Positions 1 through 64,000 are shown, counted from the stretch's first letter. The stretch is 64,000 nt of DNA from Deltaproteobacteria bacterium (GCA_040218735.1 JAVJQW010000006.1:64001-128000), one strand, 5' to 3'. Translations and numbers: made by a program. Notes: generated by a model not told the origin, from the letters alone.

Positions 1-2
1 TG

Positions 3-1073
3 ATCGAAGAGCCGCCGCCGCCGCCCGACGAGCCGCCGCCCCCGCCGGTGGACGACGACGGGCTCGTGCACCACCGCGCGCCGGCGAAGCGTCGGGTGCT
101 GGTGATTGGCGCTTCGTCGATCCAGTTCGCGGTGGGTGTCGAGTTCGAGAAGCGTCTGCCCACGTACGAGGGGGTGAAGGTGAAGCGCTTCGGTCAGCTC
201 GCGACCGGGCTGTCGCGGCCGGACTTCATGGACTGGCCGAAGAAGCTCGAAGCGCTCGCGTCGGCGTTCAAGCCGGACCTCGTGATCACGAACTTCGGTG
301 GCAACGACGCGCAGGCCATCCCGGTCGGCAAGTACGACAAGATCAAGTTCAGCGACCCGGGGTGGGACGACAAGTACGCGGAGCGGGTGAAGGAGATCAT
401 CACGATCTCCAAGAAACACGGCGCCGACGTCGTCATGCTCGGCATGCCCGTGATGCGGAAGGCGTCGTTCAAGAAGAAGATCAAGCGCCTCAACCGCGTC
501 ACCAAGCAGGCGGCGGAAGAGGAGGGCGCGCTGTTCATCTCGACGTACGAGATGGCGAGCACGAAGAAGGGCGCCTACAAACAGACGATCGAGTTCAACG
601 GCAAGCGCGGCCTGATGCGCACCAGCGACGGCATCCACTACACGCGGCTCGGCGCGAAGTTCATCGTCGAGCAGGTCATGCAGATCGTTCAGCGGCACTA
701 CCGCTTCGTCGATCCGGAGCCCGAGCTGGCGGTGCCGCAGCCGCACGCGTTCGAGTCGAAGATCCTCGGCGAGCGCGTCGACTACGTCGCTTACCTGCCG
801 CGCGGGGAGGGGCCCTTCCCCGGCGTCATCATGGTGCCGGACGAGGCGTGGGCGACGTGGCCCGACCACCCGCACCGTCGCCTGCAGCGCGCGGCGCAGG
901 CGAACAAGAAGCTCATCATCGTGCCGCGGGACGCTTCGCTGTCGAAGCAGGTCATCGCGGACGAGCTGCTACCGGACGCCGCGAAGCACCTCCCGCTCGA
1001 TGGTGACGCCGAGCTGTTGGATCCCGAAGCACGTGCGGCGGCCGAGTGGTGGTCGCCGGCGAGCGGCAGTTAG
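3..1073 (+). CDS. SGNH/GDSL (DUF459-like) hydrolase, 5'-partial, with a degenerate esterase-like C-terminal extension
   Basis: Frame is open from the window start (Pro-rich linker). Motifs VLVIGAS, TGLSRPDF, FGGNDAQ and SDGIHY match SGNH blocks. The C-terminal FESKILGERVDYVAYLP resembles the start of an esterase domain. Confidence 0.75.
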   Translation: MEEPPPPPDEPPPPPVDDDGLVHHRAPAKRRVLVIGASSIQFAVGVEFEKRLPTYEGVKVKRFGQLATGLSRPDFMDWPKKLEALASAFKPDLVITNFGGNDAQAIPVGKYDKIKFSDPGWDDKYAERVKEIITISKKHGADVVMLGMPVMRKASFKKKIKRLNRVTKQAAEEEGALFISTYEMASTKKGAYKQTIEFNGKRGLMRTSDGIHYTRLGAKFIVEQVMQIVQRHYRFVDPEPELAVPQPHAFESKILGERVDYVAYLPRGEGPFPGVIMVPDEAWATWPDHPHRRLQRAAQANKKLIIVPRDASLSKQVIADELLPDAAKHLPLDGDAELLDPEARAAAEWWSPASGS

Positions 1074-2590
1074 CGCTGCATCGCGGCGTCGCGCACGGGC
1101 ACGACCACGTCCGTGCCGTTACCGTACGGCGTGACCGTGCAGCCGCCCATCATGTCGAACTGGACCTCGGCGACCTTCCAGAAGTCGTTCATGTCGGGCG
1201 TGATGTAGTTGCCCTGCAGGAGCGTCGGTCCGTAGCTCGCCATGAGGACGCCGTCGCAGAAGATCCGCACGAGCGCGTCGGCGGGGGCCGGCAGGTCGCC
1301 GCCGATGTCCGCGGTCTCGACGCCGAGCGCGTAGGCGTGCCCGGGCGTGGGGAAGTCGATGAAGATGCGCTGAGGGCCGTAGATGAAGCCGACCCAGAGC
1401 GGGTCGTCCGAGAAGTCCATCGGGTTGTCCCAATCCACGGGGAGGTCGAAGCACCGCGGGCCGCCGCAGTCGTACGCCTCGTCGAACCACGAGGTCGCGA
1501 GCGGGTGGAGGAGGTGCGCGAAGAGGACTTCGTTCGAAGCGTAGCGCGGGACGGTCGGGCTCCAGATCAACTCCATGCGGAAGCCGGAGGCGATCGTCGG
1601 GTTGAACGTGACTTCGCAGGCGGAGGCCTGGCGCAGGTCGTCGATCGCCAGGTAACGCATCCGATAGGTGCCCGCGAGATCGAGGAGCACCGTCGTCGCT
1701 TCCTCGTAGCGTTCGTAGGGCTCGGAGTAGGAGCCCAGCGGCCGCTCCTCCACGCTCCACTCGGTGTGCATGATCTGGCCGTCGTCGACCACCGACGCGC
1801 TCGGGTCCGCCGGGCGATCCACGATCGCGTTCGGGCCGGGTGAGCAGCTGACGGTCGGCGGCGTGTTGCACTTGTCGGCGTCCTCGTCGACGAGCCCGTC
1901 GCGGTCGGCGTCGATTCCGTCCACGCAGTCCAAGACCGATGGACAGCGAAAACCGCCGGCCGGGTCGGCTTCACACGCGCCCGCGAGGCACGGGAAGTAG
2001 GCCTCCTGACGCGGGTCGCAGGTCTCGCCCGGGGCGACGGCGCCCGTGACCCGCAAGAAGACGTCGCCTTCCTCCGGTCCGAAGCCGTCGACGATCGCGG
2101 CGTACCGTCCGGCCGGGAAGTCTTCGATGCGGAAGCGGGACGTGCGGTCGAACGTCGTGTCGGTCTCGGTCTCGTCGGTGCACACCAGGCGGTTCCGCGG
2201 GTCGCAGTCGTTCTCGTAGAAGTGCAGCGTGGTGTCGAAGTTCGATCCTGCGGTCGAAACCTCCAGGAACCAGAGGCGGCCGGGCACATCGAACCCGAAA
2301 ACGAGGTCCTTGCCGCCGCTCGGGAAACATCCTCCTTCGTAGCCGTTGTTCGCGTCGGCGGTGGAGCCCACGCCGATGCCGTCCGCGGAGATCGGTTCGA
2401 TGCCGGGACACTCGGCGAGCGGGATCGCCTCGAAACCGCCGTCACGCGGCGTTTCCTTCTTCATCCCGGCGTCGCAGGAGTTGGTCGTCTCACACGCGAA
2501 GTCTTCGAGTGGGACGACGCGGTCCACCGTGCAGGACGTGCCGACGACGAGCACCCCGAAGACCGAAGAGAGGACGCGTGAAACGGACAC
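1070..2590 (-). CDS. Secreted Cys-containing lipoprotein (myxobacterial-type extracellular beta domains, PKD-like segment)
   Basis: 506-aa ORF with hydrophobic N-terminus and Cys (GTSC), GSNFDTTL motif and D-rich DGIDADRDG segment; host-like codon usage. Confidence 0.6.
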   Translation of the reverse strand: MSVSRVLSSVFGVLVVGTSCTVDRVVPLEDFACETTNSCDAGMKKETPRDGGFEAIPLAECPGIEPISADGIGVGSTADANNGYEGGCFPSGGKDLVFGFDVPGRLWFLEVSTAGSNFDTTLHFYENDCDPRNRLVCTDETETDTTFDRTSRFRIEDFPAGRYAAIVDGFGPEEGDVFLRVTGAVAPGETCDPRQEAYFPCLAGACEADPAGGFRCPSVLDCVDGIDADRDGLVDEDADKCNTPPTVSCSPGPNAIVDRPADPSASVVDDGQIMHTEWSVEERPLGSYSEPYERYEEATTVLLDLAGTYRMRYLAIDDLRQASACEVTFNPTIASGFRMELIWSPTVPRYASNEVLFAHLLHPLATSWFDEAYDCGGPRCFDLPVDWDNPMDFSDDPLWVGFIYGPQRIFIDFPTPGHAYALGVETADIGGDLPAPADALVRIFCDGVLMASYGPTLLQGNYITPDMNDFWKVAEVQFDMMGGCTVTPYGNGTDVVVPVRDAAMQR

Positions 2591-2708
2591 CGCGTGTCCA
2601 ACCTAGCGCCCACGCGGCGTGCCCGCAAAGCGGACGATGCGACGACGAGGCTGGACCGGTAGGTCGGGTGACTTGCGCACCCCGAGGGAAAGCCGTTCAA
2701 TCGCCCTC

Positions 2709-3737
2709 ATGAGGACTTGGGAGATCGCGATCGCCGCGTCATTGGGCGCGTTCGCGTGGGCGTGTGACACAGCGGACGGCACCGAGGGGTCGAGCTGTCC
2801 GAACACCAACAACTGCATCATGCCGTTGGTGTGTATCGACAACATCTGCCAGCAGCCGCCGGCGGAGCGCGACGGGGGTGCGCCGCCGCGCGACGGAGGT
2901 GTCGTGCGCGACGGTGGTCCGCCGCGCGACGGCGGCATCGAGTACGACCAGGCCTTCAACGGCGGGACCTTCACGGTGACACCGGCCGGGACGACCGCGG
3001 GCTTCGATCAGATGACCGGCACCGCCGCGATGGTTCGCGAGGACACCGGCTACACCGACGTCCGCGTCGAGGTGACGGGGCTGACGCCGGACACGACGTT
3101 CGCGACGCACGTGCACGACGCGCCCTGCAACGACAACGGGGGCGGGCCGCACTACAAGATCGACGAGATGGAGATGGACACCATCGAGAGCAACGAGATC
3201 TGGCCGAACATCGACGTGAACACCGACGGCGATGGCGTCGGCCTCATCCGCGTGAATCACTACGCGCGTCCGTCGGCGACGTCGGTCGTGATCCACGAGC
3301 CGATGATGGCGGAGCGCATCGCGTGTGCGGACCTGTCGCCGAACGCGGACCTCACCGGGAACGGGACGTTCGTGGAGCTCGCGGCCGGGGTCGGGCGCGG
3401 GATCACCGGTACCGCCGAGCTTCGTCGTTACCCAGGTGGGACGCAGGCGAGTGTGACCCTGATGGGGAACCTGACGGCCGACACCACGTATCCCATCCAC
3501 GTGCACGCGTCGCCGTGCGACGTGAACAACGGCGGTCCGCACTACAAGATCGACGCGGACGAGAACGAGACCATCGAGGAAAACGAGATCTGGCCGAGCG
3601 CGACGGCGGATGGCACCGGCACGATGGCGATGGGCACGGCGACGACGCCCCACATTGCGCGCTTCGAAGCCGCGTCGTTGGTCGTGCACGATCCGGATAA
3701 CGGCGATCGTCTCCTTTGCGCTGATTTGTGGTGGTAA
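2709..3737 (+). CDS. Lipoprotein with two tandem Cu/Zn-superoxide-dismutase-like domains
   Basis: Lipobox AWAC. Two copies of HVHxxPC..GGPHYKID..NEIWP..S(V/L)V(I/V)H..R(I/L)xC. Confidence 0.75.
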   Translation: MRTWEIAIAASLGAFAWACDTADGTEGSSCPNTNNCIMPLVCIDNICQQPPAERDGGAPPRDGGVVRDGGPPRDGGIEYDQAFNGGTFTVTPAGTTAGFDQMTGTAAMVREDTGYTDVRVEVTGLTPDTTFATHVHDAPCNDNGGGPHYKIDEMEMDTIESNEIWPNIDVNTDGDGVGLIRVNHYARPSATSVVIHEPMMAERIACADLSPNADLTGNGTFVELAAGVGRGITGTAELRRYPGGTQASVTLMGNLTADTTYPIHVHASPCDVNNGGPHYKIDADENETIEENEIWPSATADGTGTMAMGTATTPHIARFEAASLVVHDPDNGDRLLCADLWW

Positions 3738-3749
3738 TCTGAGCCGCGC

Positions 3750-5462
3750 ATGACGCGGCTCGTCTCCTTCACGCTCGGCTTCACACTCCTCGCCGCCTGC
3801 TCCTCCGGCGACGACGGCCCTGAACCCATCCGCGACGGCGGCGTGCGGGACGGCGGCGTCGTTCGCGATGGCGGCCCGCGCGACGGCGGCTACGTCGAGC
3901 CCGACATCTGCGACGAGCTGGGCCTGGCCCGCGTTCCGTTCACGGCGCAGGGCACCGGCTACGCGTTCGGCGACATCGCCGGCGACTTCTCGGTCACGAC
4001 GCTCGCCGGGAGCTGGGTCTTCAGCCAGGAGTGGACCGGCTGCGAGTCGTACACCTTCCTCAACTACCTCCCGGACCAGGCGACGACGTTCGAGGAGGAG
4101 CTGTGGGGCTCCGACCCTTCGGTGTTCGTGGACACGCCGCTCAACGCGCACTTCTTCTTCCTCGTGACGCTCGGGCAGGAGACCGCGCGCGTCGAGCAGC
4201 TCGAGGTGGTGAAGACGCAGATCGACGCGGCGATCGCGGCGTCGACGATGGACGACGAGGAACGTGACAAGCAGCAGCGCCGCTTCCACTACGTCACGGA
4301 TCCTCCGGTGCGGATCGCGGGGAGCGTCAGTGAGCTCATCCAGGACTACAACAGCTACCGCGCCGACCGCGACAACTACGCGGACCTCGGCAACCGCGGT
4401 TTTGCGCCTCCGCCCGCGGCGCACGTGTTTGCGATCGACCGCGACCAGCGTTGGGACTCCGGCGGCAACCTCAACCAGACCGTGGGCTCGCCGCCGAGCT
4501 TCCAGATGGCGTCCTTCCTCCCCGGGTTCTTCGACCACAAGGCGGCGATCCGCGATCGCGTCGCGTCCGAGTCGGGCGTCGAGACGTACGTGCTGGTCGA
4601 CGAGACGGTGACCGAGCGTGAGCTGATCCGCGACGCGATGCTCCCGACCGGAGCGGCGATGGCGAGCTACGACACGCTGGAGGTCGACGTCACCGTGACC
4701 TGCCGCGAGCGCAACGTCTTCGACTGCTCGGAGTGGGACCGCATCGCGCACATCTTCGTGTGTGCGGACGAGACGTGCGCGGATCGCGAGGAGCTCGTCC
4801 GGTGGATCACGCCGTACTGGCGACGCGGGCAGCGGCGCTGGATCATGGACGCCTCGTCGCTGATGGGGCTCGTCGCCGACGGCGGCCAAACCTACTTCCA
4901 GGTCGTCATGGGGCCGACCTGGGAGCGTGCGACGCCGCGCGATGTTCGCGTCGCGGTGCGCCTGTCGAACCAGGGCGCGGGTGAGCGCGCGACGGGCGCC
5001 GCGCTCGCGTTCACGGGCGGCACGTTCGGACCCGACTACAACACCCGCGACCCGTTCAGCTTCACACCTCCGGCGACCGCGTCGCGGGCCGAGCTCGTGG
5101 TCGTGCTGAGCGGCCACGGCCAGGAGGCCGGGAACAACTGCGCCGAGTGGTGCGACCACCGCCACCGCTTCAGCGTCGGCGGGACCGCGCTGCAGGAGAT
5201 TCGACACGAAGGCCAGATCGGATCGCGCGACGGCTGCGGTCCGGCGTCGTCCCGCGGCGTGCCGCCGGGGCAGTACGGCAACTGGGCGCCGGAGCGCGCG
5301 TACTGGTGCCCAGGGCTCCCGGTGGATCCGATCCGCATCGACATCACGAACGAAGTCACGTTCGGGAGCGCGAACACCATCACCTACGAGGGTGCGTTTC
5401 GCACCGGGTCGCCGGCGGGCGGCAACATCAGTCTGAGCGCGTACGTCGTTTGGTACGAGTAG
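3750..5462 (+). CDS. Peptide-N-glycosidase F (PNGase F)-family lipoprotein
   Basis: Lipobox LAAC. PNGase F-like motifs CSEWDR, ELVRWITPY, SGHG, NCAEWC and GNWAPERAYWCPG. Confidence 0.8.
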   Translation: MTRLVSFTLGFTLLAACSSGDDGPEPIRDGGVRDGGVVRDGGPRDGGYVEPDICDELGLARVPFTAQGTGYAFGDIAGDFSVTTLAGSWVFSQEWTGCESYTFLNYLPDQATTFEEELWGSDPSVFVDTPLNAHFFFLVTLGQETARVEQLEVVKTQIDAAIAASTMDDEERDKQQRRFHYVTDPPVRIAGSVSELIQDYNSYRADRDNYADLGNRGFAPPPAAHVFAIDRDQRWDSGGNLNQTVGSPPSFQMASFLPGFFDHKAAIRDRVASESGVETYVLVDETVTERELIRDAMLPTGAAMASYDTLEVDVTVTCRERNVFDCSEWDRIAHIFVCADETCADREELVRWITPYWRRGQRRWIMDASSLMGLVADGGQTYFQVVMGPTWERATPRDVRVAVRLSNQGAGERATGAALAFTGGTFGPDYNTRDPFSFTPPATASRAELVVVLSGHGQEAGNNCAEWCDHRHRFSVGGTALQEIRHEGQIGSRDGCGPASSRGVPPGQYGNWAPERAYWCPGLPVDPIRIDITNEVTFGSANTITYEGAFRTGSPAGGNISLSAYVVWYE

Positions 5463-6660
5463 ACTCCGCGAGGCGCACGGCGTCGAAGCCGAAGCGCTCG
5501 CGGATCTTGTCGACGGTGCTGTGCAGGCGCTCGCCGTCCTGGAACAGGTTGATCTGCTCGTCGAAGAACCCGAGGTTCGACAGCTGCAACCCGAGCAAGC
5601 GAATCGGCCGGTGCGGGTCGCGCGCCTCTTCGTAGATCTGCCGCACGACCGGGTACAGCTCGAGCTCCGAGTGGGTCGGTGAGAACGTGCGCGAGCGCGA
5701 GATGGTGTGGAAGTTCGCGTAGCGGAGCTTCAGCGTCACGGTGCGCCCCTTGATGCCGCGTTTGCGCGCGCGCCAGCACACCCGCTCCGTGAGCGAGCAC
5801 AGCATCGCGTCGATGATCTCGGGGCGGCGGACGTCCTCGTGGAACGTGCGCTCGTTGGAGATGCTCCCGATGATCTCCCCCTCGGGATCGTGCTCCGAGA
5901 AGGCCGGACGGTCGCGGCCGAGATCGCCGGAGCCTTCGCCGACGGAGCTCTTCTTCACGTGCTCGGCCCACGCGCCGAACACCTTGCGCAGACGTTCCAG
6001 CGGCGTTGCGGCGACCTCGCCGAGCGTCCGGATGCCGACCTTCGCGAGCGCCTCCTCGGCGACGGGGCCGATGCCGGGGAGCTTGCGGACGGGGAGCGGC
6101 GCGAGCGTGTCGCGCTCGGCGCCGCGGGGGACGAGCAACACGCCGGCGGGTTTGGCGAGGCCACACGCGACCTTCGACATCGAGCGGCTCGTCGCGATGC
6201 CGGCGCTGGAGGGGAGGCCGATGTCCCGCTTGATCGTCGCGGTGATCTCGCGGACGACGCGGCGGATCGTCTCGTCGTCCGAGGCGTCCTCGGGCTTGCG
6301 GTAGAGCGCCTCGCACCCCGCGAAGTCCATGTACATCTCGTCGATGCTCGCGACCTGCACGATCGGGCACCAGTGCTCCGCGACCTCGCGCACTCGCGCG
6401 GCGTAGGGGACGTAGGTGTCGTGGCGCGTGGAGAGGTAGATCGCGTTGGGCGCAAGCTGGCTTGCGCGGGTGAGGCTCATGCCGGAGCGCACGCCGAGCC
6501 GCCGCACCTCGTAGCTGCACGCCGTCACGACGCCCCGAGAGCCGGGGCGCCCGCCCACGATCACCGGCTTGCCCTCCAGCGAGGGATCGAGCAGGCGCTC
6601 CACGCTCACGAAGAACGTGTCGAGGTCGAGGCAGACGATCCGCGGCTTGTCCCGAGCCAT
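5428..6660 (-). CDS. dinB: DNA polymerase IV (Y-family)
   Basis: Motifs DLDTFFVSVE, SYEVR and SIDEMY; little-finger region SISNERTF and IRLLG. Confidence 0.92.
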   Translation of the reverse strand: MARDKPRIVCLDLDTFFVSVERLLDPSLEGKPVIVGGRPGSRGVVTACSYEVRRLGVRSGMSLTRASQLAPNAIYLSTRHDTYVPYAARVREVAEHWCPIVQVASIDEMYMDFAGCEALYRKPEDASDDETIRRVVREITATIKRDIGLPSSAGIATSRSMSKVACGLAKPAGVLLVPRGAERDTLAPLPVRKLPGIGPVAEEALAKVGIRTLGEVAATPLERLRKVFGAWAEHVKKSSVGEGSGDLGRDRPAFSEHDPEGEIIGSISNERTFHEDVRRPEIIDAMLCSLTERVCWRARKRGIKGRTVTLKLRYANFHTISRSRTFSPTHSELELYPVVRQIYEEARDPHRPIRLLGLQLSNLGFFDEQINLFQDGERLHSTVDKIRERFGFDAVRLAESTRTKRRTRSD

Positions 6661-6663
6661 GGG

Positions 6664-6680
6664 GCTGAACGTTTGTATAT
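6664..6680 (-). promoter_or_regulatory. Putative LexA (SOS) box just upstream of dinB
   Basis: Minus strand ATATACAAACGTTCAGC matches 14 of 17 positions of the Myxococcus LexA consensus CTRHAMRYBYGTTCAGS and ends 3 nt before the ATG. Confidence 0.55.
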
Positions 6681-6728
6681 CATGGGCAGGGCAGGGAAGG
6701 TCCTGAATCGACCGGCGTAGGAAGCACC

Positions 6729-7394
6729 GTGCGCCATGTCATGCTCCTGACCGTCCTGTCCGCAGCGGCCTGTGCCCCGCTGGTCTCCAACCGCGACTTC
6801 TCGTCGCGTGACGTCCACCCGGCGTCCAGCGTCGCCCGCCGGCAGGCGGACGAGGCGCCTTCGAGGACGCCCGCGGCGAAGCCGGTCGTCGTGGCGAAGC
6901 GGAAGCCGGCCCCGGTCGCGAAGCCGGCCCCGGTCGCGAAGCCTGCGCCCGCTCCGGTCGCGGCGCCCGCGCCCGCGCCGAAGCCGGTGCTCGTCGCCGC
7001 GCCCGCGCCGGCGCCCGAGCCCGAGGTCGAGGTCACGGAGGACGTGGAGGAGGAGGTCGCGCCGCGATCCTTCTACGCGTTCACGCAGAGCGAGATCAAA
7101 ACGCTGCGTCGTCGCTCGAAGAAGTTCGATCGTGTCTTCAAGAAACACCGGCGCTGCACGAAGCGGTCGGTGCGGCTGATCGAGAAGCGCGGTCGCCTCC
7201 GCGATCAGATCATCGACCTGCAGAACCGCGACATCCTCACGCCGCGTCAGAAGCAGAAGCTCGAGCGTCTGCGGGACCGCGAGTGGAAGATGAAGAACGA
7301 CCACTCCACGATGGCCGCGTGTGAGCCGCTCGAGCGGCAGCTCACCGACATGCTCCGCGAGACCTACGAGTCGACCGCGCAGCTCGACTACTGA
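6729..7394 (+). CDS. Hypothetical lipoprotein with Pro/Ala/Lys-rich linker and coiled-coil C-terminus
   Basis: Lipobox AAAC; KPAPVA repeats (tandem 18-nt unit near 6902-6937). Confidence 0.65.
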   Translation: MRHVMLLTVLSAAACAPLVSNRDFSSRDVHPASSVARRQADEAPSRTPAAKPVVVAKRKPAPVAKPAPVAKPAPAPVAAPAPAPKPVLVAAPAPAPEPEVEVTEDVEEEVAPRSFYAFTQSEIKTLRRRSKKFDRVFKKHRRCTKRSVRLIEKRGRLRDQIIDLQNRDILTPRQKQKLERLRDREWKMKNDHSTMAACEPLERQLTDMLRETYESTAQLDY

Positions 7395-7810
7395 TCGGGG
7401 TACTGCTCGGCGAGGTGCGCGAGCGACGCTTCGATCAACGCACGCAGCACCCCCTCGTCAATGTCGCTCAGCCGCTTGATGTACAGGCACGCCTTGCCCG
7501 TCTTGTGCGGCCCGAGCTGCTTCAGCAGCTTCGCGCGCGCCGAGAAGCCGTCCATGATGTACAGCACCAGGTTCGCCTTGCGTGGCGCGAAGCCGACCCG
7601 GAAGAACTCACCGGAGCGACCGCTGGCGTACGTGTAGTGGTACGTCCCGAAGCCGACGATCGCGGCGCCCCACATCTTCGGCTTGTCGCCTGTGATGGAC
7701 TTCATCAACGAAGAGACGGCTTTGGCGTCGCGTCGGCGATCGGGATCTTCGATCTGATTCAGGAACGCAGCGGCGCTCGCGGACGTCTTCTTGGTCTTGT
7801 TCTCGGCCAC
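7388..7810 (-). CDS. DUF1801 (YdhG-like) protein
   Basis: Motifs MWGAAIVGFGTYHYTYASG, GFAPRK and LGPHKTGKACLYIKRL. Confidence 0.85.
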   Translation of the reverse strand: MAENKTKKTSASAAAFLNQIEDPDRRRDAKAVSSLMKSITGDKPKMWGAAIVGFGTYHYTYASGRSGEFFRVGFAPRKANLVLYIMDGFSARAKLLKQLGPHKTGKACLYIKRLSDIDEGVLRALIEASLAHLAEQYPDQ

Positions 7811-7821
7811 GTCGCTCGGGC

Positions 7822-8247
7822 TCAGTCGTCGAGCAGGCGGTCCGCGAGCTCGGCGGCCACCGCCTTCGAGAGCGGCTTCGTGACGTACTCGCGGACGAGG
7901 GGGCTCTGCGCCGCGCGCGTTCGATCGTTTTCGTGATCACTCGAGCTGACGATGACCACGACCGGCTTGCGCGCGAGCTCGAGCTTCTGGAGCGCTTCGA
8001 GGAACTCGAAGCCGTTCATCCGCGGCATGTTGATGTCGAGCAGGATGAGGCTCGGCGGGAACCGTTCGTCGTTCGCGGCGGTCTCCTCGAAGTGCTCGAA
8101 GAGCGCGAGCGCGTCTTCGGGTTCCGTGATACCCCAGACGTGTTCGAAGCGCCCGCTGCGCTGCAGGAAGTGCGACGCGAGATAAACGTCCGCGTCGCTG
8201 TCGTCGACGATCATCGCCGAGAACACTTTTCCGGGTGCAGCTACCAT
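7822..8247 (-). CDS. Single-domain response regulator (REC); true start may be slightly downstream
   Basis: Motifs [19 protein letters not shown] and YVTKP. Confidence 0.85.
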
Positions 8248-8343
8248 CGCTACGCTATCCGACTCCTATTTTTCGCCGAAACCTCCGCCACGTCTACTGT
8301 CGAAATGTCGACATCCTCGCGGTAGGTTCCGCCCCGGGCGCTC

Positions 8344-8643
8344 ATGTTCGACAAACACCTCACTGGCCTCGTCGTCCTCGGAATCGGTCTCGTGCAGTTC
8401 GCGGCGGGGCTCTTGGCCCCGCGTCGCATCGACGAGATGCTCATCAGCAGCGGTATCCTGGCGCTCGCCTCCGTCATCTTGTTCACCTGGCGCTCGCCCC
8501 GCGCACGTCAGGTCGTAATCGGTTTGTTGGGCGTCAGCATCGCGGTTTTCTTCGTTTTGATGCTCCGCGCGCCTCAGGAAGTGCCACGTACCCTCGTCCT
8601 CGGCCTCGCCGCCTCCGCCGTCGTCGTATTCATGCGCCGCTGA
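8344..8643 (+). CDS. Small multi-pass membrane protein
   Basis: 99 aa with about four hydrophobic segments. Confidence 0.55.
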
Positions 8644-8744
8644 CGTGTCGGCGTGGCACAGGACCACGACACGCGCTCAAATCCGCCGCCGAGCCACCGT
8701 TTTCAGCGAGTGGAGGTCCCCGTCGCGGGGACCCCACGCGTCGG

Positions 8745-10958
8745 ATGGTTGAAGCGAAACTCCAGGTCGAATCGGAGCCGGTGGCGCAGCTTCTGCGCAG
8801 ACTTCGGGTTCCCCGACGCCGCTTCGACGGACACGTCGCGTTGATCACGGGCGCCGAAGACGGCGTCGGCGCCGCGCTCGCCGCTGCGCTCGCGGGGTGT
8901 GGGGCTCGGGTCGTCACCCTCGGACCGACGCTCCCGTCGATCGTCGAGACGATCCGCGGTGACGGGGGCGCGGCCACGCACGAGGCGGTGTCGTTCGACG
9001 ATACGGACGGCCTCCGCGCAGCCTGCGATCGCCTTCAGGCCGAGCACGGGAGCATCGACCTGGTGGTGCACGCCGCGTTGGCGCTCGAAGTCGCGTCGAC
9101 CGAGCAGATGTCGCTCGACGCGTGGGACGCCGCGATGAACACCCACGCGCGGGCGATGCTCACGCTCGTCCGTGCGCTGCTCCCCACGATGCGTATCGCG
9201 GGCCGCGGGACGATCGTCGGTCTGCTTGCAGTCGAAGGGTTGCCGCACCTCGGAGCGTTGTCGGCCTCGAAGGTCGCGCTGAGGAGCACGATCGCCTCGC
9301 TCGCCGCGGAGCTCGGCACGGTGACCGGGCTCAACGTGTTCGGCTTCGCGCCCGGGGTGGTCGCGTCGTCGCGCGTCGCATCGATGCTCCCCGACTACGC
9401 GCGACGTTGCGGATGGGAGCTCGACGACTACCTCCGTCAGGTCGTCGCCAACCCGGGTTACGAAGGGCTGGTCCCCGTCGAACACGCCACGGCAGCGCTC
9501 ACGCACGCGCTCGCCAACGCACACGATCACCACGGTCTGTTCGCGGAGCCGTTCGGTATCCTCGCGGACGCGCGCATCATCGACCGCGACGAGGTCGGCG
9601 AAGGTCGCTACGAGCGACGCCTCACGGACCACATCGAAGACATCAGCGGTCTGTCGAAACGGATCCGCGACCAGGTGCGAGAGCGGACGCGGATGCTCGC
9701 GGAGGAGCAGAAGCGGAGCCGCGAGCTCCTCGCGCAGCTGCAGGAGCAGTCCTGGGAGCTTCAGCACCGCAACGATCGTCTGATCGAAGCCGAGCGCGCG
9801 GCGAGGACCGCCGCCACCGCGAAGAGTGAGTTCCTCGCGAACATGAGCCACGAGATTCGCACCCCGATGAACGGCGTGCTCGGGATGGCGGAGCTGCTGG
9901 ACGGGACGAACCTCACCGAGCAGCAGCGCGAGTACGTGGAGATCATGCAGACGTCGGGCAAGGCGCTGCTCACGATCATCAACGACATCCTCGACCTCTC
10001 GAAGATCGAAGCCGGGAAGCTCGCCATCGAGTCGGAGTTCTTCGATCTCGGGAAGCTCGTGAAGAGCGTGATGCAGCCGTTCGTGCTCGAGGGGGCCGAC
10101 CGGGGCGTGCGCGTGACGGCGGATGTCGACTCCGAGATCGTCTACTTCCTCGGCGACGCCGGGCGGATCCGACAGGTGATCCTCAACCTGGTCGGCAACG
10201 CGTTGAAGTTCACGTCCGATGGCTCGGTGGATCTTTACGTGGCGGCGGAGCACGGCGAGGACAGCTCCGTCGTTCGCTTCGCCGTGCGCGACACGGGGAT
10301 CGGCATCCCGAAGGAGCGCCTCAGCGCGATCTTCGAGCAGTTCACTCAGGCGGACGGGACGACCACCCGACGCTACGGTGGGACCGGTCTCGGCCTCGCG
10401 ATCTGCGCGCGGCTCGTCGCGCTGATGGGCGGTCAGATCCACGTGGAGAGCACCCTCGGCCACGGGTCGACGTTCTCCTTCGAGCTCACGCTGGAGCACG
10501 CTGCGCGTCCCACGATGGACCTCGTCCGCCATCGCGCGACGGAGGGCGGCGCGGTGGGGCGCAGGGTCCTCGTCGCGGAGGACAACAAGGTCAACCAGGT
10601 CGTCGCGCGCCGCATGCTCGAGCGGATGGGGTGTCAGGTCTTCATCGCGGCGGACGGCCAGGAGGCGATCGACCGCCTCGCGAGCGAGACATTCGACCTC
10701 GTCCTGATGGACTGCCACATGCCCAACGTGTCCGGCCTCGAGGCGACGAAACGTCTCCGCGAGCGCGGCGTCGCGCTGCCGATCGTCGCGATGACGGCGA
10801 GCGCGATGTCCGGCGAGCGGGAGCGCTGTCTGGCGTCGGGGATGGACGACTACCTCACGAAGCCGGTCGTCCTCGCGGACCTGAAGCGGGTCGTGGAGCG
10901 CTACACGCAGACCAGTGGAAGCGCAGGCGCCGATGCGGTATCGATCCGTACACGATGA
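8745..10958 (+). CDS. Hybrid histidine kinase (HisKA-HATPase-REC) with N-terminal SDR/Rossmann-fold domain
   Basis: SDR start [12 protein letters not shown]; H-box [15 protein letters not shown]; N-box [10 protein letters not shown]; G-boxes DTGIG and GGTGLGL; REC LMDCHMP and YLTKP. The ORF-track extension upstream of 8745 looks non-coding. Confidence 0.88.
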
Positions 10959-11500
10959 GCGAGAATCCCTTTGCAGCACCCGCCGTCGATCCGTTCGGAC
11001 CGGCCACGACGGGTGAGACCTCCGTCGCGGGCATCTGGCGCGACGGCGACGTGATCGTGATGGAGAAGGGCGCGATGCTCCCGGACTTCTGCGTGAAGTC
11101 GGGCGAGCCGGCGTCGGAGCGCTTGGAGAAGAAGCTCCAGTGGCACCACCCCGCGGTCTATGCGGCGCTGCTGTTCAACGTGATCATCTACCTGATCATC
11201 GCGTTGATCATGCGCAAGACGGCGAATGTCTCCATTCCGATCGGACCGGACGCGAAGGCGCACCGCAGCAAGTGGATCAAAATCGGCTGGGGCGCCGGGC
11301 TCGGCGGTCTCGTGGTCATGTTCATCGGGATCCCCTTGGAGCAGCCCGTCGTGATCCTGTTGGGGCTGGGGGTTGCCTTCTTCGGGTTGATCGGTGGTTT
11401 GATCGGAGTGCGACTGCTGTGGCCGACGAAGATCGACGACCAGTACGTGTACCTGAAGGGCGCGAAGGAGCCCTTCTTGCGACACCTGCCCAACCGCTGA
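10955..11500 (+). CDS. Hypothetical membrane protein
   Basis: ATGA overlap with the kinase stop; NPFAAP N-terminus, LPDFCVK motif and three TM segments. Confidence 0.75.
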
Positions 11501-13731
11501 CCTGCGCAGCGGCGCTGCTGTTCCTCTCAGCCTGTCACGCCGAAGCGTTCATCCCGGCCGTCCCGCATGACCTCACCGAGGGCACCGAGATCCTCGTCGT
11601 GGGACCTCGGGGCGAGGCGCCGGAGGACATCTACGTCCTCGACCTCGGTCGCCCGCAGACGTTGATGTTCGACCTCCCCCGAGCGGACCGGAGGCTCGAA
11701 GCGTTCATCTTCAGGCGCACCATCGAGCAGCTGGGGTTGGAGCCGGGACGCAACACACTGGAAGCGGGCGAGCCGCCGAACCCCAACGACTACACGGCCT
11801 ACGCCGCCGAGGTGTCAGGCTCGGACGACGTCGTATGGTCCGAGGAGACCATGCCGCAGTGGGTGGATCGTCTGACGCTGCCGGCCTTCGACGGTCGACG
11901 CTGCCTCACCAACGGTGGCTGTCTGATCGATGACCGCTGCAAGATACCTTGCGAGGTCGAGGTGATGCCGACCGCCCCGACGCTCCCGACCCCGCCGGAG
12001 CTGGTGTGCCCCTCGGGTTGGTCCGAGGTGCTCGCGAGCGTCGTCGACGATTGGCCGGAGGGTGCGCTCCCCGTTCACGTCTGTCGGCCGTGGACGGAGC
12101 GCCCGGAGTGCGCGCGCGGAACGCTCCCGAGCCCCGGGGGGACGTGCACGCCGATGGCGGACGTGTGCCCGACCGCGGAGTTCCCGCCTGACGCGGCGGG
12201 CGTCGACAACCACTATGTCCGCGCGAACGCGACCCCGGGGGGCGATGGTTCCCGCGGTGCGCCGCACGCGACCCTCGCGGAGGCGCTCGCCGCCGCGACG
12301 CCGCCGGCGCGGGTCGTCCTCGGCGCGGGCGCGCACGACGTCATGGGTGATTCGATCCCGGACGGCGTCGAAGTGCGGGGCGTGTGTCCGGAGCAAGTGG
12401 AGCTCCGCGGCCGCTTGGTCGTGCCTGCGAACGCCGGCGTCGAGATCCGTGCGCTGGCCTTTGACGTCGGCGGGCTCGACGTGTTGGGGACCGCAACGGT
12501 ATCGGGCGTGCTCTTCGACGCTGCGGCGGCCGTTGCGCTGGACGTCGAGGCGGGCGGTGACGCGACGCTGCTCGACGTAGGCTTCTCGGGCATCCCGACG
12601 ATCGCGATGCGCGTGGCGGCGGGGGCCGAGCTGCGCGGGACGCACGTCGTCGTGGGCGCCACCGAGAGAGCGCTCGCGATCGACGGTGCGACGGCCGACT
12701 TCACTCAGCTGTTGGTCGAGGTCGCGGACGAGCAGCTCGCCCTGTTGTCCACGGGTTCCGACGTGACGCTCCGCGAGAGCTCGTTCGACGGCGGGAGCGT
12801 ACGCTTCGAGGACTCCTCGGCGACGTTGACCGACGTCCTCGTCGTGAACACTGCCCGGCGGGACGCGGTGATCGGGGTGCGCAGCGCCCTGAACGTGCGA
12901 CGCCTCCACGTCGTCGATGCGCAGCGGATCGCCCTCGCCGCGCGTGTAGAGGGGAGCCTCGTCGCGCGGGACGTCGTGATCGTGCGCGCCGCGCGCGTTC
13001 AGGGGACCCGCGCCCTCGTCACCTCCACGGTGTCGGCGACGCTCGACCGCATTGCCATCCTCGACTCGAGCTCCGATGGAATCGCGGTCGCGCGCGAGCC
13101 GCTCGTCACCCTCCGCGACATCATCGTCCACGACGCCGTGGGGCTCGGCCTGCGCACCGACTCCGTCAAAACCTTCTCGCTGCAGCGTGCGTTCCTCACG
13201 CGGCTCGGTGGCCCCGGTATCCAGCTGTTCGACGGTGAAGACACCCAGCTCGACGACATCACGGTGCGCGACGCGGGCTCGAGTGATTGTTGGGACGCAG
13301 CGGGGATCCGCGTGCGGAAGCAGACGTCGGCGGAGTCCAACCGCGCCGATCTGCGCGAGCTCCACGGGCGCGCCATCCTCGTGAACGACGCCACGCTGGA
13401 TCTCACGGATGCGTGGGTCGAGGACGTGACGGCCAGCGGGCCGTGCAGCGACGGGGTCGGCTTGCCGTCGGACGAGGGCACCGGGGTTCACTTCATCGCG
13501 GGCGCCGGCAGCCTGAACCGCTTCGTCATCACCGGCGCGGCGGCGTACGGGGTGCGGATCATCGGGGAGGAGGTCTTCTTCTCGAGCGTGCGTGCGAGCG
13601 AGGGCATCGTGCGGGGGAGCAACGTGGGGCTCGAGGTCGGCGTGGTCGCTCCGACCTACGAGGCGTACATCGACCGCGTCGACTTCACGGACAACGGCGT
13701 CATCCTGCTCGAGTCGGGGGCCGCGCTATGA
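11497..13731 (+). CDS. Lipoprotein with Cys-rich region and right-handed parallel beta-helix repeats (start uncertain)
   Basis: Lipobox LSAC; YVRANATPGGDGSRGAPHATLAEAL (typical beta-helix N-cap); repeated V/L-x-D/R-V beta strands. No ATG/GTG/TTG lies close to the signal peptide. Confidence 0.65.
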   Translation: MTCAAALLFLSACHAEAFIPAVPHDLTEGTEILVVGPRGEAPEDIYVLDLGRPQTLMFDLPRADRRLEAFIFRRTIEQLGLEPGRNTLEAGEPPNPNDYTAYAAEVSGSDDVVWSEETMPQWVDRLTLPAFDGRRCLTNGGCLIDDRCKIPCEVEVMPTAPTLPTPPELVCPSGWSEVLASVVDDWPEGALPVHVCRPWTERPECARGTLPSPGGTCTPMADVCPTAEFPPDAAGVDNHYVRANATPGGDGSRGAPHATLAEALAAATPPARVVLGAGAHDVMGDSIPDGVEVRGVCPEQVELRGRLVVPANAGVEIRALAFDVGGLDVLGTATVSGVLFDAAAAVALDVEAGGDATLLDVGFSGIPTIAMRVAAGAELRGTHVVVGATERALAIDGATADFTQLLVEVADEQLALLSTGSDVTLRESSFDGGSVRFEDSSATLTDVLVVNTARRDAVIGVRSALNVRRLHVVDAQRIALAARVEGSLVARDVVIVRAARVQGTRALVTSTVSATLDRIAILDSSSDGIAVAREPLVTLRDIIVHDAVGLGLRTDSVKTFSLQRAFLTRLGGPGIQLFDGEDTQLDDITVRDAGSSDCWDAAGIRVRKQTSAESNRADLRELHGRAILVNDATLDLTDAWVEDVTASGPCSDGVGLPSDEGTGVHFIAGAGSLNRFVITGAAAYGVRIIGEEVFFSSVRASEGIVRGSNVGLEVGVVAPTYEAYIDRVDFTDNGVILLESGAAL

Positions 13732-15234
13732 CTTACGGCGCTCCAGGCGCGCGACCCTGCGGCTGACCTCACGCAGGTCCACGTCCTGCCCCCGCTGCGC
13801 CTCGGCGCCGAGGCGATTGAGCTCGAACAACAGATCCAGCGCGGCCTGTCGGGCGTCGTCTTCGGTGGACCCGTCCACGAGCGCGCGGGTCCGCCGGACG
13901 AGCGCTTCCAGGGTGGGGGTGTCCGCGGCCGTTGGTGCGGTCGGGGGAGGCGGTGCTTCGACGTTGGTGGTGCGGACGCGACGGCGGGGTCGGCGTGGGC
14001 GTCGCGGCGCGGGCGCGGCATCGGTCTCGGGTTCAGCGTCTTCGGGTTCGGCTTCTTCGGGTTCGGCTTCGGCGCGCGGCAGGGCGGTCGGGGTCGCTTC
14101 CACGCGTGGAGCCGGGGAGGGCGCGGTGATCTCGGGAGCGGGGTCGGGTTGCTCACCGCGCTCCGCGGTGAACACCGCGGTGGCGGCGACCACCAGCCCG
14201 AACACCATCGCCGCCGAGATCGAGCGCACCGAGAGCAGGGGCGTACGAGACTCGCGGACCAGGATCTCGGAGGGGGGCCTCAGCTGCCGCGCGGCCTCGA
14301 CCTGCTCTAGGACGCGGGTGTGCGCGAGCGTGGCTTCGGCCCAATCCAGTCCGCGCAGCAGGCGTTGGGCGCCTTCGCCCGGCGTGAAGGGGACCGCTTC
14401 GCGGAGCGCACGCCGAAAGGCGTCAGCGCTCGGGTAACGCGCTTCGGGATCGATCGCGAGCGCGCGTTGTAGACACACGTCGACGGCCTCGGGGATCTCG
14501 GGTCGCAGCGCGGACGGTTTGCGCCACACGGGCTCGGTGGTCGCGGCGAGGATCTCGGCGATCTTCTTGCCGGGGATGTAGCGCTGATTCGTGAGCAGCT
14601 CGAAACAGACGGTGCCGATCGCGAACACGTCGCTCCGGATGTCGACGCGTTCACCGAGCGCTTGCTCCGGCGACATGTAACCCGGAGACCCGAGGATCAG
14701 GCCGGTCGCGGTGCGCCAGGTCTGTCGTGTGGAGCGTCCGATCCCGAAGTCGATCACCTGCGTGACGCCGCGGCGATCGAACATCAGGTTCTTCGGGGCG
14801 ATGTCGCGGTGGACGATCGCGAGCGGCGTGCCTTCGTCGTCGCGCGCGGTGTGGAGGGCGTGTACGCCGGCGAGCGCGTCGCAGGTGATGTCGATGGCGG
14901 CGGCGACGTCGAAGGGGTCGCCCATCGTGCGGTGGAGGGCGACGAGCTGACGGACGGAGAGCCCGTCGATGTAGTCCATCACGAGGTACGGTTGGCCGTC
15001 GTGTTCGGCGGCGGATTCGATCCGGACCACGTTGGGGTGATCGATCGCCTGCGCGATCGCGGCTTCGTGGAGGAAGCGAAGCCGGAGGCGGGGGTGTTCG
15101 GTGACCGCGCTCCCGGCGCGTTTGACGACGACGGGGCGTCCGTCGCCGCGGGTGGCGAGCCAGACGTCGCCCTGGGAGCCGACGCCGAGCTGCTCGAGGA
15201 GGTACAGATCACCCCACGCGACCGGACCGCCCAT
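13726..15234 (-). CDS. Membrane-anchored Ser/Thr protein kinase (Hanks type)
   Basis: Motifs LGVGSQGDV, VVVK, HRDIAPKN, DFG and GYMSPE; TM segment and Pro-rich tail. Confidence 0.9.
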   Translation of the reverse strand: MGGPVAWGDLYLLEQLGVGSQGDVWLATRGDGRPVVVKRAGSAVTEHPRLRLRFLHEAAIAQAIDHPNVVRIESAAEHDGQPYLVMDYIDGLSVRQLVALHRTMGDPFDVAAAIDITCDALAGVHALHTARDDEGTPLAIVHRDIAPKNLMFDRRGVTQVIDFGIGRSTRQTWRTATGLILGSPGYMSPEQALGERVDIRSDVFAIGTVCFELLTNQRYIPGKKIAEILAATTEPVWRKPSALRPEIPEAVDVCLQRALAIDPEARYPSADAFRRALREAVPFTPGEGAQRLLRGLDWAEATLAHTRVLEQVEAARQLRPPSEILVRESRTPLLSVRSISAAMVFGLVVAATAVFTAERGEQPDPAPEITAPSPAPRVEATPTALPRAEAEPEEAEPEDAEPETDAAPAPRRPRRPRRRVRTTNVEAPPPPTAPTAADTPTLEALVRRTRALVDGSTEDDARQAALDLLFELNRLGAEAQRGQDVDLREVSRRVARLERRKS

Positions 15235-15275
15235 CGCTCGCCATTGTACCGAAACCGTGCTGACATCGCCTTCGG

Positions 15276-16061
15276 ATGTCGGTCGTCGCCGTGTTCCTCG
15301 CGGCCCTCGCCACGGGCGCGCCTTCGACCCGCGTGACGACCGTGGTCCGGGTGGTGGGCCCCAAGGCGGCCGCCTCGGATCGCTCCGTGGCCGACGCCGC
15401 CCGCGCGGGGCTGCGGTGGCTCCTCGACGTCGAGGTGCTCTCCTACGACGAACGTGCGCGCCTCGACGACGAGGTCCGTCGGTGTGGCGAGGACAACGGC
15501 TGCGTGCTCGCGAGGCTGTCGACGAGCGGCGTGGATCTCGGCGTCTATGTGGTCGCGAACTTCGAGGTCTCGCCGCCGCTGATCACCCTCGAGCTCCTCG
15601 ACACCAAGCGGCGACGCTCCATCGCACGCAAGCTCGTGGACGCGAGCGGCCAGGACGTCGACGCCGCGATCACCACCGCCGTGGAGCGTGCGCTGATCGG
15701 GACGGGGTTGCGCGTCGGCGGTGAGGTCGTCGCGGACATCGTTCCGGTTGAAGCGAGCGTGACGCTGGACGACCGCCCGATCGAGATCGCGGTCCCGGTG
15801 TTGTCCGACGTCGGGCCGCACGTCCTCCGCGCGCGCCTCGATGGGTACGTTCCGTTGGAACAGGGGCTCGACGTCACTCCGCGCGGAGAGCGGCGCCTCG
15901 CGCTACGCCTCCAACCCGAGCCTGGGATCCTGTCGACGTGGTGGTTCTGGACCGCCGTGGGCGTGGTGGTGGCGGGCGGTGTGACGGCCGCGGTGATTGC
16001 GGCGCGACCGGACACCCTCGACACGTGCCACCCGGTCGGCGGGGGCGTGTGCCCGCCCTGA
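15276..16061 (+). CDS. PEGA-domain protein with C-terminal TM anchor
   Basis: Signal peptide; GPHVLRARLDGY; WWFWTAVGVVVAGG; divergent from the kinase. Confidence 0.75.
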   Translation: MSVVAVFLAALATGAPSTRVTTVVRVVGPKAAASDRSVADAARAGLRWLLDVEVLSYDERARLDDEVRRCGEDNGCVLARLSTSGVDLGVYVVANFEVSPPLITLELLDTKRRRSIARKLVDASGQDVDAAITTAVERALIGTGLRVGGEVVADIVPVEASVTLDDRPIEIAVPVLSDVGPHVLRARLDGYVPLEQGLDVTPRGERRLALRLQPEPGILSTWWFWTAVGVVVAGGVTAAVIAARPDTLDTCHPVGGGVCPP

Positions 16062-16109
16062 AAGGTGCTCGTAATCGATCCCGCGGGCCGCGTCGCGCAG
16101 ACTCGCAGC

Positions 16110-17276
16110 ATGACGATCCAGGGCGCACCGAGCATCACCATCCAGATCAACGGTCAGACCGCCACCATCCCGGTGACCAACGAGGACGTGGTCGAGCTCG
16201 TCGAGGATCTGCGTGATGGCCGCATCGACGACACGCCCCCGGGGACCGCGCCGTCGCTGGACAGCGCCGTCGCCGCGTACGAGCGCAACCGCGCCGCGGA
16301 CGCCCTCGCGCAGGCGCTGTTCTTCAGCCAGCTCGCTCCGCAGGGGGCGCCGGGCATGCCGCAGACGCCCGGCATGCCGCAGGTCCCGGGCGCGCCCGAG
16401 ATGCCGTACTACATGCCGCCGGCGCCGCCGATTAACTTCGATCCGTCGATGCTGCAGGACATGTACTTCGACCCGTCGTGGCTCGCGCCGATGGAGCAGC
16501 AGGGCGTCCCGGGCGCCGCCAGCGTGCCGCTGCCCCCGGGCCTCGAAGACCTGAACCTGGAAGACCTCGGGTTGGATCCGGCGTGGGTGCCGGCGCCGCC
16601 GACGGGTCCGACGACCACCAACGCAAACCCGTCGCCCATCACGCGCGGCGACGTTCAGGAGCACCTCGACGCGCTGACCTTCGGGCTCAACGCGGTCCAG
16701 GGCGACAACGAGAACGACTTCGACTTCGGTGTGAACTGGGGCCCGTTCACGGACGACAAGGAGCGGTTTGACAACCTCGTCGCCGACCTCCGCGGCAACC
16801 CCACGATGGACAACTACGAGGCCGTGATGGACTTCGTACGCGAGCACCCCGACACGTTCAGCGACCAGTCGATGCGCATGCTGGGTGAGCTCCAGGGCGT
16901 CGTGCAGTTCCTCGAAGCGAACCGCGGCGCGGTGGTCGACGAGGACATCAACGTCACGGACGGCATCAACCGCTCCGAGCACGCGCTCGCCGAGGAAGAG
17001 GTGCGCGACACGGTGCGCTTCCTCCGCGACGACGACAACCACTCGCTCTCCGACGCCGGCAATTGGGGGCCGTTCACCTCGGACAAGGAGTCCTGGGACA
17101 ACCACCTCAAGGACATGCAGAACGCGATCGACGACGGCAACCTCGACGAGGCGATGGAGCACTACAACTGGCTCCGCGAGCGCGCCGAGGGGAGCGACAA
17201 CATCCCCTCGGCGACGCGCGACCGCATCGTCGCGCTCGAGCAGTACATCCCGATCGCCGCTGCGGCGGCCGAGTAG
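16110..17276 (+). CDS. Hypothetical acidic protein with Pro/Met-rich linker and duplicated C-terminal domain
   Basis: PGMPQ repeats; two copies of NWGPFT(D/S)DKE(R/S)(F/W)DN. Confidence 0.7.
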   Translation: MTIQGAPSITIQINGQTATIPVTNEDVVELVEDLRDGRIDDTPPGTAPSLDSAVAAYERNRAADALAQALFFSQLAPQGAPGMPQTPGMPQVPGAPEMPYYMPPAPPINFDPSMLQDMYFDPSWLAPMEQQGVPGAASVPLPPGLEDLNLEDLGLDPAWVPAPPTGPTTTNANPSPITRGDVQEHLDALTFGLNAVQGDNENDFDFGVNWGPFTDDKERFDNLVADLRGNPTMDNYEAVMDFVREHPDTFSDQSMRMLGELQGVVQFLEANRGAVVDEDINVTDGINRSEHALAEEEVRDTVRFLRDDDNHSLSDAGNWGPFTSDKESWDNHLKDMQNAIDDGNLDEAMEHYNWLRERAEGSDNIPSATRDRIVALEQYIPIAAAAAE

Positions 17277-18374
17277 TCAAATCCACCGGCGACGCCGGAA
17301 GAACCACAGCAGGCTCGTGGCGATCGTGATGCACACGCCCCAGAACGTCGGGTAGGCGTAGGGCGACTTCAGCTCCGGGAGGTACTCGAAGTTCATCCCG
17401 TAGACCCCCGCGATGAACGTGATCGGGATGAAGAGCGTCGCGATGACGGTGAGCACCTTCATCACCTCGTTCATCTTGTTCGAGACCATCGACATGTAGA
17501 GGTCCACCAGCGACGCCGCCGTCTCGCGGAGGTGGTCGACGATGTCGAGGAGCTGGAGGGCGTGGGTGTGCACGTCGCGGAGGAAGGGTGCGGTAGCTTC
17601 GTCGAACGACTCGCTGCGTTCGAGGGCGTCGACCAGCTCGCGCATGGGCCAGACGATGCGGCGCAGGGAGGTGAGGTCCTTCTTCTTGGCGAGGATCTGC
17701 TGCAGCAGCTCCGGCCTCGGGTCGCGCATGATGTCGTCTTCGAGCTCGTCGAGCTGCATGGTGTAGCGATCGAGCAGCGGGAAGCAGTGGTCCACGATCG
17801 CGTCCATGATCGCGTAGACCAAGAACCCCGTGCCCCGGTTTCGAAGGCGTGAGCCGGTCGTTCGGATGCGGGTTCGAATCGGGTCGAAGACGTCGCCGAC
17901 GTACTCCTGGAACGTGATGACCAGGTCCTCGAACATGAACATGCTCACCTGCTCGGAGATCACGCCGCGTTCGTCGAACACTCCGACCATGCGCGCGGTG
18001 ATGAAGAGGTGCCCGTCGTACACTTCCATGCGGGGCCGCTGCGGGACGTGCAGGACGTCCTCCGCCGCGAGGGTGTGGATGTTCATCCGCTGGCGAACGT
18101 TGCGAATGACGTTGGGGTTGAGGCCGTCGATGTTGAGCCAGCGAACGCGCGCCCCTTCGGGGCGCGGCTCTTCGAAGAGCGCGTCGACGGTTTCGAACTC
18201 GCGTTCCATGACGACGTCCGGACCGTAGTCGAAGCAGCGGATCCGAACCTCGACCGCGTTGAGCGAGTCGTCCGAGGCGAAGGCGTGGTCGATCCCGGCG
18301 GCGGTCCCGGGTTTGGTCAGGCGACGGGGCGCGAGACCCAGGACCGAAGTAACCTTGCGAAGCGTGCCTTTCAT
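17277..18374 (-). CDS. corA: Magnesium/cobalt transporter CorA
   Basis: HTLAAEDVL, NKMNEVMKVLT, the YGMNF signature and two C-terminal TMs. Confidence 0.93.
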   Translation of the reverse strand: MKGTLRKVTSVLGLAPRRLTKPGTAAGIDHAFASDDSLNAVEVRIRCFDYGPDVVMEREFETVDALFEEPRPEGARVRWLNIDGLNPNVIRNVRQRMNIHTLAAEDVLHVPQRPRMEVYDGHLFITARMVGVFDERGVISEQVSMFMFEDLVITFQEYVGDVFDPIRTRIRTTGSRLRNRGTGFLVYAIMDAIVDHCFPLLDRYTMQLDELEDDIMRDPRPELLQQILAKKKDLTSLRRIVWPMRELVDALERSESFDEATAPFLRDVHTHALQLLDIVDHLRETAASLVDLYMSMVSNKMNEVMKVLTVIATLFIPITFIAGVYGMNFEYLPELKSPYAYPTFWGVCITIATSLLWFFRRRRWI

Positions 18375-18420
18375 CGAGGCGGAGCCTATCAGCAGACGGG
18401 CTCCACCCCGATGCCGTTCG

Positions 18421-21400
18421 TTACGGGGTCAGGCAGGTGTTGGTGTCCGTCGCGCAGTACTGGTTCGACGCGCAGGCGGAGCAGGCGCTGTTCGGGCGGC
18501 ACAGACCGAAGGCGACGCCCTGGTCGACCTCGCAGCCCCCGGACGCGCAGTCGGCGTTCACCGAGCACGTCGCCTCGCACTGCCCGTTCGTCGAGCAGAC
18601 CTCCCCGGTACCGCAGGCGCCGCAGTTGCTGTTCGCGACCGCGCGGCACTCACCGTAGACCTGGCCCCAGTCCAGCGTGCAGTTGCCGGCGCAGTCCGCG
18701 CTGTCGACACACGCCGAGCTGCACGTCTGGGTCTGCCAACTACAGATCCCGCCGGTGCACTCCGACGGCTGGCTGCACTGGATACCGTTCGGCCGTGAAT
18801 CGGTCGGCGCGATGCAGACGAAGTCCGTCCCGTTGAAGTTGGAGCGCGTGCAGCGCGTCCCCGAGGGGCACTGCGACGCCGTCGGATCGCAGTACGTCGT
18901 CTCGCAGACGCCGGAGGCGGTGCACATCGTGTCCTGGTCGCACTTCTCGTGGTCGCCGGCGCAGTCGATGCACTCGGGCGACGACTGGTCCGCGCAGACG
19001 CAGAGTCGCTCGTTGCCGAAGTCCTGACAGAGGTAGTCGTCGCCGTCGCCCTGGTTGGTGTTGCAGTCGGAGAAGTTCAGGCAGCTCACGCCGACGACGC
19101 CGCACTGGCCCGACCAAGAGTCGAGGCAGGCGAGGTGCGCGGGGCACGCGCACTCGTTCCGCTCCGGCGGGATCTGACAGCTCGCGTAACCTTGCCAGCT
19201 CTCGAACTGACACTGCTCACCCGCGGCGCAATCCGAGTTGCTCTGGCAGGTCGGGATGCAGAGGTTGTTGCTCGAGCACACCTCGTTGGCTCCGGGGCAC
19301 GTGTTGTTCACGCACGGCTCGTAAGGCGTGCAGTCGCTGATCGACTGGTTGCACGACTCGTTCGCGGCGCAACCTGCGTTGCAGGGCGTCGCGCTCGCGT
19401 CGGCGCAGAACTTCGGCGGCGGTCCGCTCGGCGAGCCCCAGTCCATCAGGCAGACCTGGCCTGCGCCACAGTCGGCCGTGGAGTTACACGACGGCTGGCA
19501 CTGGTTCATGTTCTGGTTGCACACGAACCCCGACGGGCACGCGCCGTTGTTCCCACAGGGCGCGAACGTGCTGCACTGACCGTTGTCGAGGCAGCTCTCG
19601 CCGGCCGCGCACTGCGGGCACTGCGACATCGCCGTGTCGACGCACATCTGCACCTGAGCGCCCGGGCCGGGGCTGCCCGGCGGCGGGTTCGTCCAGCCGT
19701 AGGCGCAGTTCTCGCCCGCGCCACACTCGCTCGTCGAGCTACACTCGGGGCGGCACGTGAAGTCCTGCTGCGCGCATTCGAAGCCCGCGCCGCACTGACC
19801 GTTCGAGTCACATGGCAGGTACTTGCTGCAGCGGTTCTCCCACGGGAAACACACCTCGTCCGGCGCACACCCGCCGCACGCGTTTGCGTCGCAGAAGGGG
19901 GCGCTGTTGGGCATCGTCGAGTCGCCGACGGCGCAGGTCCCGGACGAGCAGTCCGCGGTCGTCGTGCACCCTTCGACGCAGACCTGGTTCATGCACAGCA
20001 GGCTCGAGCAGTCGTCGTGGATCTTGCACGAGGTGCCGAGCGCGTGGGTGCCGGGCATCAGGCAGATCGCCTCGGTCGGGTACACCGGTCCGAAGTACTC
20101 ACCCGGCGGGCGGTCGCTGCCGAGCCAGTCGGCGCAGATCTGCGTGCCCCCGCATTGGCCGCCCGCACAGAAGTCCCAAGTGCACGCGCCCTGGTCGCAG
20201 GACGTCCCGTTGATGCAGTCCGCGTCGCTCGCACACGTGGTGCAGCTGCTCTGGTCGACGCAGGTACACACCGAGCCGCTCGGCGCCCACTCGTCGCAGA
20301 CCTCGCCCGCGTTGCAACCGGTGCCGGTGAAGCAGCCGTTCGCCGGCGCGCGCACGCAGCGATCGCGATAGACGTAGTACGAGCCGGTGCAGCTCGGCTC
20401 CTGCGCGCGGCGCTGCCGGCAGCTCTTGTCCTCGCTCCACTCGTCGAGCATCGCGCAGACCAGGCCGGCGGGGCAGTCGCTGCTCACGCCGCAGGGCGCG
20501 ATGCAGACGTAGCGGTTCGTGTCGCACTGCAGGCCGTTCGCGCAGTTCTGGTTGTCGTGGGAGCACGGCGGGTTCGTCGCGCCGTAACACTGGCCGTCCT
20601 GCTGGTGGCAGTACTCGGTCGGTCCGCACTGGCACGCCTCGTTCGGGAAGTGGTCCGGCAGCTCGGTGCGGCACGTGCGCTCGCCGTCCCAGTCGGACAC
20701 GCAGAACTCACCGGCGCCGCAGTCCGCGGCCGTCTGGCAGGACGGCGCGCAGGTGTGGGTCTCGTTCGAGCAGACGTCGTTGCCGGGGCAGGGCGTCGCC
20801 TCGTTGCAGAACGCGCCGGACTTGCAGGTCTGCGAGTCGAGGGCGCACCACTCGTCGTCGCCGCAGGGGCAGCCGTTCTCCTCGAATGCGCTGGTGCAGT
20901 GGAGGCTCGCGTTGTGGTTCCACGGGAAGACAGCGCAGACGTCGTCGCCGGAGCAGTCGGAGGTGGTTGCGCAACCTGGCTTGCAGTAGGCGCCCGGCGG
21001 GGGGCCGTCTTCGCCGTTGGCGCCGGAGGCGTCGTGGTACTCGACGCAGACCTCGCCCGATTCACAACCCGTGTTGCCGTCTTCGCGCCACGGTTCACAC
21101 GGGACCTCCGAAGTGCAGACGCCCTGGTATTCGATGCCGATCTCGTCGTCGTTGCAGTCGAGCTCGGTGTACGGATCGCAGAACCCACCTTGCGACGGGT
21201 CGCCGACGACGCACGTCACCGTGCCGCCGGACTGTCGACAATCCGCGCTGGTGCGGCAGGACGCTTCACACGTGCCGGAGTTGTAGTTGCAGCGCAGCTC
21301 GCTGCCGCACTGCTCCTCGAAGAAACACGACTCACCTTCGCCGCGCTCGCAGAAGCCGACGCCCGCCGGCATCTCCGGGAGGCCCGTGATGCACTGGCGC

Positions 21401-23586
21401 GGGCCGTTGTCGCCGTCCGGGCACGACGCGTCGTGCATGCCGCCGCAGAACTGGCCGTCGGAGGGGACACACGCGGGGCCTTCCACGAGGCCGGGGTGCT
21501 CGCTGTGCTCCTCACAGCCGAACTCGTTGCAGCACTCCCATCCGCCGTCCTCCAGCGGGTGGCAGCAGACCTCGCGGCCGTCGTCACCGACGAAGCAGTC
21601 GTGGCCTTCGGGGCGTTTGTCGCCGAGGTCTTCGACGCAGATGAAGCCCTCCGCGCACTGCTCCGACTGGCTGCAGCTCCGGCGCGGGACACACAGCTTC
21701 ACGACGTCTTCGCCGACACACTGGTAGCCGGTGTCGCAGGCGACGTCCGAGAGGCCGCCGCAGAACGACTTGCCGTCGGGCGGCTGCGGTTGGCAGTGCC
21801 CCTCCGAGTTCACGAAGTCGTTCTCGGGGACACACACACCGTCTTCGGGGCAGGGCGCGGTCGCGCTGCACGTGGGGTGCAGGCTCTCGTAGTGCATCAG
21901 GCCGAGCGACGCGTGGTCGATCGAATCGGACGGCTGGATGCCGGCGTCGTAGAGGACCCAGTAGATCCGGCCGTCGGCGGTCGCCGCGACGACCGTTCCC
22001 TTGCCGGGCGCGGGTGCGAGCAGGCGCGTGGCTTCCGTGCCGAGGCGCATCGAGAAGGACAACAGCTCGCCGCCAGCGGCGACGTTCACGAAGCCCATCC
22101 CGGCGTTCTCCTCGTGGGAGCCGTAAACGAAGTACGTGCTCGCGGACGCGTCGACCGCGACGTTCGGGTTCGTGTGCGCGGAGAGCGCGGAGAGGTCGAC
22201 GTCGCGCTTCGTGTTCATTGCGATGGGCGAGAAGTTGCCGCTCGCGTCGCGCGCGAAGATCGAGTCGGCGAGGATCACGCGCGTGGGTCGCACGTCGATC
22301 GGACCGGCCGAGAGGGACTCGCTCACGCCGAAGAGATCCTGTGCGGACTGCATCGACACCACGGGGTTGGTCGCACAGGTGTCGAGCGAGAGGACCGCCG
22401 ACACGAGGTCGTTGTTGCTGGAGAGGAGCCCCGTCGAGAGGACGAAGTGGCCGGCGGTGACGTCGTCGACGCCGTTGAACACCTCTTCGACGGTGGGCGC
22501 GACGTTGTCGCCCTTGAGGTCGAACTCGGTGACGATGCGCAGCTCGTCGTCGACGATGCGGATCATGTAGTCGTTGTCGTGCGGGTACGTGAACACGTAG
22601 CGGTTGCACGTCTCGTGTTTGCCTTGGAAGCGGCCGCCCTCGGCGATGACCCGGCGGACCTCGCCGGTCTCGTCGTCGACGAACGCGGCCCAGTTGCCGA
22701 TCTGCACCACGAGCACGTCGTTGGCGAAGTCGTGGAAGACGGAGTAGTCGCCGCCGAAGCCGCCGGCCTCGCCGACCTCGGAGAACTGGCCTTCCTTGTT
22801 GCGCTCGTCATCGACGCCGTTGGCGAAGCCGTCACAGAACTGCTGCGGAACGGTGAAGCGCGGCGGGTTGGTGAGCTCCTGTCGGACGAAGCAGTCCTGA
22901 GCGGTGCAGTCGACCACGGCGCCCGACGCGAGGCCGGAGAGGTCGTACAGGCGGAGCTCCTCGGAGGTGACGACCAGCGCCTTGTTGCCACCGTGGGTCA
23001 CGGAGACGAGGGCGGCGCGGTTGGTGAACGCGTTTTCGTCGTAGATCAGCGCGGCGAACGAGGGATCGTCGACGTCGCCGACGACGAGGCCGATGTTCGA
23101 GCCGACGACGAAGCGACCCGAGGTGGCGTCGATGTCCAGCTTGCTGCCGCACGCGTCGACCTTCGCCTGCTCGTGCAGCGCGAACATCGAGATGCGCGGG
23201 AGGAAGAACGTGGCGGTGGCGTTCGCCGACACTTCGATCTCGGTCCGTGTCTCGTACGCGACGGCGGCGAGCGGGTCCTGTTGGATCCCGACCGTGTAGT
23301 GGCCTTCGGGCAGCGCGACCGAAACCGTCCCGTCCGGGTTGGGTGTCGCGGTCGCGACGTCACCGTTGTCGTTGGTGAAGGCGATCGTGAGCTGGTCGAC
23401 GGTCAGCCCTCGGCTCGTGCGGGCGGTGAGCCCTTGCCCGCCGCCCTCCGGGGGGGCGCCGAGGCGGCCTTCGACCGCGCCCATCCCCTCGGGTAGCTCT
23501 TCACTCGATCCTTTGGTCTTGTCGCCACACGCGGCGAAGGTGAGCGCCGCGACGGCGCAACATACGTATCCAACAACTCGATCCAC
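18421..23586 (-). CDS. Giant (1721 aa) lipoprotein: beta-rich N-terminal half followed by many Cys-rich repeats
   Basis: GTG at 23586 after AGGGGG; lipobox FAAC; repeated CxxxxDC-x4-C modules. The ORF-track extension to 24687 is the shadow of the GST gene. Confidence 0.8.
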   Translation of the reverse strand: MDRVVGYVCCAVAALTFAACGDKTKGSSEELPEGMGAVEGRLGAPPEGGGQGLTARTSRGLTVDQLTIAFTNDNGDVATATPNPDGTVSVALPEGHYTVGIQQDPLAAVAYETRTEIEVSANATATFFLPRISMFALHEQAKVDACGSKLDIDATSGRFVVGSNIGLVVGDVDDPSFAALIYDENAFTNRAALVSVTHGGNKALVVTSEELRLYDLSGLASGAVVDCTAQDCFVRQELTNPPRFTVPQQFCDGFANGVDDERNKEGQFSEVGEAGGFGGDYSVFHDFANDVLVVQIGNWAAFVDDETGEVRRVIAEGGRFQGKHETCNRYVFTYPHDNDYMIRIVDDELRIVTEFDLKGDNVAPTVEEVFNGVDDVTAGHFVLSTGLLSSNNDLVSAVLSLDTCATNPVVSMQSAQDLFGVSESLSAGPIDVRPTRVILADSIFARDASGNFSPIAMNTKRDVDLSALSAHTNPNVAVDASASTYFVYGSHEENAGMGFVNVAAGGELLSFSMRLGTEATRLLAPAPGKGTVVAATADGRIYWVLYDAGIQPSDSIDHASLGLMHYESLHPTCSATAPCPEDGVCVPENDFVNSEGHCQPQPPDGKSFCGGLSDVACDTGYQCVGEDVVKLCVPRRSCSQSEQCAEGFICVEDLGDKRPEGHDCFVGDDGREVCCHPLEDGGWECCNEFGCEEHSEHPGLVEGPACVPSDGQFCGGMHDASCPDGDNGPRQCITGLPEMPAGVGFCERGEGESCFFEEQCGSELRCNYNSGTCEASCRTSADCRQSGGTVTCVVGDPSQGGFCDPYTELDCNDDEIGIEYQGVCTSEVPCEPWREDGNTGCESGEVCVEYHDASGANGEDGPPPGAYCKPGCATTSDCSGDDVCAVFPWNHNASLHCTSAFEENGCPCGDDEWCALDSQTCKSGAFCNEATPCPGNDVCSNETHTCAPSCQTAADCGAGEFCVSDWDGERTCRTELPDHFPNEACQCGPTEYCHQQDGQCYGATNPPCSHDNQNCANGLQCDTNRYVCIAPCGVSSDCPAGLVCAMLDEWSEDKSCRQRRAQEPSCTGSYYVYRDRCVRAPANGCFTGTGCNAGEVCDEWAPSGSVCTCVDQSSCTTCASDADCINGTSCDQGACTWDFCAGGQCGGTQICADWLGSDRPPGEYFGPVYPTEAICLMPGTHALGTSCKIHDDCSSLLCMNQVCVEGCTTTADCSSGTCAVGDSTMPNSAPFCDANACGGCAPDEVCFPWENRCSKYLPCDSNGQCGAGFECAQQDFTCRPECSSTSECGAGENCAYGWTNPPPGSPGPGAQVQMCVDTAMSQCPQCAAGESCLDNGQCSTFAPCGNNGACPSGFVCNQNMNQCQPSCNSTADCGAGQVCLMDWGSPSGPPPKFCADASATPCNAGCAANESCNQSISDCTPYEPCVNNTCPGANEVCSSNNLCIPTCQSNSDCAAGEQCQFESWQGYASCQIPPERNECACPAHLACLDSWSGQCGVVGVSCLNFSDCNTNQGDGDDYLCQDFGNERLCVCADQSSPECIDCAGDHEKCDQDTMCTASGVCETTYCDPTASQCPSGTRCTRSNFNGTDFVCIAPTDSRPNGIQCSQPSECTGGICSWQTQTCSSACVDSADCAGNCTLDWGQVYGECRAVANSNCGACGTGEVCSTNGQCEATCSVNADCASGGCEVDQGVAFGLCRPNSACSACASNQYCATDTNTCLTP

Positions 23587-23736
23587 TGGGTCCCCCTGCG
23601 AGCGCAGCTGCGCTGGAAGACACGATCGGTCCTGAACCCGGACGATTGAGACGGAGTGGACTCGGGTGGTCTCGTGAGATGCATGTCTCGTCTTTAGCCA
23701 GTTGTGGGGATTCGTCGGCGAGCTAGACTCCGCGCG

Positions 23737-24804
23737 ATGCAGCTCGTCATCGCGAACAAGAACTACTCGTCCTGGTCGCTTCGGGCGTGGCTGCTCATGA
23801 AGCAGCTCGAGATCCCGTTCGAAGAGGTCTACCTCGGCTTCAACCTCCCCGACTGGAAGACGAAGGTACGCGGCTACGCCTCGGCGGGGTGTGTGCCCGT
23901 GCTGATCGACGGAGACGAGGCGGTGTGGGAGACGATCGCGATCGCCGAGTACCTCGCGGAACGCTTCGACGGCGTCTGGCCGTCGGATCCTGCCGCGCGC
24001 TCCGTGGCGCGCTCGATGGTCGCCGAGATGCACTCCGGCTTCTCGGCGCTCCGCACGCACATGCCGATGAACATCGCGGCGCGCTTCGAGGGCTTTGGCC
24101 TCAACACCGCCGTGCGCCGGGACATCGATCGTGTGCTCGCGCTGTGGCGCGCCGCGCGTGAGCGCTTCGGTGCCGACGGTCCGTTCCTGTTCGGCGCCTT
24201 CTGCGCCGCCGACGCGTTCTACGCGCCGGTCGTCTGGCGCTTCGTCACGCACGGCGTCGCGCTCCCGGACGACGCGTGCGCCTACGTCGAAGCCGTGCGC
24301 GCGCTGCCGTCGATGCAGTCCTGGGTGAAGGTCGCGCTCGCGGAAGACGACTTCGTCGCGATGGACGAGCCGTATCGCAGCGCGGCGGACGAGACACCGC
24401 GCCCGCCGGCGCCGCGCCTGTACCGGGTCATCGTTCCGGTCACGGACCTCGAGGTCGCCGTTCGGTTCTACCGGCACGTCCTCGGCATCGCGGGGACGCC
24501 GGTCTCCGATGGACGCCACTACTTCGACTGCGCCGGCGTGATCCTCGCGTGCCTCGATCCGGCGCGCGACGGCGATGCGCCGCTGTCGCCGCTCCCGGAG
24601 AACCTCTACCTCTCGGCGCGTGACCTCGAGCTCGTCCGCACGCGTGTCGCGTCGAGCGAAGGTCGCCTCGCGGACGGCGATGTCCACGGCGGTGCGGCGG
24701 GAGAGATCGTCCGCCGCCCGTGGGGGGAGCGCTCGTTCTACGCGTTCGATCCGTTCGGGAACCCGCTGTGTTTCGTCGCCGAGGACACCGAGTTCACCGG
24801 GTAG
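23737..24804 (+). CDS. Glutathione S-transferase fused to a C-terminal VOC/glyoxalase domain
   Basis: MQLVIANKNYSSWSLRAWL, VPVL and WETIAIAEYL; then DLEVAVRFY..RPWGERSFYAFDPFGNPL. Confidence 0.85.
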   Translation: MQLVIANKNYSSWSLRAWLLMKQLEIPFEEVYLGFNLPDWKTKVRGYASAGCVPVLIDGDEAVWETIAIAEYLAERFDGVWPSDPAARSVARSMVAEMHSGFSALRTHMPMNIAARFEGFGLNTAVRRDIDRVLALWRAARERFGADGPFLFGAFCAADAFYAPVVWRFVTHGVALPDDACAYVEAVRALPSMQSWVKVALAEDDFVAMDEPYRSAADETPRPPAPRLYRVIVPVTDLEVAVRFYRHVLGIAGTPVSDGRHYFDCAGVILACLDPARDGDAPLSPLPENLYLSARDLELVRTRVASSEGRLADGDVHGGAAGEIVRRPWGERSFYAFDPFGNPLCFVAEDTEFTG

Positions 24805-25392
24805 TCAGCGCCTAAAACCACCCGGCTCTTCGTCCGGCTTCGGCTCCGGCTTCTTCGGCGGTGCGGCCTTCGGCTTCGGCGCGTTGCGCCGCGGGCGCAC
24901 GTAGTCGCGGCACGCCGTCGGGTACTGGTCGTTGTACGCGTTGGCGGCGTCGATCGAGCGTGCGACGGCGATCGGTTTGGGCAGGTCGTCGAAGTACCCG
25001 ACGATGATCCCCACGGGGACGAGCACCCCGGCGCCGGCGATCAATCCGCGGTCGTCCTGCACCAGCCCCGCGACCGCCAAGCCGATGCCCGCGATCGTCG
25101 CCACGAAGCCGGTGTAGCGGATCGCGGTCGACAGGATGAGCATGTTGTCCGCGCCCTCGGCGTACTCGACCGCTTCGGGGACACACTCGACGATGTCGAT
25201 GAGGTCATCGACGTCGTTCCGCACGTCGATCACGTTGCGCCCGTACACGAGGATGGGGCCCACCTCGTGCTGCTCGACGACGAGCTCCTCCGCCGGGTTC
25301 CAGCGCCGCTGGTACGGCTGCTGCGGCGTGGCACACGCGGACACCGCGAGCACCGCGAGTGCTGCGAGGAGCGCGAGCCTCAGCGTCCCCAT
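24805..25392 (-). CDS. Hypothetical lipoprotein/membrane protein
   Basis: Lipobox VSAC and two TM segments. Confidence 0.6.
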   Translation of the reverse strand: MGTLRLALLAALAVLAVSACATPQQPYQRRWNPAEELVVEQHEVGPILVYGRNVIDVRNDVDDLIDIVECVPEAVEYAEGADNMLILSTAIRYTGFVATIAGIGLAVAGLVQDDRGLIAGAGVLVPVGIIVGYFDDLPKPIAVARSIDAANAYNDQYPTACRDYVRPRRNAPKPKAAPPKKPEPKPDEEPGGFRR

Positions 25393-25820
25393 TGTTTCAC
25401 GCACTCCACGACGTCGTTGTAGCGGTTCACGACGTTGAGCAACGACACCGCCGGGTCCGAGCTGTCTTCGCCCGAGATCACGATGAACGTCTCGCCTGGT
25501 TTGTTCGGCGCGCCCTGCACGGTGCGCACGCGGTACACGCCGGCGTCGAAGTGCGAGACGAACCCGCCGAACGAGCGCACGTCGGTCGGCGCCTCCGTGA
25601 GCTCGGCGCCGTGTTTGGCGAGCTGCACGGTGTAGGCGTCGCACTTGAACGGGGGGTCGAGGGAGATCGCCTTCACCTCGGGCGCGATCAGCGAGACGTA
25701 CGCGCCGCTGTTGTCGCGGATCGCGGCGGCGTGGTTCGGACGTTCGCTCGGTGCGTAGGAGGTGGTGACGCACCCCAGCAGCGCGGCGGCAGCGCAGGCG
25801 ATCGCGACGGTCCGCGGCAC
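25380..25820 (-). CDS. Hypothetical lipoprotein
   Basis: Lipobox LLGC; TAGGCT 6 nt before the GTG. Confidence 0.6.
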   Translation of the reverse strand: MPRTVAIACAAAALLGCVTTSYAPSERPNHAAAIRDNSGAYVSLIAPEVKAISLDPPFKCDAYTVQLAKHGAELTEAPTDVRSFGGFVSHFDAGVYRVRTVQGAPNKPGETFIVISGEDSSDPAVSLLNVVNRYNDVVECVKQWGR

Positions 25821-25881
25821 GCGGCGAGCCTAGCACGTCGGTCGCCATGCCGGTCCGCCGTGTCGGCCGACACACTTCGCT

Positions 25882-26508
25882 TCAGTGGATTCGCTGCGGG
25901 AAGTTGCGCGCCCAGATCTCGGTGAGCGCAGGTCGCGCGCCGACCGCTCGCGCGAGCCGCTCGACCTTCGGTGCGTCCGCGGTCGGCAGGTCCCAGCGAC
26001 TGAGTACCGCGAGGTAGATGTCCGTGGCGCAGAAAGTCTCGCCGAGGAGGTAGGGCCCGTCGCCGAGCGCGCCTTCGACCGTCTTCCACCGCTCGTTCCA
26101 GATGGACTGCGCGCGCGCCTTCACCGGTGCGGGGTCGGCGCCCTCGGGAGCGAAGCGCTCGGGGTAGTCGATGATCTCCACGATCGGATAGAGCTCGGCC
26201 GCACCGAAGAGGAGCCACCGCAACGCACGCGCGCGCTCCGGGCTCTTGGCGGGCGGGAGCACGCCGCCGTCGGGGTGGCGCTCCGCGAGTGTGATGACGA
26301 TGGCGGCCGACTCGGTGATTGTCTCGCCCTCGGGCGTCACCAGCGTCGGCACCTTCATGTGCGGGTTGACGCTCGCGTACGGCGCTTCGCGCTGCGCGTG
26401 GTTCTTCATGTCGAGGCGCTCGTAGTCGTAGGTGATGCCGAGCTCCGCGAGGACGGACTCGACGATCGACGCGCCGCTCCCGTGGGCTCCGTACAGTCGA
26501 TAGCTCAC
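25882..26508 (-). CDS. Glutathione S-transferase family protein
   Basis: Motifs VNPHMKVPTL, TESAAI and GPYLLGETFCATDIYL. Confidence 0.88.
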   Translation of the reverse strand: MSYRLYGAHGSGASIVESVLAELGITYDYERLDMKNHAQREAPYASVNPHMKVPTLVTPEGETITESAAIVITLAERHPDGGVLPPAKSPERARALRWLLFGAAELYPIVEIIDYPERFAPEGADPAPVKARAQSIWNERWKTVEGALGDGPYLLGETFCATDIYLAVLSRWDLPTADAPKVERLARAVGARPALTEIWARNFPQRIH

Positions 26509-26525
26509 GGCGCGGAGGATAGCGC

Positions 26526-28325
26526 GTGGACCCGCGCGCCGCGACGGTCTATCGATTCGTCATGCGCCGCGTACCTCGTCTGAAGGAACCGCTCGTCGTC
26601 CGCGAGGAGCGCGACGACGGAGGTTTTGTGTTGCGGTCCCCGACGCCGCTCGGCGCGCGCCCGGCGAACCTGTCGGCGTGGGTCGAACGCTGGGCGCGCG
26701 AGCGACCCGACACCGTGGCCTTCGCGGAGCGCAGCGGCGAAGGCTGGCGGACGATCACCTGGTCCGCGCTCGCCGAGCAATCGCGCGCGATCGGGCAAGC
26801 GCTCGCGGAGCGCGACCTCTCGCTGGAGCGTCCGGTGATGATCCTCTCTGGCAACTCGATCGATCACGCGCTGATGACGTTCGGTGCGATGGCGGTCGGC
26901 GTCCCCGTGGTGCCGGTCTCGGTGGCGTACGCGCTGTCGAGCACGGACTGGGTGCAGCTGCGTCACATCTTCGACCTGGTGACGCCGGGGATGATCTTCG
27001 TCGAGCACGCCGCGCCGTTCGCGAAAGCGCTCGCGGCGCTCGACCTGACCGGGGTGGAGCTCGTCGCCTCCGAAGGGGGAGGCACGCCGCTGAGCGCGTT
27101 GGTGAAGACGTCCCCGTCGGAGCGCTTCGCGGAGCGCGCGGCGACGGTCGGCCCGGACACCGTCGCGAAGATCCTGATGACGTCCGGTTCCACGGATCGA
27201 CCCAAGGGGGTGCTCACGACGCACGGGATGCTCACCGCGAACCAGCAGTCCCTCGCGCAGGCGTGGCCGTTCGTCGACGACGCGGCGCCCGTGCTCGTCG
27301 ACTGGCTGCCCTGGTCGCACACGTTCGGGGGCAGCCACAACTTCAACCTCGTCCTGCGGAACGGCGGGACGATGTACATCGACGGCGGTCGTCCGGCGCC
27401 GGCGCTCTTCGGTCGTACGCTCGAAAACCTCGCGAAGGTCGCGCCGACGATCCAGTTCAACGTGCCGGCCGGCTACGCGATGTTGGTGAAGGCGCTCGAG
27501 GACGACGCCGCCTTCGCGAAGCAGTTCTTTTCGCGGATGGAGGCGGTGTTCTACGCCGCGGCGGCGTTGCCGCAGGACGTCTGGGCGCGCCTCGACGCGG
27601 TCGCGGAGCGGACGCTCGGGCACCGCATCTGGCTCACCACGGCGTGGGGATCAACGGAGACTTCGCCGCTCGTCACCTCCGCGCACTTCGCGCTCGACGA
27701 GGCGGGCAACATCGGCGTGCCGGTCCCGGGGTGTGAGCTCGCGTTCGTCCCGAACGGCGGCAAGCTCGAGCTGCGAGTGCGCGGCCCCAACGTCACGCCG
27801 GGGTACCACCGCGATTCGACGAAGACGGCGGCGGCGTTCGACGAGGAAGGCTTCTACCGCATCGGCGACGCGGGTCGCCTCGCGGATACGGAGGCGCCAG
27901 CGCGTGGCGTCGTGTTCGACGGACGCGTCGCGGAGGACTTCAAGCTGCAGACCGGGACGTGGGTGAACGTCGCGGAGGTGCGGACCGGGTGCCTCTCCGC
28001 GGCGGGGGGCTTGCTGACGAACGCGGTGGTGACCGGTCACGACCGCGACTACGTCGGGCTGCTCGGTTGGCTGTCGCCTTCGGCGGAGGAGGGCGCGCGC
28101 GAGGCGCTCGCCGCGCGGCTCGCGAAGCGGAACGACGAGGTGAAGGGCTCGTCGCGTCGTGTCGCGCGGGTGCTGCTCCTGGAGGCACCGCCGTCGTTGG
28201 ACGCCGGGGAGATCACCGACAAGGGTTACGTCAACGCGGCCGCCGTGCTCGCGAACCGCGCGGAGCAGGTCGAGGCGCTGCACGCGGATGCGCCCGGCGA
28301 CGACGTGTTGGTGTTGCCGGACTGA
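26526..28325 (+). CDS. fcs: Feruloyl-CoA synthase-like acyl-CoA ligase
   Basis: Motifs [39 protein letters not shown] and GEITDKGY. Confidence 0.8.
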
Positions 28326-28395
28326 GTGGGTCATGCGGCCCGCATGACCGAGCGTGCGCGGCGATCTGGGCGCCGGCACCGGGCGTACTCGACAC

Positions 28396-28728
28396 ATGGG
28401 AATCAGTGGAGCCGAGGGGCCCGGCGCAGATGGCCTCGAGCTCAGGATTCGGCGTCAGCAGCTCGAGGGCGTGCCGCCGCGGCGGCAGGCGGAGGGGTTG
28501 ATCCGTCGCGTGGGCGATCTGGTCCAGGCGCAGCAGGCGATGAACCCGTTCGGGGTCGGCCCGGACGCCGATCCGCCGTTGGCCAAGGAGATCAGCGGCG
28601 CGCTCCGCGAGCTCGCGCAGCTCGCGCGTAGCAATCCGGTCGCCGTGCAGCGCGCGCTCGAGGACGCACCCGCGGTCACCGCGATGCTCGCGCGCGCGTC
28701 GGGCCAGTTCCGCGAGCCGGGGAACTGA
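28396..28728 (+). CDS. Hypothetical protein
   Basis: 110-aa ORF with host-like codon usage filling the gap between fcs and the next gene. Confidence 0.55.
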   Translation: MGISGAEGPGADGLELRIRRQQLEGVPPRRQAEGLIRRVGDLVQAQQAMNPFGVGPDADPPLAKEISGALRELAQLARSNPVAVQRALEDAPAVTAMLARASGQFREPGN

Positions 28729-28738
28729 GCACCCGGGC

Positions 28739-29827
28739 TCAACGCACTGCGGTCGAGGTCGCGATGCGCTCCGACTTCGCGGCGAGGTACCGCGCGACCA
28801 CGTCCGCGTAGCGTCGGTGGGCGAGGGCGCTCGGGTGCCAGTCGTGCGGGAGGTTCGTGTAGCGCGGGTCGTCGTAGTCGACGGACAGGTCGAGCGACTC
28901 GATGCCGCGCGCCGCGGCGAAGCGCTGGAGCGCCTTGGCTCTCGGTGAGTCGTCGAGGAGCGCGAGCACGAGCTGGACGCCGCGTGCGTCGCAGGCACGC
29001 GAGAGCAAGGCGAGCGCGCGCTCGGTGACGTGGTCGTCGACCGCGTCGTGATCCCGCCGCTGGACGAACACGTTCTCGACCGCGTTGACCGTCGCGGACC
29101 AGCCGCGCCCGGGGGCATCGTGGTGCAGCTCCGTGACCGGAACGAGCTGCAGCTCACCGTCGGCGAGGCGCGGGAAGTGTGCGTGGCGCGCGGCTTGTCG
29201 AGCATCGCCGGCGATCGCCCCCGCGGCGCCGCCCTCGGCGAGGAAGACGTCGCGGAGGAGCTGTCCGTAGGAGGGCGCGAGCGCGTTTCGCGCGTCGTGG
29301 AAGTCGAGGTAGCCGACGACGAGTCGTTCGGGGACGACGCCGATCTCCTCGAGCGCCTCCAGCTGCAAGATGGCTTGCAACGTGCCGTGTCCGGGGACCG
29401 CCGCGTTCACGATCTGTCGGTCCCCGATTCGATTCTGGACGAGGAACGGGTAGCTCTCTTCGTCATCCACGCCGTACCCGTAGGAGAACGAGCCGCCGGT
29501 GATCAGCACGGTGGGTCGTGGGTCGTCGAGGATCGTCTGCTGCCCGCGTCGTGTGATGCGGTAACCCTCGCGGGTCTGTGTGGAGGTGAAGAGGAGGTCG
29601 TCGCGGACGCGGACGGAGAAGCGCCCGGCGCCCAGCCCGAACCCGAGCTCGGGGTGGGGGACGAGGCACCCGGACGGCGTCGATTCGACGTCCTGCTCGA
29701 TGGGGCGGTAGGCCTCGAAGCCCGCCGCGCGGAGGAGGACCTCGACGCCCAACGCGACGGTGATCACGACGAACACCGCTGTCGCGCCGAGCCGGGTCGA
29801 GCGTCGCACGGGCTCCACCCTATCCAT
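28739..29827 (-). CDS. Membrane-anchored SGNH/GDSL hydrolase
   Basis: N-terminal TM; GGSFSYGYGV, NAAVPGHG and DWHPSALAH. Confidence 0.8.
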   Translation of the reverse strand: MDRVEPVRRSTRLGATAVFVVITVALGVEVLLRAAGFEAYRPIEQDVESTPSGCLVPHPELGFGLGAGRFSVRVRDDLLFTSTQTREGYRITRRGQQTILDDPRPTVLITGGSFSYGYGVDDEESYPFLVQNRIGDRQIVNAAVPGHGTLQAILQLEALEEIGVVPERLVVGYLDFHDARNALAPSYGQLLRDVFLAEGGAAGAIAGDARQAARHAHFPRLADGELQLVPVTELHHDAPGRGWSATVNAVENVFVQRRDHDAVDDHVTERALALLSRACDARGVQLVLALLDDSPRAKALQRFAAARGIESLDLSVDYDDPRYTNLPHDWHPSALAHRRYADVVARYLAAKSERIATSTAVR

Positions 29828-29916
29828 TAATCCGGGCCTTAAGCGACACGTGGGGTCCCGAGTGCGAAAACTCTCCTTGTCAGCGCGGCACAAAGAGCGC
29901 TGCCCAGGAGGAAGAC

Positions 29917-30153
29917 ATGAGCGAAATGATGGCGAACTTTCAGCAGAGTGTGCGGGACGTGCGGTCCACCAAGAAGGGTGTGGGCGACGGGAAGAAGTCG
30001 ATCTCCGACGGCGAGGTGCGGGGCATCGTGGATCAGCTCGCGCAGATGGAAGGGACGGACCGGACCCAGGCGATCAACTTCGTCCGGAAGACGGATCCGG
30101 AGCTGCGTTCCCTCCTTCGCCAGTACCAGCCGATCGCGCCGGCCCAGCGCTGA
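29917..30153 (+). CDS. Small hypothetical protein
   Basis: Strong SD (AGGAGG) before the ATG; 78 aa. Confidence 0.6.
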   Translation: MSEMMANFQQSVRDVRSTKKGVGDGKKSISDGEVRGIVDQLAQMEGTDRTQAINFVRKTDPELRSLLRQYQPIAPAQR

Positions 30154-30170
30154 AAGACGAGGACAACCCG

Positions 30171-30581
30171 ATGACGAACGCAAAGCAGTCCACCGCCCGA
30201 ATTCTTCTGCAGGCCCTCGTGCATGACGGGGATCAGCTCGTGCTCGACGCCGCCGGGACGACGGTGGTGCGAGGTGTGCTCGACGCCGCGGGCGAGGAGC
30301 TCGGCGAAGCACTGATGGCGGTTGTGGAGGTCGCGTACGTCGTCGAGGGTGACGGTCACGTGCAGCTCGCGGAGGCGCTGCGGGCGCTCGCCTCGGAGCA
30401 GACGGAGCGGTTCGGTGCACATGTGGAGCGGCTCCGTCATCGGGTGGAAGATCGGCATCGCGCGAAGCGTCGCCGGTTCGAGGCGTTCGCCGGCGCGCCG
30501 GCACGTGTTGCACGTCCGCGCGCGGTCGGGGGGGTACGCGTTGCGGACCTGCTCCCGCCGCGCCGAATCACCGCGCGATGA
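30171..30581 (+). CDS. Hypothetical protein
   Basis: SD GAGGA; follows the small ORF in an operon-like arrangement. Confidence 0.6.
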   Translation: MTNAKQSTARILLQALVHDGDQLVLDAAGTTVVRGVLDAAGEELGEALMAVVEVAYVVEGDGHVQLAEALRALASEQTERFGAHVERLRHRVEDRHRAKRRRFEAFAGAPARVARPRAVGGVRVADLLPPRRITAR

Positions 30582-30636
30582 GGGGCAGCGCCGGTAGGCC
30601 TGAGGTTCCGCTTCGGCTAACCTCCCGGTCGCCGCG

Positions 30637-31125
30637 ATGCTCGACGAACACGAGAAGCACAACATCCAAAGATCCTGGCGACTCGTCGAACCGATCAAGG
30701 AGACCGCCGCGGATCTGTTCTATCGACGCCTGTTCGAGCTCGAGCCGCGTTACCGCGCGCTCTTCCCCGACGACCTCGGCTCGCAGAAGCGCAAGCTCAT
30801 CAAGATGCTCGCGTTCATCGTGCAGTCGCTCGACTATCCGGAGACCGCGTGGCGCGCGGAGACCCCCGAGGAGAACGACCTGTTCTTGGTGACGTTGGCG
30901 CTCGGGCGTCGGCACCGCGAGCTGTACCACGTCCCGGATGCCGCCTACGCGACGGTGGGTTCCGCGCTGCTGTGGGCGCTGGATCAGGGGCTGGGCGAGG
31001 CGTTCACGAAGGACGTCCACGACGCGTGGGCGCACGTCTATCAGCTCCTCGAGACGATCATGCGCATGGGTCGCGGCGCGACGAAGCTCGGCGCGCCGAT
31101 CGTCGACTCCGGTAGCTGGGACTGA
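30637..31125 (+). CDS. Single-domain globin (flavohaemoglobin-type globin domain)
   Basis: FYRRLFELEP..LF, QKRKL, LGRRH (proximal His) and YATVGSALLWAL. Confidence 0.88.
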   Translation: MLDEHEKHNIQRSWRLVEPIKETAADLFYRRLFELEPRYRALFPDDLGSQKRKLIKMLAFIVQSLDYPETAWRAETPEENDLFLVTLALGRRHRELYHVPDAAYATVGSALLWALDQGLGEAFTKDVHDAWAHVYQLLETIMRMGRGATKLGAPIVDSGSWD

Positions 31126-31126
31126 G

Positions 31127-31633
31127 TCAGAACGCGTAGCCGACGGACAGCGACGGCAAGAAGTTCGCGTCGACGTCCTCGTCGCCGGAGGCGACCAACA
31201 TCTGGATCCCCGAGCGGAGCAGCAGCCCGCCGTCCGGCGCCTGGTAGCGGTAGCCGACGAAGCCCGAGTAGAGGTTGTCGTCGTCGCCCCGCGAGAACGT
31301 GCGTCCAACGCTCACGCTGGTCTCGAGGTGGTGGTCGCCGTCGAAGAAGAACTTGCCGGCGCTGATCGCGAGGAAGCCGTAGTCACTCTCGTCGCCGATC
31401 GCGAGCAGGGAGCCCGTCGCCCGTACGACGAACTGCAAGGGGAGCTGGTACTCGAAGTTCGCGGCGTAGAGGGGGATGATCGCGCTCGCTTCGAAGAACA
31501 CCGCGAACTGCGCGCGGTCGATCGTGGTCCGAGCTTCCGTGGCGGGTTGAGCGTCGGGGGTCGGCTCTTCGGCGAACGCGGTCGACGCCGCGCCGAGCGA
31601 CAGAGCGGTGATGAGCGTGAGGGTTCGTTTCAT
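31127..31633 (-). CDS. Secreted/outer-membrane beta-barrel-like protein
   Basis: Signal peptide; GYRYQ motif; C-terminal SLSVGYAF (terminal Phe). Confidence 0.65.
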   Translation of the reverse strand: MKRTLTLITALSLGAASTAFAEEPTPDAQPATEARTTIDRAQFAVFFEASAIIPLYAANFEYQLPLQFVVRATGSLLAIGDESDYGFLAISAGKFFFDGDHHLETSVSVGRTFSRGDDDNLYSGFVGYRYQAPDGGLLLRSGIQMLVASGDEDVDANFLPSLSVGYAF

Positions 31634-31732
31634 GCGGGCCCGAAGAGCAGCAATCGGGCCAGGACGTTTCGAGGTCTGCGGGGCGGGGCACCTGTGTCGA
31701 ACGCTGCACAGTGCTCCGAACGGTGCACACCG

Positions 31733-33067
31733 CTACAGGAGGAACGGTGAGAGGTCGTCCGGTTCGTCGGACTTCTGCACCGGTTCGAGGCGGTCGTCTA
31801 TCTCCTCGGCGAGCATCTCGAACAACCACGCGAGCGATCGGTGATCGCGGAACGCGTCGAGGGGTTGGCCCTGCGCGGCGGCCGCGAGGAGCGCGGGGGT
31901 GCGCGGGATCGTCGTGGCGAACAGCCAGGACGGGTCGACCGTTTCGGTCGCCGAGGTGAAGGCGCTGACGGATCCGTTCTGGGTGCGGTCGAACATGTTG
32001 ATCACCACGCCGAGGACGTCGGCGGAGCGATTCATGCGGTCGAGGAACGCGCGGAACATCCCGAACGAGCGCGACGCGATCGGCTCGGACTGGAGGACAC
32101 CTACGACGTGCGTCGCGGCGCCGATGATCTGTGCGGCGGTCCCGTTCATCCCGGCGGGGGCGTCGATGAGGACGAGGTCGGCGTCCCGGGTGAGCGGGGC
32201 GACGAGCTCGCGGAGCTCCTCGGAGGTCGGGGTGCGGAGCATCGCGTCCGCGTCGAGCTCGGCGCCGATCGCGGGGACGATGCGGAGGTTCGACATCCGC
32301 GTCTTGATCGCGAGGGCGTTGGGATCGACGAGCTGCCCGACGACGTCGTAGACGCCGCGCTGCGCGCGCTCGCGCGAGGCGACGGCGGAGAGCACGTCAC
32401 CGTTCACGTCGCAGTCGACGAGCACGACGCGTTTGCCGCGTTTCGCGAGGCCGATCGCGACGTGCAGCGCGATGGTGGTCTTGCCGCAGCCGCCCTTGGG
32501 GCTGACGAACGCGATGACCGGGCACTTCAAAGAAGCGGTGGCCGAGGTCTTGGGGGCGCGCGCGGGTTCGGGCGGTGTCGGGATCGGCGTCGGCTCGAGC
32601 GGCCCCGGGCTCGGTGCGGGGCGCGCGGTGGCCGGCGCGCGGAGGTCCGGCGCGCGGAGGTCGGGCATCGGGGTGGTGATTCGTGTCGGCGTGGTGATCG
32701 GCGCCGGTGCGGCCTGGATCGGCGCGGCGGCGCCGGCGTTTTCGTACTGGGAAACGAGCTGAGCCGTCAGGCGCGCGATGGGGGTGAGCGGCTCATCGTG
32801 AGACTCGAGCCGCTCCACGCGAAACGTCTGCAGGGGTAGGGCAAAGAGGCGCCGGAGGGCGGCGAAGCCCGAGGCGTCGCTGCCGATCAGCTGCACGCCG
32901 AGGATCATGCCGGCTTTGAGTGTGACGCAGCCGGAGAGCCCGTTGGGGCCGAACAGCTCGACCGAGAGGAGCTGTCGACTGATCGAGAGCGCCTGGAGGA
33001 CGTCGGCGACCGAGAGGTCTCCGAACTCGCCGCGCACGACCGTCTTTTCAGAAGTCAAATCGACCAT
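31733..33067 (-). CDS. ParA/MinD-family ATPase with N-terminal DUF4388 (PATAN-like) domain
   Basis: N-terminus GEFGDLSVADVLQ; deviant Walker A SPKGGCGKTT; LVDCD and LIDAPAG. Confidence 0.8.
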   Translation of the reverse strand: MVDLTSEKTVVRGEFGDLSVADVLQALSISRQLLSVELFGPNGLSGCVTLKAGMILGVQLIGSDASGFAALRRLFALPLQTFRVERLESHDEPLTPIARLTAQLVSQYENAGAAAPIQAAPAPITTPTRITTPMPDLRAPDLRAPATARPAPSPGPLEPTPIPTPPEPARAPKTSATASLKCPVIAFVSPKGGCGKTTIALHVAIGLAKRGKRVVLVDCDVNGDVLSAVASRERAQRGVYDVVGQLVDPNALAIKTRMSNLRIVPAIGAELDADAMLRTPTSEELRELVAPLTRDADLVLIDAPAGMNGTAAQIIGAATHVVGVLQSEPIASRSFGMFRAFLDRMNRSADVLGVVINMFDRTQNGSVSAFTSATETVDPSWLFATTIPRTPALLAAAAQGQPLDAFRDHRSLAWLFEMLAEEIDDRLEPVQKSDEPDDLSPFLL

Positions 33068-33188
33068 TCCGTGGGGTGAGAGTCACCCAAAACCGACCCG
33101 ATGTCATGGTGAGACGTGCGCGTACTCCATTCGTATCCCGAGGCTCGCGAAATGCGGTGAACCCGAGCGCGAGCGCAAGGAGAGGCTT

Positions 33189-33977
33189 TCAGATGGCGGT
33201 GACGAGGCTGCGCTCGATGGCCCCGGCGACGCCGTCCCAGAGGACGAGGCGGGCTTCGAGGGCGCGGACGGCGGCGTCGCTCGCGGCGTTCCAGCGATCG
33301 TCGTCGTCGCCGCAGAGCTCTTCGACGAGCGACAGGGCCATGGGGCCGTGGTGGTCGCCGTCGAGCTCGATGTGGCGCTCGAGGTAGTAGCGCAGCCCGC
33401 CGAGGTGTCCGGGCGCGGCGTCGTCGAGGCGGTCGACGATCTTCTGGAACACGTCGGGCAGCAGGTCCTCGCGACCGAACGTGAACGCGGCGGCGGCTTC
33501 ATGGGGCCGGTCCGCGAGCGCGAACGTCTCACACACGAAGTGCCGCACCGGCAGCGGGGCGCGGGCGGCGTCGAGCGCCGAGCGGAGGGTGTCGCGGCCT
33601 TCGAGGTGTCCGAGGAAGTCGTCGACGGTCTCGGTCGACGCGCCCGCCTGCACCATGGCGCTCTTGTACAGCTCGAAGTGGCTCGCGTAGCCGCCGTCGC
33701 CGTCGGCGTCGCTCTCCTCGCCGAGGACGATCTCGTTGATGAACCGGCAGGCTTTGCGGCTGACCGACGGACGCCACGGTACTTCGGTACAGGTCACGTG
33801 CTGCTGGAGCACTTTGAGGAGGGTCATGAAGTCCCACACGGCGAACACGTGGTGGGCCATGAACAGGTGCATGGCCTCCATGGAGTCCATGCGTTCGTAC
33901 ATCGGGTGCCCGAGCAGGAGCCGACGTATCGGTTCACAACGTTTCTCGATCTGCCGAAGCCGCGCGTTGGTGAGCAT
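33189..33977 (-). CDS. DUF3050 heme-oxygenase-like protein
   Basis: Motifs HVFAVWDFM, INEIVLGEESD, SHFELY and YYLERHIELDGDHHGP. Confidence 0.85.
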   Translation of the reverse strand: MLTNARLRQIEKRCEPIRRLLLGHPMYERMDSMEAMHLFMAHHVFAVWDFMTLLKVLQQHVTCTEVPWRPSVSRKACRFINEIVLGEESDADGDGGYASHFELYKSAMVQAGASTETVDDFLGHLEGRDTLRSALDAARAPLPVRHFVCETFALADRPHEAAAAFTFGREDLLPDVFQKIVDRLDDAAPGHLGGLRYYLERHIELDGDHHGPMALSLVEELCGDDDDRWNAASDAAVRALEARLVLWDGVAGAIERSLVTAI

Positions 33978-34122
33978 GTTTTTCAGTACAGACGTGTGGA
34001 ATACGAATCGTCGAGGGCCACCTTGACGCAGGCCCCCGTCTTGATCATGCGGCTAACCCACGCGAGCCCACCTGTCACCCGTAGCAGTCGTTGCATTCGT
34101 GACGAGGAGGTTGGCGATGGCG

Positions 34123-34138
34123 CGCAAGTCAACTTGCG
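34123..34138. promoter_or_regulatory. Palindromic operator candidate upstream of the DUF3050 gene
   Basis: CGCAAGT-CA-ACTTGCG is a perfect 7-bp inverted repeat containing TTGACT on the minus strand, in an AT-richer intergenic region. Confidence 0.35.
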
Positions 34139-34211
34139 AAAGCGTGTATCAGGCCGGGACGATTTTTTTCGCATTTTGTTGGCACGCGTAGCCGGCGTGC
34201 GGTGCGCGCGC

Positions 34212-35369
34212 TCACTGTGTGCAGGCTTCGAAGAGCGCGAGCGCGTGTTCGACCTCGTCGTCTTCTCCGGAGCTCGTCGTCAGCGCGAACGCCCCTCGGT
34301 GTCCGGCCAGTGACATGCCGAGGCGTGGGTTCTTGATGACGACGTTCGGCAGGAACGGGCTGCCGGCGAGTGGCGCGAGGTCTGCGTCGAAGACGAACAG
34401 CTCGACGTACGCCGCGCCCCGCGGCGCGTAGGCGACGGCGATCGCGCCGTCGACGGCTGCGAATTGGGTGAAGCCGCGATCCGGTGCGCGCGCGATGTCG
34501 GCGCCGAAGCGCAGCGCTCGGGTCGCGGGGTCGAACGCGGCGACGCGGAGTTGATCGTCTTGGCGGAAGAGGAGGGCGATCTCGCGCCCGAAGGCCGCGG
34601 CGTGGACGACCTGCGCTTCGTCGGGCCCTTGGACGAGGTATTGTGTCGCGCTGCCCGACGGGTCGAGCGCGGCGACGCCGAGCTGGCCAGTGACGTCGCC
34701 CTCGTCGTCGTAGGCGACGTAGTCGACGCCGTCCACCGTCACGACTTCGGTGGGGGTCGGCAGGTCGAGGTCGAAGGTGACGCCGCGCGGCGGATCTTCC
34801 ATCGAGTAGACGCGCCGTCGCAGCCGCCGCTCGTCGTGCGTGAAGATCGCGACCCCGTCGTCGTCCTGCACCGCGCCGCGGATGAGGTCGTTCGAGAACG
34901 TACCGGAGCTGCGCGCGCGGCCGATCGGAGACACGTAGTACGCCACGGCTCTGAAGTCGGGCCGCGTGCTGCTGAAGGCGATCGCGTAGCCGACGTCGCG
35001 CTCGAAGATCGCGTGCGCGAAGTTCACGGACTCCATCAACACGAAGAGCGGCGTCGGCTCCCCACCCTCCCGCGCGTACCGAAGCCCCGCGACGCCGCTC
35101 GCCGGCCTGCCGTCCGCCACGGTCTCGATCGGCAACGCGACATGGAACCCGCTCGGCTGCGCCGTCACGCTCGCGACCAACGCCACGGGCACGAGCCGCG
35201 CGGGGTGCTCGATCCGCCGCCCCTCGACGAACCCGACCTCACACGGCTCGACGAACCCGGCGTCGGACGCGACGCCCGCGTCGGGGAGGGCGTCGCTGGG
35301 CCCGAGGTCGAGGACCTCGGCGCTGCAACCGACGAGCAGGAAGCAAGCGAGGGGGCGGACGGATCGCAT
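34212..35369 (-). CDS. Hypothetical lipoprotein (beta-propeller-like)
   Basis: MRSVRPLACFLLVGC lipobox and DAG linker. Confidence 0.65.
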   Translation of the reverse strand: MRSVRPLACFLLVGCSAEVLDLGPSDALPDAGVASDAGFVEPCEVGFVEGRRIEHPARLVPVALVASVTAQPSGFHVALPIETVADGRPASGVAGLRYAREGGEPTPLFVLMESVNFAHAIFERDVGYAIAFSSTRPDFRAVAYYVSPIGRARSSGTFSNDLIRGAVQDDDGVAIFTHDERRLRRRVYSMEDPPRGVTFDLDLPTPTEVVTVDGVDYVAYDDEGDVTGQLGVAALDPSGSATQYLVQGPDEAQVVHAAAFGREIALLFRQDDQLRVAAFDPATRALRFGADIARAPDRGFTQFAAVDGAIAVAYAPRGAAYVELFVFDADLAPLAGSPFLPNVVIKNPRLGMSLAGHRGAFALTTSSGEDDEVEHALALFEACTQ

Positions 35370-35522
35370 CAGCGTCGATGATGCGCGGGGACGACGCCCG
35401 CCCGAGTCCGAAAGATCGGGGGTGTGGAGCCAAAGACTACGGCGGAGATGTGCCCCACATAGGGCGCGAAGCGCCGGCAGTTCGGCGCCCGCAGCAAGGG
35501 GAATCGACCACGTACAAGACGA

Positions 35523-35578
35523 AGCCCCCATCGCGCCCGAAGGGCGCGGTGGGGGCTGAAGTCGAGTGGCCGACTTCA
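35523..35578 (-). terminator. Stem-loops downstream of the displaced tmRNA 3' end (probable ancestral ssrA terminator)
   Basis: AGCCCCCATCGCGCCC-GAA-GGGCGCGGTGGGGGCT followed by TGAAGTCG-AGTGGC-CGACTTCA. Confidence 0.55.
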
Positions 35579-35607
35579 CGGCGGCGCTCAGTGCCGGCGA
35601 AGCCGGG

Positions 35608-35631
35608 AATGGAGCCGGCGGGAATCGAACC
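35608..35631. repeat. att direct repeat (duplicated tmRNA 3' end)
   Basis: AATGGAGCCGGCGGGAATCGAACC is identical to 45614-45637. Confidence 0.92.
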
Positions 35632-36175
35632 GGCTCAGGCAAAACCATGAAACAGCTAGGTGGCGCGCGTGCTTGGGGCTCTTTCCGTAACCAAACCCAG
35701 CCGTTGTGTGGTCCCCCTTCCGCCGTCTGGTTCTGATCAATACCTCGAGGTTCCGCGGAGTCTGGGCACCATTTGGGCACACGATCAAAAGTTGGGGGGC
35801 CAACCGTGCCCGAGGGTCAACGGATGACGCGGCGGTCACTGCCGGAGATCCGCCGGGACGCCATCGCGAGGGCTGATCGTCTAGCGTCCATCGTCGCCAC
35901 ACCTCCCGCCCGCGGGCGCGGTGGATCGGAGACATCCCCTGGTCACGTCGTCCTCGCCTGCATCGCCGAATTGGACCAAGCAGGCCCAACCGGGTGTCAC
36001 CGCGGCGCCACAACGTGCACAGTCCGCGGCGCACTATTTCCGTAGCGCAAGTGCTACCGCTGCCGCTTGAGATCCGATAGGAGCGCCCGCCCCCGGCCAG
36101 CACGGAGGAAAGCGGCGACGACGGAGGTGCGCCGAGGCAGAACGCCGACATGCGAGCGGTACGACACAACACGCG

Positions 36176-38422
36176 ATGCTGTCAGTGATGCACAAGAGCG
36201 TCGTTCGCGCTGTTCGGGTAGCGCGCGGATGGTCTCGCGTAATAGATTCATTGAGTGTGAAGACGGTGTCGGCGGCAGCAGCAATGGCCATCTTGTTGGC
36301 CACACACAATGTCCACGGGGCGCCATCCGCGGGGGCGATCGCGGTGTTTCACATCCGCAGTGTCGACACAAGCCGGGTTCCGCGAGCGGCAGTCGAGAAG
36401 CTGTCGAGTGAGCTGTCGGAGAGGCTAGCCGCGGAGGGCGAGGAGGTAGTGCCCGACGCTTCTCTCGGTCGCCTCCTGGAGGACCTTCAACGTAATTCAA
36501 TGTCGGCGTGCTACGACGAGAGCTGCCAGATCGAAATAGGGAGGGGGGTGGCGGCTCAGCAGGTTCTCCAGACGCGGATAGTTCAGTACGGAACCAGCGA
36601 ATGCGTCCTGACATCAGTTCTATTCGACCTAAGAACTGAGACAAGTGACTGGAGCTATTCACGCGCCCTCCCGTGTCGTTGGTCGGCCATCAGAGAGGCG
36701 GTTCTGGATATACCCCATCAACTAGTCGCAGGACGCAAGCGTAGGAAGAAGCAAGCGACGACGATAGCGGTCCTACCTCCGAAAGTTGGCGATAAGTCGC
36801 TGGCGCCTCCAATCTTTGTCGAGAGTTTCGCCCACTACTTCGCGATTCTTCTTGCGGAGACTGAGCAGTTTCGCGTTGTCCCTCCTTCGGCAGTGCTCAA
36901 GGTACTTCGCGAAAGGAAACTCGATTCCTACAGCGCGAGATACGACGAGACGAGCCAGGTAGCGGTGGGGGGCGCCCTCCCAGCCGAGGCTGTCGTCTCA
37001 TCGTCGATCGTCAAGAACGGTGACGTCTGCTCCGTCTCGGCAACGTTCTTTGACACGAGCCGGATATCAAGTACACGTGCTGTATCGACAAGGTCCTCTT
37101 GCCGCCCCTATGCTATTGCGCGCTCTTTCACGAGAATCGCGGAGGAGGTTGCCGGTCGACCTCTCGGGTCGCACGTTGAGAAGAGACGTCCTATCCGCTT
37201 CAACTCCATCCCACCCGGCGCCAGGGTCGTTCTCGATGGGGAGCCTGCGTGTTCGTCGACACCTTGCGTGCGCGACCTCGAAGAACGAGTGTACACGGCC
37301 GAATTCCTGCTCGATGACCACGTCCCGCGGCGGCGGGAGTTCGCTGTCGACGACGTGCGAGAGGTAACCGTCGAACTGAACTCGCGTTACGGATACTTGA
37401 CCTTCCTCGGCGGTGGTGGAGCAGGAGTCGCGATAGATGGAACTACGGTCGGCACTTCCCCGATCAGTAATCATAAGGTGAGACCGGGCACGCATGAGTT
37501 CAAAATTGTTGGGGACTGCTTCGAAGATGCCGCCAGTTCCGTTCACGCTGAGGCCGGTGAACATGTCGTTGTTCGACTGGAAACCTTCCGCCGGACGGTC
37601 AAGGTAAATCTAGTGGTTACAGACTCGCGAACGAAGGTGCCATTGTCGGGGGCGAGCCTCACTGCCGATGGACGGCGTATTCGCTTTGTTGACGGTACAG
37701 CGCATCTCCCGGCTTGCACCAAACGGATAGATGTCGAGAGGCGAGGTTATCGATCGAGGCAGATCGAGTTCGGCTCCGCCCTCACGTTCAACGAACAGGT
37801 CGTAGCTCCGCTCGAGGCGAAAGACTGGGTTGAGGCTAACTCTAAGTGGCTTCTTCGAGAAGAGGAGATGAACCTTGTTGAGTCTCAAATTCATCGGTAC
37901 TACTCCAGAGATATCGAGGTCTATGGAGTCCGTTGCCGAGCCAGGGGGGCTGTCGAGTGTGCTGTGTTTAATGGCGAAGAGCTTTTTATGGGATGTGTCT
38001 TGGCGCGAGACGCCGCCATGGATAGCCCAATGGGCGTGACCCACTGCAGTGCTGGGGGTACAGTCTACTTTGGCGACAATGTTGGTAGTCGTCGCGGGTT
38101 CAGGGCATGTTTGCTGTCACGGAACCAAAGGTATACGCCAGCCGGGACCCGTCGCGTGTCGATTCCATGCGCAAAGGGCGGTCTCGTGAAAATATCCAAT
38201 GACGGGCACCTCGTCGGATGTCGGCTTGAACAGAATCTAACGATCGACCGGGTTCATGCGCGCGCGATGGACTGGGTCCGATTTCACGATGAGGGCCAGT
38301 TTTGGTTCCTGAAGATTCCCGAGGCGCGATTGATACAAGGTCGCTTCTGCGAGGCTAGAGCAACTGTCTATTTCGAGGAGGACGGGAGGATCCGCGACTG
38401 CCAGGTGGAGTACGTCGACTAG
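36176..38422 (+). CDS. Secreted PEGA-domain protein with two N-terminal CsgG/TolB-N-like domains and C-terminal MORN-variant-like repeats (start possibly GTG 36257)
   Basis: Duplicated YDE(S/T)xQ(I/V)x(I/V)G; PEGA NSIPPGARVVLDG and VGTSPI; C-terminal V(Y/R)FxxxG repeats. Confidence 0.7.
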   Translation: MLSVMHKSVVRAVRVARGWSRVIDSLSVKTVSAAAAMAILLATHNVHGAPSAGAIAVFHIRSVDTSRVPRAAVEKLSSELSERLAAEGEEVVPDASLGRLLEDLQRNSMSACYDESCQIEIGRGVAAQQVLQTRIVQYGTSECVLTSVLFDLRTETSDWSYSRALPCRWSAIREAVLDIPHQLVAGRKRRKKQATTIAVLPPKVGDKSLAPPIFVESFAHYFAILLAETEQFRVVPPSAVLKVLRERKLDSYSARYDETSQVAVGGALPAEAVVSSSIVKNGDVCSVSATFFDTSRISSTRAVSTRSSCRPYAIARSFTRIAEEVAGRPLGSHVEKRRPIRFNSIPPGARVVLDGEPACSSTPCVRDLEERVYTAEFLLDDHVPRRREFAVDDVREVTVELNSRYGYLTFLGGGGAGVAIDGTTVGTSPISNHKVRPGTHEFKIVGDCFEDAASSVHAEAGEHVVVRLETFRRTVKVNLVVTDSRTKVPLSGASLTADGRRIRFVDGTAHLPACTKRIDVERRGYRSRQIEFGSALTFNEQVVAPLEAKDWVEANSKWLLREEEMNLVESQIHRYYSRDIEVYGVRCRARGAVECAVFNGEELFMGCVLARDAAMDSPMGVTHCSAGGTVYFGDNVGSRRGFRACLLSRNQRYTPAGTRRVSIPCAKGGLVKISNDGHLVGCRLEQNLTIDRVHARAMDWVRFHDEGQFWFLKIPEARLIQGRFCEARATVYFEEDGRIRDCQVEYVD

Positions 38423-38565
38423 CCTAGCCTAGAAAACTAACCTAATCCTAGTCCGGCCGAGCCTCAATGCCGATCTCTTAGCGATAGAACCTCGAAATCG
38501 TTAGCTCCTCGGCGCCGTCACGCGGCGCGCTCGAAGCGATATCGAAGCGAAGGACGACCATCTAT

Positions 38566-41500
38566 TTATAGAACGTCGACGCGGAATACGAGTTCGCCTT
38601 TCGTCGTCCTATCGCTTGTCTCCTGACGACGTAGCGCTCGCCTTACCCATGTATAGACGATGATATTTAGTCCATACCGAACCCGCAGTTCATCCGCCAA
38701 GGTCCGATGAATCGATGTCCGAACGCCACTTCCGAGGCTCTGTTCCTCGTAGAGGCCGACGGCTCTACCGCCCTCCCAGTATCGCGTCCGAGTAAGTGGC
38801 GTGCCGTTTCGGACCATTGTGAAGGAACCGTCTGATCGCCATTCAAGTCCAAGTTGTCGCATCCAGAAACCAGGCACGACGGCAATGGCGTTCTCGTCGA
38901 GCAATGCGAGGCTCCCCCGGTGAAGCGCGAGCAGCGGGACCTCGGCGGCTCCTTTGAGTTCCACTGCCGGCGGAATCGCTTCAGCGATGACCCGAACTTC
39001 TTCGGCCGAGTAGCTTCCCTCTTCAAGGGTTCCGATGCGAAGCAGATTTCGATGAACGATACGCGCCAAATCGTCTTGACTAGCGTTCTCAACTCGATCC
39101 GACGCCGCCAATGCAGCGAACCTCCCAACGTCGTAGCCTGCTCCCTTCGTTGACGAGATGAAACATCGATCGAAGACAGGAGTCCACTCCGGCTTCCTCC
39201 GAACGATGAGGGCATCCGGAACGGCCCTGAGCTCGCACCAGGCCGCTTCCGACGCCCTCGATTCGGGCCCAGAAAGGTCAAGTGCGCGGAGATCCCCGGG
39301 CGGACGGGTGGCTGGACACCAGGATGTCCACCAGTCGCGCGAACGAAGCAACCGCATGACCTCCTGCCTTCGATTGTTCGGACACAGCTCTTCCGCAACG
39401 GCGTTGAGGCCCTCGCGAAATGCCGCCGAGGATGCCGGCTCAAACGGTATCCATGCATAGTTCATACCCTGCGGGTGAATGCTACTACGCCGAAGGGCCT
39501 CGTCTTCCTCGCGCAGGGTCCCCACACTAATCCCCTGGATCTCCAAGTACCGCTCCACTCGCCATAGAAGTTCATCTCCACCGATTGATAGGCAGGCGGC
39601 TAGATGCGGCACGATGTCGGTGACTCGTACAAGACTCTGATCACGAATATCACGCATGAACTCTCGAGACGGACGTATGCCAGGCGGGAGAGATACCCTT
39701 CCCGAAATCCTGTCGTTCCGCGGTATGGCGCGCTCAGGCAGCAGCTCATCGATCAGCTCCCGTCCCTCGAAGTGAGTCCAGCGGTCCATCAAAGCCCGAA
39801 GACACGGCGCAGACGACGCGTCAAATACTCCGCAAGTTCTCCAGGCCGTGAGTACGTATAAAGCCTCGGTCTTGACCCATTGCGGCGAGTCTCCACAGGC
39901 AACCGACACCACAAACGGCACCCAAGTCGCCGGATCGATCCCTCCGACAACTATCATGCGCCTCAGCAGCGACCGTCGCCGACGCAACTCGCGGATCTCA
40001 GTCCATCGCGTGCGAATCATGTCCAAGCCAACCGACCAGAATGATTCTTCAAAGTGGTCCCTGAACGCACTCTCGTACGATGGTAGGTCAAGTTCAAGAT
40101 GACTAAACCTCGCCAATACGTGCGTCCGCAGACCATCGTAGATCCGTTGCAGTACGGAGTGTCGGTCGGCCTCGAACCTATCGAGACAACGCATGAGAAG
40201 GAGATCCGCGCCGTGGGCCCGCCCGTACTGCGTAAGATGTCTCCGCACAGAAGCGAGTGCAACCAAGAGCGGTCGCGATCGATCACTTCGATGGGACGCG
40301 TCTAGGTATTGAATATTCTTATCCCAGATTCCCCAGCCATACGCCGTCTCGAAAGCCCTCTCGAAGTAGTTCAAGCAGAGCTCAGCCTCCCCGACGCTCT
40401 GATATGCGCTTGCAATCGCCGCGTAGCTCTCTGCCTCTCTCGCGACGCCAATGAACTCAACATCAACGATGCGGTCAACGTCGGCTCGGACCGTAGCCAT
40501 ACTAAGGAGATGCCGCGCAGCCGCACCAATTGACTCTTGGTAAGCGAAGTCAACGCCCGTACGCCGCGCCCTCGCTACGAATGCCCCGAATGCGTCAACG
40601 CTATCCCCAATCAAGCGCTCCACATCCTCCGGCCGAATCGGCTTGCCATCCGAACCCGTGAGCAGCCTATCGTCCCCGACCGAACGATCCGCCGTCCCCG
40701 GATTCACCACTGGGCTGACGCTAGCGGGTATGGCCGCAACGCCCAGCCGTCTCGCGATATCGTTGAAATCGGGCGCAAACTGGGCTGTCGTCTTGGGATC
40801 TACCTCGCAACGCAAGAATCGCTCAACATCAGCAGCGAGAGGTATCGAATGGGGCGAACCACCTTGGACCATAGAACCAAGGACTCGAAGAAGCGTACGC
40901 GCCTTCGGCTCAAAGCCGTCGATATCAGCGCAGTCGTCCATCAGATGAGTTAGCACGTAGGCTACGAGAGGATCCCACGCGTCCAGCTCATGAAGATAGA
41001 TAGAAATGCAATCGTCCACTTTCCACGCGCCTACCGTTCCCTCCAGCAAGCGGAGAAACGGAAGGGCGCGAGTAGGTCGCGATTCAACGACTCGACGAAA
41101 TAGGGCCTGCGCGAAGTGCTGCGTGCCTTTTCCGTCGGTCACAGCCTCCATAGCAGCTGCGCAAGACGCCATCTGGGCCCAGCCCTTCTCATCAAAGAAC
41201 GAATGCTTAGCCGCGAACTCGGAAGCATCAATCAATAGATCCAGCGTGCCGTCCTTCCTGTGACCATAACCACCACTGGAGAGAACTGCATCTCGGAGAC
41301 AATCACGTGCGACCTTCTTCCATCCGCAGCGCCCCGCTACAGTACCGAGTCTGAGGAAGTGGGATGTCCGAGTCGCAGTCTCTTGAGTCTCCTTGGCAAT
41401 CTTGTCCCTGAGTCTATCGAACGTCGGCTCCATTGCGGAGCGAAGGCCCGGGAAGCGACCCATCACCTCTAGCAGTAGGAGCTCAAGCCGGTAGTCAACT

Positions 41501-44500
41501 ACCACGTCACCAATCCCGTAGTGCGTATTGGCGATATCAGATCTGGAGAAGACTTCGAGGGCCACGCTGACGCGCTCTGCTGAGACTTGGTGGTGCAGCA
41601 GAAACTGCAGGAGCCCCGAAAGCCACGTCGCCAGGTCGGCGCGAATCTCGCTAAACTTCTCGAATATTCGCGCCTCGTCGCCACGGGGTTGCTCCGAAAG
41701 CCGGGCGAGAAGGGCAAGCCCAGAGCGCTCAGGGGTCTCGCAGGGCGCCGGATATCGAGTAGCCAGCAGCATCAGGTCCATGTTCAGTTTGTAATAGAAG
41801 CTCAACCAGCCAGGAGTGAGACTCAGTCGGCTCGCAACAGCCTTGAGTTCGTCACCCCTCTCCAAGTAGACCAGGATCCGAACGTAGTCCCGGAAATGAG
41901 CAAAGGCCTCGCGTGTCATTCCATAGAACACCTGCTCCTCAAGATTCGGGTAGACCAGATTTCCAAGGAGCGTAGCTGCCGCTGCACGCCCAAGGTCGAA
42001 GCGTGCTACAAGCGCGCCCACCATGAGCCGATCACAGGATTCACGCGCTGCTCCGACAGCCTCCCGTACCGCCCAGGTGGCGCCCGGGAGGTTGAGATCC
42101 GCCTGTACAGAGGCCATCTCTAGGGTCCAGTAGGCGCGAATCTCGCCGGCGGGATCCGTTCGCTCAAGCAATCTCCGAAGTACTCGAAGTGACGCCGAAT
42201 GCCCAAATGACGCCCAGCCTCGAATGGCGACTCGCAACAGCTCTCGACCAGGATCTCCGCGAGGCTGCGTGTTTCCGAGGTTCGCGTCAACGATGTTGAG
42301 GACCCAGATTGGGCTAACAACATCGTAGATGCAGCCAATCCGTACACACTCACTTAGATCGTCGCGAGAGGTGGATTGTGAACCACGAATGGCGGCCTGA
42401 ATCGTATTCAAGGCAACGGTACGACAGCTTTCCAGATGGCCAGAACGGGCTAACGTCGCCAACGTGCTCCACGACGCAAGGGGCACCTCACCGCGCGCTA
42501 CGGCAGCGAGCACGCGCTCAGCCTCTGTCTCGCCCTCACCGGCCGCTTCAATACAGGCATCGAGTTCCGCAACATCAATCTCGTATTCGAGTCGAACACT
42601 CGCATCAGTCATACAGCGCGCGCAGTCAGCTGCAAGCACGACGTCATTCACTATGACCGACCGATCAAATGCCAAGAGCAACGAAGCCTGGGTTTCCTCA
42701 AGCGGCCGGCCGGAAGTAATGGCCTGCTCGACATACTGACGCGCGACGTACTCACGAATGAGGTCGTCGCGATGGGCGCTCACCGCATACCCCATTGCAT
42801 GTGCGAACCAGTCCTTCGTCCATCGGTGTTTGTCGAGGTGTTGAAGAATTTGGTCGTCGACGGACCTAATCTGCTCCTCGCTGAGCCGGGCTTCCACAAA
42901 GAGTCGGAAGCTGTTGTGGAATATGCGCATCGCTGCATTACCCCCGGACAGGAGGTGGCGCACGCGTTGCAACACCGCTTCGGACGCGAACGCATCCGCG
43001 TTGAGGAGTGCGCAAAAGTCCGACTCGGGCAACGTAAAGCTCAGCCTCGCCAAGAGAGCGCAAGCTCGTTTGGTGATTTGGTCAGTGGAGCTATGCGACC
43101 ACAGCCATGAGTAGTAGCTGGTGATGTCGCCGCTATATGGCGGAAGCGCGTGCAGGAGCGTACGCAGCTCGCACGGTTCGTGATTTCGCACGTATTCCGC
43201 GGCATAGTGCACGTACAGCGGCAGTCCCTCGGTGATGCGTTGAAGGAGAGCGCGGTTCTCCGGCCCCCCTAACGCAACGCCCGACGCGCGCTCGAAGCAG
43301 CGTGACGATTCTTGCTCGGAGAACGGGGGAATTCGAACAATTCCGTCGCGGAGCTGCTCTTGGAGATATGGCGCGAGAAACGACGTGTCTTGAGTCCCCA
43401 GAACAGACACAGCGGTGAGCGGGAGAACGCGGGAAAGGAACGAGGTGAACTTATCTTGACCAGGAAGTTGCGCCCTCTCGGCGTGATCTAAGCCGTCGAC
43501 AATTATGAGCAGCTTTCTGCCTGCCGCGGTCAACGCATCGGAAAGTTCGCATAGGAGCTGCCCCAGTCGCTCCACAGAATAGTCGTAGCGCCGCCCGGTT
43601 TGAATAAGATCGCCGTACTTCGTCCAGACTTGCTCGCTCAGTCCCCGAACAAATGACTCGACACCTGCTCTTCTTGACTGCTCTGGGTCGAGCATTGACA
43701 CGTAGGCGTAGTACCTCAAGACGGTAAACCGACCATAGCCGTCAAGTTCGTCGCCGAGCCGCGAGAGCAAGGTCGACTTGCCAGAACCTGGAGGCCCGAC
43801 GACTGCCAGAAGACGGGCGCCTTCGGCTTCAATGCGGTCATGAAGGCTCTCTAGCAGCCCTCCTCGATTGATGTGCGTTCTTCGATCAACCGGGAAGACC
43901 TGGGGCAAGGTTGAACGATCCAACTGCAGCGCTCGAAGTAGTTCCTGTCGAGTGATGGGGGTCGACGCCCGCTCATGAAATCGTCGTTCTATGAATTGTA
44001 CGTAGCGGTTTACGACGGACGGATCAGAAATACCCAACTTCGAGTCGAGGTCCGCGACGAGCTGCCCGCGCAGGCCATCTGATGAGGGTCGCCGAAGGTT
44101 GAACCGAAGAGACTCAAGAAAGAGGGCAAACTCAGGATCGTCGGGGCTACCGCAAGCAGCGGCGAGCTTAGCACGACGGCGCTTGTGCCCCTTTTGGCCT
44201 TCGATGACGCCCAGCGCTACTCGGTCATTGTTGAGAATTCGGGCGAGGTCGGTATCCGCAGATCGGTTCGTATACACGTGGACAATGATGTCCGTCCTCC
44301 TCGACCTTAGGCGTCTCCATCCGTCGAACAGGTCCCTAATGGAGACTATGCTCTCTCGGGGCGACGGTGACGTACCGAGAAGCTGCTCGTACGTGTAGAC
44401 CCCATGGGGATCTGCGGAATGTTTGGCTTGGAACGCTTCGAGCAAGCTTCGTCGCTCGACAATAATATCGTCAACCGGGGCGGCTTCCCGATGCTCGTGA

Positions 44501-44619
44501 TAGACAGCGACGACATCTTCGTCGGTCAACAGCCGTAGCGCCTGCAGTTCGAGCAGCCGCTGTTCGTATGCGTCACCCCAGCGCCTTGCGGCGCTGAACT
44601 TCGTTGCTGGACCGAGCAT
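38566..44619 (-). CDS. 2017-aa STAND/NACHT NTPase with N-terminal PD-(D/E)xK-like nuclease; Avs3a-like antiphage candidate
   Basis: PVDDIIV..FQAKH; Walker A GPPGSGKST; Walker B LIIVDGLDH; EGLPLYV; IFHNSFR; long helical C-terminus with GYGHRKD. Confidence 0.8.
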   Translation of the reverse strand: MLGPATKFSAARRWGDAYEQRLLELQALRLLTDEDVVAVYHEHREAAPVDDIIVERRSLLEAFQAKHSADPHGVYTYEQLLGTSPSPRESIVSIRDLFDGWRRLRSRRTDIIVHVYTNRSADTDLARILNNDRVALGVIEGQKGHKRRRAKLAAACGSPDDPEFALFLESLRFNLRRPSSDGLRGQLVADLDSKLGISDPSVVNRYVQFIERRFHERASTPITRQELLRALQLDRSTLPQVFPVDRRTHINRGGLLESLHDRIEAEGARLLAVVGPPGSGKSTLLSRLGDELDGYGRFTVLRYYAYVSMLDPEQSRRAGVESFVRGLSEQVWTKYGDLIQTGRRYDYSVERLGQLLCELSDALTAAGRKLLIIVDGLDHAERAQLPGQDKFTSFLSRVLPLTAVSVLGTQDTSFLAPYLQEQLRDGIVRIPPFSEQESSRCFERASGVALGGPENRALLQRITEGLPLYVHYAAEYVRNHEPCELRTLLHALPPYSGDITSYYSWLWSHSSTDQITKRACALLARLSFTLPESDFCALLNADAFASEAVLQRVRHLLSGGNAAMRIFHNSFRLFVEARLSEEQIRSVDDQILQHLDKHRWTKDWFAHAMGYAVSAHRDDLIREYVARQYVEQAITSGRPLEETQASLLLAFDRSVIVNDVVLAADCARCMTDASVRLEYEIDVAELDACIEAAGEGETEAERVLAAVARGEVPLASWSTLATLARSGHLESCRTVALNTIQAAIRGSQSTSRDDLSECVRIGCIYDVVSPIWVLNIVDANLGNTQPRGDPGRELLRVAIRGWASFGHSASLRVLRRLLERTDPAGEIRAYWTLEMASVQADLNLPGATWAVREAVGAARESCDRLMVGALVARFDLGRAAAATLLGNLVYPNLEEQVFYGMTREAFAHFRDYVRILVYLERGDELKAVASRLSLTPGWLSFYYKLNMDLMLLATRYPAPCETPERSGLALLARLSEQPRGDEARIFEKFSEIRADLATWLSGLLQFLLHHQVSAERVSVALEVFSRSDIANTHYGIGDVVVDYRLELLLLEVMGRFPGLRSAMEPTFDRLRDKIAKETQETATRTSHFLRLGTVAGRCGWKKVARDCLRDAVLSSGGYGHRKDGTLDLLIDASEFAAKHSFFDEKGWAQMASCAAAMEAVTDGKGTQHFAQALFRRVVESRPTRALPFLRLLEGTVGAWKVDDCISIYLHELDAWDPLVAYVLTHLMDDCADIDGFEPKARTLLRVLGSMVQGGSPHSIPLAADVERFLRCEVDPKTTAQFAPDFNDIARRLGVAAIPASVSPVVNPGTADRSVGDDRLLTGSDGKPIRPEDVERLIGDSVDAFGAFVARARRTGVDFAYQESIGAAARHLLSMATVRADVDRIVDVEFIGVAREAESYAAIASAYQSVGEAELCLNYFERAFETAYGWGIWDKNIQYLDASHRSDRSRPLLVALASVRRHLTQYGRAHGADLLLMRCLDRFEADRHSVLQRIYDGLRTHVLARFSHLELDLPSYESAFRDHFEESFWSVGLDMIRTRWTEIRELRRRRSLLRRMIVVGGIDPATWVPFVVSVACGDSPQWVKTEALYVLTAWRTCGVFDASSAPCLRALMDRWTHFEGRELIDELLPERAIPRNDRISGRVSLPPGIRPSREFMRDIRDQSLVRVTDIVPHLAACLSIGGDELLWRVERYLEIQGISVGTLREEDEALRRSSIHPQGMNYAWIPFEPASSAAFREGLNAVAEELCPNNRRQEVMRLLRSRDWWTSWCPATRPPGDLRALDLSGPESRASEAAWCELRAVPDALIVRRKPEWTPVFDRCFISSTKGAGYDVGRFAALAASDRVENASQDDLARIVHRNLLRIGTLEEGSYSAEEVRVIAEAIPPAVELKGAAEVPLLALHRGSLALLDENAIAVVPGFWMRQLGLEWRSDGSFTMVRNGTPLTRTRYWEGGRAVGLYEEQSLGSGVRTSIHRTLADELRVRYGLNIIVYTWVRRALRRQETSDRTTKGELVFRVDVL

Positions 44620-44856
44620 CGTCGTCGCGACGCCGGATTCGGGTGGCCGAACGAGAGTCTGGACCTCGGTCGACTTGTTCCAACGAGCCCGAGAAGCAAC
44701 GTCGAGAATAACGCCCGACGAGGAGGGGCCGCAACCTCAGGCTTGGTAGAATTTGTGCGCTCGCGCTCCTTCGTGGCCCTCGGCGGACGCTTGGCCGCGG
44801 GCCGCTTTGCTCGGTCCCACAAAGCCTCGAAGCTCCGCAGTCCGCGCAACCCGGAC

Positions 44857-45601
44857 GGCCTGTCGCAGAAGACCGTGAACAATCGCCTGACCGTGCTCCG
44901 AAAGGCGCCCGATCTGGCGTGCGACTACGGGCTCATCGACCACGTGCCACGCCTCAAGTGGCTGCGCGTTCCGAAGCAGAAGTTCGACTTCCTCGACTTC
45001 GATGAAGCCGAACGTCTCCTCAAGGCAGCCGAGGAGGTCGAGCCGTTCTGGTTCGCGATGATCTTCACCGCGATTCGGACGGGGATGCGTCAGGGCGAAT
45101 TGCTGGCCTTGGAGTGGGATGACGTGGACTTGGTGGCCGGGCGGATCATGGTGCGGCAGTCGCATTGGCGGGGGCACACGGACACGCCGAAGAGTGGACG
45201 TGAACGTGAGATCCCGCTGGGCGACGATCTGCGCCAGGTGCTGCGCGACCATCGACACCTACGCCGCCGGCTGGTGTTCTGCGGCGAAGGTGGCGAGCAG
45301 CAGAACGAGAACCACTGTCGGCGACCGCTGTATCGGTCGGCGGCGAAAGCAGGCTTGCGCCGGATCGGCTGGCACGTTCTTCGGCACACCTTCGCCTCGC
45401 ACTTGGTGATGCGCGGCGTCGCGTTGAAGGCCGTGCAGGAACTCCTGGGACACAGCACGGATCGAGATGACGATGCGCTATGCGCATCTGTCGCCCGACG
45501 TGCGGCTCGATGCAGTCCGACGATTGGGCAAAGCGACCAAGCAGCCAGAGGGCAGAATTTGGGCACCAGGAAGTCCCACCGGTTCTAACCGGCCGAAATA
45601 G
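44857..45601 (+). pseudogene. Tyrosine recombinase/integrase, N-terminally truncated and frameshifted
   Basis: TGMRQGELLAL, HVLRHTFAS and LLGHS. One extra G at about 45459-45460 puts IEMTMRYAHL (catalytic Tyr codon 45479-45481) out of frame. No clear N-terminal domain or start codon. Confidence 0.82.
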
Positions 45602-45615
45602 TTAGAAAAAGTAAA

Positions 45616-45991
45616 TGGAGCCGGCGGGAATCGAACCCGCGTCCGAGAGTGCTCCCCCATGGAGCCCTACGTGCGTAGCCTCGTGATTCTTTCTCGCAGC
45701 GTCGTAGGATCACGGACAGCCCTCGACGTCGCCAGCCTCGGTTTGTTTCGCCCCCTCGGCGCCGAGGCGCCACCGGGGAGCTAGCTCACTTTGTTTTCGC
45801 CACGATGGGAGCCATGAGCGGGGCTACCCACCGTAACGGCTTAGTCAGACCCTATCGGGTAGATTAAGCAACAGCAGCGGCGACGAAGTCGTCGTTGGCA
45901 GTTAAAGGTTCCGTACCGTTTTTACCGGCGAGCACGGTTGCCGGACACGCGTTCCATGGATCGACACCCCCGTCGAAACCAGGTCGGCCCC
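45616..45991 (-). ncRNA. ssrA: tmRNA (one-piece), tag peptide ANDDFVAAAVA at 45899-45864
   Basis: 5' GGGGCCGACCTGGTTTCGAC and 3' GGTTCGATTCCCGCCGGCTCCA form an acceptor stem with G3:U; T-loop TTCGAT; the tag ORF ends in TAA. Confidence 0.95.
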
Positions 45992-46051
45992 GATTGTCAC
46001 AGCGGCCGGCGCACCGAAGCACACCGCCGTCGAAACGAACGGTGGACTGTG

Positions 46052-46570
46052 TCACTTCCGACGGAACTGGTCCAGGCTCACGACGTCCGCCGTGGACGAT
46101 TCTTCCTCGGCGGCCTCCGGGGCCTCCTCGGGTCCCTCGGGCTCCTCGCTCACCTCCGGCTCGACCGCCTCGACCGGCGCGATCACGCGGATCGCCTCCG
46201 TCGTCTCCGCCGTCGGCGTCAGGCGCAGCTCGAAGTCCGCGTGCGGGTCGTGAAAGCGCGTGATGGCACCCAGCGGGATCCGCAGCGTCGCCGGCACCCC
46301 GCCGAACGACAGGCCGACCGAGAAGTAGTCGTCGCCCACCACCAGATCCCAGAACCGGTTGCGCAACACGATCGTCATCTCGTCCGGGTACTGCTCGCGC
46401 AGCGACTCCGGCATGTCGACGCCGAGCGCCTTCGTCTTGAACCCGATGTAGAAGTGGTTCTTCCCCGCGGCGAGGCCCGGGGCGCCGCCCGCGATGCGCA
46501 ACGCCTCGCGGATCACGACCTCGCGCAGCGCACGCTCGACCAAGCTCCCGTAAGGAATCTCGTCCGACAT
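46052..46570 (-). CDS. sspB: ClpXP specificity factor SspB (alphaproteobacterial type)
   Basis: HFYIGFKT..GV, YPDEMTIVL..FWDL, LSFGGVP, FHDP and C-terminal VVSLDQFRRK. Confidence 0.88.
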   Translation of the reverse strand: MSDEIPYGSLVERALREVVIREALRIAGGAPGLAAGKNHFYIGFKTKALGVDMPESLREQYPDEMTIVLRNRFWDLVVGDDYFSVGLSFGGVPATLRIPLGAITRFHDPHADFELRLTPTAETTEAIRVIAPVEAVEPEVSEEPEGPEEAPEAAEEESSTADVVSLDQFRRK

Positions 46571-46655
46571 CGGTCCTGAATTGCTCGCACTGTTCTGCAC
46601 GACCCCGCAACCGAAATCAGGCCAGGGACCCGCGAACCGCCCCCTTCGGAGCCTT

Positions 46656-47291
46656 TCAGCCGCCTCCGCGCGCCATCAGCACCGGCGCCACCTGCAGCGC
46701 GATCCCCCCGAGGACGTACCCCGCCGTCACCCCCATCGCGCGGATCGGCGTGAGGTCGAACAGCCCCATCGTCGCCCCGTACAGTACGTACGCGCCCCAC
46801 GGCAGCCCGACCACCGCCCCCATCAACGGGAAGACACCGAGCACGAACACCACCGCCGCGTGATACGACGCCGCGCGAACACACCGATTGAACGCCGGCT
46901 TCTCGACCCCCGCCAACGACAACAAGAAGTTCAGCAGCACCGCGAACATCAACAGCCCGAGCGGCACCGCCAACACCGACACCCCGAACGTCCGCGCCGC
47001 CGCCGACAGCAACCCGTACTTCTCGACGAGGTTCACCGTCGGCGCCTCCTGCCCCGCCAACATCGCAAACGAAAAGCGCCCGAAGACGTCCGGGAACAAC
47101 GACGTCGGCAACGCCGCGAGCGAAGTGATCATCACGAACACGAGCGACCGCGCCATGCCCACGTCCCGGTTCGCCGCCCCGAACGTCTGCACCGGATACA
47201 GCGCCACGTTGTAGAGCGTGCGCGCGAACGTCGCCGGCCCGACCCGCGACTCCCACGGGAGCCACCGATCCTCCGCCTGCTCCTCTGCCAT
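46656..47291 (-). CDS. YIP1-family membrane protein
   Basis: LPWE N-terminal motif and about five TM segments. Confidence 0.7.
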   Translation of the reverse strand: MAEEQAEDRWLPWESRVGPATFARTLYNVALYPVQTFGAANRDVGMARSLVFVMITSLAALPTSLFPDVFGRFSFAMLAGQEAPTVNLVEKYGLLSAAARTFGVSVLAVPLGLLMFAVLLNFLLSLAGVEKPAFNRCVRAASYHAAVVFVLGVFPLMGAVVGLPWGAYVLYGATMGLFDLTPIRAMGVTAGYVLGGIALQVAPVLMARGGG

Positions 47292-47406
47292 CCGGCGAGT
47301 CTACGCCAAGTCGACCGGCCTGACCGCTGGTCCAGAGGACGAGCCACGGGACTACGCGGTCGACGGAGCGCGCCCCACGATACGCGCGTGCCAGCGTGGT
47401 CGGGCC

Positions 47407-48564
47407 ATGCCCACCGCCGCCGCCCGCGTTCGCCCCCGAGTCGTCGAGGCTACGCGCGCGCTCGCCGCGCAGGTCTGGCGCGGGGGCCGATCCCCCGTGC
47501 CGTACGGCGTCGCCGGCCTCAACTCCGAAGCCAACGTGCGCGCCCGTCTCGCCCGCATCTGCCGCGAGCTCCTCGCGCTGCCCAACCTCCCGATCGCCGT
47601 GGCCGAGGTCGTTCGCCTCCTCGAGGTCGAGCAGCGCCCGCCGCTCCACGTGCTCGAACGCACCGAAGACCTCCTCGAACACGTCGCCGGCCACATCGAC
47701 TCCGTCGACGCGCTCGTCGCCGAACCCGACCCCGTCGTCCGGCAGCTCGTCCGCCTCGCCGTCGTGCAGTCCGTCGGCGGTCGCCTCGGGTGGTGGGCGG
47801 TCCGCGGCGACGAGATCCCCGACGCACGCATCGCGCGCGCGCTCTACCGCGACGGCCCCGCCGTCGACTGGTCGCAGTACTCCGAGCTGGTCGATCGCGG
47901 CGCGGCGTGCTTCGCGGCGCGCGACTTCGCGCGAGCCGTGCAGATCCACGTCGAGCTCGATCGCCTCGTGCGCACGCCGACCGGGAAGATCCACATCGCC
48001 GTGAGCCTGTGCCACCTCGGCGACTTCATCGGCGCGCTGTGGGCGATCCGTTCGTGCCTCCTCGAACCGGACACGACCTTCGAGAGCGCGCGCTCCGCCG
48101 AACGCGCGCGCACGCTCCGCGATCGCCTCGCGGCGCTCGTCGCCGAACGTCAGCTCGAGCCCCTCGAAGCCGAAGAGGTCGAGCTCCTCGGCGGCGACAC
48201 GCACGAAGAGCTCCAGGTCGAGGACCTCCATCGCGCGCGCATGCAGCAGCGCAGGATCGTGCGGCGGGTGTACGTGCAGGATCGTTGGCGCCCCGCCGCG
48301 CGCGGTGCGCGTGAACGCCCCGCGCCGCGTGTCGTGATGGAGACGCGACCGCTCCCGATCGAAGTTCCGATCGTGCACCCCGCGACGGAGGTCGAGGCGC
48401 CCCGGCCGATCGACTTCTTCGCACCCGAGGATCGCGCGACGGAGGAGCTCGCCTTCGCGACCCTGGATGGCCCGCGTGGCGCGGTGCTGATCGCGGACAC
48501 CGCGGAGATCGTCGCGGAGCGCCGCGAGCGCTACGTCGCGACGGAGCGCATCCGCGTTCGTTGA
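47407..48564 (+). CDS. Hypothetical protein with TPR-like segment
   Basis: GAACFAARDFARA..AVSLCHLGDF; host-like codon usage. Confidence 0.6.
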   Translation: MPTAAARVRPRVVEATRALAAQVWRGGRSPVPYGVAGLNSEANVRARLARICRELLALPNLPIAVAEVVRLLEVEQRPPLHVLERTEDLLEHVAGHIDSVDALVAEPDPVVRQLVRLAVVQSVGGRLGWWAVRGDEIPDARIARALYRDGPAVDWSQYSELVDRGAACFAARDFARAVQIHVELDRLVRTPTGKIHIAVSLCHLGDFIGALWAIRSCLLEPDTTFESARSAERARTLRDRLAALVAERQLEPLEAEEVELLGGDTHEELQVEDLHRARMQQRRIVRRVYVQDRWRPAARGARERPAPRVVMETRPLPIEVPIVHPATEVEAPRPIDFFAPEDRATEELAFATLDGPRGAVLIADTAEIVAERRERYVATERIRVR

Positions 48565-48740
48565 GCGCAGCCGCGTCCGCCGAGCCCATCGGCGTTCGTG
48601 GAGCGGCTCCCGTTCGAAGAACCCATAGGCGTTCCCTGAGCGCGTCCGTGTTCGCAGAACCCGTCGTCAAGCGGCTCCCCGTTCGTCGAGCGCCTCCGTC
48701 CGCGACCTTCAGACGCGCGCAGCGCGACGCGCGCCGACGC

Positions 48741-50678
48741 CTAACGTCGCGCCTTCCGGACCTCGCCGATCCTCGCCGTCACGCCGCGTTTGTCGAGCGA
48801 CTCCAGGAACGGGATCAGATACTTCCGCGAGATCCCCAGCAGCGCCTTCGCCTGCGCCGTCGTGATCCCGTCCTCCGCCGCGATGTGCGCGAGCACCTTC
48901 TGCGTCGCGTCTTCGTAGACCGACGCCGCGAAGTACAACCCACCGCCCGCGTGCACGATCTTCTTCGTGCGGGTGAGCGCCGCGAGCAGCTCCTTGGTCT
49001 GTGCCGCGTCCAGCGACGCCGCCGCGCCGAGCGCGGAGGGCGCGGGCGGCTCGAGGCCCGCGGCCGCGAGGGTGTCGAGGACCTTCTCCTGCGCGGCGCC
49101 GCCGAGGTCCACCGCCGCGCGGTGCGACGGTAGCCGCACGCCCTCGCGATCCTCCGCGAGGCGCTTCGACTTCATCATCTGGCGCACCGTGTGGTCGACG
49201 ATGCTCGTGGGGATCGTGCGACCGAGCCGCGTCGACAGCTCCGCGACCGACACGCCGGAGCGAAACGGGAACTCCTTGTGGTACGCCGCGCAGACCGCTT
49301 CGATGCGCGTCGCCAGCTCGTCGACGGCCTCCCCGGAGACCAGACGATCCTGCACGCGCGCGATCGTCCCCTTCGCCGCCTTCTCACAGACCTTCGTGGA
49401 GTGTCCGAGGCGCCGCGACAGATCCGACAGCTCCGCGCCCGCCGGGCCGCGCTCCTTCACGAGGCCGTCGAGCGCATTCACGAGGCGCTCGTCCTTCGGC
49501 CCCTTCTCGACCAGCGCGTTCAACGCCTGCACCAGCGCGATCGACTCCGGCGCCTTGCGCCGACGACGCGCCGGGTTCGGATCGAGCACCACGCCGCCCG
49601 CGATCGTGCGGCCCGCGGAGCGCACCGCCTCGAACCCACGCGCGATGAACCGCATGCCCGGGAGCGTCGCGATCGGCTCGGCGAGGCGCAGCGTCGCGTA
49701 CCCCGTCGAGCCCGGCTCCAGTGCGTCCTGCGCGAACAGCGTGATGCCCGCTTCGACGAGCGACGTGCCCGTGTGCAGGAGGATCTTCGCGCCCGTCTTC
49801 AGCTTCTTCTTGCGGCTCCTCAGGTACGTGAGCCGCACCGTGAGTTTCTTGGTCGGCACCGCCGCGCCGCGCGACACGAGGTTCTGCCCGATGCGGAGCT
49901 GCTCGAGGTCGACGCCCTGCAGGTTAACCGCCGTGCGCTGCCCGCCGAACGCGCGCTCCTCCGCCGCGCCGAACACCTGGATGCCTCGCACGCGTGCGCC
50001 CTTGTCGATCGTGTGGCCGGGGATGGGCGGGAGCACGTCGACGGTGTCGCCGACCGCGAGCGCGCCGCGCAGCAGCGTCCCGGTGATCACACTCCCGAAC
50101 CCCTTCATCGAGAAGACACGATCCACCGGCAGCAACATCGGGCCCGAACGATCCGTGTCGACGACGCTCGACACCGCCTCGGTCAACGCCGCCTTCACCG
50201 CGTCGATGCCTTCGCCGGTCGTCGCGGAGCAGGGCACGATCGGCGCGTCCTCCAGGAACGTGCCCTCGACCTCGGTCTTCACGTCATCGATCGCCAGCTC
50301 GTACAGCTCGCCGGCGCGATCGATCTTCGTCAGCGCGACGACCCCGCGCTTCACGCCGAGGAGCTGACAGATCTCCAGGTGCTCGCGCGTCTGCGGCATC
50401 ACACCTTCGTCGGCGGCGACGACCAGGAGCACCACGTCGATGCCGCCGGCGCCCGCGACCATGTTCTTCACGAAGCGCTCGTGACCGGGCACGTCGATCA
50501 CTCCGACCCGACGACCGTCCGCGAGGGTGAGCGGCGCGAAGCCCAGCACGATCGTGATGCCGCGCTTCTTCTCTTCGGGGAGCCGGTCGGTGTCGACGCC
50601 GGTGAGCGCTTGGATCAGCGTGGTCTTGCCGTGGTCGATGTGCCCCGCGGTCCCGACGATCACGTGCGGATCACTCAC
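48741..50678 (-). CDS. selB: Selenocysteine-specific elongation factor
   Basis: [24 protein letters not shown] and DVPGHERF; C-terminal winged helix [12 protein letters not shown]. Confidence 0.95.
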
Positions 50679-50773
50679 GCGGGCGACGTATCACCGAACG
50701 TATACGAACCGAAAGCCGAGGTGAGGCCTCGCACGCCCTTGCGGCGCCCGTCGAGCGGACGGATCCTGCGTTC

Positions 50774-53614
50774 GTGCGCGTCCGCCCCGTCCTCGTCCTG
50801 CCGCTCCTCTTCGCCTGTTCGTCCGCCGAGGATCCGCCGAAGGGGCCGCCGCCGCCGGTGCAGGAGCTGGGGTCTCCCGCGCTCGCCTACGAGGGCGCCG
50901 CGCCGACCGAGATCGAGCTGGGGCCGCGGCCGTCCGGGAGCACCTTGGGCCTCGACGTCGTCGTGACGAACGTCGGCGCGGGGCCGCTGACGATCGCCGG
51001 CGTCGATCCGTCCGCCGACTTCGATGCCCGCATCGACGCCGGCGGCCAACAGACCGTGACCGTCGAGCTCACGTTCGACGATCTGCAGACGCAAGAACGA
51101 CAGATCACGTTCACGTTCGAGGACAGCGACATCGAACGCCTCACCTTCACGGTGCGCTGGTCGATCCGGACCGAGACGATCTCGATCGCGCCGCCCTCGG
51201 AGCTGTCTTCCCTCGGGGGCCTCGCGTTCACGCCGAAGCCCGGGCTCGACAGCACGCTCTCGCGGCTCGTCGACGCGCGCCCGGAGGAGTTCCCGCCCGA
51301 CGTCACCGTCATCGACGGGCGCGTGCAGTTCTCGGTGCAGGTCGCGCCGTCCACCGTCGCGATCGCGGTGACCGCGCTCGAGGGCGCGGGCGCCGAGGTC
51401 ACCTCCAGCGACGACACCTTCGGGCTCATCCAAGCGTGGGCGCCGATCGATGACCTCGAGACGATCGCGGCGCTCGAAGTCGTCCCGCGCGTGACGAACC
51501 CACCGCGCGCGGTGCCGGCGCTCGCCTCCGCGCTCCTCGAGATGGACGTCGCGCCCTGGCACGGCGCGGGCTTCGACGGCCGCGACGTGCGCGTTGGCAT
51601 CATCGACGTGGGCTTCGCCGGCTTCGATGCGTTGGTCGGCGAGCAGCTCCCCTCGGGCGTCGAGTTCATGAACTTCGTCGACGAGGCACCGAACCCGAAC
51701 GTCCCGTTCAGCGCGTCGAACCACGGGACGGCGGTCGCCGAGATCGTCCACGGTGCGGCGCCGGGCGCCGAGCTCTACCTCGCGGAGATCAGCCGCCTCC
51801 CGGATCTCGTCGAGGCCGTGAACTGGTTCCTCGCGAACGACATCCACGTCATCAACACGTCGCTCGAGTTCTTCAACGTCGGCCCGGGCGACGGCAGCGG
51901 GATCGTGAACGACATCGTCGCGGTCGTCGCGGACGCCGGCGTCGTGTGGGTCACCGCCGCCGGCAACCAACGCCGCACGCACTGGTTCGGCGCCGCCACG
52001 TTCGACGCGATGGACCGGATGATCTTCCCCGGCTCCGCGAACCAACCGGTGAACTACCTGCCGTACTGCCTACCGATGAACTACCCGATCACCGGTTACC
52101 TGCGGTGGAGCGACTGGGGGAACGTCGACCAGGACCTCGACCTGCACGTGGTGAAGGTCGAGCAGAACGGGACGCTGACGTTCGTCGCGTCGTCGTCGGA
52201 TCCGCAGAACGGTGGCGCCGGGCAGACGCCGACCGAAACCTTGAGCTGGGCCGTCGACGATCCGTGCGTCGGGAGCTGGCCGCTCTACGGGTTCGCGGTG
52301 ACTCGCGGCGGGGCGACCGGCGCCCTCGACGTGGAGCTGTTCTCGCTCGGGCTCGAGGTCGCGACGCAGGTGTTCACCCAGTCGATCACCACGCCCGGCG
52401 ACAGCCCGCGCGCGATCTCCGTCGCGGCCGTCGAGCCGTTCCCGCCGTACACCGTCGCGTTCTACTCCGCCGAGGGACCGACGCACGGCCCGGGCGGCGT
52501 GATGGGCGGCGGCTTCGGAAAACCGGACATCTCGGCGTACACCGACATCAACCTCGTCTCGACGGGCGCGACGCTCTTCAACGGCACCTCCGCCGCGGCG
52601 CCGTTCGTTGCGGGTGCGGCCGCGGACGTGTTGAGCGCCGACGGTGACCTGTCGCCGGCCGAGGTCCGCGGGCTCCTCGTCGAGTGGGCGCCCACGCTCG
52701 GCCAGCCCGCGCGCCACGGCGCGGGGCGTGTCGTCATGGGGCCGCTGCTCGTCCCGCTCGGCGCGCCGTCGATCGTCGGCCCGGCCGACGCGACCGCGTG
52801 GGCGACGAACGAGCTCCGCGCGCAGGTCGGTCCGATGAACGCGACCGCGCCCATCACCTACCTGTGGTCCGCGACCGGTAACCCGGACGTGATGCCCGGC
52901 GCGACGCCAGACATCGTTCACTACCGCTGGACCGAGGCCGGCACACACACCGTCACGTTGCGCGTGAACAACCCGGGGAGCGCCGAACAGATCACCACCT
53001 CGCAGGTCGTGGTGACCGGCCTGAGCGCGGGGATCGGCGTGGGCTCCTGCGCCGACGGCATCTTCGGCCTCGACGTCACGCTGGACGGCACCACCGCCGG
53101 CACGAACTACGGCGTCTACCACTCCACCGATCTGCAGACGTGGGCGGTGTCCTCCGTCGGCGTTACCGGCGCGGGCAGCAGCACCGTGTTCACCGACTGC
53201 GGCGGTCCGGGCTGGGACCCCGACGCGGGCGGACAGGCGTTCTACCGCGGCGCGGTCGAGGACGATCCGGACGGCGACGGGCTCGGCACCGGCTACGAGA
53301 TCACGATCCTCGGCACCGACCCGCTGCTCGCGGACACCGACGGCAACGGCACCGACGACGGGGACGAGGACTTCGACCTCGACGGCCTCGGCAACGGCGC
53401 CGAGCTCAACATGCCGGGCACGGTCTACTTCGACCCGTGCCGCGCGGGCACGTCGGACCCGAACGCGATGGACTCCGACGGCGACGGCACGAACGACGAC
53501 GCCGACGCGTTCCCGCTCGACCCCGCGGCGTTCGCCGACGCGGACTGCAACGGGCAGTCGGACGTCCCGCTCATGGGGGCGTCGACCAGCCGGCCGCCCG
53601 TCACTGCGCAGTGA
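50774..53614 (+). CDS. Subtilisin-family (S8) lipoprotein peptidase with PKD-like and D-rich Ca-binding repeats
   Basis: Triad motifs GIIDVG, HGTAVA and GTSAAAP; AAGN; DTDGNG/DSDGDG repeats; lipobox LFAC. Confidence 0.88.
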   Translation: MRVRPVLVLPLLFACSSAEDPPKGPPPPVQELGSPALAYEGAAPTEIELGPRPSGSTLGLDVVVTNVGAGPLTIAGVDPSADFDARIDAGGQQTVTVELTFDDLQTQERQITFTFEDSDIERLTFTVRWSIRTETISIAPPSELSSLGGLAFTPKPGLDSTLSRLVDARPEEFPPDVTVIDGRVQFSVQVAPSTVAIAVTALEGAGAEVTSSDDTFGLIQAWAPIDDLETIAALEVVPRVTNPPRAVPALASALLEMDVAPWHGAGFDGRDVRVGIIDVGFAGFDALVGEQLPSGVEFMNFVDEAPNPNVPFSASNHGTAVAEIVHGAAPGAELYLAEISRLPDLVEAVNWFLANDIHVINTSLEFFNVGPGDGSGIVNDIVAVVADAGVVWVTAAGNQRRTHWFGAATFDAMDRMIFPGSANQPVNYLPYCLPMNYPITGYLRWSDWGNVDQDLDLHVVKVEQNGTLTFVASSSDPQNGGAGQTPTETLSWAVDDPCVGSWPLYGFAVTRGGATGALDVELFSLGLEVATQVFTQSITTPGDSPRAISVAAVEPFPPYTVAFYSAEGPTHGPGGVMGGGFGKPDISAYTDINLVSTGATLFNGTSAAAPFVAGAAADVLSADGDLSPAEVRGLLVEWAPTLGQPARHGAGRVVMGPLLVPLGAPSIVGPADATAWATNELRAQVGPMNATAPITYLWSATGNPDVMPGATPDIVHYRWTEAGTHTVTLRVNNPGSAEQITTSQVVVTGLSAGIGVGSCADGIFGLDVTLDGTTAGTNYGVYHSTDLQTWAVSSVGVTGAGSSTVFTDCGGPGWDPDAGGQAFYRGAVEDDPDGDGLGTGYEITILGTDPLLADTDGNGTDDGDEDFDLDGLGNGAELNMPGTVYFDPCRAGTSDPNAMDSDGDGTNDDADAFPLDPAAFADADCNGQSDVPLMGASTSRPPVTAQ

Positions 53615-54548
53615 GGCGGACCTTCGTCATCTTCGTCTCGTCGAGCTGCGAGTACATCCGAACCAGCTTGCCCGTCGCGTCGACGTCGAAGCTCATCGCG
53701 ATGTAGGTCGCGTGGCCTTCGCGCTCCGCGAAGCGCGCGACGAACCCCGCGGCGCCGTTGAGCACCCGCGGCTCGAACCAGACCGGCGCGCCGCGCTTCG
53801 CGGTGATGCCGACGAGGTACTTCGCGACGCGCTCGGCGCCGATCACCGGACGGTGCGCCGCGCGGTACCGTCCGCCGCCGTCGGAGCGCGCGACGACGTC
53901 CGCGGCGAGGAGCGCCTCGACGCCTTCGATGTCCCCCGCGACGAGGTGTGAGAACAGCGCCATCATCGCGTGCTGGGCGTCCTCCATCGGGCCGCTCTTG
54001 GGCGCGTCGTCGTACGTCGCCATCTGGCGGCGCGCGCGGTGCAGCGTCGTCTTGACGTTGGCTTCGCTCATGTCGAGCGCCGTCGCGGTCTCCTTCACCG
54101 AGTAGTCGAAGACGTCACGCAGCAGCAGCACCGCCCGCGCCGTGGGGCGCAGCGCCTCGAGCGCGACGAGGAACGCGATCGACACACTCTCCAGCAGGTC
54201 GTAGCGCGCTTCGGTGTCGGCGCGCTCGACGTGCTCGGCGGGGGGCTCGTGCTCCAGCGCTTCGATCGGCTCCGGGAGCCAGTCACCGCCGTACTTCTTG
54301 CGGCGTCGTCGGCGGAGCCGGTCGCGCGAGAGGTTCATCGCCACGCGCACGAGCCACGGCCGCAACGTACGTTGCACGTCCTTCGGCGGGTTCGTGACGA
54401 GGCGCTCGAAGGTGTCCTGCATCAGATCGTCGGCGTCCGCGGACGAGCCGGTCATGCGGTAACACAGGCCCCACACGTGGCGGTGGTGGCGGGCGTACGC
54501 GGTGTCGAACGCTCCGTCCACGCGGTATCGATTCGCACTGGTCTGCAT
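53601..54548 (-). CDS. ECF sigma factor with SnoaL-like C-terminal domain (ECF41/SigJ-like)
   Basis: YRMTGS..ADD, YGGDWLPEP, RAVLLLRDVFDY and SDGGG. Confidence 0.88.
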   Translation of the reverse strand: MQTSANRYRVDGAFDTAYARHHRHVWGLCYRMTGSSADADDLMQDTFERLVTNPPKDVQRTLRPWLVRVAMNLSRDRLRRRRRKKYGGDWLPEPIEALEHEPPAEHVERADTEARYDLLESVSIAFLVALEALRPTARAVLLLRDVFDYSVKETATALDMSEANVKTTLHRARRQMATYDDAPKSGPMEDAQHAMMALFSHLVAGDIEGVEALLAADVVARSDGGGRYRAAHRPVIGAERVAKYLVGITAKRGAPVWFEPRVLNGAAGFVARFAEREGHATYIAMSFDVDATGKLVRMYSQLDETKMTKVRLTAQ

Positions 54549-54561
54549 CGCGTTCAACCCC

Positions 54562-55872
54562 TCATGCGACCGCACGCGTTCGTCGTGTCACCGCGTGCGC
54601 CGCGGCGGCGCGTCCGCTCGCGGCGGCGGCGTCGGCGAGCATCCCGGTCGGGCCGACCCAGTCTCCTGCGATCAGGAGCCCGTCGACCCCCGCGGCGTCG
54701 ACGTCCGGGCGACCGGCGAGGCCGCCGCGGTCGGCGTCGGGGGAGTCGGGGGTGACGACGAGGTTCGGCAGGAAGCGCTCGTGCACGACGACCTCGCGCC
54801 AGCCCGGCTGCATGCGGTCGAGCGTGCGCTCCAGCATCGCGCGGGTGCCCTCTGGCGTGTGGGTGTCGTCTGGTCCGAGGTACGCCGCGGCGTGCACCGT
54901 CGCGGCGCCGTGGGGCGCGACGTCGGCCCACACCGAGTGCACCGAGAAGTACGTGGGTTCGTCGAGGCCCAGCGCGAAGATCGCGCGCGGGTCGGGGAGG
55001 CGGGACAGCGCGACGTCGAGGCTCGCGGCGCGCACCGGCCGCGCGCGCGCGGCGATCGCGTCGAGGGCGGGGCAGGGGAACAGGCGCGCGCAGGTCGCCG
55101 GGTCGAGCGCGAGGATCACGCGGTCGGCGTGGGCGAGCTCTGCGTCGTCGTCGCGGTTCGGCGTCCGCACGCCCACGACGAACCCGTCCGCGCCGCGCTC
55201 GACGCGCTCCACGCGTGCGCCCGTCACCAGCTCGGCGCCGGCTTCGCGGGCGGCTTCGGCGAGGCCGTCGACGATCGCCGTCCACCCTCCGTCTACATAG
55301 TCGACCCCCGCATACGTGCCCGAGACGAGCTGGCCGAGGAGCGCGCCGGCGGAGAGGTGCGCGGGGTCGTCGGCGTAGGTCGTGAGGCGTGCGAGGGCGA
55401 GGGCGACACGGCGCGCGGAGTCGTCGGCGAACGTTTCGTCGAAGAAGCGCTGCACGGTGGTGCGGGCGAGGGCGTCGGCGTCGAACGACTTCATGCGCGC
55501 CATGAAGCGCGCGAGCTCGACCTTGCCGGCGAGCGTGAGCGCGCCGGTGGTGAGGAGCGAGGCGAAGCCGGTCACGGCGGTGTGGCGTGTGTCGGCGTCG
55601 AGGAAGAATCCGGTCGGAGCGACGCGGTGGGACCCGATCGCCACGTCGAGATCCTTCAGCGCTTCGGCGAGCGCGCCCGCGCGGTAGAGCGCGTGCGGTC
55701 CGAGGTTGAGCGCGTGCCCGGCGGCGTAGGTGGTGCGGGCGCGACCGCCCAGCGCGGTGCTCCGCTCCAGGAGGCGGACCTTCTGTCCCTCCCGGGCGAG
55801 CTGCGTGGCGGCGACGAGGCCGGCGAGGCCGCCGCCGACGATCAGGGTGTCGAAGCTGGTGTGGTCAGGCAT
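54562..55872 (-). CDS. FAD-dependent oxidoreductase (phytoene dehydrogenase/amine oxidase-like)
   Basis: IVGGGLAGL, LGGRA, NLGPHALY and AGDWVG. Confidence 0.85.
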   Translation of the reverse strand: MPDHTSFDTLIVGGGLAGLVAATQLAREGQKVRLLERSTALGGRARTTYAAGHALNLGPHALYRAGALAEALKDLDVAIGSHRVAPTGFFLDADTRHTAVTGFASLLTTGALTLAGKVELARFMARMKSFDADALARTTVQRFFDETFADDSARRVALALARLTTYADDPAHLSAGALLGQLVSGTYAGVDYVDGGWTAIVDGLAEAAREAGAELVTGARVERVERGADGFVVGVRTPNRDDDAELAHADRVILALDPATCARLFPCPALDAIAARARPVRAASLDVALSRLPDPRAIFALGLDEPTYFSVHSVWADVAPHGAATVHAAAYLGPDDTHTPEGTRAMLERTLDRMQPGWREVVVHERFLPNLVVTPDSPDADRGGLAGRPDVDAAGVDGLLIAGDWVGPTGMLADAAAASGRAAAAHAVTRRTRAVA

Positions 55873-55896
55873 GGTTTGGTTCCTTTCACCCGAGCC

Positions 55897-55923
55897 CACG
55901 CTGTTTCTTCGCCGGGGGTTACA
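55897..55923 (-). promoter_or_regulatory. Putative ECF41-type promoter for the oxidoreductase-sigma operon
   Basis: Minus strand TGTAACC-N16-CGTG resembles the ECF41 consensus TGTCACA-N16-CGTC. Confidence 0.6.
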
Positions 55924-55994
55924 GCCTGACGCACCACGTCGTTCGGATTTCACTCCGCCCGATAAACGGCGAGGCCTGCTATGCTCCCGCCGCG

Positions 55995-56945
55995 ATGCCT
56001 CGGTGCCCCCACTGCACGCACGAGTTCGCCATCAGCGAAGGCTTCAAGTGTCCGTCGTGTGGCGAGGACTACCGGAGCGCCGGCTCCAGCAAACCCGCGC
56101 ACCTCGCGGTGCTCGAAGGCGACGCAGCGCCGGAGGCGAAGCCGCGGCTGGTCTCTTCGGCGGGCCCGTCCGTCCCGGTCCGCGCGCGGCAGAACGACAG
56201 CGTCCCGAACGGCTGGATGGCGCGCTTGGAGGCGGCGCGGGTGACGGCGTCGAACGCGCCGCAGCCCACGTCGGGGGCGCCGGCCCCTGCGCCGGCCGCG
56301 CCGGCCAAGCCTCCGCCCCCGGCGGCCGCGCCGCCGCCGTTGCGCAAGTCGAAGAAGAACGGCCTGGAGGGCAAGCCGGCGCACCTGCTGGTGGCCCAGC
56401 TCGAGCAGGAGGAGACGAAGCGCCGCGCCGCGGAAGCGGAGCGGATTCAGGAGCTGTTCACGACGGAGAGCACCGACGAGATCTCCAGCGTTCAGGTCGA
56501 GGTGCCCGTCGAGGCGCGCACGAAGAAGAAGAAGATCCCCGATTGGCTGATCGGACTGATCGTCGTCGCGGTCGTCGCGGTCGGCGGGCTCGTCGCCTAC
56601 AACACCGTCGAGGACGCGCCCGAGCCGACCGTCACCGTGGACCCCGAGCTCGCGGCGGCGGTCGAGAAGCGCCGTGAGGCGATGTCGGAGCTCGAGGAGG
56701 GGCACGTCCAGGTCCTGCAGGGCGAGAAGGGCGCGAAGAAGGCGATCGAGCACTACCAGCGGGCGCTGAAGCTGGAGCCGACGTTGGCGAAGGCGGAGCG
56801 TGGCCTCGCGAGCGCGCACGCGGCCTTGAACGACAAAGCCACCGCGGTGGAGCACTACCGGCGCTATCTCGAGATGGAGCCGGACGCGAAGGACGCGGCC
56901 GAAGTGCGCGAGATCATCGACCGGTACGAGAAGCGCAACAAGTAG
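55995..56945 (+). CDS. Zinc-ribbon/TM/TPR protein
   Basis: CPHC..CPSC, a TM segment and a C-terminal TPR (YRRYLEMEP). Confidence 0.75.
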   Translation: MPRCPHCTHEFAISEGFKCPSCGEDYRSAGSSKPAHLAVLEGDAAPEAKPRLVSSAGPSVPVRARQNDSVPNGWMARLEAARVTASNAPQPTSGAPAPAPAAPAKPPPPAAAPPPLRKSKKNGLEGKPAHLLVAQLEQEETKRRAAEAERIQELFTTESTDEISSVQVEVPVEARTKKKKIPDWLIGLIVVAVVAVGGLVAYNTVEDAPEPTVTVDPELAAAVEKRREAMSELEEGHVQVLQGEKGAKKAIEHYQRALKLEPTLAKAERGLASAHAALNDKATAVEHYRRYLEMEPDAKDAAEVREIIDRYEKRNK

Positions 56946-56997
56946 GGGCGGCGGGGTTCAATCGACTTCCAACGGGTGCTACGACAAGCGCCCGGCC

Positions 56998-58317
56998 ATG
57001 AGCATCACCGAACAAGTCCTCGAAAAGATCGAAAAGCGCGAAGCCACGATCGGCGTGTGCGGCCTCGGCTACGTGGGGCTCCCGCTGATCGGCGCCTTCC
57101 GGCGCGCGGGGTTCACGGTCTACGGATTCGACATCGACGACAAGAAGGTCGACGCCCTCGAGAAGGGTGAGTCGTATATCAAACACATCGACTTCGAGAA
57201 GCTGCGCGTCGCGATCGAGGAGAAGAAGTTCATCCCGACGACCGACTTCGGTCGCATCGGGGAGCCGGACGTCATCCTCATCGCGGTGCCGACGCCGCTG
57301 ACGAAGACCCGCGAGCCGGATCTGACGGCGGTCGAAGGGACGTGCCGGGCGATCGCTTCGGGGCTGCGCGAAGGGCAGCTCGTGGTGCTGGAGTCGACGA
57401 CCTATCCGCTGACGACGGTCGAGGTGTGCAAGCCGATCCTCGAGGAGAGCGGGCTGTCGGCGGGGAAGGACTTCTTCCTCGCGTACTCGCCGGAGCGCGA
57501 GGATCCGGGCAACCCGCACTTCGAGACGAGCACGATCCCGAAGGTGGTCGGCGGGCACGACCCCGATTCGATGCGGGTCGCGGAGGCGGTCTACGCGTCG
57601 ATCATCGAGCGGGTGGTGCCGGTGTCGTCGATGGCGGCGGCGGAGCTGACGAAGATCTTCGAGAACACGTTCCGCGCGGTGAACATCGCGTTGGTCAACG
57701 AGCTGAAGATGATGTGCCTCCGGATGGGTATCGACGTCTGGGAGGTCATCGACGCGGCGGCGACGAAGCCGTTCGGGTTCATGCCGTTCTATCCGGGCCC
57801 GGGGCTCGGCGGGCACTGCATTCCGATCGACCCGTTCTACCTGACGTGGAAGGCGCGTGAGTACGACTTCTCGACGCGCTTCATCGAGCTCGCGGGTGAG
57901 ATCAACACGCGGATGCCGTACCACGTGGTCGACGGGGTGATGACGCACCTCAACGAGATCGGCATCGCGCTGAACGGCGCGCACGTGTTGGTGCTCGGCA
58001 TCGCGTACAAGAAGAACGTCGACGACCTGCGTGAGTCGCCGTCGTTGAAGATCATCGATCTGTTGAAGGACTCGGGCGCGAAGGTCCTCTACAACGACCC
58101 GCACTGCCCGGTGATGAAGCGGACGCGCCACTTCGACCTCGGGATGCAGTCGGTGGAGCTGACGCCCGAGCTGCTCGCGTCGCAGGACGCGGTGTTGGTG
58201 CTGACGGCGCACGACGCGTACGACTGGGACTTCATCACCGAGTACGCGACGCTCCTGATCGACACGCGGAACGCGACGAAGTTCGCGAAGAAGCGCGAGA
58301 ACATTCGGAAGCTGTAG
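56998..58317 (+). CDS. Nucleotide-sugar dehydrogenase (UDP-GlcNAc 6-dehydrogenase, WbpA-like)
   Basis: GLGYVGLP, VPTP, ESTTYP, SPEREDPGN, GGHCIPIDP and DLRESP. Confidence 0.9.
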   Translation: MSITEQVLEKIEKREATIGVCGLGYVGLPLIGAFRRAGFTVYGFDIDDKKVDALEKGESYIKHIDFEKLRVAIEEKKFIPTTDFGRIGEPDVILIAVPTPLTKTREPDLTAVEGTCRAIASGLREGQLVVLESTTYPLTTVEVCKPILEESGLSAGKDFFLAYSPEREDPGNPHFETSTIPKVVGGHDPDSMRVAEAVYASIIERVVPVSSMAAAELTKIFENTFRAVNIALVNELKMMCLRMGIDVWEVIDAAATKPFGFMPFYPGPGLGGHCIPIDPFYLTWKAREYDFSTRFIELAGEINTRMPYHVVDGVMTHLNEIGIALNGAHVLVLGIAYKKNVDDLRESPSLKIIDLLKDSGAKVLYNDPHCPVMKRTRHFDLGMQSVELTPELLASQDAVLVLTAHDAYDWDFITEYATLLIDTRNATKFAKKRENIRKL

Positions 58318-58346
58318 CTCCCGGTTCCCGCCGGGTGCGAGCAGGG

Positions 58347-58646
58347 ATGAAAGCCAAGACCCCACCCGCAAAACACGCGACGGTCTTCGTGTGCCACGAG
58401 TGCGACGGCAAGAAGCCCCGCCCCAAGACGGTGCGCGCGTTCCTCAAGGCCGGCGTCAAAGCCGGCGGCGCGAAGCGCTCCCTGCGCGTAGTGGAGTCCG
58501 AGTGCCTCGACCTGTGCCCGAAGCGCGCGGTCGCGGTGTGCATCGCGCGCACGGCGTCGGGAGCGACGTTTCACGAGCTGGAGGACGACGACGCGATGAA
58601 GACGTTGTTGTCGAGCTTGCTGGAAGAGGTCCGGCGGCCGGGTTGA
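58347..58646 (+). CDS. Thioredoxin-like (2Fe-2S) ferredoxin-domain protein
   Basis: VFVCHEC and ECLDLCP. Confidence 0.6.
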   Translation: MKAKTPPAKHATVFVCHECDGKKPRPKTVRAFLKAGVKAGGAKRSLRVVESECLDLCPKRAVAVCIARTASGATFHELEDDDAMKTLLSSLLEEVRRPG

Positions 58647-58673
58647 GGCCGAACCTCACCGCGTGTCACCCGT
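58638..58673. repeat. 36-bp direct repeat, copy 1 (extended imperfect copy from 58597)
   Basis: CCGGGTTGAGGCCGAACCTCACCGCGTGTCACCCGT is identical to 59497-59532. Confidence 0.9.
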
Positions 58674-58770
58674 TTGGGACGTTGGCCGGCGGCCGCCGAC
58701 CCGGATGTCTGTGGCGTGCGGGACTGAGTCGACCCGAGCCCGACGGCATGCGACGGTCCGCCGCACGGAC

Positions 58771-59427
58771 ATGAACACCCGCATCCTACCGTTGACGTTC
58801 ATGCTGCTCGCTGCGGGTTGTGGCTCGTCGAACGAACCCAGTCCCTCGCCCACGTCGGCGCGCGACGCGGGCGAGGCGGCTGTCAACGACTTCTCGTGCA
58901 CGGGAGTGGCTGAACGGTGCGACCAGGGCGCGCTGTTGTTCCGCGGCGATTGCGAAGCGCTCGACCAGTGCGACCCGTACCACGCCTGCCGGACCCGGAC
59001 GCTCCTGTGTTTCGACTACGCATCCCAGCCAGAGTGCGTGCGTGTCGGCTGCTCGTGGGAGGGAGAGTGTTCGGGGTCCGCTCGAAGCTGCTCGAGCTAC
59101 CTCACGCCGGCGCAGTGCAACATGCAGCCGGGTTGCAGTTGGTCGGCTGCGCTCGATGACTGTCGTGGGGCTCGCAGCTGCCTGTTGCAGGAAAACGGGA
59201 TCGAGTGTGGCGCGATCGAAGGATGCCGCTGGAGTGAGGACTGCCGGGGTACGGCGGACGCCAATGCTTGCAACGAGGCTGGAGACACGTCGAGCGAGTG
59301 CGAGACCACGTCGGTATGCGGGTGGCAGTACATCGACTGCCGCGGAAACGAGTTCGCCTGCGCCCGACACACGGACGAGACGACGTGCGTCGCCGAGGCG
59401 GGGTGCTCGTGGACACGTAGCGGCTGA
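58771..59427 (+). CDS. Cys-rich repeat lipoprotein (C-x-W / GCSW repeats)
   Basis: Lipobox AAGC; five GCSW/GCRW/CGW units; less GC-biased codon usage than its neighbours. Confidence 0.75.
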   Translation: MNTRILPLTFMLLAAGCGSSNEPSPSPTSARDAGEAAVNDFSCTGVAERCDQGALLFRGDCEALDQCDPYHACRTRTLLCFDYASQPECVRVGCSWEGECSGSARSCSSYLTPAQCNMQPGCSWSAALDDCRGARSCLLQENGIECGAIEGCRWSEDCRGTADANACNEAGDTSSECETTSVCGWQYIDCRGNEFACARHTDETTCVAEAGCSWTRSG

Positions 59428-59496
59428 GCTCAGCGGACGCAGCCGATACCCGGGTGAAGACGTTGTTGTCTTCGCTGCTCGACGAGGTCATCCACA

Positions 59497-59532
59497 CCGG
59501 GTTGAGGCCGAACCTCACCGCGTGTCACCCGT
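59497..59532. repeat. 36-bp direct repeat, copy 2 (extended imperfect copy from 59455)
   Basis: Identical to 58638-58673; TGAAGACGTTGTTGTC is also shared upstream of both copies. Confidence 0.9.
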
Positions 59533-61375
59533 CGAAGAACGGCTCGGTCACGTAGAGCGGGAGCCGGAGCACGTGTTGGTCGGCCGGGGCGAACAGCACC
59601 GTGTGTGACGCCCGAGGGAACACGAGCACGGCGGCGTCGGAGTCCTCGAATTCGTAGGCCTCGACCATGAGTTGCGCGGGTGGGCCCCAGCGCGCCTGGA
59701 GTGTCTGCCACGTTCGCTCCGCTTCGTCGGGCGTGCGTGTGTAGAGGACGACCTCGATGCTCTCGACGCGGTCGCCATCGAGTCGGACTCGGGCGTAACA
59801 CTTCGAGTGAAGGTGTCCGCAGTAGCCGAGGTCGATCTGCATCGGATCGCCGGGCTTCACCACGAACGATGCGCGCAGGTCTTCGAGCTTCGTGCCGATG
59901 AGCTCGGGACGGCCGAGCGGGAACTCGGACGGGCTGTCGCCGAGGAGCACGGACAGCGGGATGTTCTCCTCGAACGACACGTTTGTCTCGTGCCGGGTCG
60001 GGCGGACGATCGCGCGTCGTGTGTCGCCGTCGAAGAACCACACGTGTTCGGCACGACCCGTGACCTCCGCCGGAGGCCCCCACGCGTCGATGAGGCGGGC
60101 CAGCCAGCCCACGCCGGGGAGCACCAGTCGGATCGCGTCGAGGCGTCCGGGCCGCCGTTGGCCGAAGTCGAGGTCGAGGGTCACGTCGAGCTCCGTTCGG
60201 GAGCTCCAGCCGACTCGAGCTTCCAAGCTCGCGTAGGCGCTGATGTCGAACGCCAGCGTCGTCCCGTAGATCTCGATCGTCTCGAGCTTCTCGTCGCTCG
60301 GCCACAGGGCGCTCAGCGTGCGTCGCACGTCGGCGCGCCGCGAGCCGAGCGCGACGTCCTTCAAGCGCTGCGGAGGTCCCGGGGAATGTGGAAACGGTCC
60401 GAGCCATCGCATGACGTCGGCCAGGTACTCCTCGGACTCCGCGCGGGTTCGCGCGTCCGGCGGGGTGGGCTCCGAGCGGAGCCTGATCTCCAACAGGTGC
60501 TTCGGCGGGTCGTCGATGACGTGGCCGTAGACGCCTTCGCCGTGCCACGACCACAGCGTCCCGTCGGGGCGAGCCTCGGTGGGCGGCCCCCAACGCGCGC
60601 GGAGGACGTCGAGCAGTTGATCTCGGTAGCCTTCGTAGGGCCCGTACCGGATCCAGGTGTAGACGTATTCGAGGCGCCCGTCGCCGTCACCTCTCCCGTA
60701 CACCCGAAGCCGATCGACGCAGCCTGGGCCCAGGGTGATTTCGACGTCGCCATCGGGCTTCGTGTGGAGCTCTGCGGTCGACATCCCGGGACGCAGCCCG
60801 GCGAGGCCGCCTTCGAGTGCGTCGCCCAAGAGGCGCTCGAACGGCGTGAAGCGCTGCACGACCTTCGAGTTCTCGAAGCGGTAGAACCGGACCGTCCGCG
60901 ACGCGTCCAGCCAGATCGGACCGTCGGCGGCGCCCGGGACCGCGGAGGCGATCGTCGGGGGGCCCCACGACTTCGGGAACGCGGCCGTGCTCGTGACGAC
61001 CGTGACCTCGGCGAGCTGTCGCTCGGGCCCGTCGAACGTCGCGCGAACGCTCCGCCCCGGGAAGGGCGTGGAGAGGAGGACGACGGTCGCGCCGTTCGCG
61101 CGCCGAACGTTGCGCCCGACATCGACGCCGGCGAGCGCGACGCCGTCTCGGTACGGCAACTTCGCGTCGGCCGGCCAGGCGAAGAGCTCGGGGCGACGGC
61201 GCGCGGCTTCGTCGAGCGGCGTTCCGATGCGGACGCCATCGAGGACCCGCGGGAGGCCGGGCTCCTCCGGCCACGGGCCGACCCAGTCCGCGTCGAGCGC
61301 CTGGTACGCGCGGACGCCGAGCCAGATGCCGATCCCCAGCGCGACCGCAGCCCCGACCGCTACGACCGCGAGCAC
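59525..61375 (-). CDS. Membrane-anchored hypothetical protein with four internal repeats
   Basis: N-terminal TM; four WGPP motifs, each preceded by a (G/D)VR(I/L)G-like start. Confidence 0.65.
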   Translation of the reverse strand: MLAVVAVGAAVALGIGIWLGVRAYQALDADWVGPWPEEPGLPRVLDGVRIGTPLDEAARRRPELFAWPADAKLPYRDGVALAGVDVGRNVRRANGATVVLLSTPFPGRSVRATFDGPERQLAEVTVVTSTAAFPKSWGPPTIASAVPGAADGPIWLDASRTVRFYRFENSKVVQRFTPFERLLGDALEGGLAGLRPGMSTAELHTKPDGDVEITLGPGCVDRLRVYGRGDGDGRLEYVYTWIRYGPYEGYRDQLLDVLRARWGPPTEARPDGTLWSWHGEGVYGHVIDDPPKHLLEIRLRSEPTPPDARTRAESEEYLADVMRWLGPFPHSPGPPQRLKDVALGSRRADVRRTLSALWPSDEKLETIEIYGTTLAFDISAYASLEARVGWSSRTELDVTLDLDFGQRRPGRLDAIRLVLPGVGWLARLIDAWGPPAEVTGRAEHVWFFDGDTRRAIVRPTRHETNVSFEENIPLSVLLGDSPSEFPLGRPELIGTKLEDLRASFVVKPGDPMQIDLGYCGHLHSKCYARVRLDGDRVESIEVVLYTRTPDEAERTWQTLQARWGPPAQLMVEAYEFEDSDAAVLVFPRASHTVLFAPADQHVLRLPLYVTEPFFDG

Positions 61376-61562
61376 CGAGACGACGCGCTTCTGTTTGTGG
61401 CTCGGGCTCGCGATGGCGCACGCTGGCTACGGACCGGTGGCTGGGTCAAGCCTGTGATGGCGCAACGCGGGGCGCGCGAACGGCTGACGAGCTCAGCCCC
61501 TCTCGCCAACCGCGATCCGAGTCGCTATCCTGATCTTCGGTCACCCAACACCAGGAGGTCCC

Positions 61563-61778
61563 ATGGGTCCCACAGTCACGGCCGCGCTGGCGGCAGGCCG
61601 AGCACTCCTCACGAAGGTCGCGTCGAGCTCCACCGTCTCGACGGCGGGCGCGTGGTTGAAGAAGAACGTCACGATGAAGTTCCTCGCGGGCGAGGTCGCG
61701 AGCACCGCGGCCATCGAGGGCGTGCGCTCCACGGCGCTCCGGTCGAAGGCCGCGAAGGTTTTGGTCAAGAAGGACTGA
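61563..61778 (+). CDS. Small hypothetical protein
   Basis: Strong SD AGGAGG and upstream TATCCT; 71 aa. Confidence 0.55.
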   Translation: MGPTVTAALAAGRALLTKVASSSTVSTAGAWLKKNVTMKFLAGEVASTAAIEGVRSTALRSKAAKVLVKKD

Positions 61779-61977
61779 CGCGCTGGGCGCGTCGCTGCAG
61801 CGCGCGACCCTGGCGCCCGAGCTTCAGCGCGAGCTCGATCCTCTGACGGGCCGTCAGAGCCCGGACTCGACGGAGCTCGACCGCGCGGGCGTCGCGCGTG
61901 CTGGCGCTGGGGCGCCGGACGTTGGTCTCGGGCTCCGTCACGTGTGTCATCGTGATTTGTCGCGTTGGGCCGGTCAA
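61765..61977 (-). CDS. Small basic hypothetical protein (start possibly ATG 61950)
   Basis: Directly follows truD; LTARQRIELALKLG helix. Confidence 0.4.
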   Translation of the reverse strand: MTGPTRQITMTHVTEPETNVRRPSASTRDARAVELRRVRALTARQRIELALKLGRQGRALQRRAQRVSPS

Positions 61978-63005
61978 GCCGGCTCGGGGGCCTCGCGGGT
62001 GAACGTCCCCGCGTCCGGCTTCACGACCTCGTCCAACACCACCGTCGCGTAGGCGCCGCTCGGGAGCGTGAAGCGCAGGCGCAGCGTGGCCTCGTCCTCG
62101 GCTTCGACCGTCGCGTCCGGATCGAACGGGATGCGGATCAGCCGCCGCGTCCCTGGGCCGACGCGGGCGAGCATCGCCTCGTCCAGGCCCGAGGCTTCGA
62201 GGACCTCGTCCTCCAGCGCGCGCGCGGCGCGTTCGGCGCGCATCGTCTTCTTCCCGAACAGGGGGCCCGTCGGGGAGATCTGCATCGCGTCGACGCGCGG
62301 TTGCTCCGCCGTCGGGTCGTCGACGGTGAACAGGCCGCCGGTCTCGTGTTTCTTCATGACGTCGCCGTCGAGCGCGACGTCGAAGAGGGCGCGCTCCAGG
62401 CGAAGCGTCACGTAGGCGTTGAACAGCTCGGACTGGAGCGCCGACATCAAGATGCTCTTCTCGTCGCGCCGGCGCGGGGCCCGCGCTTCGCCGCGCAGGA
62501 TTCGAAGCGCGCGCTCGGCGTTGTCGCCGTCGCGGCCGAAGCGCTGCGGGCCGAAGACGTTCGGCAGGCCGGTCGCCTTCAGCGCGTCGACGATCGGCGC
62601 GGCGTTCGCCACCGCCGAGACCTCACGCAGCCGGATCGTGAACGTGTTGCTCGCGACGTGGCCGCGCTTGAGCTTGTTCTTGTGGCGCGTCGTCTCGAGC
62701 ACGCGGACGCCGTCGACGTCCGCGACCGTCAGTTCCCCGCGCGGATCGTCGATCGAGATCCACTGCCGCGCGATGGCGTGCCGGTCCTTGAGGCCCGCCC
62801 AGCCGATCCGCCGCCGGTCGATCCCCGGGAGCAACCGGCCCACGGCCTGCGGCGTGGTCAGCGCGGTCTTCTCGATGCGGACGAACAGGTGGGTGCCCTC
62901 GCCCGAGAGGGCGTAGGGGATCGTCTCTTCGACGACGAAGTCTTCGGGCCTGGCCAGGAGTCGGCCGCCGCACCCTGCGAGGTGCGCCGTGCGGCGCGGG
63001 GGCAA
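61974..63005 (-). CDS. truD: tRNA pseudouridine(13) synthase
   Basis: PEDFVVEE, AGLKDRHA, NTFTIRLR, PNVFGPQRFG and LPSGAYAT. Confidence 0.93.
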   Translation of the reverse strand: MPPRRTAHLAGCGGRLLARPEDFVVEETIPYALSGEGTHLFVRIEKTALTTPQAVGRLLPGIDRRRIGWAGLKDRHAIARQWISIDDPRGELTVADVDGVRVLETTRHKNKLKRGHVASNTFTIRLREVSAVANAAPIVDALKATGLPNVFGPQRFGRDGDNAERALRILRGEARAPRRRDEKSILMSALQSELFNAYVTLRLERALFDVALDGDVMKKHETGGLFTVDDPTAEQPRVDAMQISPTGPLFGKKTMRAERAARALEDEVLEASGLDEAMLARVGPGTRRLIRIPFDPDATVEAEDEATLRLRFTLPSGAYATVVLDEVVKPDAGTFTREAPEPA

Positions 63006-63009
63006 GCGG

Positions 63010-63456
63010 TCAGCCGCGCCCGAAGGCGAGCACCTTGCCGCCCTCGGGGAACGCGACGTGGGCCTTCTTCCCCTCCTTCAGGTCGGTGACGATCCCGATC
63101 CCGAACTTCGGGTGCTCGAGGATGTCGTCCCGCTGAAGCTCCATCTGGATGGAGTAGGTGAGGGGGCTCGAGAGGTCCTTGCCCTTGGCGATGCCGTCGT
63201 ATTCTTCGGCGGTCGGAAGGGCGCCCACCTTCTCGGCGGCGTTCGCCTTACGCTCCGCGCGGCGCCGCTTCGCGGTCGCCTCGGAGGCCGTGGGGGGTGG
63301 GCGATAGGCGTGCTCGCCCCCACACGTGTTGCACTTCACGCGCGCGATCTGGTCGCCGACCATCGCCACGATCGTGTGCGCGAGCACCATCTTGCACTTG
63401 GTGCACTTGGAGTCGACCTCGTCACCGGCCTTGTATCCGGTCCTACGGAGCGCCAT
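63010..63456 (-). CDS. Conserved zinc-ribbon hypothetical protein
   Basis: CTKC..HTIVAM..CNTC and HPKFGIG. Confidence 0.75.
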   Translation of the reverse strand: MALRRTGYKAGDEVDSKCTKCKMVLAHTIVAMVGDQIARVKCNTCGGEHAYRPPPTASEATAKRRRAERKANAAEKVGALPTAEEYDGIAKGKDLSSPLTYSIQMELQRDDILEHPKFGIGIVTDLKEGKKAHVAFPEGGKVLAFGRG

Positions 63457-63575
63457 GAGGCCGATGGAGTTAGTTTGGATCCGGCGCCGGATCAAGCTAA
63501 AGATTTGTCCTCGGGTTCGGTGCGGGAACAACCGCCTGCTTCCGCCCGGTTGGTTAGACGAAAGCGAACTGCTCC

Positions 63576-64000
63576 ATGGGTATCCTCAGTCGAATCTCGA
63601 AGGTCCTAGAATCCAACCTCAACAGCATCGTCGAGCGCGCGGAGGACCCCGCCAAGATGCTCGAACAGGCGATCGAGGACATGAAGCGGGGCCGCCAGGA
63701 GGCCCGCGACGCCATCATCGAGGCCAAGACGCAAAAGCGCCTCCTCGAGAAGAAGCGGGACAAGGCGCTGGTCGACGCCGAGGGCTACGAGGCCCGGGCG
63801 ATGCAGGCCCTGCAGAACGGCGACGAGGACCGCGCTCGCAAGGCGCTGGAGCTGAAGATCGCCGCCGAGCAGCGCGCCGCCGCGGAGACCTCGGCCATCG
63901 AGGAGCAGGCCAACCAGATCACGCAGCTGGAGGGGGCCGAGCGGGAGCTCGAGCGGCGCCTCTCCGAGATGCCGGCCCGCCGCGCGGCGCTGATCGCCCG
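63576..64000 (+). CDS. pspA: PspA/IM30 family protein, 3'-partial (absent from the ORF track)
   Basis: MGILSRISKVLESNLNSIVERAEDPAKMLEQAIEDM followed by coiled coil running off the window. Confidence 0.88.
   Translation, partial: MGILSRISKVLESNLNSIVERAEDPAKMLEQAIEDMKRGRQEARDAIIEAKTQKRLLEKKRDKALVDAEGYEARAMQALQNGDEDRARKALELKIAAEQRAAAETSAIEEQANQITQLEGAERELERRLSEMPARRAALIA

Follow-up and report, generated by a model that had tools for sequence, protein, structure and literature searches.

What kind of protein is encoded by a 6-kb gene lying on an island with a decayed integrase, to which of the known Avs families is it related, and which phage component would it sense? In bacteria, Avs receptors correspond to the NLR receptors of immunity and, to our knowledge, every Avs family studied to date recognises a single conserved fold of a phage protein. 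The protein, P0001, is encoded in a 64,000-nt stretch of a deltaproteobacterial genome (hereafter, the window) and is most likely an NLR-like antiphage receptor, as predicted here, of a known protein kind in which parts of Avs1 and Avs3 are combined. It carries a defence-type effector, a STAND NTPase and a C-terminal sensor of at least 400 residues, the features by which section 4 of PMC12803255 delimits antiviral STAND (Avs) proteins in the broad sense.

Gene, island and domain architecture

The P0001 gene opens with an ATG and runs on the minus strand of the window for 2017 codons with zero internal stops; the start codon is consistent with the N-termini of the relatives (alignment A1), and a search of the host genome recovered one copy. 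The domain order is a Cap4-type PD-(D/E)xK nuclease, a STAND/NACHT NTPase and a helical sensor of about 1350 residues whose terminal part is an alpha/beta domain (Table 1). A previous reading of the sequence alone (the sequence-only reading) had described an intact 6-kb ORF of nuclease-STAND-sensor architecture with DD/QAK, Walker A/B, GLPL and FHNS motifs; the uninterrupted frame was confirmed, the architecture was supported, and all the motifs were found and proved to be conserved among relatives (alignments A1 and A4).

The gene lies on a 10-kb low-GC island (GC 0.58 vs 0.69) delimited by a direct repeat of the tmRNA gene 3' end, and at the empty site of a same-genus genome the attL-side flank directly abuts the tmRNA gene. 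The integrase remnant matches positions 2-158 of the 172-position Pfam profile PF00589 (Phage_integrase) with an E-value of 1.1e-27, and its catalytic-Tyr segment, IEMTMRYAHLSP, is readable in another frame only, so that the suspected decay of the integrase is borne out as truncation plus frameshift. The island was thus integrated at the tmRNA gene and is no longer mobile via its own integrase. The genes on either side of the receptor gene have the opposite orientation, and the second cargo gene encodes a PEGA-domain protein for which PADLOC returned no match.

Table 1. Positions of the island features and of the P0001 domains and motifs in the window (residue numbers refer to P0001)
Feature	Position	Strand	Basis or remark
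attL, 27-nt direct repeat of tmRNA gene 3' end	35608..35634	.	26/27 identical to 45614-45640
PEGA-domain protein, 748 aa, second cargo gene	36176..38422	+	Pfam PEGA E 2e-13; low-GC stretch; convergent with receptor gene
Receptor gene P0001, whole	38566..44619	-	Intact ORF, single genome copy, Cap4 nuclease-STAND-sensor
C-terminal alpha/beta domain, residues 1805-2017, W1948...G1963-x-G1965-x-R1967	38569..39207	-	AF2, VIA, hhalign
C-terminal helical repeats (TPR/HEAT-like), residues 1341-1800	39220..40599	-	AF2 model
Central helical sensor, residues 661-1340	40600..42639	-	hhalign to Avs1b-like protein; weak Pfam HEAT_2 at 789-835
Second conserved sensor motif TDGKG, residues 1161-1165	41125..41139	-	Invariant in A1; TDG in A2 and A4 consensus
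Conserved sensor motif GYGHRKDGT, residues 1117-1125	41245..41271	-	Invariance in A1
STAND/NACHT NTPase (NBD, helical and winged-helix subdomains), residues 245-660	42640..43887	-	Pfam, PADLOC, AF2, VIA, hhalign
Cap4/DUF4297-type PD-(D/E)xK nuclease effector, residues 9-236; D50, D51, Q64, K66	43912..44595	-	PADLOC, VIA-align, hhalign
Tyrosine integrase remnant	44743..45598	+	281-aa ORF 44743-45588; short N-terminus; frameshift just before catalytic Tyr
attR, within tmRNA gene 3' end	45614..45640	.	tmRNA gene 45616-45991, minus strand

Cap4, a CBASS effector, becomes active when its SAVED domain binds a cyclic oligonucleotide. The first 230 residues of P0001 resemble Cap4 (DUF4297; PDB 7YIA/7YIB and 6VM6) in fold and active-site motif, whereas the nuclease of P0001 shares its polypeptide with a STAND NTPase and a predicted protein-sensing domain. 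The nuclease fold proposed for the N-terminus is indeed present: VIA-align superposed this region on E. cloacae Cap4 (7yia) with a Z score of 17.4 and an rmsd of 3.1 A over 212 aligned residues, with further matches to HerA-DUF (9c1m, Z 15.0), HamA (8zue, Z 13.8) and LmuA (9nxx, Z 13.8). The P0001 family profile matched the Cap4 sequence 7yib (E 1.6e-12) in an alignment that includes DDV and QxK, and the PADLOC CBASS endonuclease and SAVED_PDDEXK models matched the P0001 N-terminus (E 3e-8), PADLOC endonuclease effector models matching 17 of the 22 broader relatives (best E 6e-25); no Pfam nuclease family was listed for P0001 at E<=1. The D50-D51 and Q64-A65-K66 site is intact, with D51, Q64 and K66 invariant in 53/53 sequences of alignment A4. 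Both the fold and the catalytic D...QxK of Cap4/DUF4297 are therefore found in P0001.

The NTPase carries the Walker A (G275-PPGSGKST-283), Walker B (VDGLDH, 374-379), EGLPLY (464-469) and FHNSF (567-571) motifs, and residues 269-444 match Pfam NACHT (PF05729) with 36.6 bits, above the gathering threshold of 26.7. The AF2 model of this region has a pLDDT of 91.4 and matched MalT, NRC1 and Apaf-1 with VIA Z scores of 19-20. Within the central sensor, G1117, Y1118, G1119, R1121, K1122, D1123 and T1125 are invariant in alignment A1; in the 22 broader relatives (A2), the D of this motif is invariant and the K nearly so (90% or more). The helical repeats that follow gave weak HEAT/CAND1 and TPR matches with the profile of broader relatives, and in the AF2 model covering residues 1340-2017 (pLDDT 82), helices extend to about residue 1760 and a beta-rich alpha/beta domain occupies residues 1805-2015, approximately. 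This terminal domain had been called unrecognised in the sequence-only reading, which has to be corrected, because residues 1526-2017 superpose on SeAvs3 residues 1548-2075 (VIA Z 13.3, rmsd 5.3 A, 413 aligned; next row 9.5), the modelled residues 1340-1525 lying outside the alignment.

Affinities to Avs3 and Avs1

Among solved structures, SeAvs3 (PDB 8DGC) matches P0001 best, both over residues 7-660 and over residues 1526-2017. With residues 1-660 as Foldseek query, 8dgc_A ranked first in the PDB (E 5e-20), and the first entry other than 8DGC was Apaf-1 (3sfz, E 1.7e-9); with residues 1340-2017, 8dgc_B (E 1.8e-9) and 8dgc_A (E 3.6e-9) were followed by a match with an E-value of 9e-3. Profile comparison with hhalign aligned the P0001 family to 8 Avs3a sequences with an E-value of 1.3e-27 at about 14% identity. 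Region by region, the Avs3a comparison gave 4.9e-11 for the nuclease (Avs3a residues 8-250), 7.7e-14 for the NTPase and 3.7e-5 for residues 1641-2017, in which the W...GxGxR(L)...FL motif was aligned, whereas residues 661-1340 gave 0.4 and 0.55, like the reversed-sequence controls (0.34-0.91). Judging from these profiles, the nuclease, NTPase and C-terminal domain of P0001 are homologous to those of Avs3a, remotely but significantly; a true same-phylum Avs3a carries an equivalent ...QLKH... motif in its nuclease site. Confident alignment to Avs3a after MAC realignment was restricted to residues 10-728, which counts against the receptor assignment.

Direct sequence searches separated P0001 from Avs3a. 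The PADLOC Avs3a model (PDLC02167, 2090 positions) had zero matches at E<=1 to P0001 or its locus in a whole-genome search, although it is valid within the phylum, where it matched 8/401 genomes with up to 2652 bits. In BLASTP, the best hit of P0001 to a true same-phylum Avs3a had an E-value of 0.88, and that Avs3a as query reached 0/158 relatives at E<=1e-5, compared with 91/158 for an Avs1b-like protein; SeAvs3 was not retrieved from the PDB by phmmer or with the family profile. No characterised Avs3a matched at high identity. Thus, P0001 and Avs3 share a Cap4-type nuclease with D...QxK, a STAND NTPase, a long helical sensor, a C-terminal alpha/beta domain and size, but the central 680 sensor residues of P0001 are unrelated to Avs3a, the PADLOC Avs3a model does not detect it and there is no Avs3b partner. 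PADLOC found no Avs3b match at E<=1 anywhere in the host genome, which, together with the orientation of the flanking genes, upholds the partner-less status proposed earlier. Avs3b lies downstream of 3 of the 8 same-phylum Avs3a-like genes and was not recognisable among the tested downstream ORFs of the other 5; the partner is thus not a universal feature of Avs3.

The P0001 family aligned to the Avs1b-like protein with an hhalign E-value of 4.7e-28 over residues 251-1601 (MAC span 256-1622; reversed control 0.38), the comparison being with one Avs1b-like sequence whose own match to the model, 1924 positions long, extends only from position 7 to 1589. The E-value was 8.8e-23 for the NTPase and 1.1e-4 for residues 1001-1340 alone, and the GYGHRKDGT motif aligned with ...NWYKEDQ... 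of the Avs1b-like protein; the last ~400 residues of P0001 showed no similarity to it (E 0.17). The closest named match to the NTPase was PADLOC Avs1b (E 1.1e-27, residues 244-578), and this model (PDLC02159) also matched 21 of the 22 broader relatives. By these comparisons, the NTPase and central sensor of P0001 are nearer to Avs1b than to Avs3a. The Avs3-like label of the sequence-only reading therefore holds for the nuclease, NTPase and C-terminal domain (profiles) and for both ends of the protein (structure), but not for the central sensor, and the NTPase, too, is nearer Avs1b.

The traits of Avs1 found in P0001 are a homologous NTPase and sensor, colinear with those of Avs1b and including the ...RKDxTLxLLID... 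motif, in a protein of similar length. Unlike P0001, which has a Cap4 nuclease and stands alone, Avs1b has an N-terminal protease and the MBL partner Avs1a (according to the NCBIfam name); the Avs1b-like control locus has an Avs1a gene upstream (E 9e-91), and the P0001 locus has no co-oriented neighbour that could be an Avs1a partner. NCBIfam NF041810 matched P0001 with 74.4 bits over residues 251-580 only, below the curated cut-off of 1500, and gave partial matches in 20 of the 22 relatives as well (first relative, 242-596; best E 1.7e-36). Neither PADLOC nor NCBIfam assigned P0001 to an Avs type, which also counts against the receptor assignment. SeAvs7, a Cap4-STAND-TPR receptor of the major capsid protein, is described in PMC12803255 in terms that liken it to P0001 in effector type and general logic; no SeAvs7 entry was among the PDB matches listed for P0001 by Foldseek.

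Predicted mechanism, trigger and alternatives

Taken together, P0001 is probably a single-polypeptide antiviral STAND protein (Avs-type, NLR-like), predicted to act as an abortive-infection receptor, on an immobilised tmRNA-site island. The analogy to SeAvs3, EcAvs4 and SeAvs7 predicts an autoinhibited resting monomer; the sensor would wrap a conserved phage protein, freeing the NTPase for ATP binding and oligomerisation, probably into a tetramer; within the oligomer the Cap4 domains would meet to form an active nuclease, degrading dsDNA without sequence preference, and the infected cell would die ahead of phage release. Since P0001 has its own nuclease, no downstream effector would be required. 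Passages of PMC12803255, PMC13581612 and the preprint 10.64898/2026.08.25.746987 report that the Cap4 domains of SeAvs3 and SeAvs7 form an active nuclease on tetramerisation, and that terminase is sensed by Avs1-3 and the portal by Avs4. Because the two families nearest to P0001, Avs1 and Avs3, are both reported to sense terminase, our best guess for the trigger, by analogy, is the phage large terminase subunit, with roughly even chances of being right; it is a guess in that residues 661-1340, the putative trigger-holding part, differ from the sole solved relative. The host genome contains no terminase gene detectable by PF03237 or PF03354 and hence offers no native candidate trigger, and as the island that carries the gene is decayed and known from one genome, with no relative at E<=1e-30 in 400 genomes of the phylum, activity in the host is a prediction.

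The Avs mechanism may instead be kept while the family-specific central sensor reads another phage protein, such as the portal, the capsid, part of the tail or a replication protein, in which case the family would form a new specificity class. We regard this as possible, if rather doubtful: residues 661-1340 lack detectable Avs3a similarity, the family has invariant motifs of its own (GYGxRKDxT and TDGKG), the sensor falls into no named PADLOC or NCBIfam type, and PMC13581612 and PMC12803255 describe many Avs families with differing triggers as well as distinct sensor structures for one trigger. Against it, colinearity with the Avs1b-like protein extends through the central sensor and its RKD motif region, the C-terminal domain matches Avs3a and SeAvs3, and Avs1 and Avs3 are both terminase sensors according to 10.64898/2026.08.25.746987. 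A tentative extension is that P0001 represents a distinct Avs family, an evolutionary mosaic in which an NTPase and central sensor of Avs1 type are combined with a Cap4 effector and C-terminal domain of Avs3 type, and that its GYGxRKDxT/TDGKG core would read a non-terminase phage component.

That P0001 is a true Avs3a orthologue which simply lost Avs3b is very improbable; its length (2017 aa against 2090 model positions), the same Cap4-STAND-sensor-C-terminal domain order and the SeAvs3 and hhalign matches fit orthology, but the Avs3a model is silent, BLASTP links the relatives to the Avs1b-like protein rather than to Avs3a, the central sensor is unrelated and the NTPase is nearer Avs1b. Scarcely more credible is dependence on a partner encoded elsewhere, either the PEGA-domain neighbour or a gene in trans, as in the Avs3a/Avs3b and Avs1b/MBL Avs1a pairs seen at 3 of the 8 Avs3a-like loci and at the Avs1b-like locus: P0001 has its own effector, its neighbours are both on the opposite strand, the genome lacks an Avs3b match, the PEGA-domain protein is silent in PADLOC, and 5 of the 8 Avs3a-like genes have no recognisable Avs3b in the downstream ORFs covered. 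It is also unlikely, though less so, that P0001 is a non-defence STAND protein or an inert relic on a dead island, its frame open through recent acquisition and not selection. The immobilised island, the absence of the gene from the site in the same-genus genome and from the 400 phylum genomes searched, and the intermingling of defence and non-defence STAND clades in the trees of PMC12803255 (section 4) are compatible with such a relic, whereas the catalytic and nucleotide-binding motifs are all intact over 6 kb while the adjoining integrase decayed, the Cap4-type effector is a defence hallmark with a fold common to CBASS Cap4, HamA, LmuA and SeAvs3, and the family is maintained at full length across distant phyla.

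Family distribution and significance

The P0001 family is small, sporadically distributed and unnamed, and its members are full-length across distant phyla at 25-35% identity; a search of 400 further genomes from this phylum, run with a stricter first filter, returned no relative at E<=1e-30. The profile of Avs3a aligned with the Avs1b-like protein in the NTPase core only (E 5.6e-6). By linking Avs1 and Avs3, two barely related terminase sensors, the P0001 family could therefore show reshuffling of sensors, effectors and C-terminal domains. For a specialist there is little surprise in the receptor itself, as the kind of system, its effector and its likely mechanism are already well known; if the trigger were new, the list of phage protein folds known to be recognised would grow by one, and a single partner-less gene is easy to test. 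One broader relative is encoded directly downstream of a type I restriction HsdR gene.

A Cap4-type nuclease joined to a STAND NTPase and a long sensor

The 2017-aa receptor P0001, a predicted Avs-type antiphage protein, begins with a nuclease domain (residues 10-236) that matched the PADLOC CBASS models "Effector endonuclease" (E = 3e-8) and SAVED_PDDEXK (E = 5e-8). The same two models matched 17 and 16, respectively, of the 22 broader relatives, with best E-values of 6e-25 to 6e-26, and the LmuA and HamA models matched 5 and 2 of them. In the AF2 model of residues 1-660, built from a 53-sequence alignment (mean pLDDT of 91.4), residues 10-236 superpose on the Cap4 nuclease domain from E. cloacae (7yia, residues 6-252; the entry title specifies the K74A mutant) with a Z-score of 17.4 and an rmsd of 3.1 Å over 212 aligned residues, and also on HerA-DUF4297 (Z 15.0), HamA (13.8) and LmuA (13.8). 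Furthermore, a profile of the broader relatives matched the Cap4 sequence (E = 1.6e-12), aligning the DDV and QxK of the family with the DDV and QIK of Cap4, and none of the 53 aligned relatives departs from D51, Q64 or K66. Thus, the N-terminal nuclease proposed by the sequence-only reading is borne out by its fold and motifs.

The NTPase (residues ~245-660) scored 36.6 bits against Pfam NACHT (cut-off 26.7) and matched AAA_16 and NPHP3_N as well. Its modelled fold resembles those of MalT, NRC1, Apaf-1 and a TPR-STAND (Z 19-20), and every STAND motif that had been read from the sequence is present and conserved, namely Walker A (GPPGSGKST), Walker B (VDGLDH), GLPL (EGLPLY) and FHNS (FHNSF). 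The sensor (residues 661-2017) was modelled over residues 1340-2017 from a 21-sequence alignment (AF2, pLDDT of 82), which predicts helical repeats up to residue ~1760 and an alpha/beta domain at ~1805-2015. Two motifs in the middle of the sensor, GYGxRKDxT (1117-1125) and TDGKG (1161-1165), are invariant in the family; the RKD motif retains its D in all 22 broader relatives and its K in nearly all. A search of the ESM Atlas with residues 661-1340 gave a best score of 0.76, which is within noise.

Affinities to Avs3 and Avs1

The P0001 family is not claimed by any defence-system model of PADLOC or NCBIfam. The PADLOC models of Avs3a (PDLC02167, 2090 positions) and its partner Avs3b (PDLC02168, 238 positions) had no match to the locus or the host genome at E<=1, and five neighbouring PADLOC/NCBIfam accessions for Avs2 and Avs5 had none in the host genome. 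Applied to 401 genomes from the host's phylum, the same Avs3a model detects true Avs3a in 8 (best score of 2652 bits), with Avs3b downstream in 3 of the 8 loci. The BLASTP match of P0001 to P0180, the best Avs3a of that phylum, was insignificant, and no characterised Avs3a matched at high identity.

Structural comparison nevertheless points to Avs3. For residues 1-660, the top Foldseek match was SeAvs3 (PDB 8DGC; E = 5e-20 over 727 columns; next entry, 1.7e-9), and for residues 1340-2017, SeAvs3 was the only specific match (E = 1.8e-9 and 3.6e-9), followed by a generic TPR protein (9e-3). The C-terminal domain, previously described as unrecognised, therefore has a counterpart: in VIA-align, residues 1526-2017 superpose on SeAvs3 residues 1548-2075 with a rmsd of 5.3 Å over 413 aligned residues and a Z-score of 13.3 (next row, 9.5), a value of a size possible for helical repeats, but the match is colinear and takes in the non-repeat alpha/beta domain.

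An hhalign comparison between 24 members of the family and 8 sequences of Avs3a yielded an overall E-value of 1.3e-27, with a Viterbi path spanning residues 10-1996 against 8-2056, of which only residues 10-728 were confident upon MAC realignment. Taken region by region, the E-values were 4.9e-11 for the nuclease (1-240), 7.7e-14 for the NTPase (241-660), 0.4 for residues 661-1000, 0.55 for 1001-1340, 0.016 for 1341-1640 and 3.7e-5 for 1641-2017, versus 0.34-0.91 for reversed-template controls. In the last of these regions, a terminal motif, W...GxGxR(L)...FL, is common to both families and aligned.

The likeness to Avs1 lies in the NTPase and central sensor. The PADLOC Avs1b model matched P0001 partially, over the NTPase only (E = 1.1e-27, residues 244-578), and the NCBIfam Avs1b model reached 74 bits (cut-off, 1500), again partially and over the NTPase; such partial matches were found in 21 of the 22 relatives with PADLOC and in 20 with NCBIfam. 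For a direct comparison, a single Avs1b-like protein of the host's phylum was used (1959 aa, 725 bits to PADLOC Avs1b, with the partner gene Avs1a directly upstream). The family matched it by hhalign over residues 251-1601 (MAC, 256-1622) with an E-value of 4.7e-28 (reversed control, 0.38); the NTPase alone gave 8.8e-23 and residues 1001-1340 alone gave 1.1e-4. In the region of the RKD motif, ...RKDGTLDLLIDASE of the family is aligned with ...YKEDQFSLLLDAIE of the Avs1b-like protein. The mutual match between Avs3a and the Avs1b-like protein is confined to the NTPase core (E = 5.6e-6).

Thus, the P0001 family combines an Avs3-type effector and C-terminal domain with an Avs1-type NTPase and central sensor. 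It is a mosaic of the two systems, or an intermediate between them, and falls under the definition of neither. The label "Avs3-like" given by the sequence-only reading accordingly stands for the structural and overall profile similarity to SeAvs3 and Avs3a, but the NTPase and central sensor are closer to Avs1b. The kind of system, an Avs-type STAND receptor, is well known, and the family may already be present, unnamed, among the 589 clades of STAND proteins and 684 structural clusters of sensors reported in PMC13581612.

The host's phylum contains canonical pairs of both systems, Avs1a (MBL) with an Avs1b-like protein and Avs3a with Avs3b, and the reading frames overlap within the pairs (locus L029, 436-6315 and 6312-7526, genome G278; locus L013, 840-1520 and 1486-7767, genome G184).

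Predicted mode of action and trigger

The domains, folds, intact motifs and homologies of P0001 are observed; its action can be projected from SeAvs3 and SeAvs7. By this analogy, the sensor would bind a trigger, the receptor would oligomerise in an ATP-dependent manner, the Cap4 domains would assemble into an active DNase, and the outcome would be abortive infection. Large terminase is sensed by Avs1 and Avs3 alike, as stated in excerpts of PMC12803255, PMC13581612 and the preprint 10.64898/2026.08.25.746987, and we therefore regard it as the likeliest trigger, with about an even chance of being the right one. A trigger other than terminase is less likely but still plausible, because the central sensor of P0001 is unlike that of the only solved relative.

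The receptor gene, its island and its relatives

The receptor gene is a single ORF with an ATG start, 2017 codons and no internal stops, and is present in one copy in the 11.6-Mb host genome. GC content is 0.58-0.62 across 36-46 kb of the window versus 0.67-0.72 in the surrounding DNA. A same-genus genome has the left flank (window 35500-35634) joined to the tmRNA gene (window 45615 onward) with no DNA between them; thus, positions 35635-45614 represent an inserted island of ~10 kb, which carries three genes, for a PEGA-domain protein, the receptor and an integrase remnant.

Features of the receptor locus (window coordinates)
Feature	Position	Strand	Remarks
~125-nt element	35499-35634		left of island
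Direct repeat of tmRNA gene 3' end	45614-45640 and 35608-35634		26/27 bases identical
PEGA-domain protein	36176-38422	+	748 aa; second cargo gene; PEGA domains; no PADLOC match
Receptor gene (P0001)	38566-44619	-	
Integrase remnant	44743-45588	+	281-aa ORF; Pfam Phage_integrase
tmRNA gene	45616-45991	-	
selB	48741-50678	-	selenocysteine-specific elongation factor

The Pfam match of the integrase stops at profile position 158 of 172, and the IEMTMRYAHLSP segment bearing the catalytic tyrosine occurs only in another reading frame. Moreover, the catalytic domain starts at residue 83 of the ORF, so the N-terminus is also short. The picture of an intact 6-kb ORF beside a decayed integrase is therefore accurate, as is that of a partner-less receptor: both neighbours lie on the opposite strand, one divergent and one convergent, which makes the gene monocistronic, and Avs3b is not detected in the genome at E<=1. 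Promoter and terminator counts were not above those in shuffled sequence. A look-up of sequencing runs listed none of RNA and 4 of DNA, which belong to 2 studies and include 2 that may be the source.

The ~125-nt element occurs once in the window and as three tandem copies directly upstream of the tmRNA gene in the same-genus genome G108 (locus L026, 1139-1526), where every copy terminates in a partial tmRNA 3' end; the tandem copies may have been left behind by several rounds of integration and excision at ssrA. The selB gene lies ~3 kb past the tmRNA gene.

A HMMER search with residues 1-1200 against 1.84 billion representatives returned 1028 matches at E<=1e-3, 652 at <=1e-10 and 45 at <=1e-30. 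When P0001 was compared by BLASTP with 158 relatives, 18 of the best 70 matches extended to residue 1970 or beyond; the relatives listed are 25-35% identical and mostly ~2000 aa long. Named relatives come from records of Bacteroidota, Rhodothermaceae and cyanobacteria, and their labels say nothing beyond "NACHT domain-containing protein", "AAA family ATPase" or "hypothetical"; the literature covered was that on Avs1/Avs3 and SeAvs3/Cap4 only. A search of 400 further genomes from the host's phylum found no relatives at E<=1e-30 (with a stricter first filter), and neither did a search at E<=1e-60 with the close relative P0003 in 381 genomes of the phylum of genome G401, which lacked a working positive control. 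A word-index search with residues 1380-2017 matched the query itself alone, a metagenome-contig search with the protein P0004 yielded one 1-kb fragment, and a genome-contig search for related loci, swamped by the P-loop pattern, yielded 8 distant relatives. The small size of the family and its sporadic distribution are consistent with horizontal spread.

The N-terminus of P0001 also occurs as an identical 224-aa fragment (P0018), presumably contributed by a different assembly of this organism. In an Acidobacterium MAG (locus L004), the gene for a 2058-aa protein of the broader Cap4-STAND superfamily (7812-13988) overlaps the last 19 nt of a type I restriction HsdR gene (4774-7830), a defence-island context.
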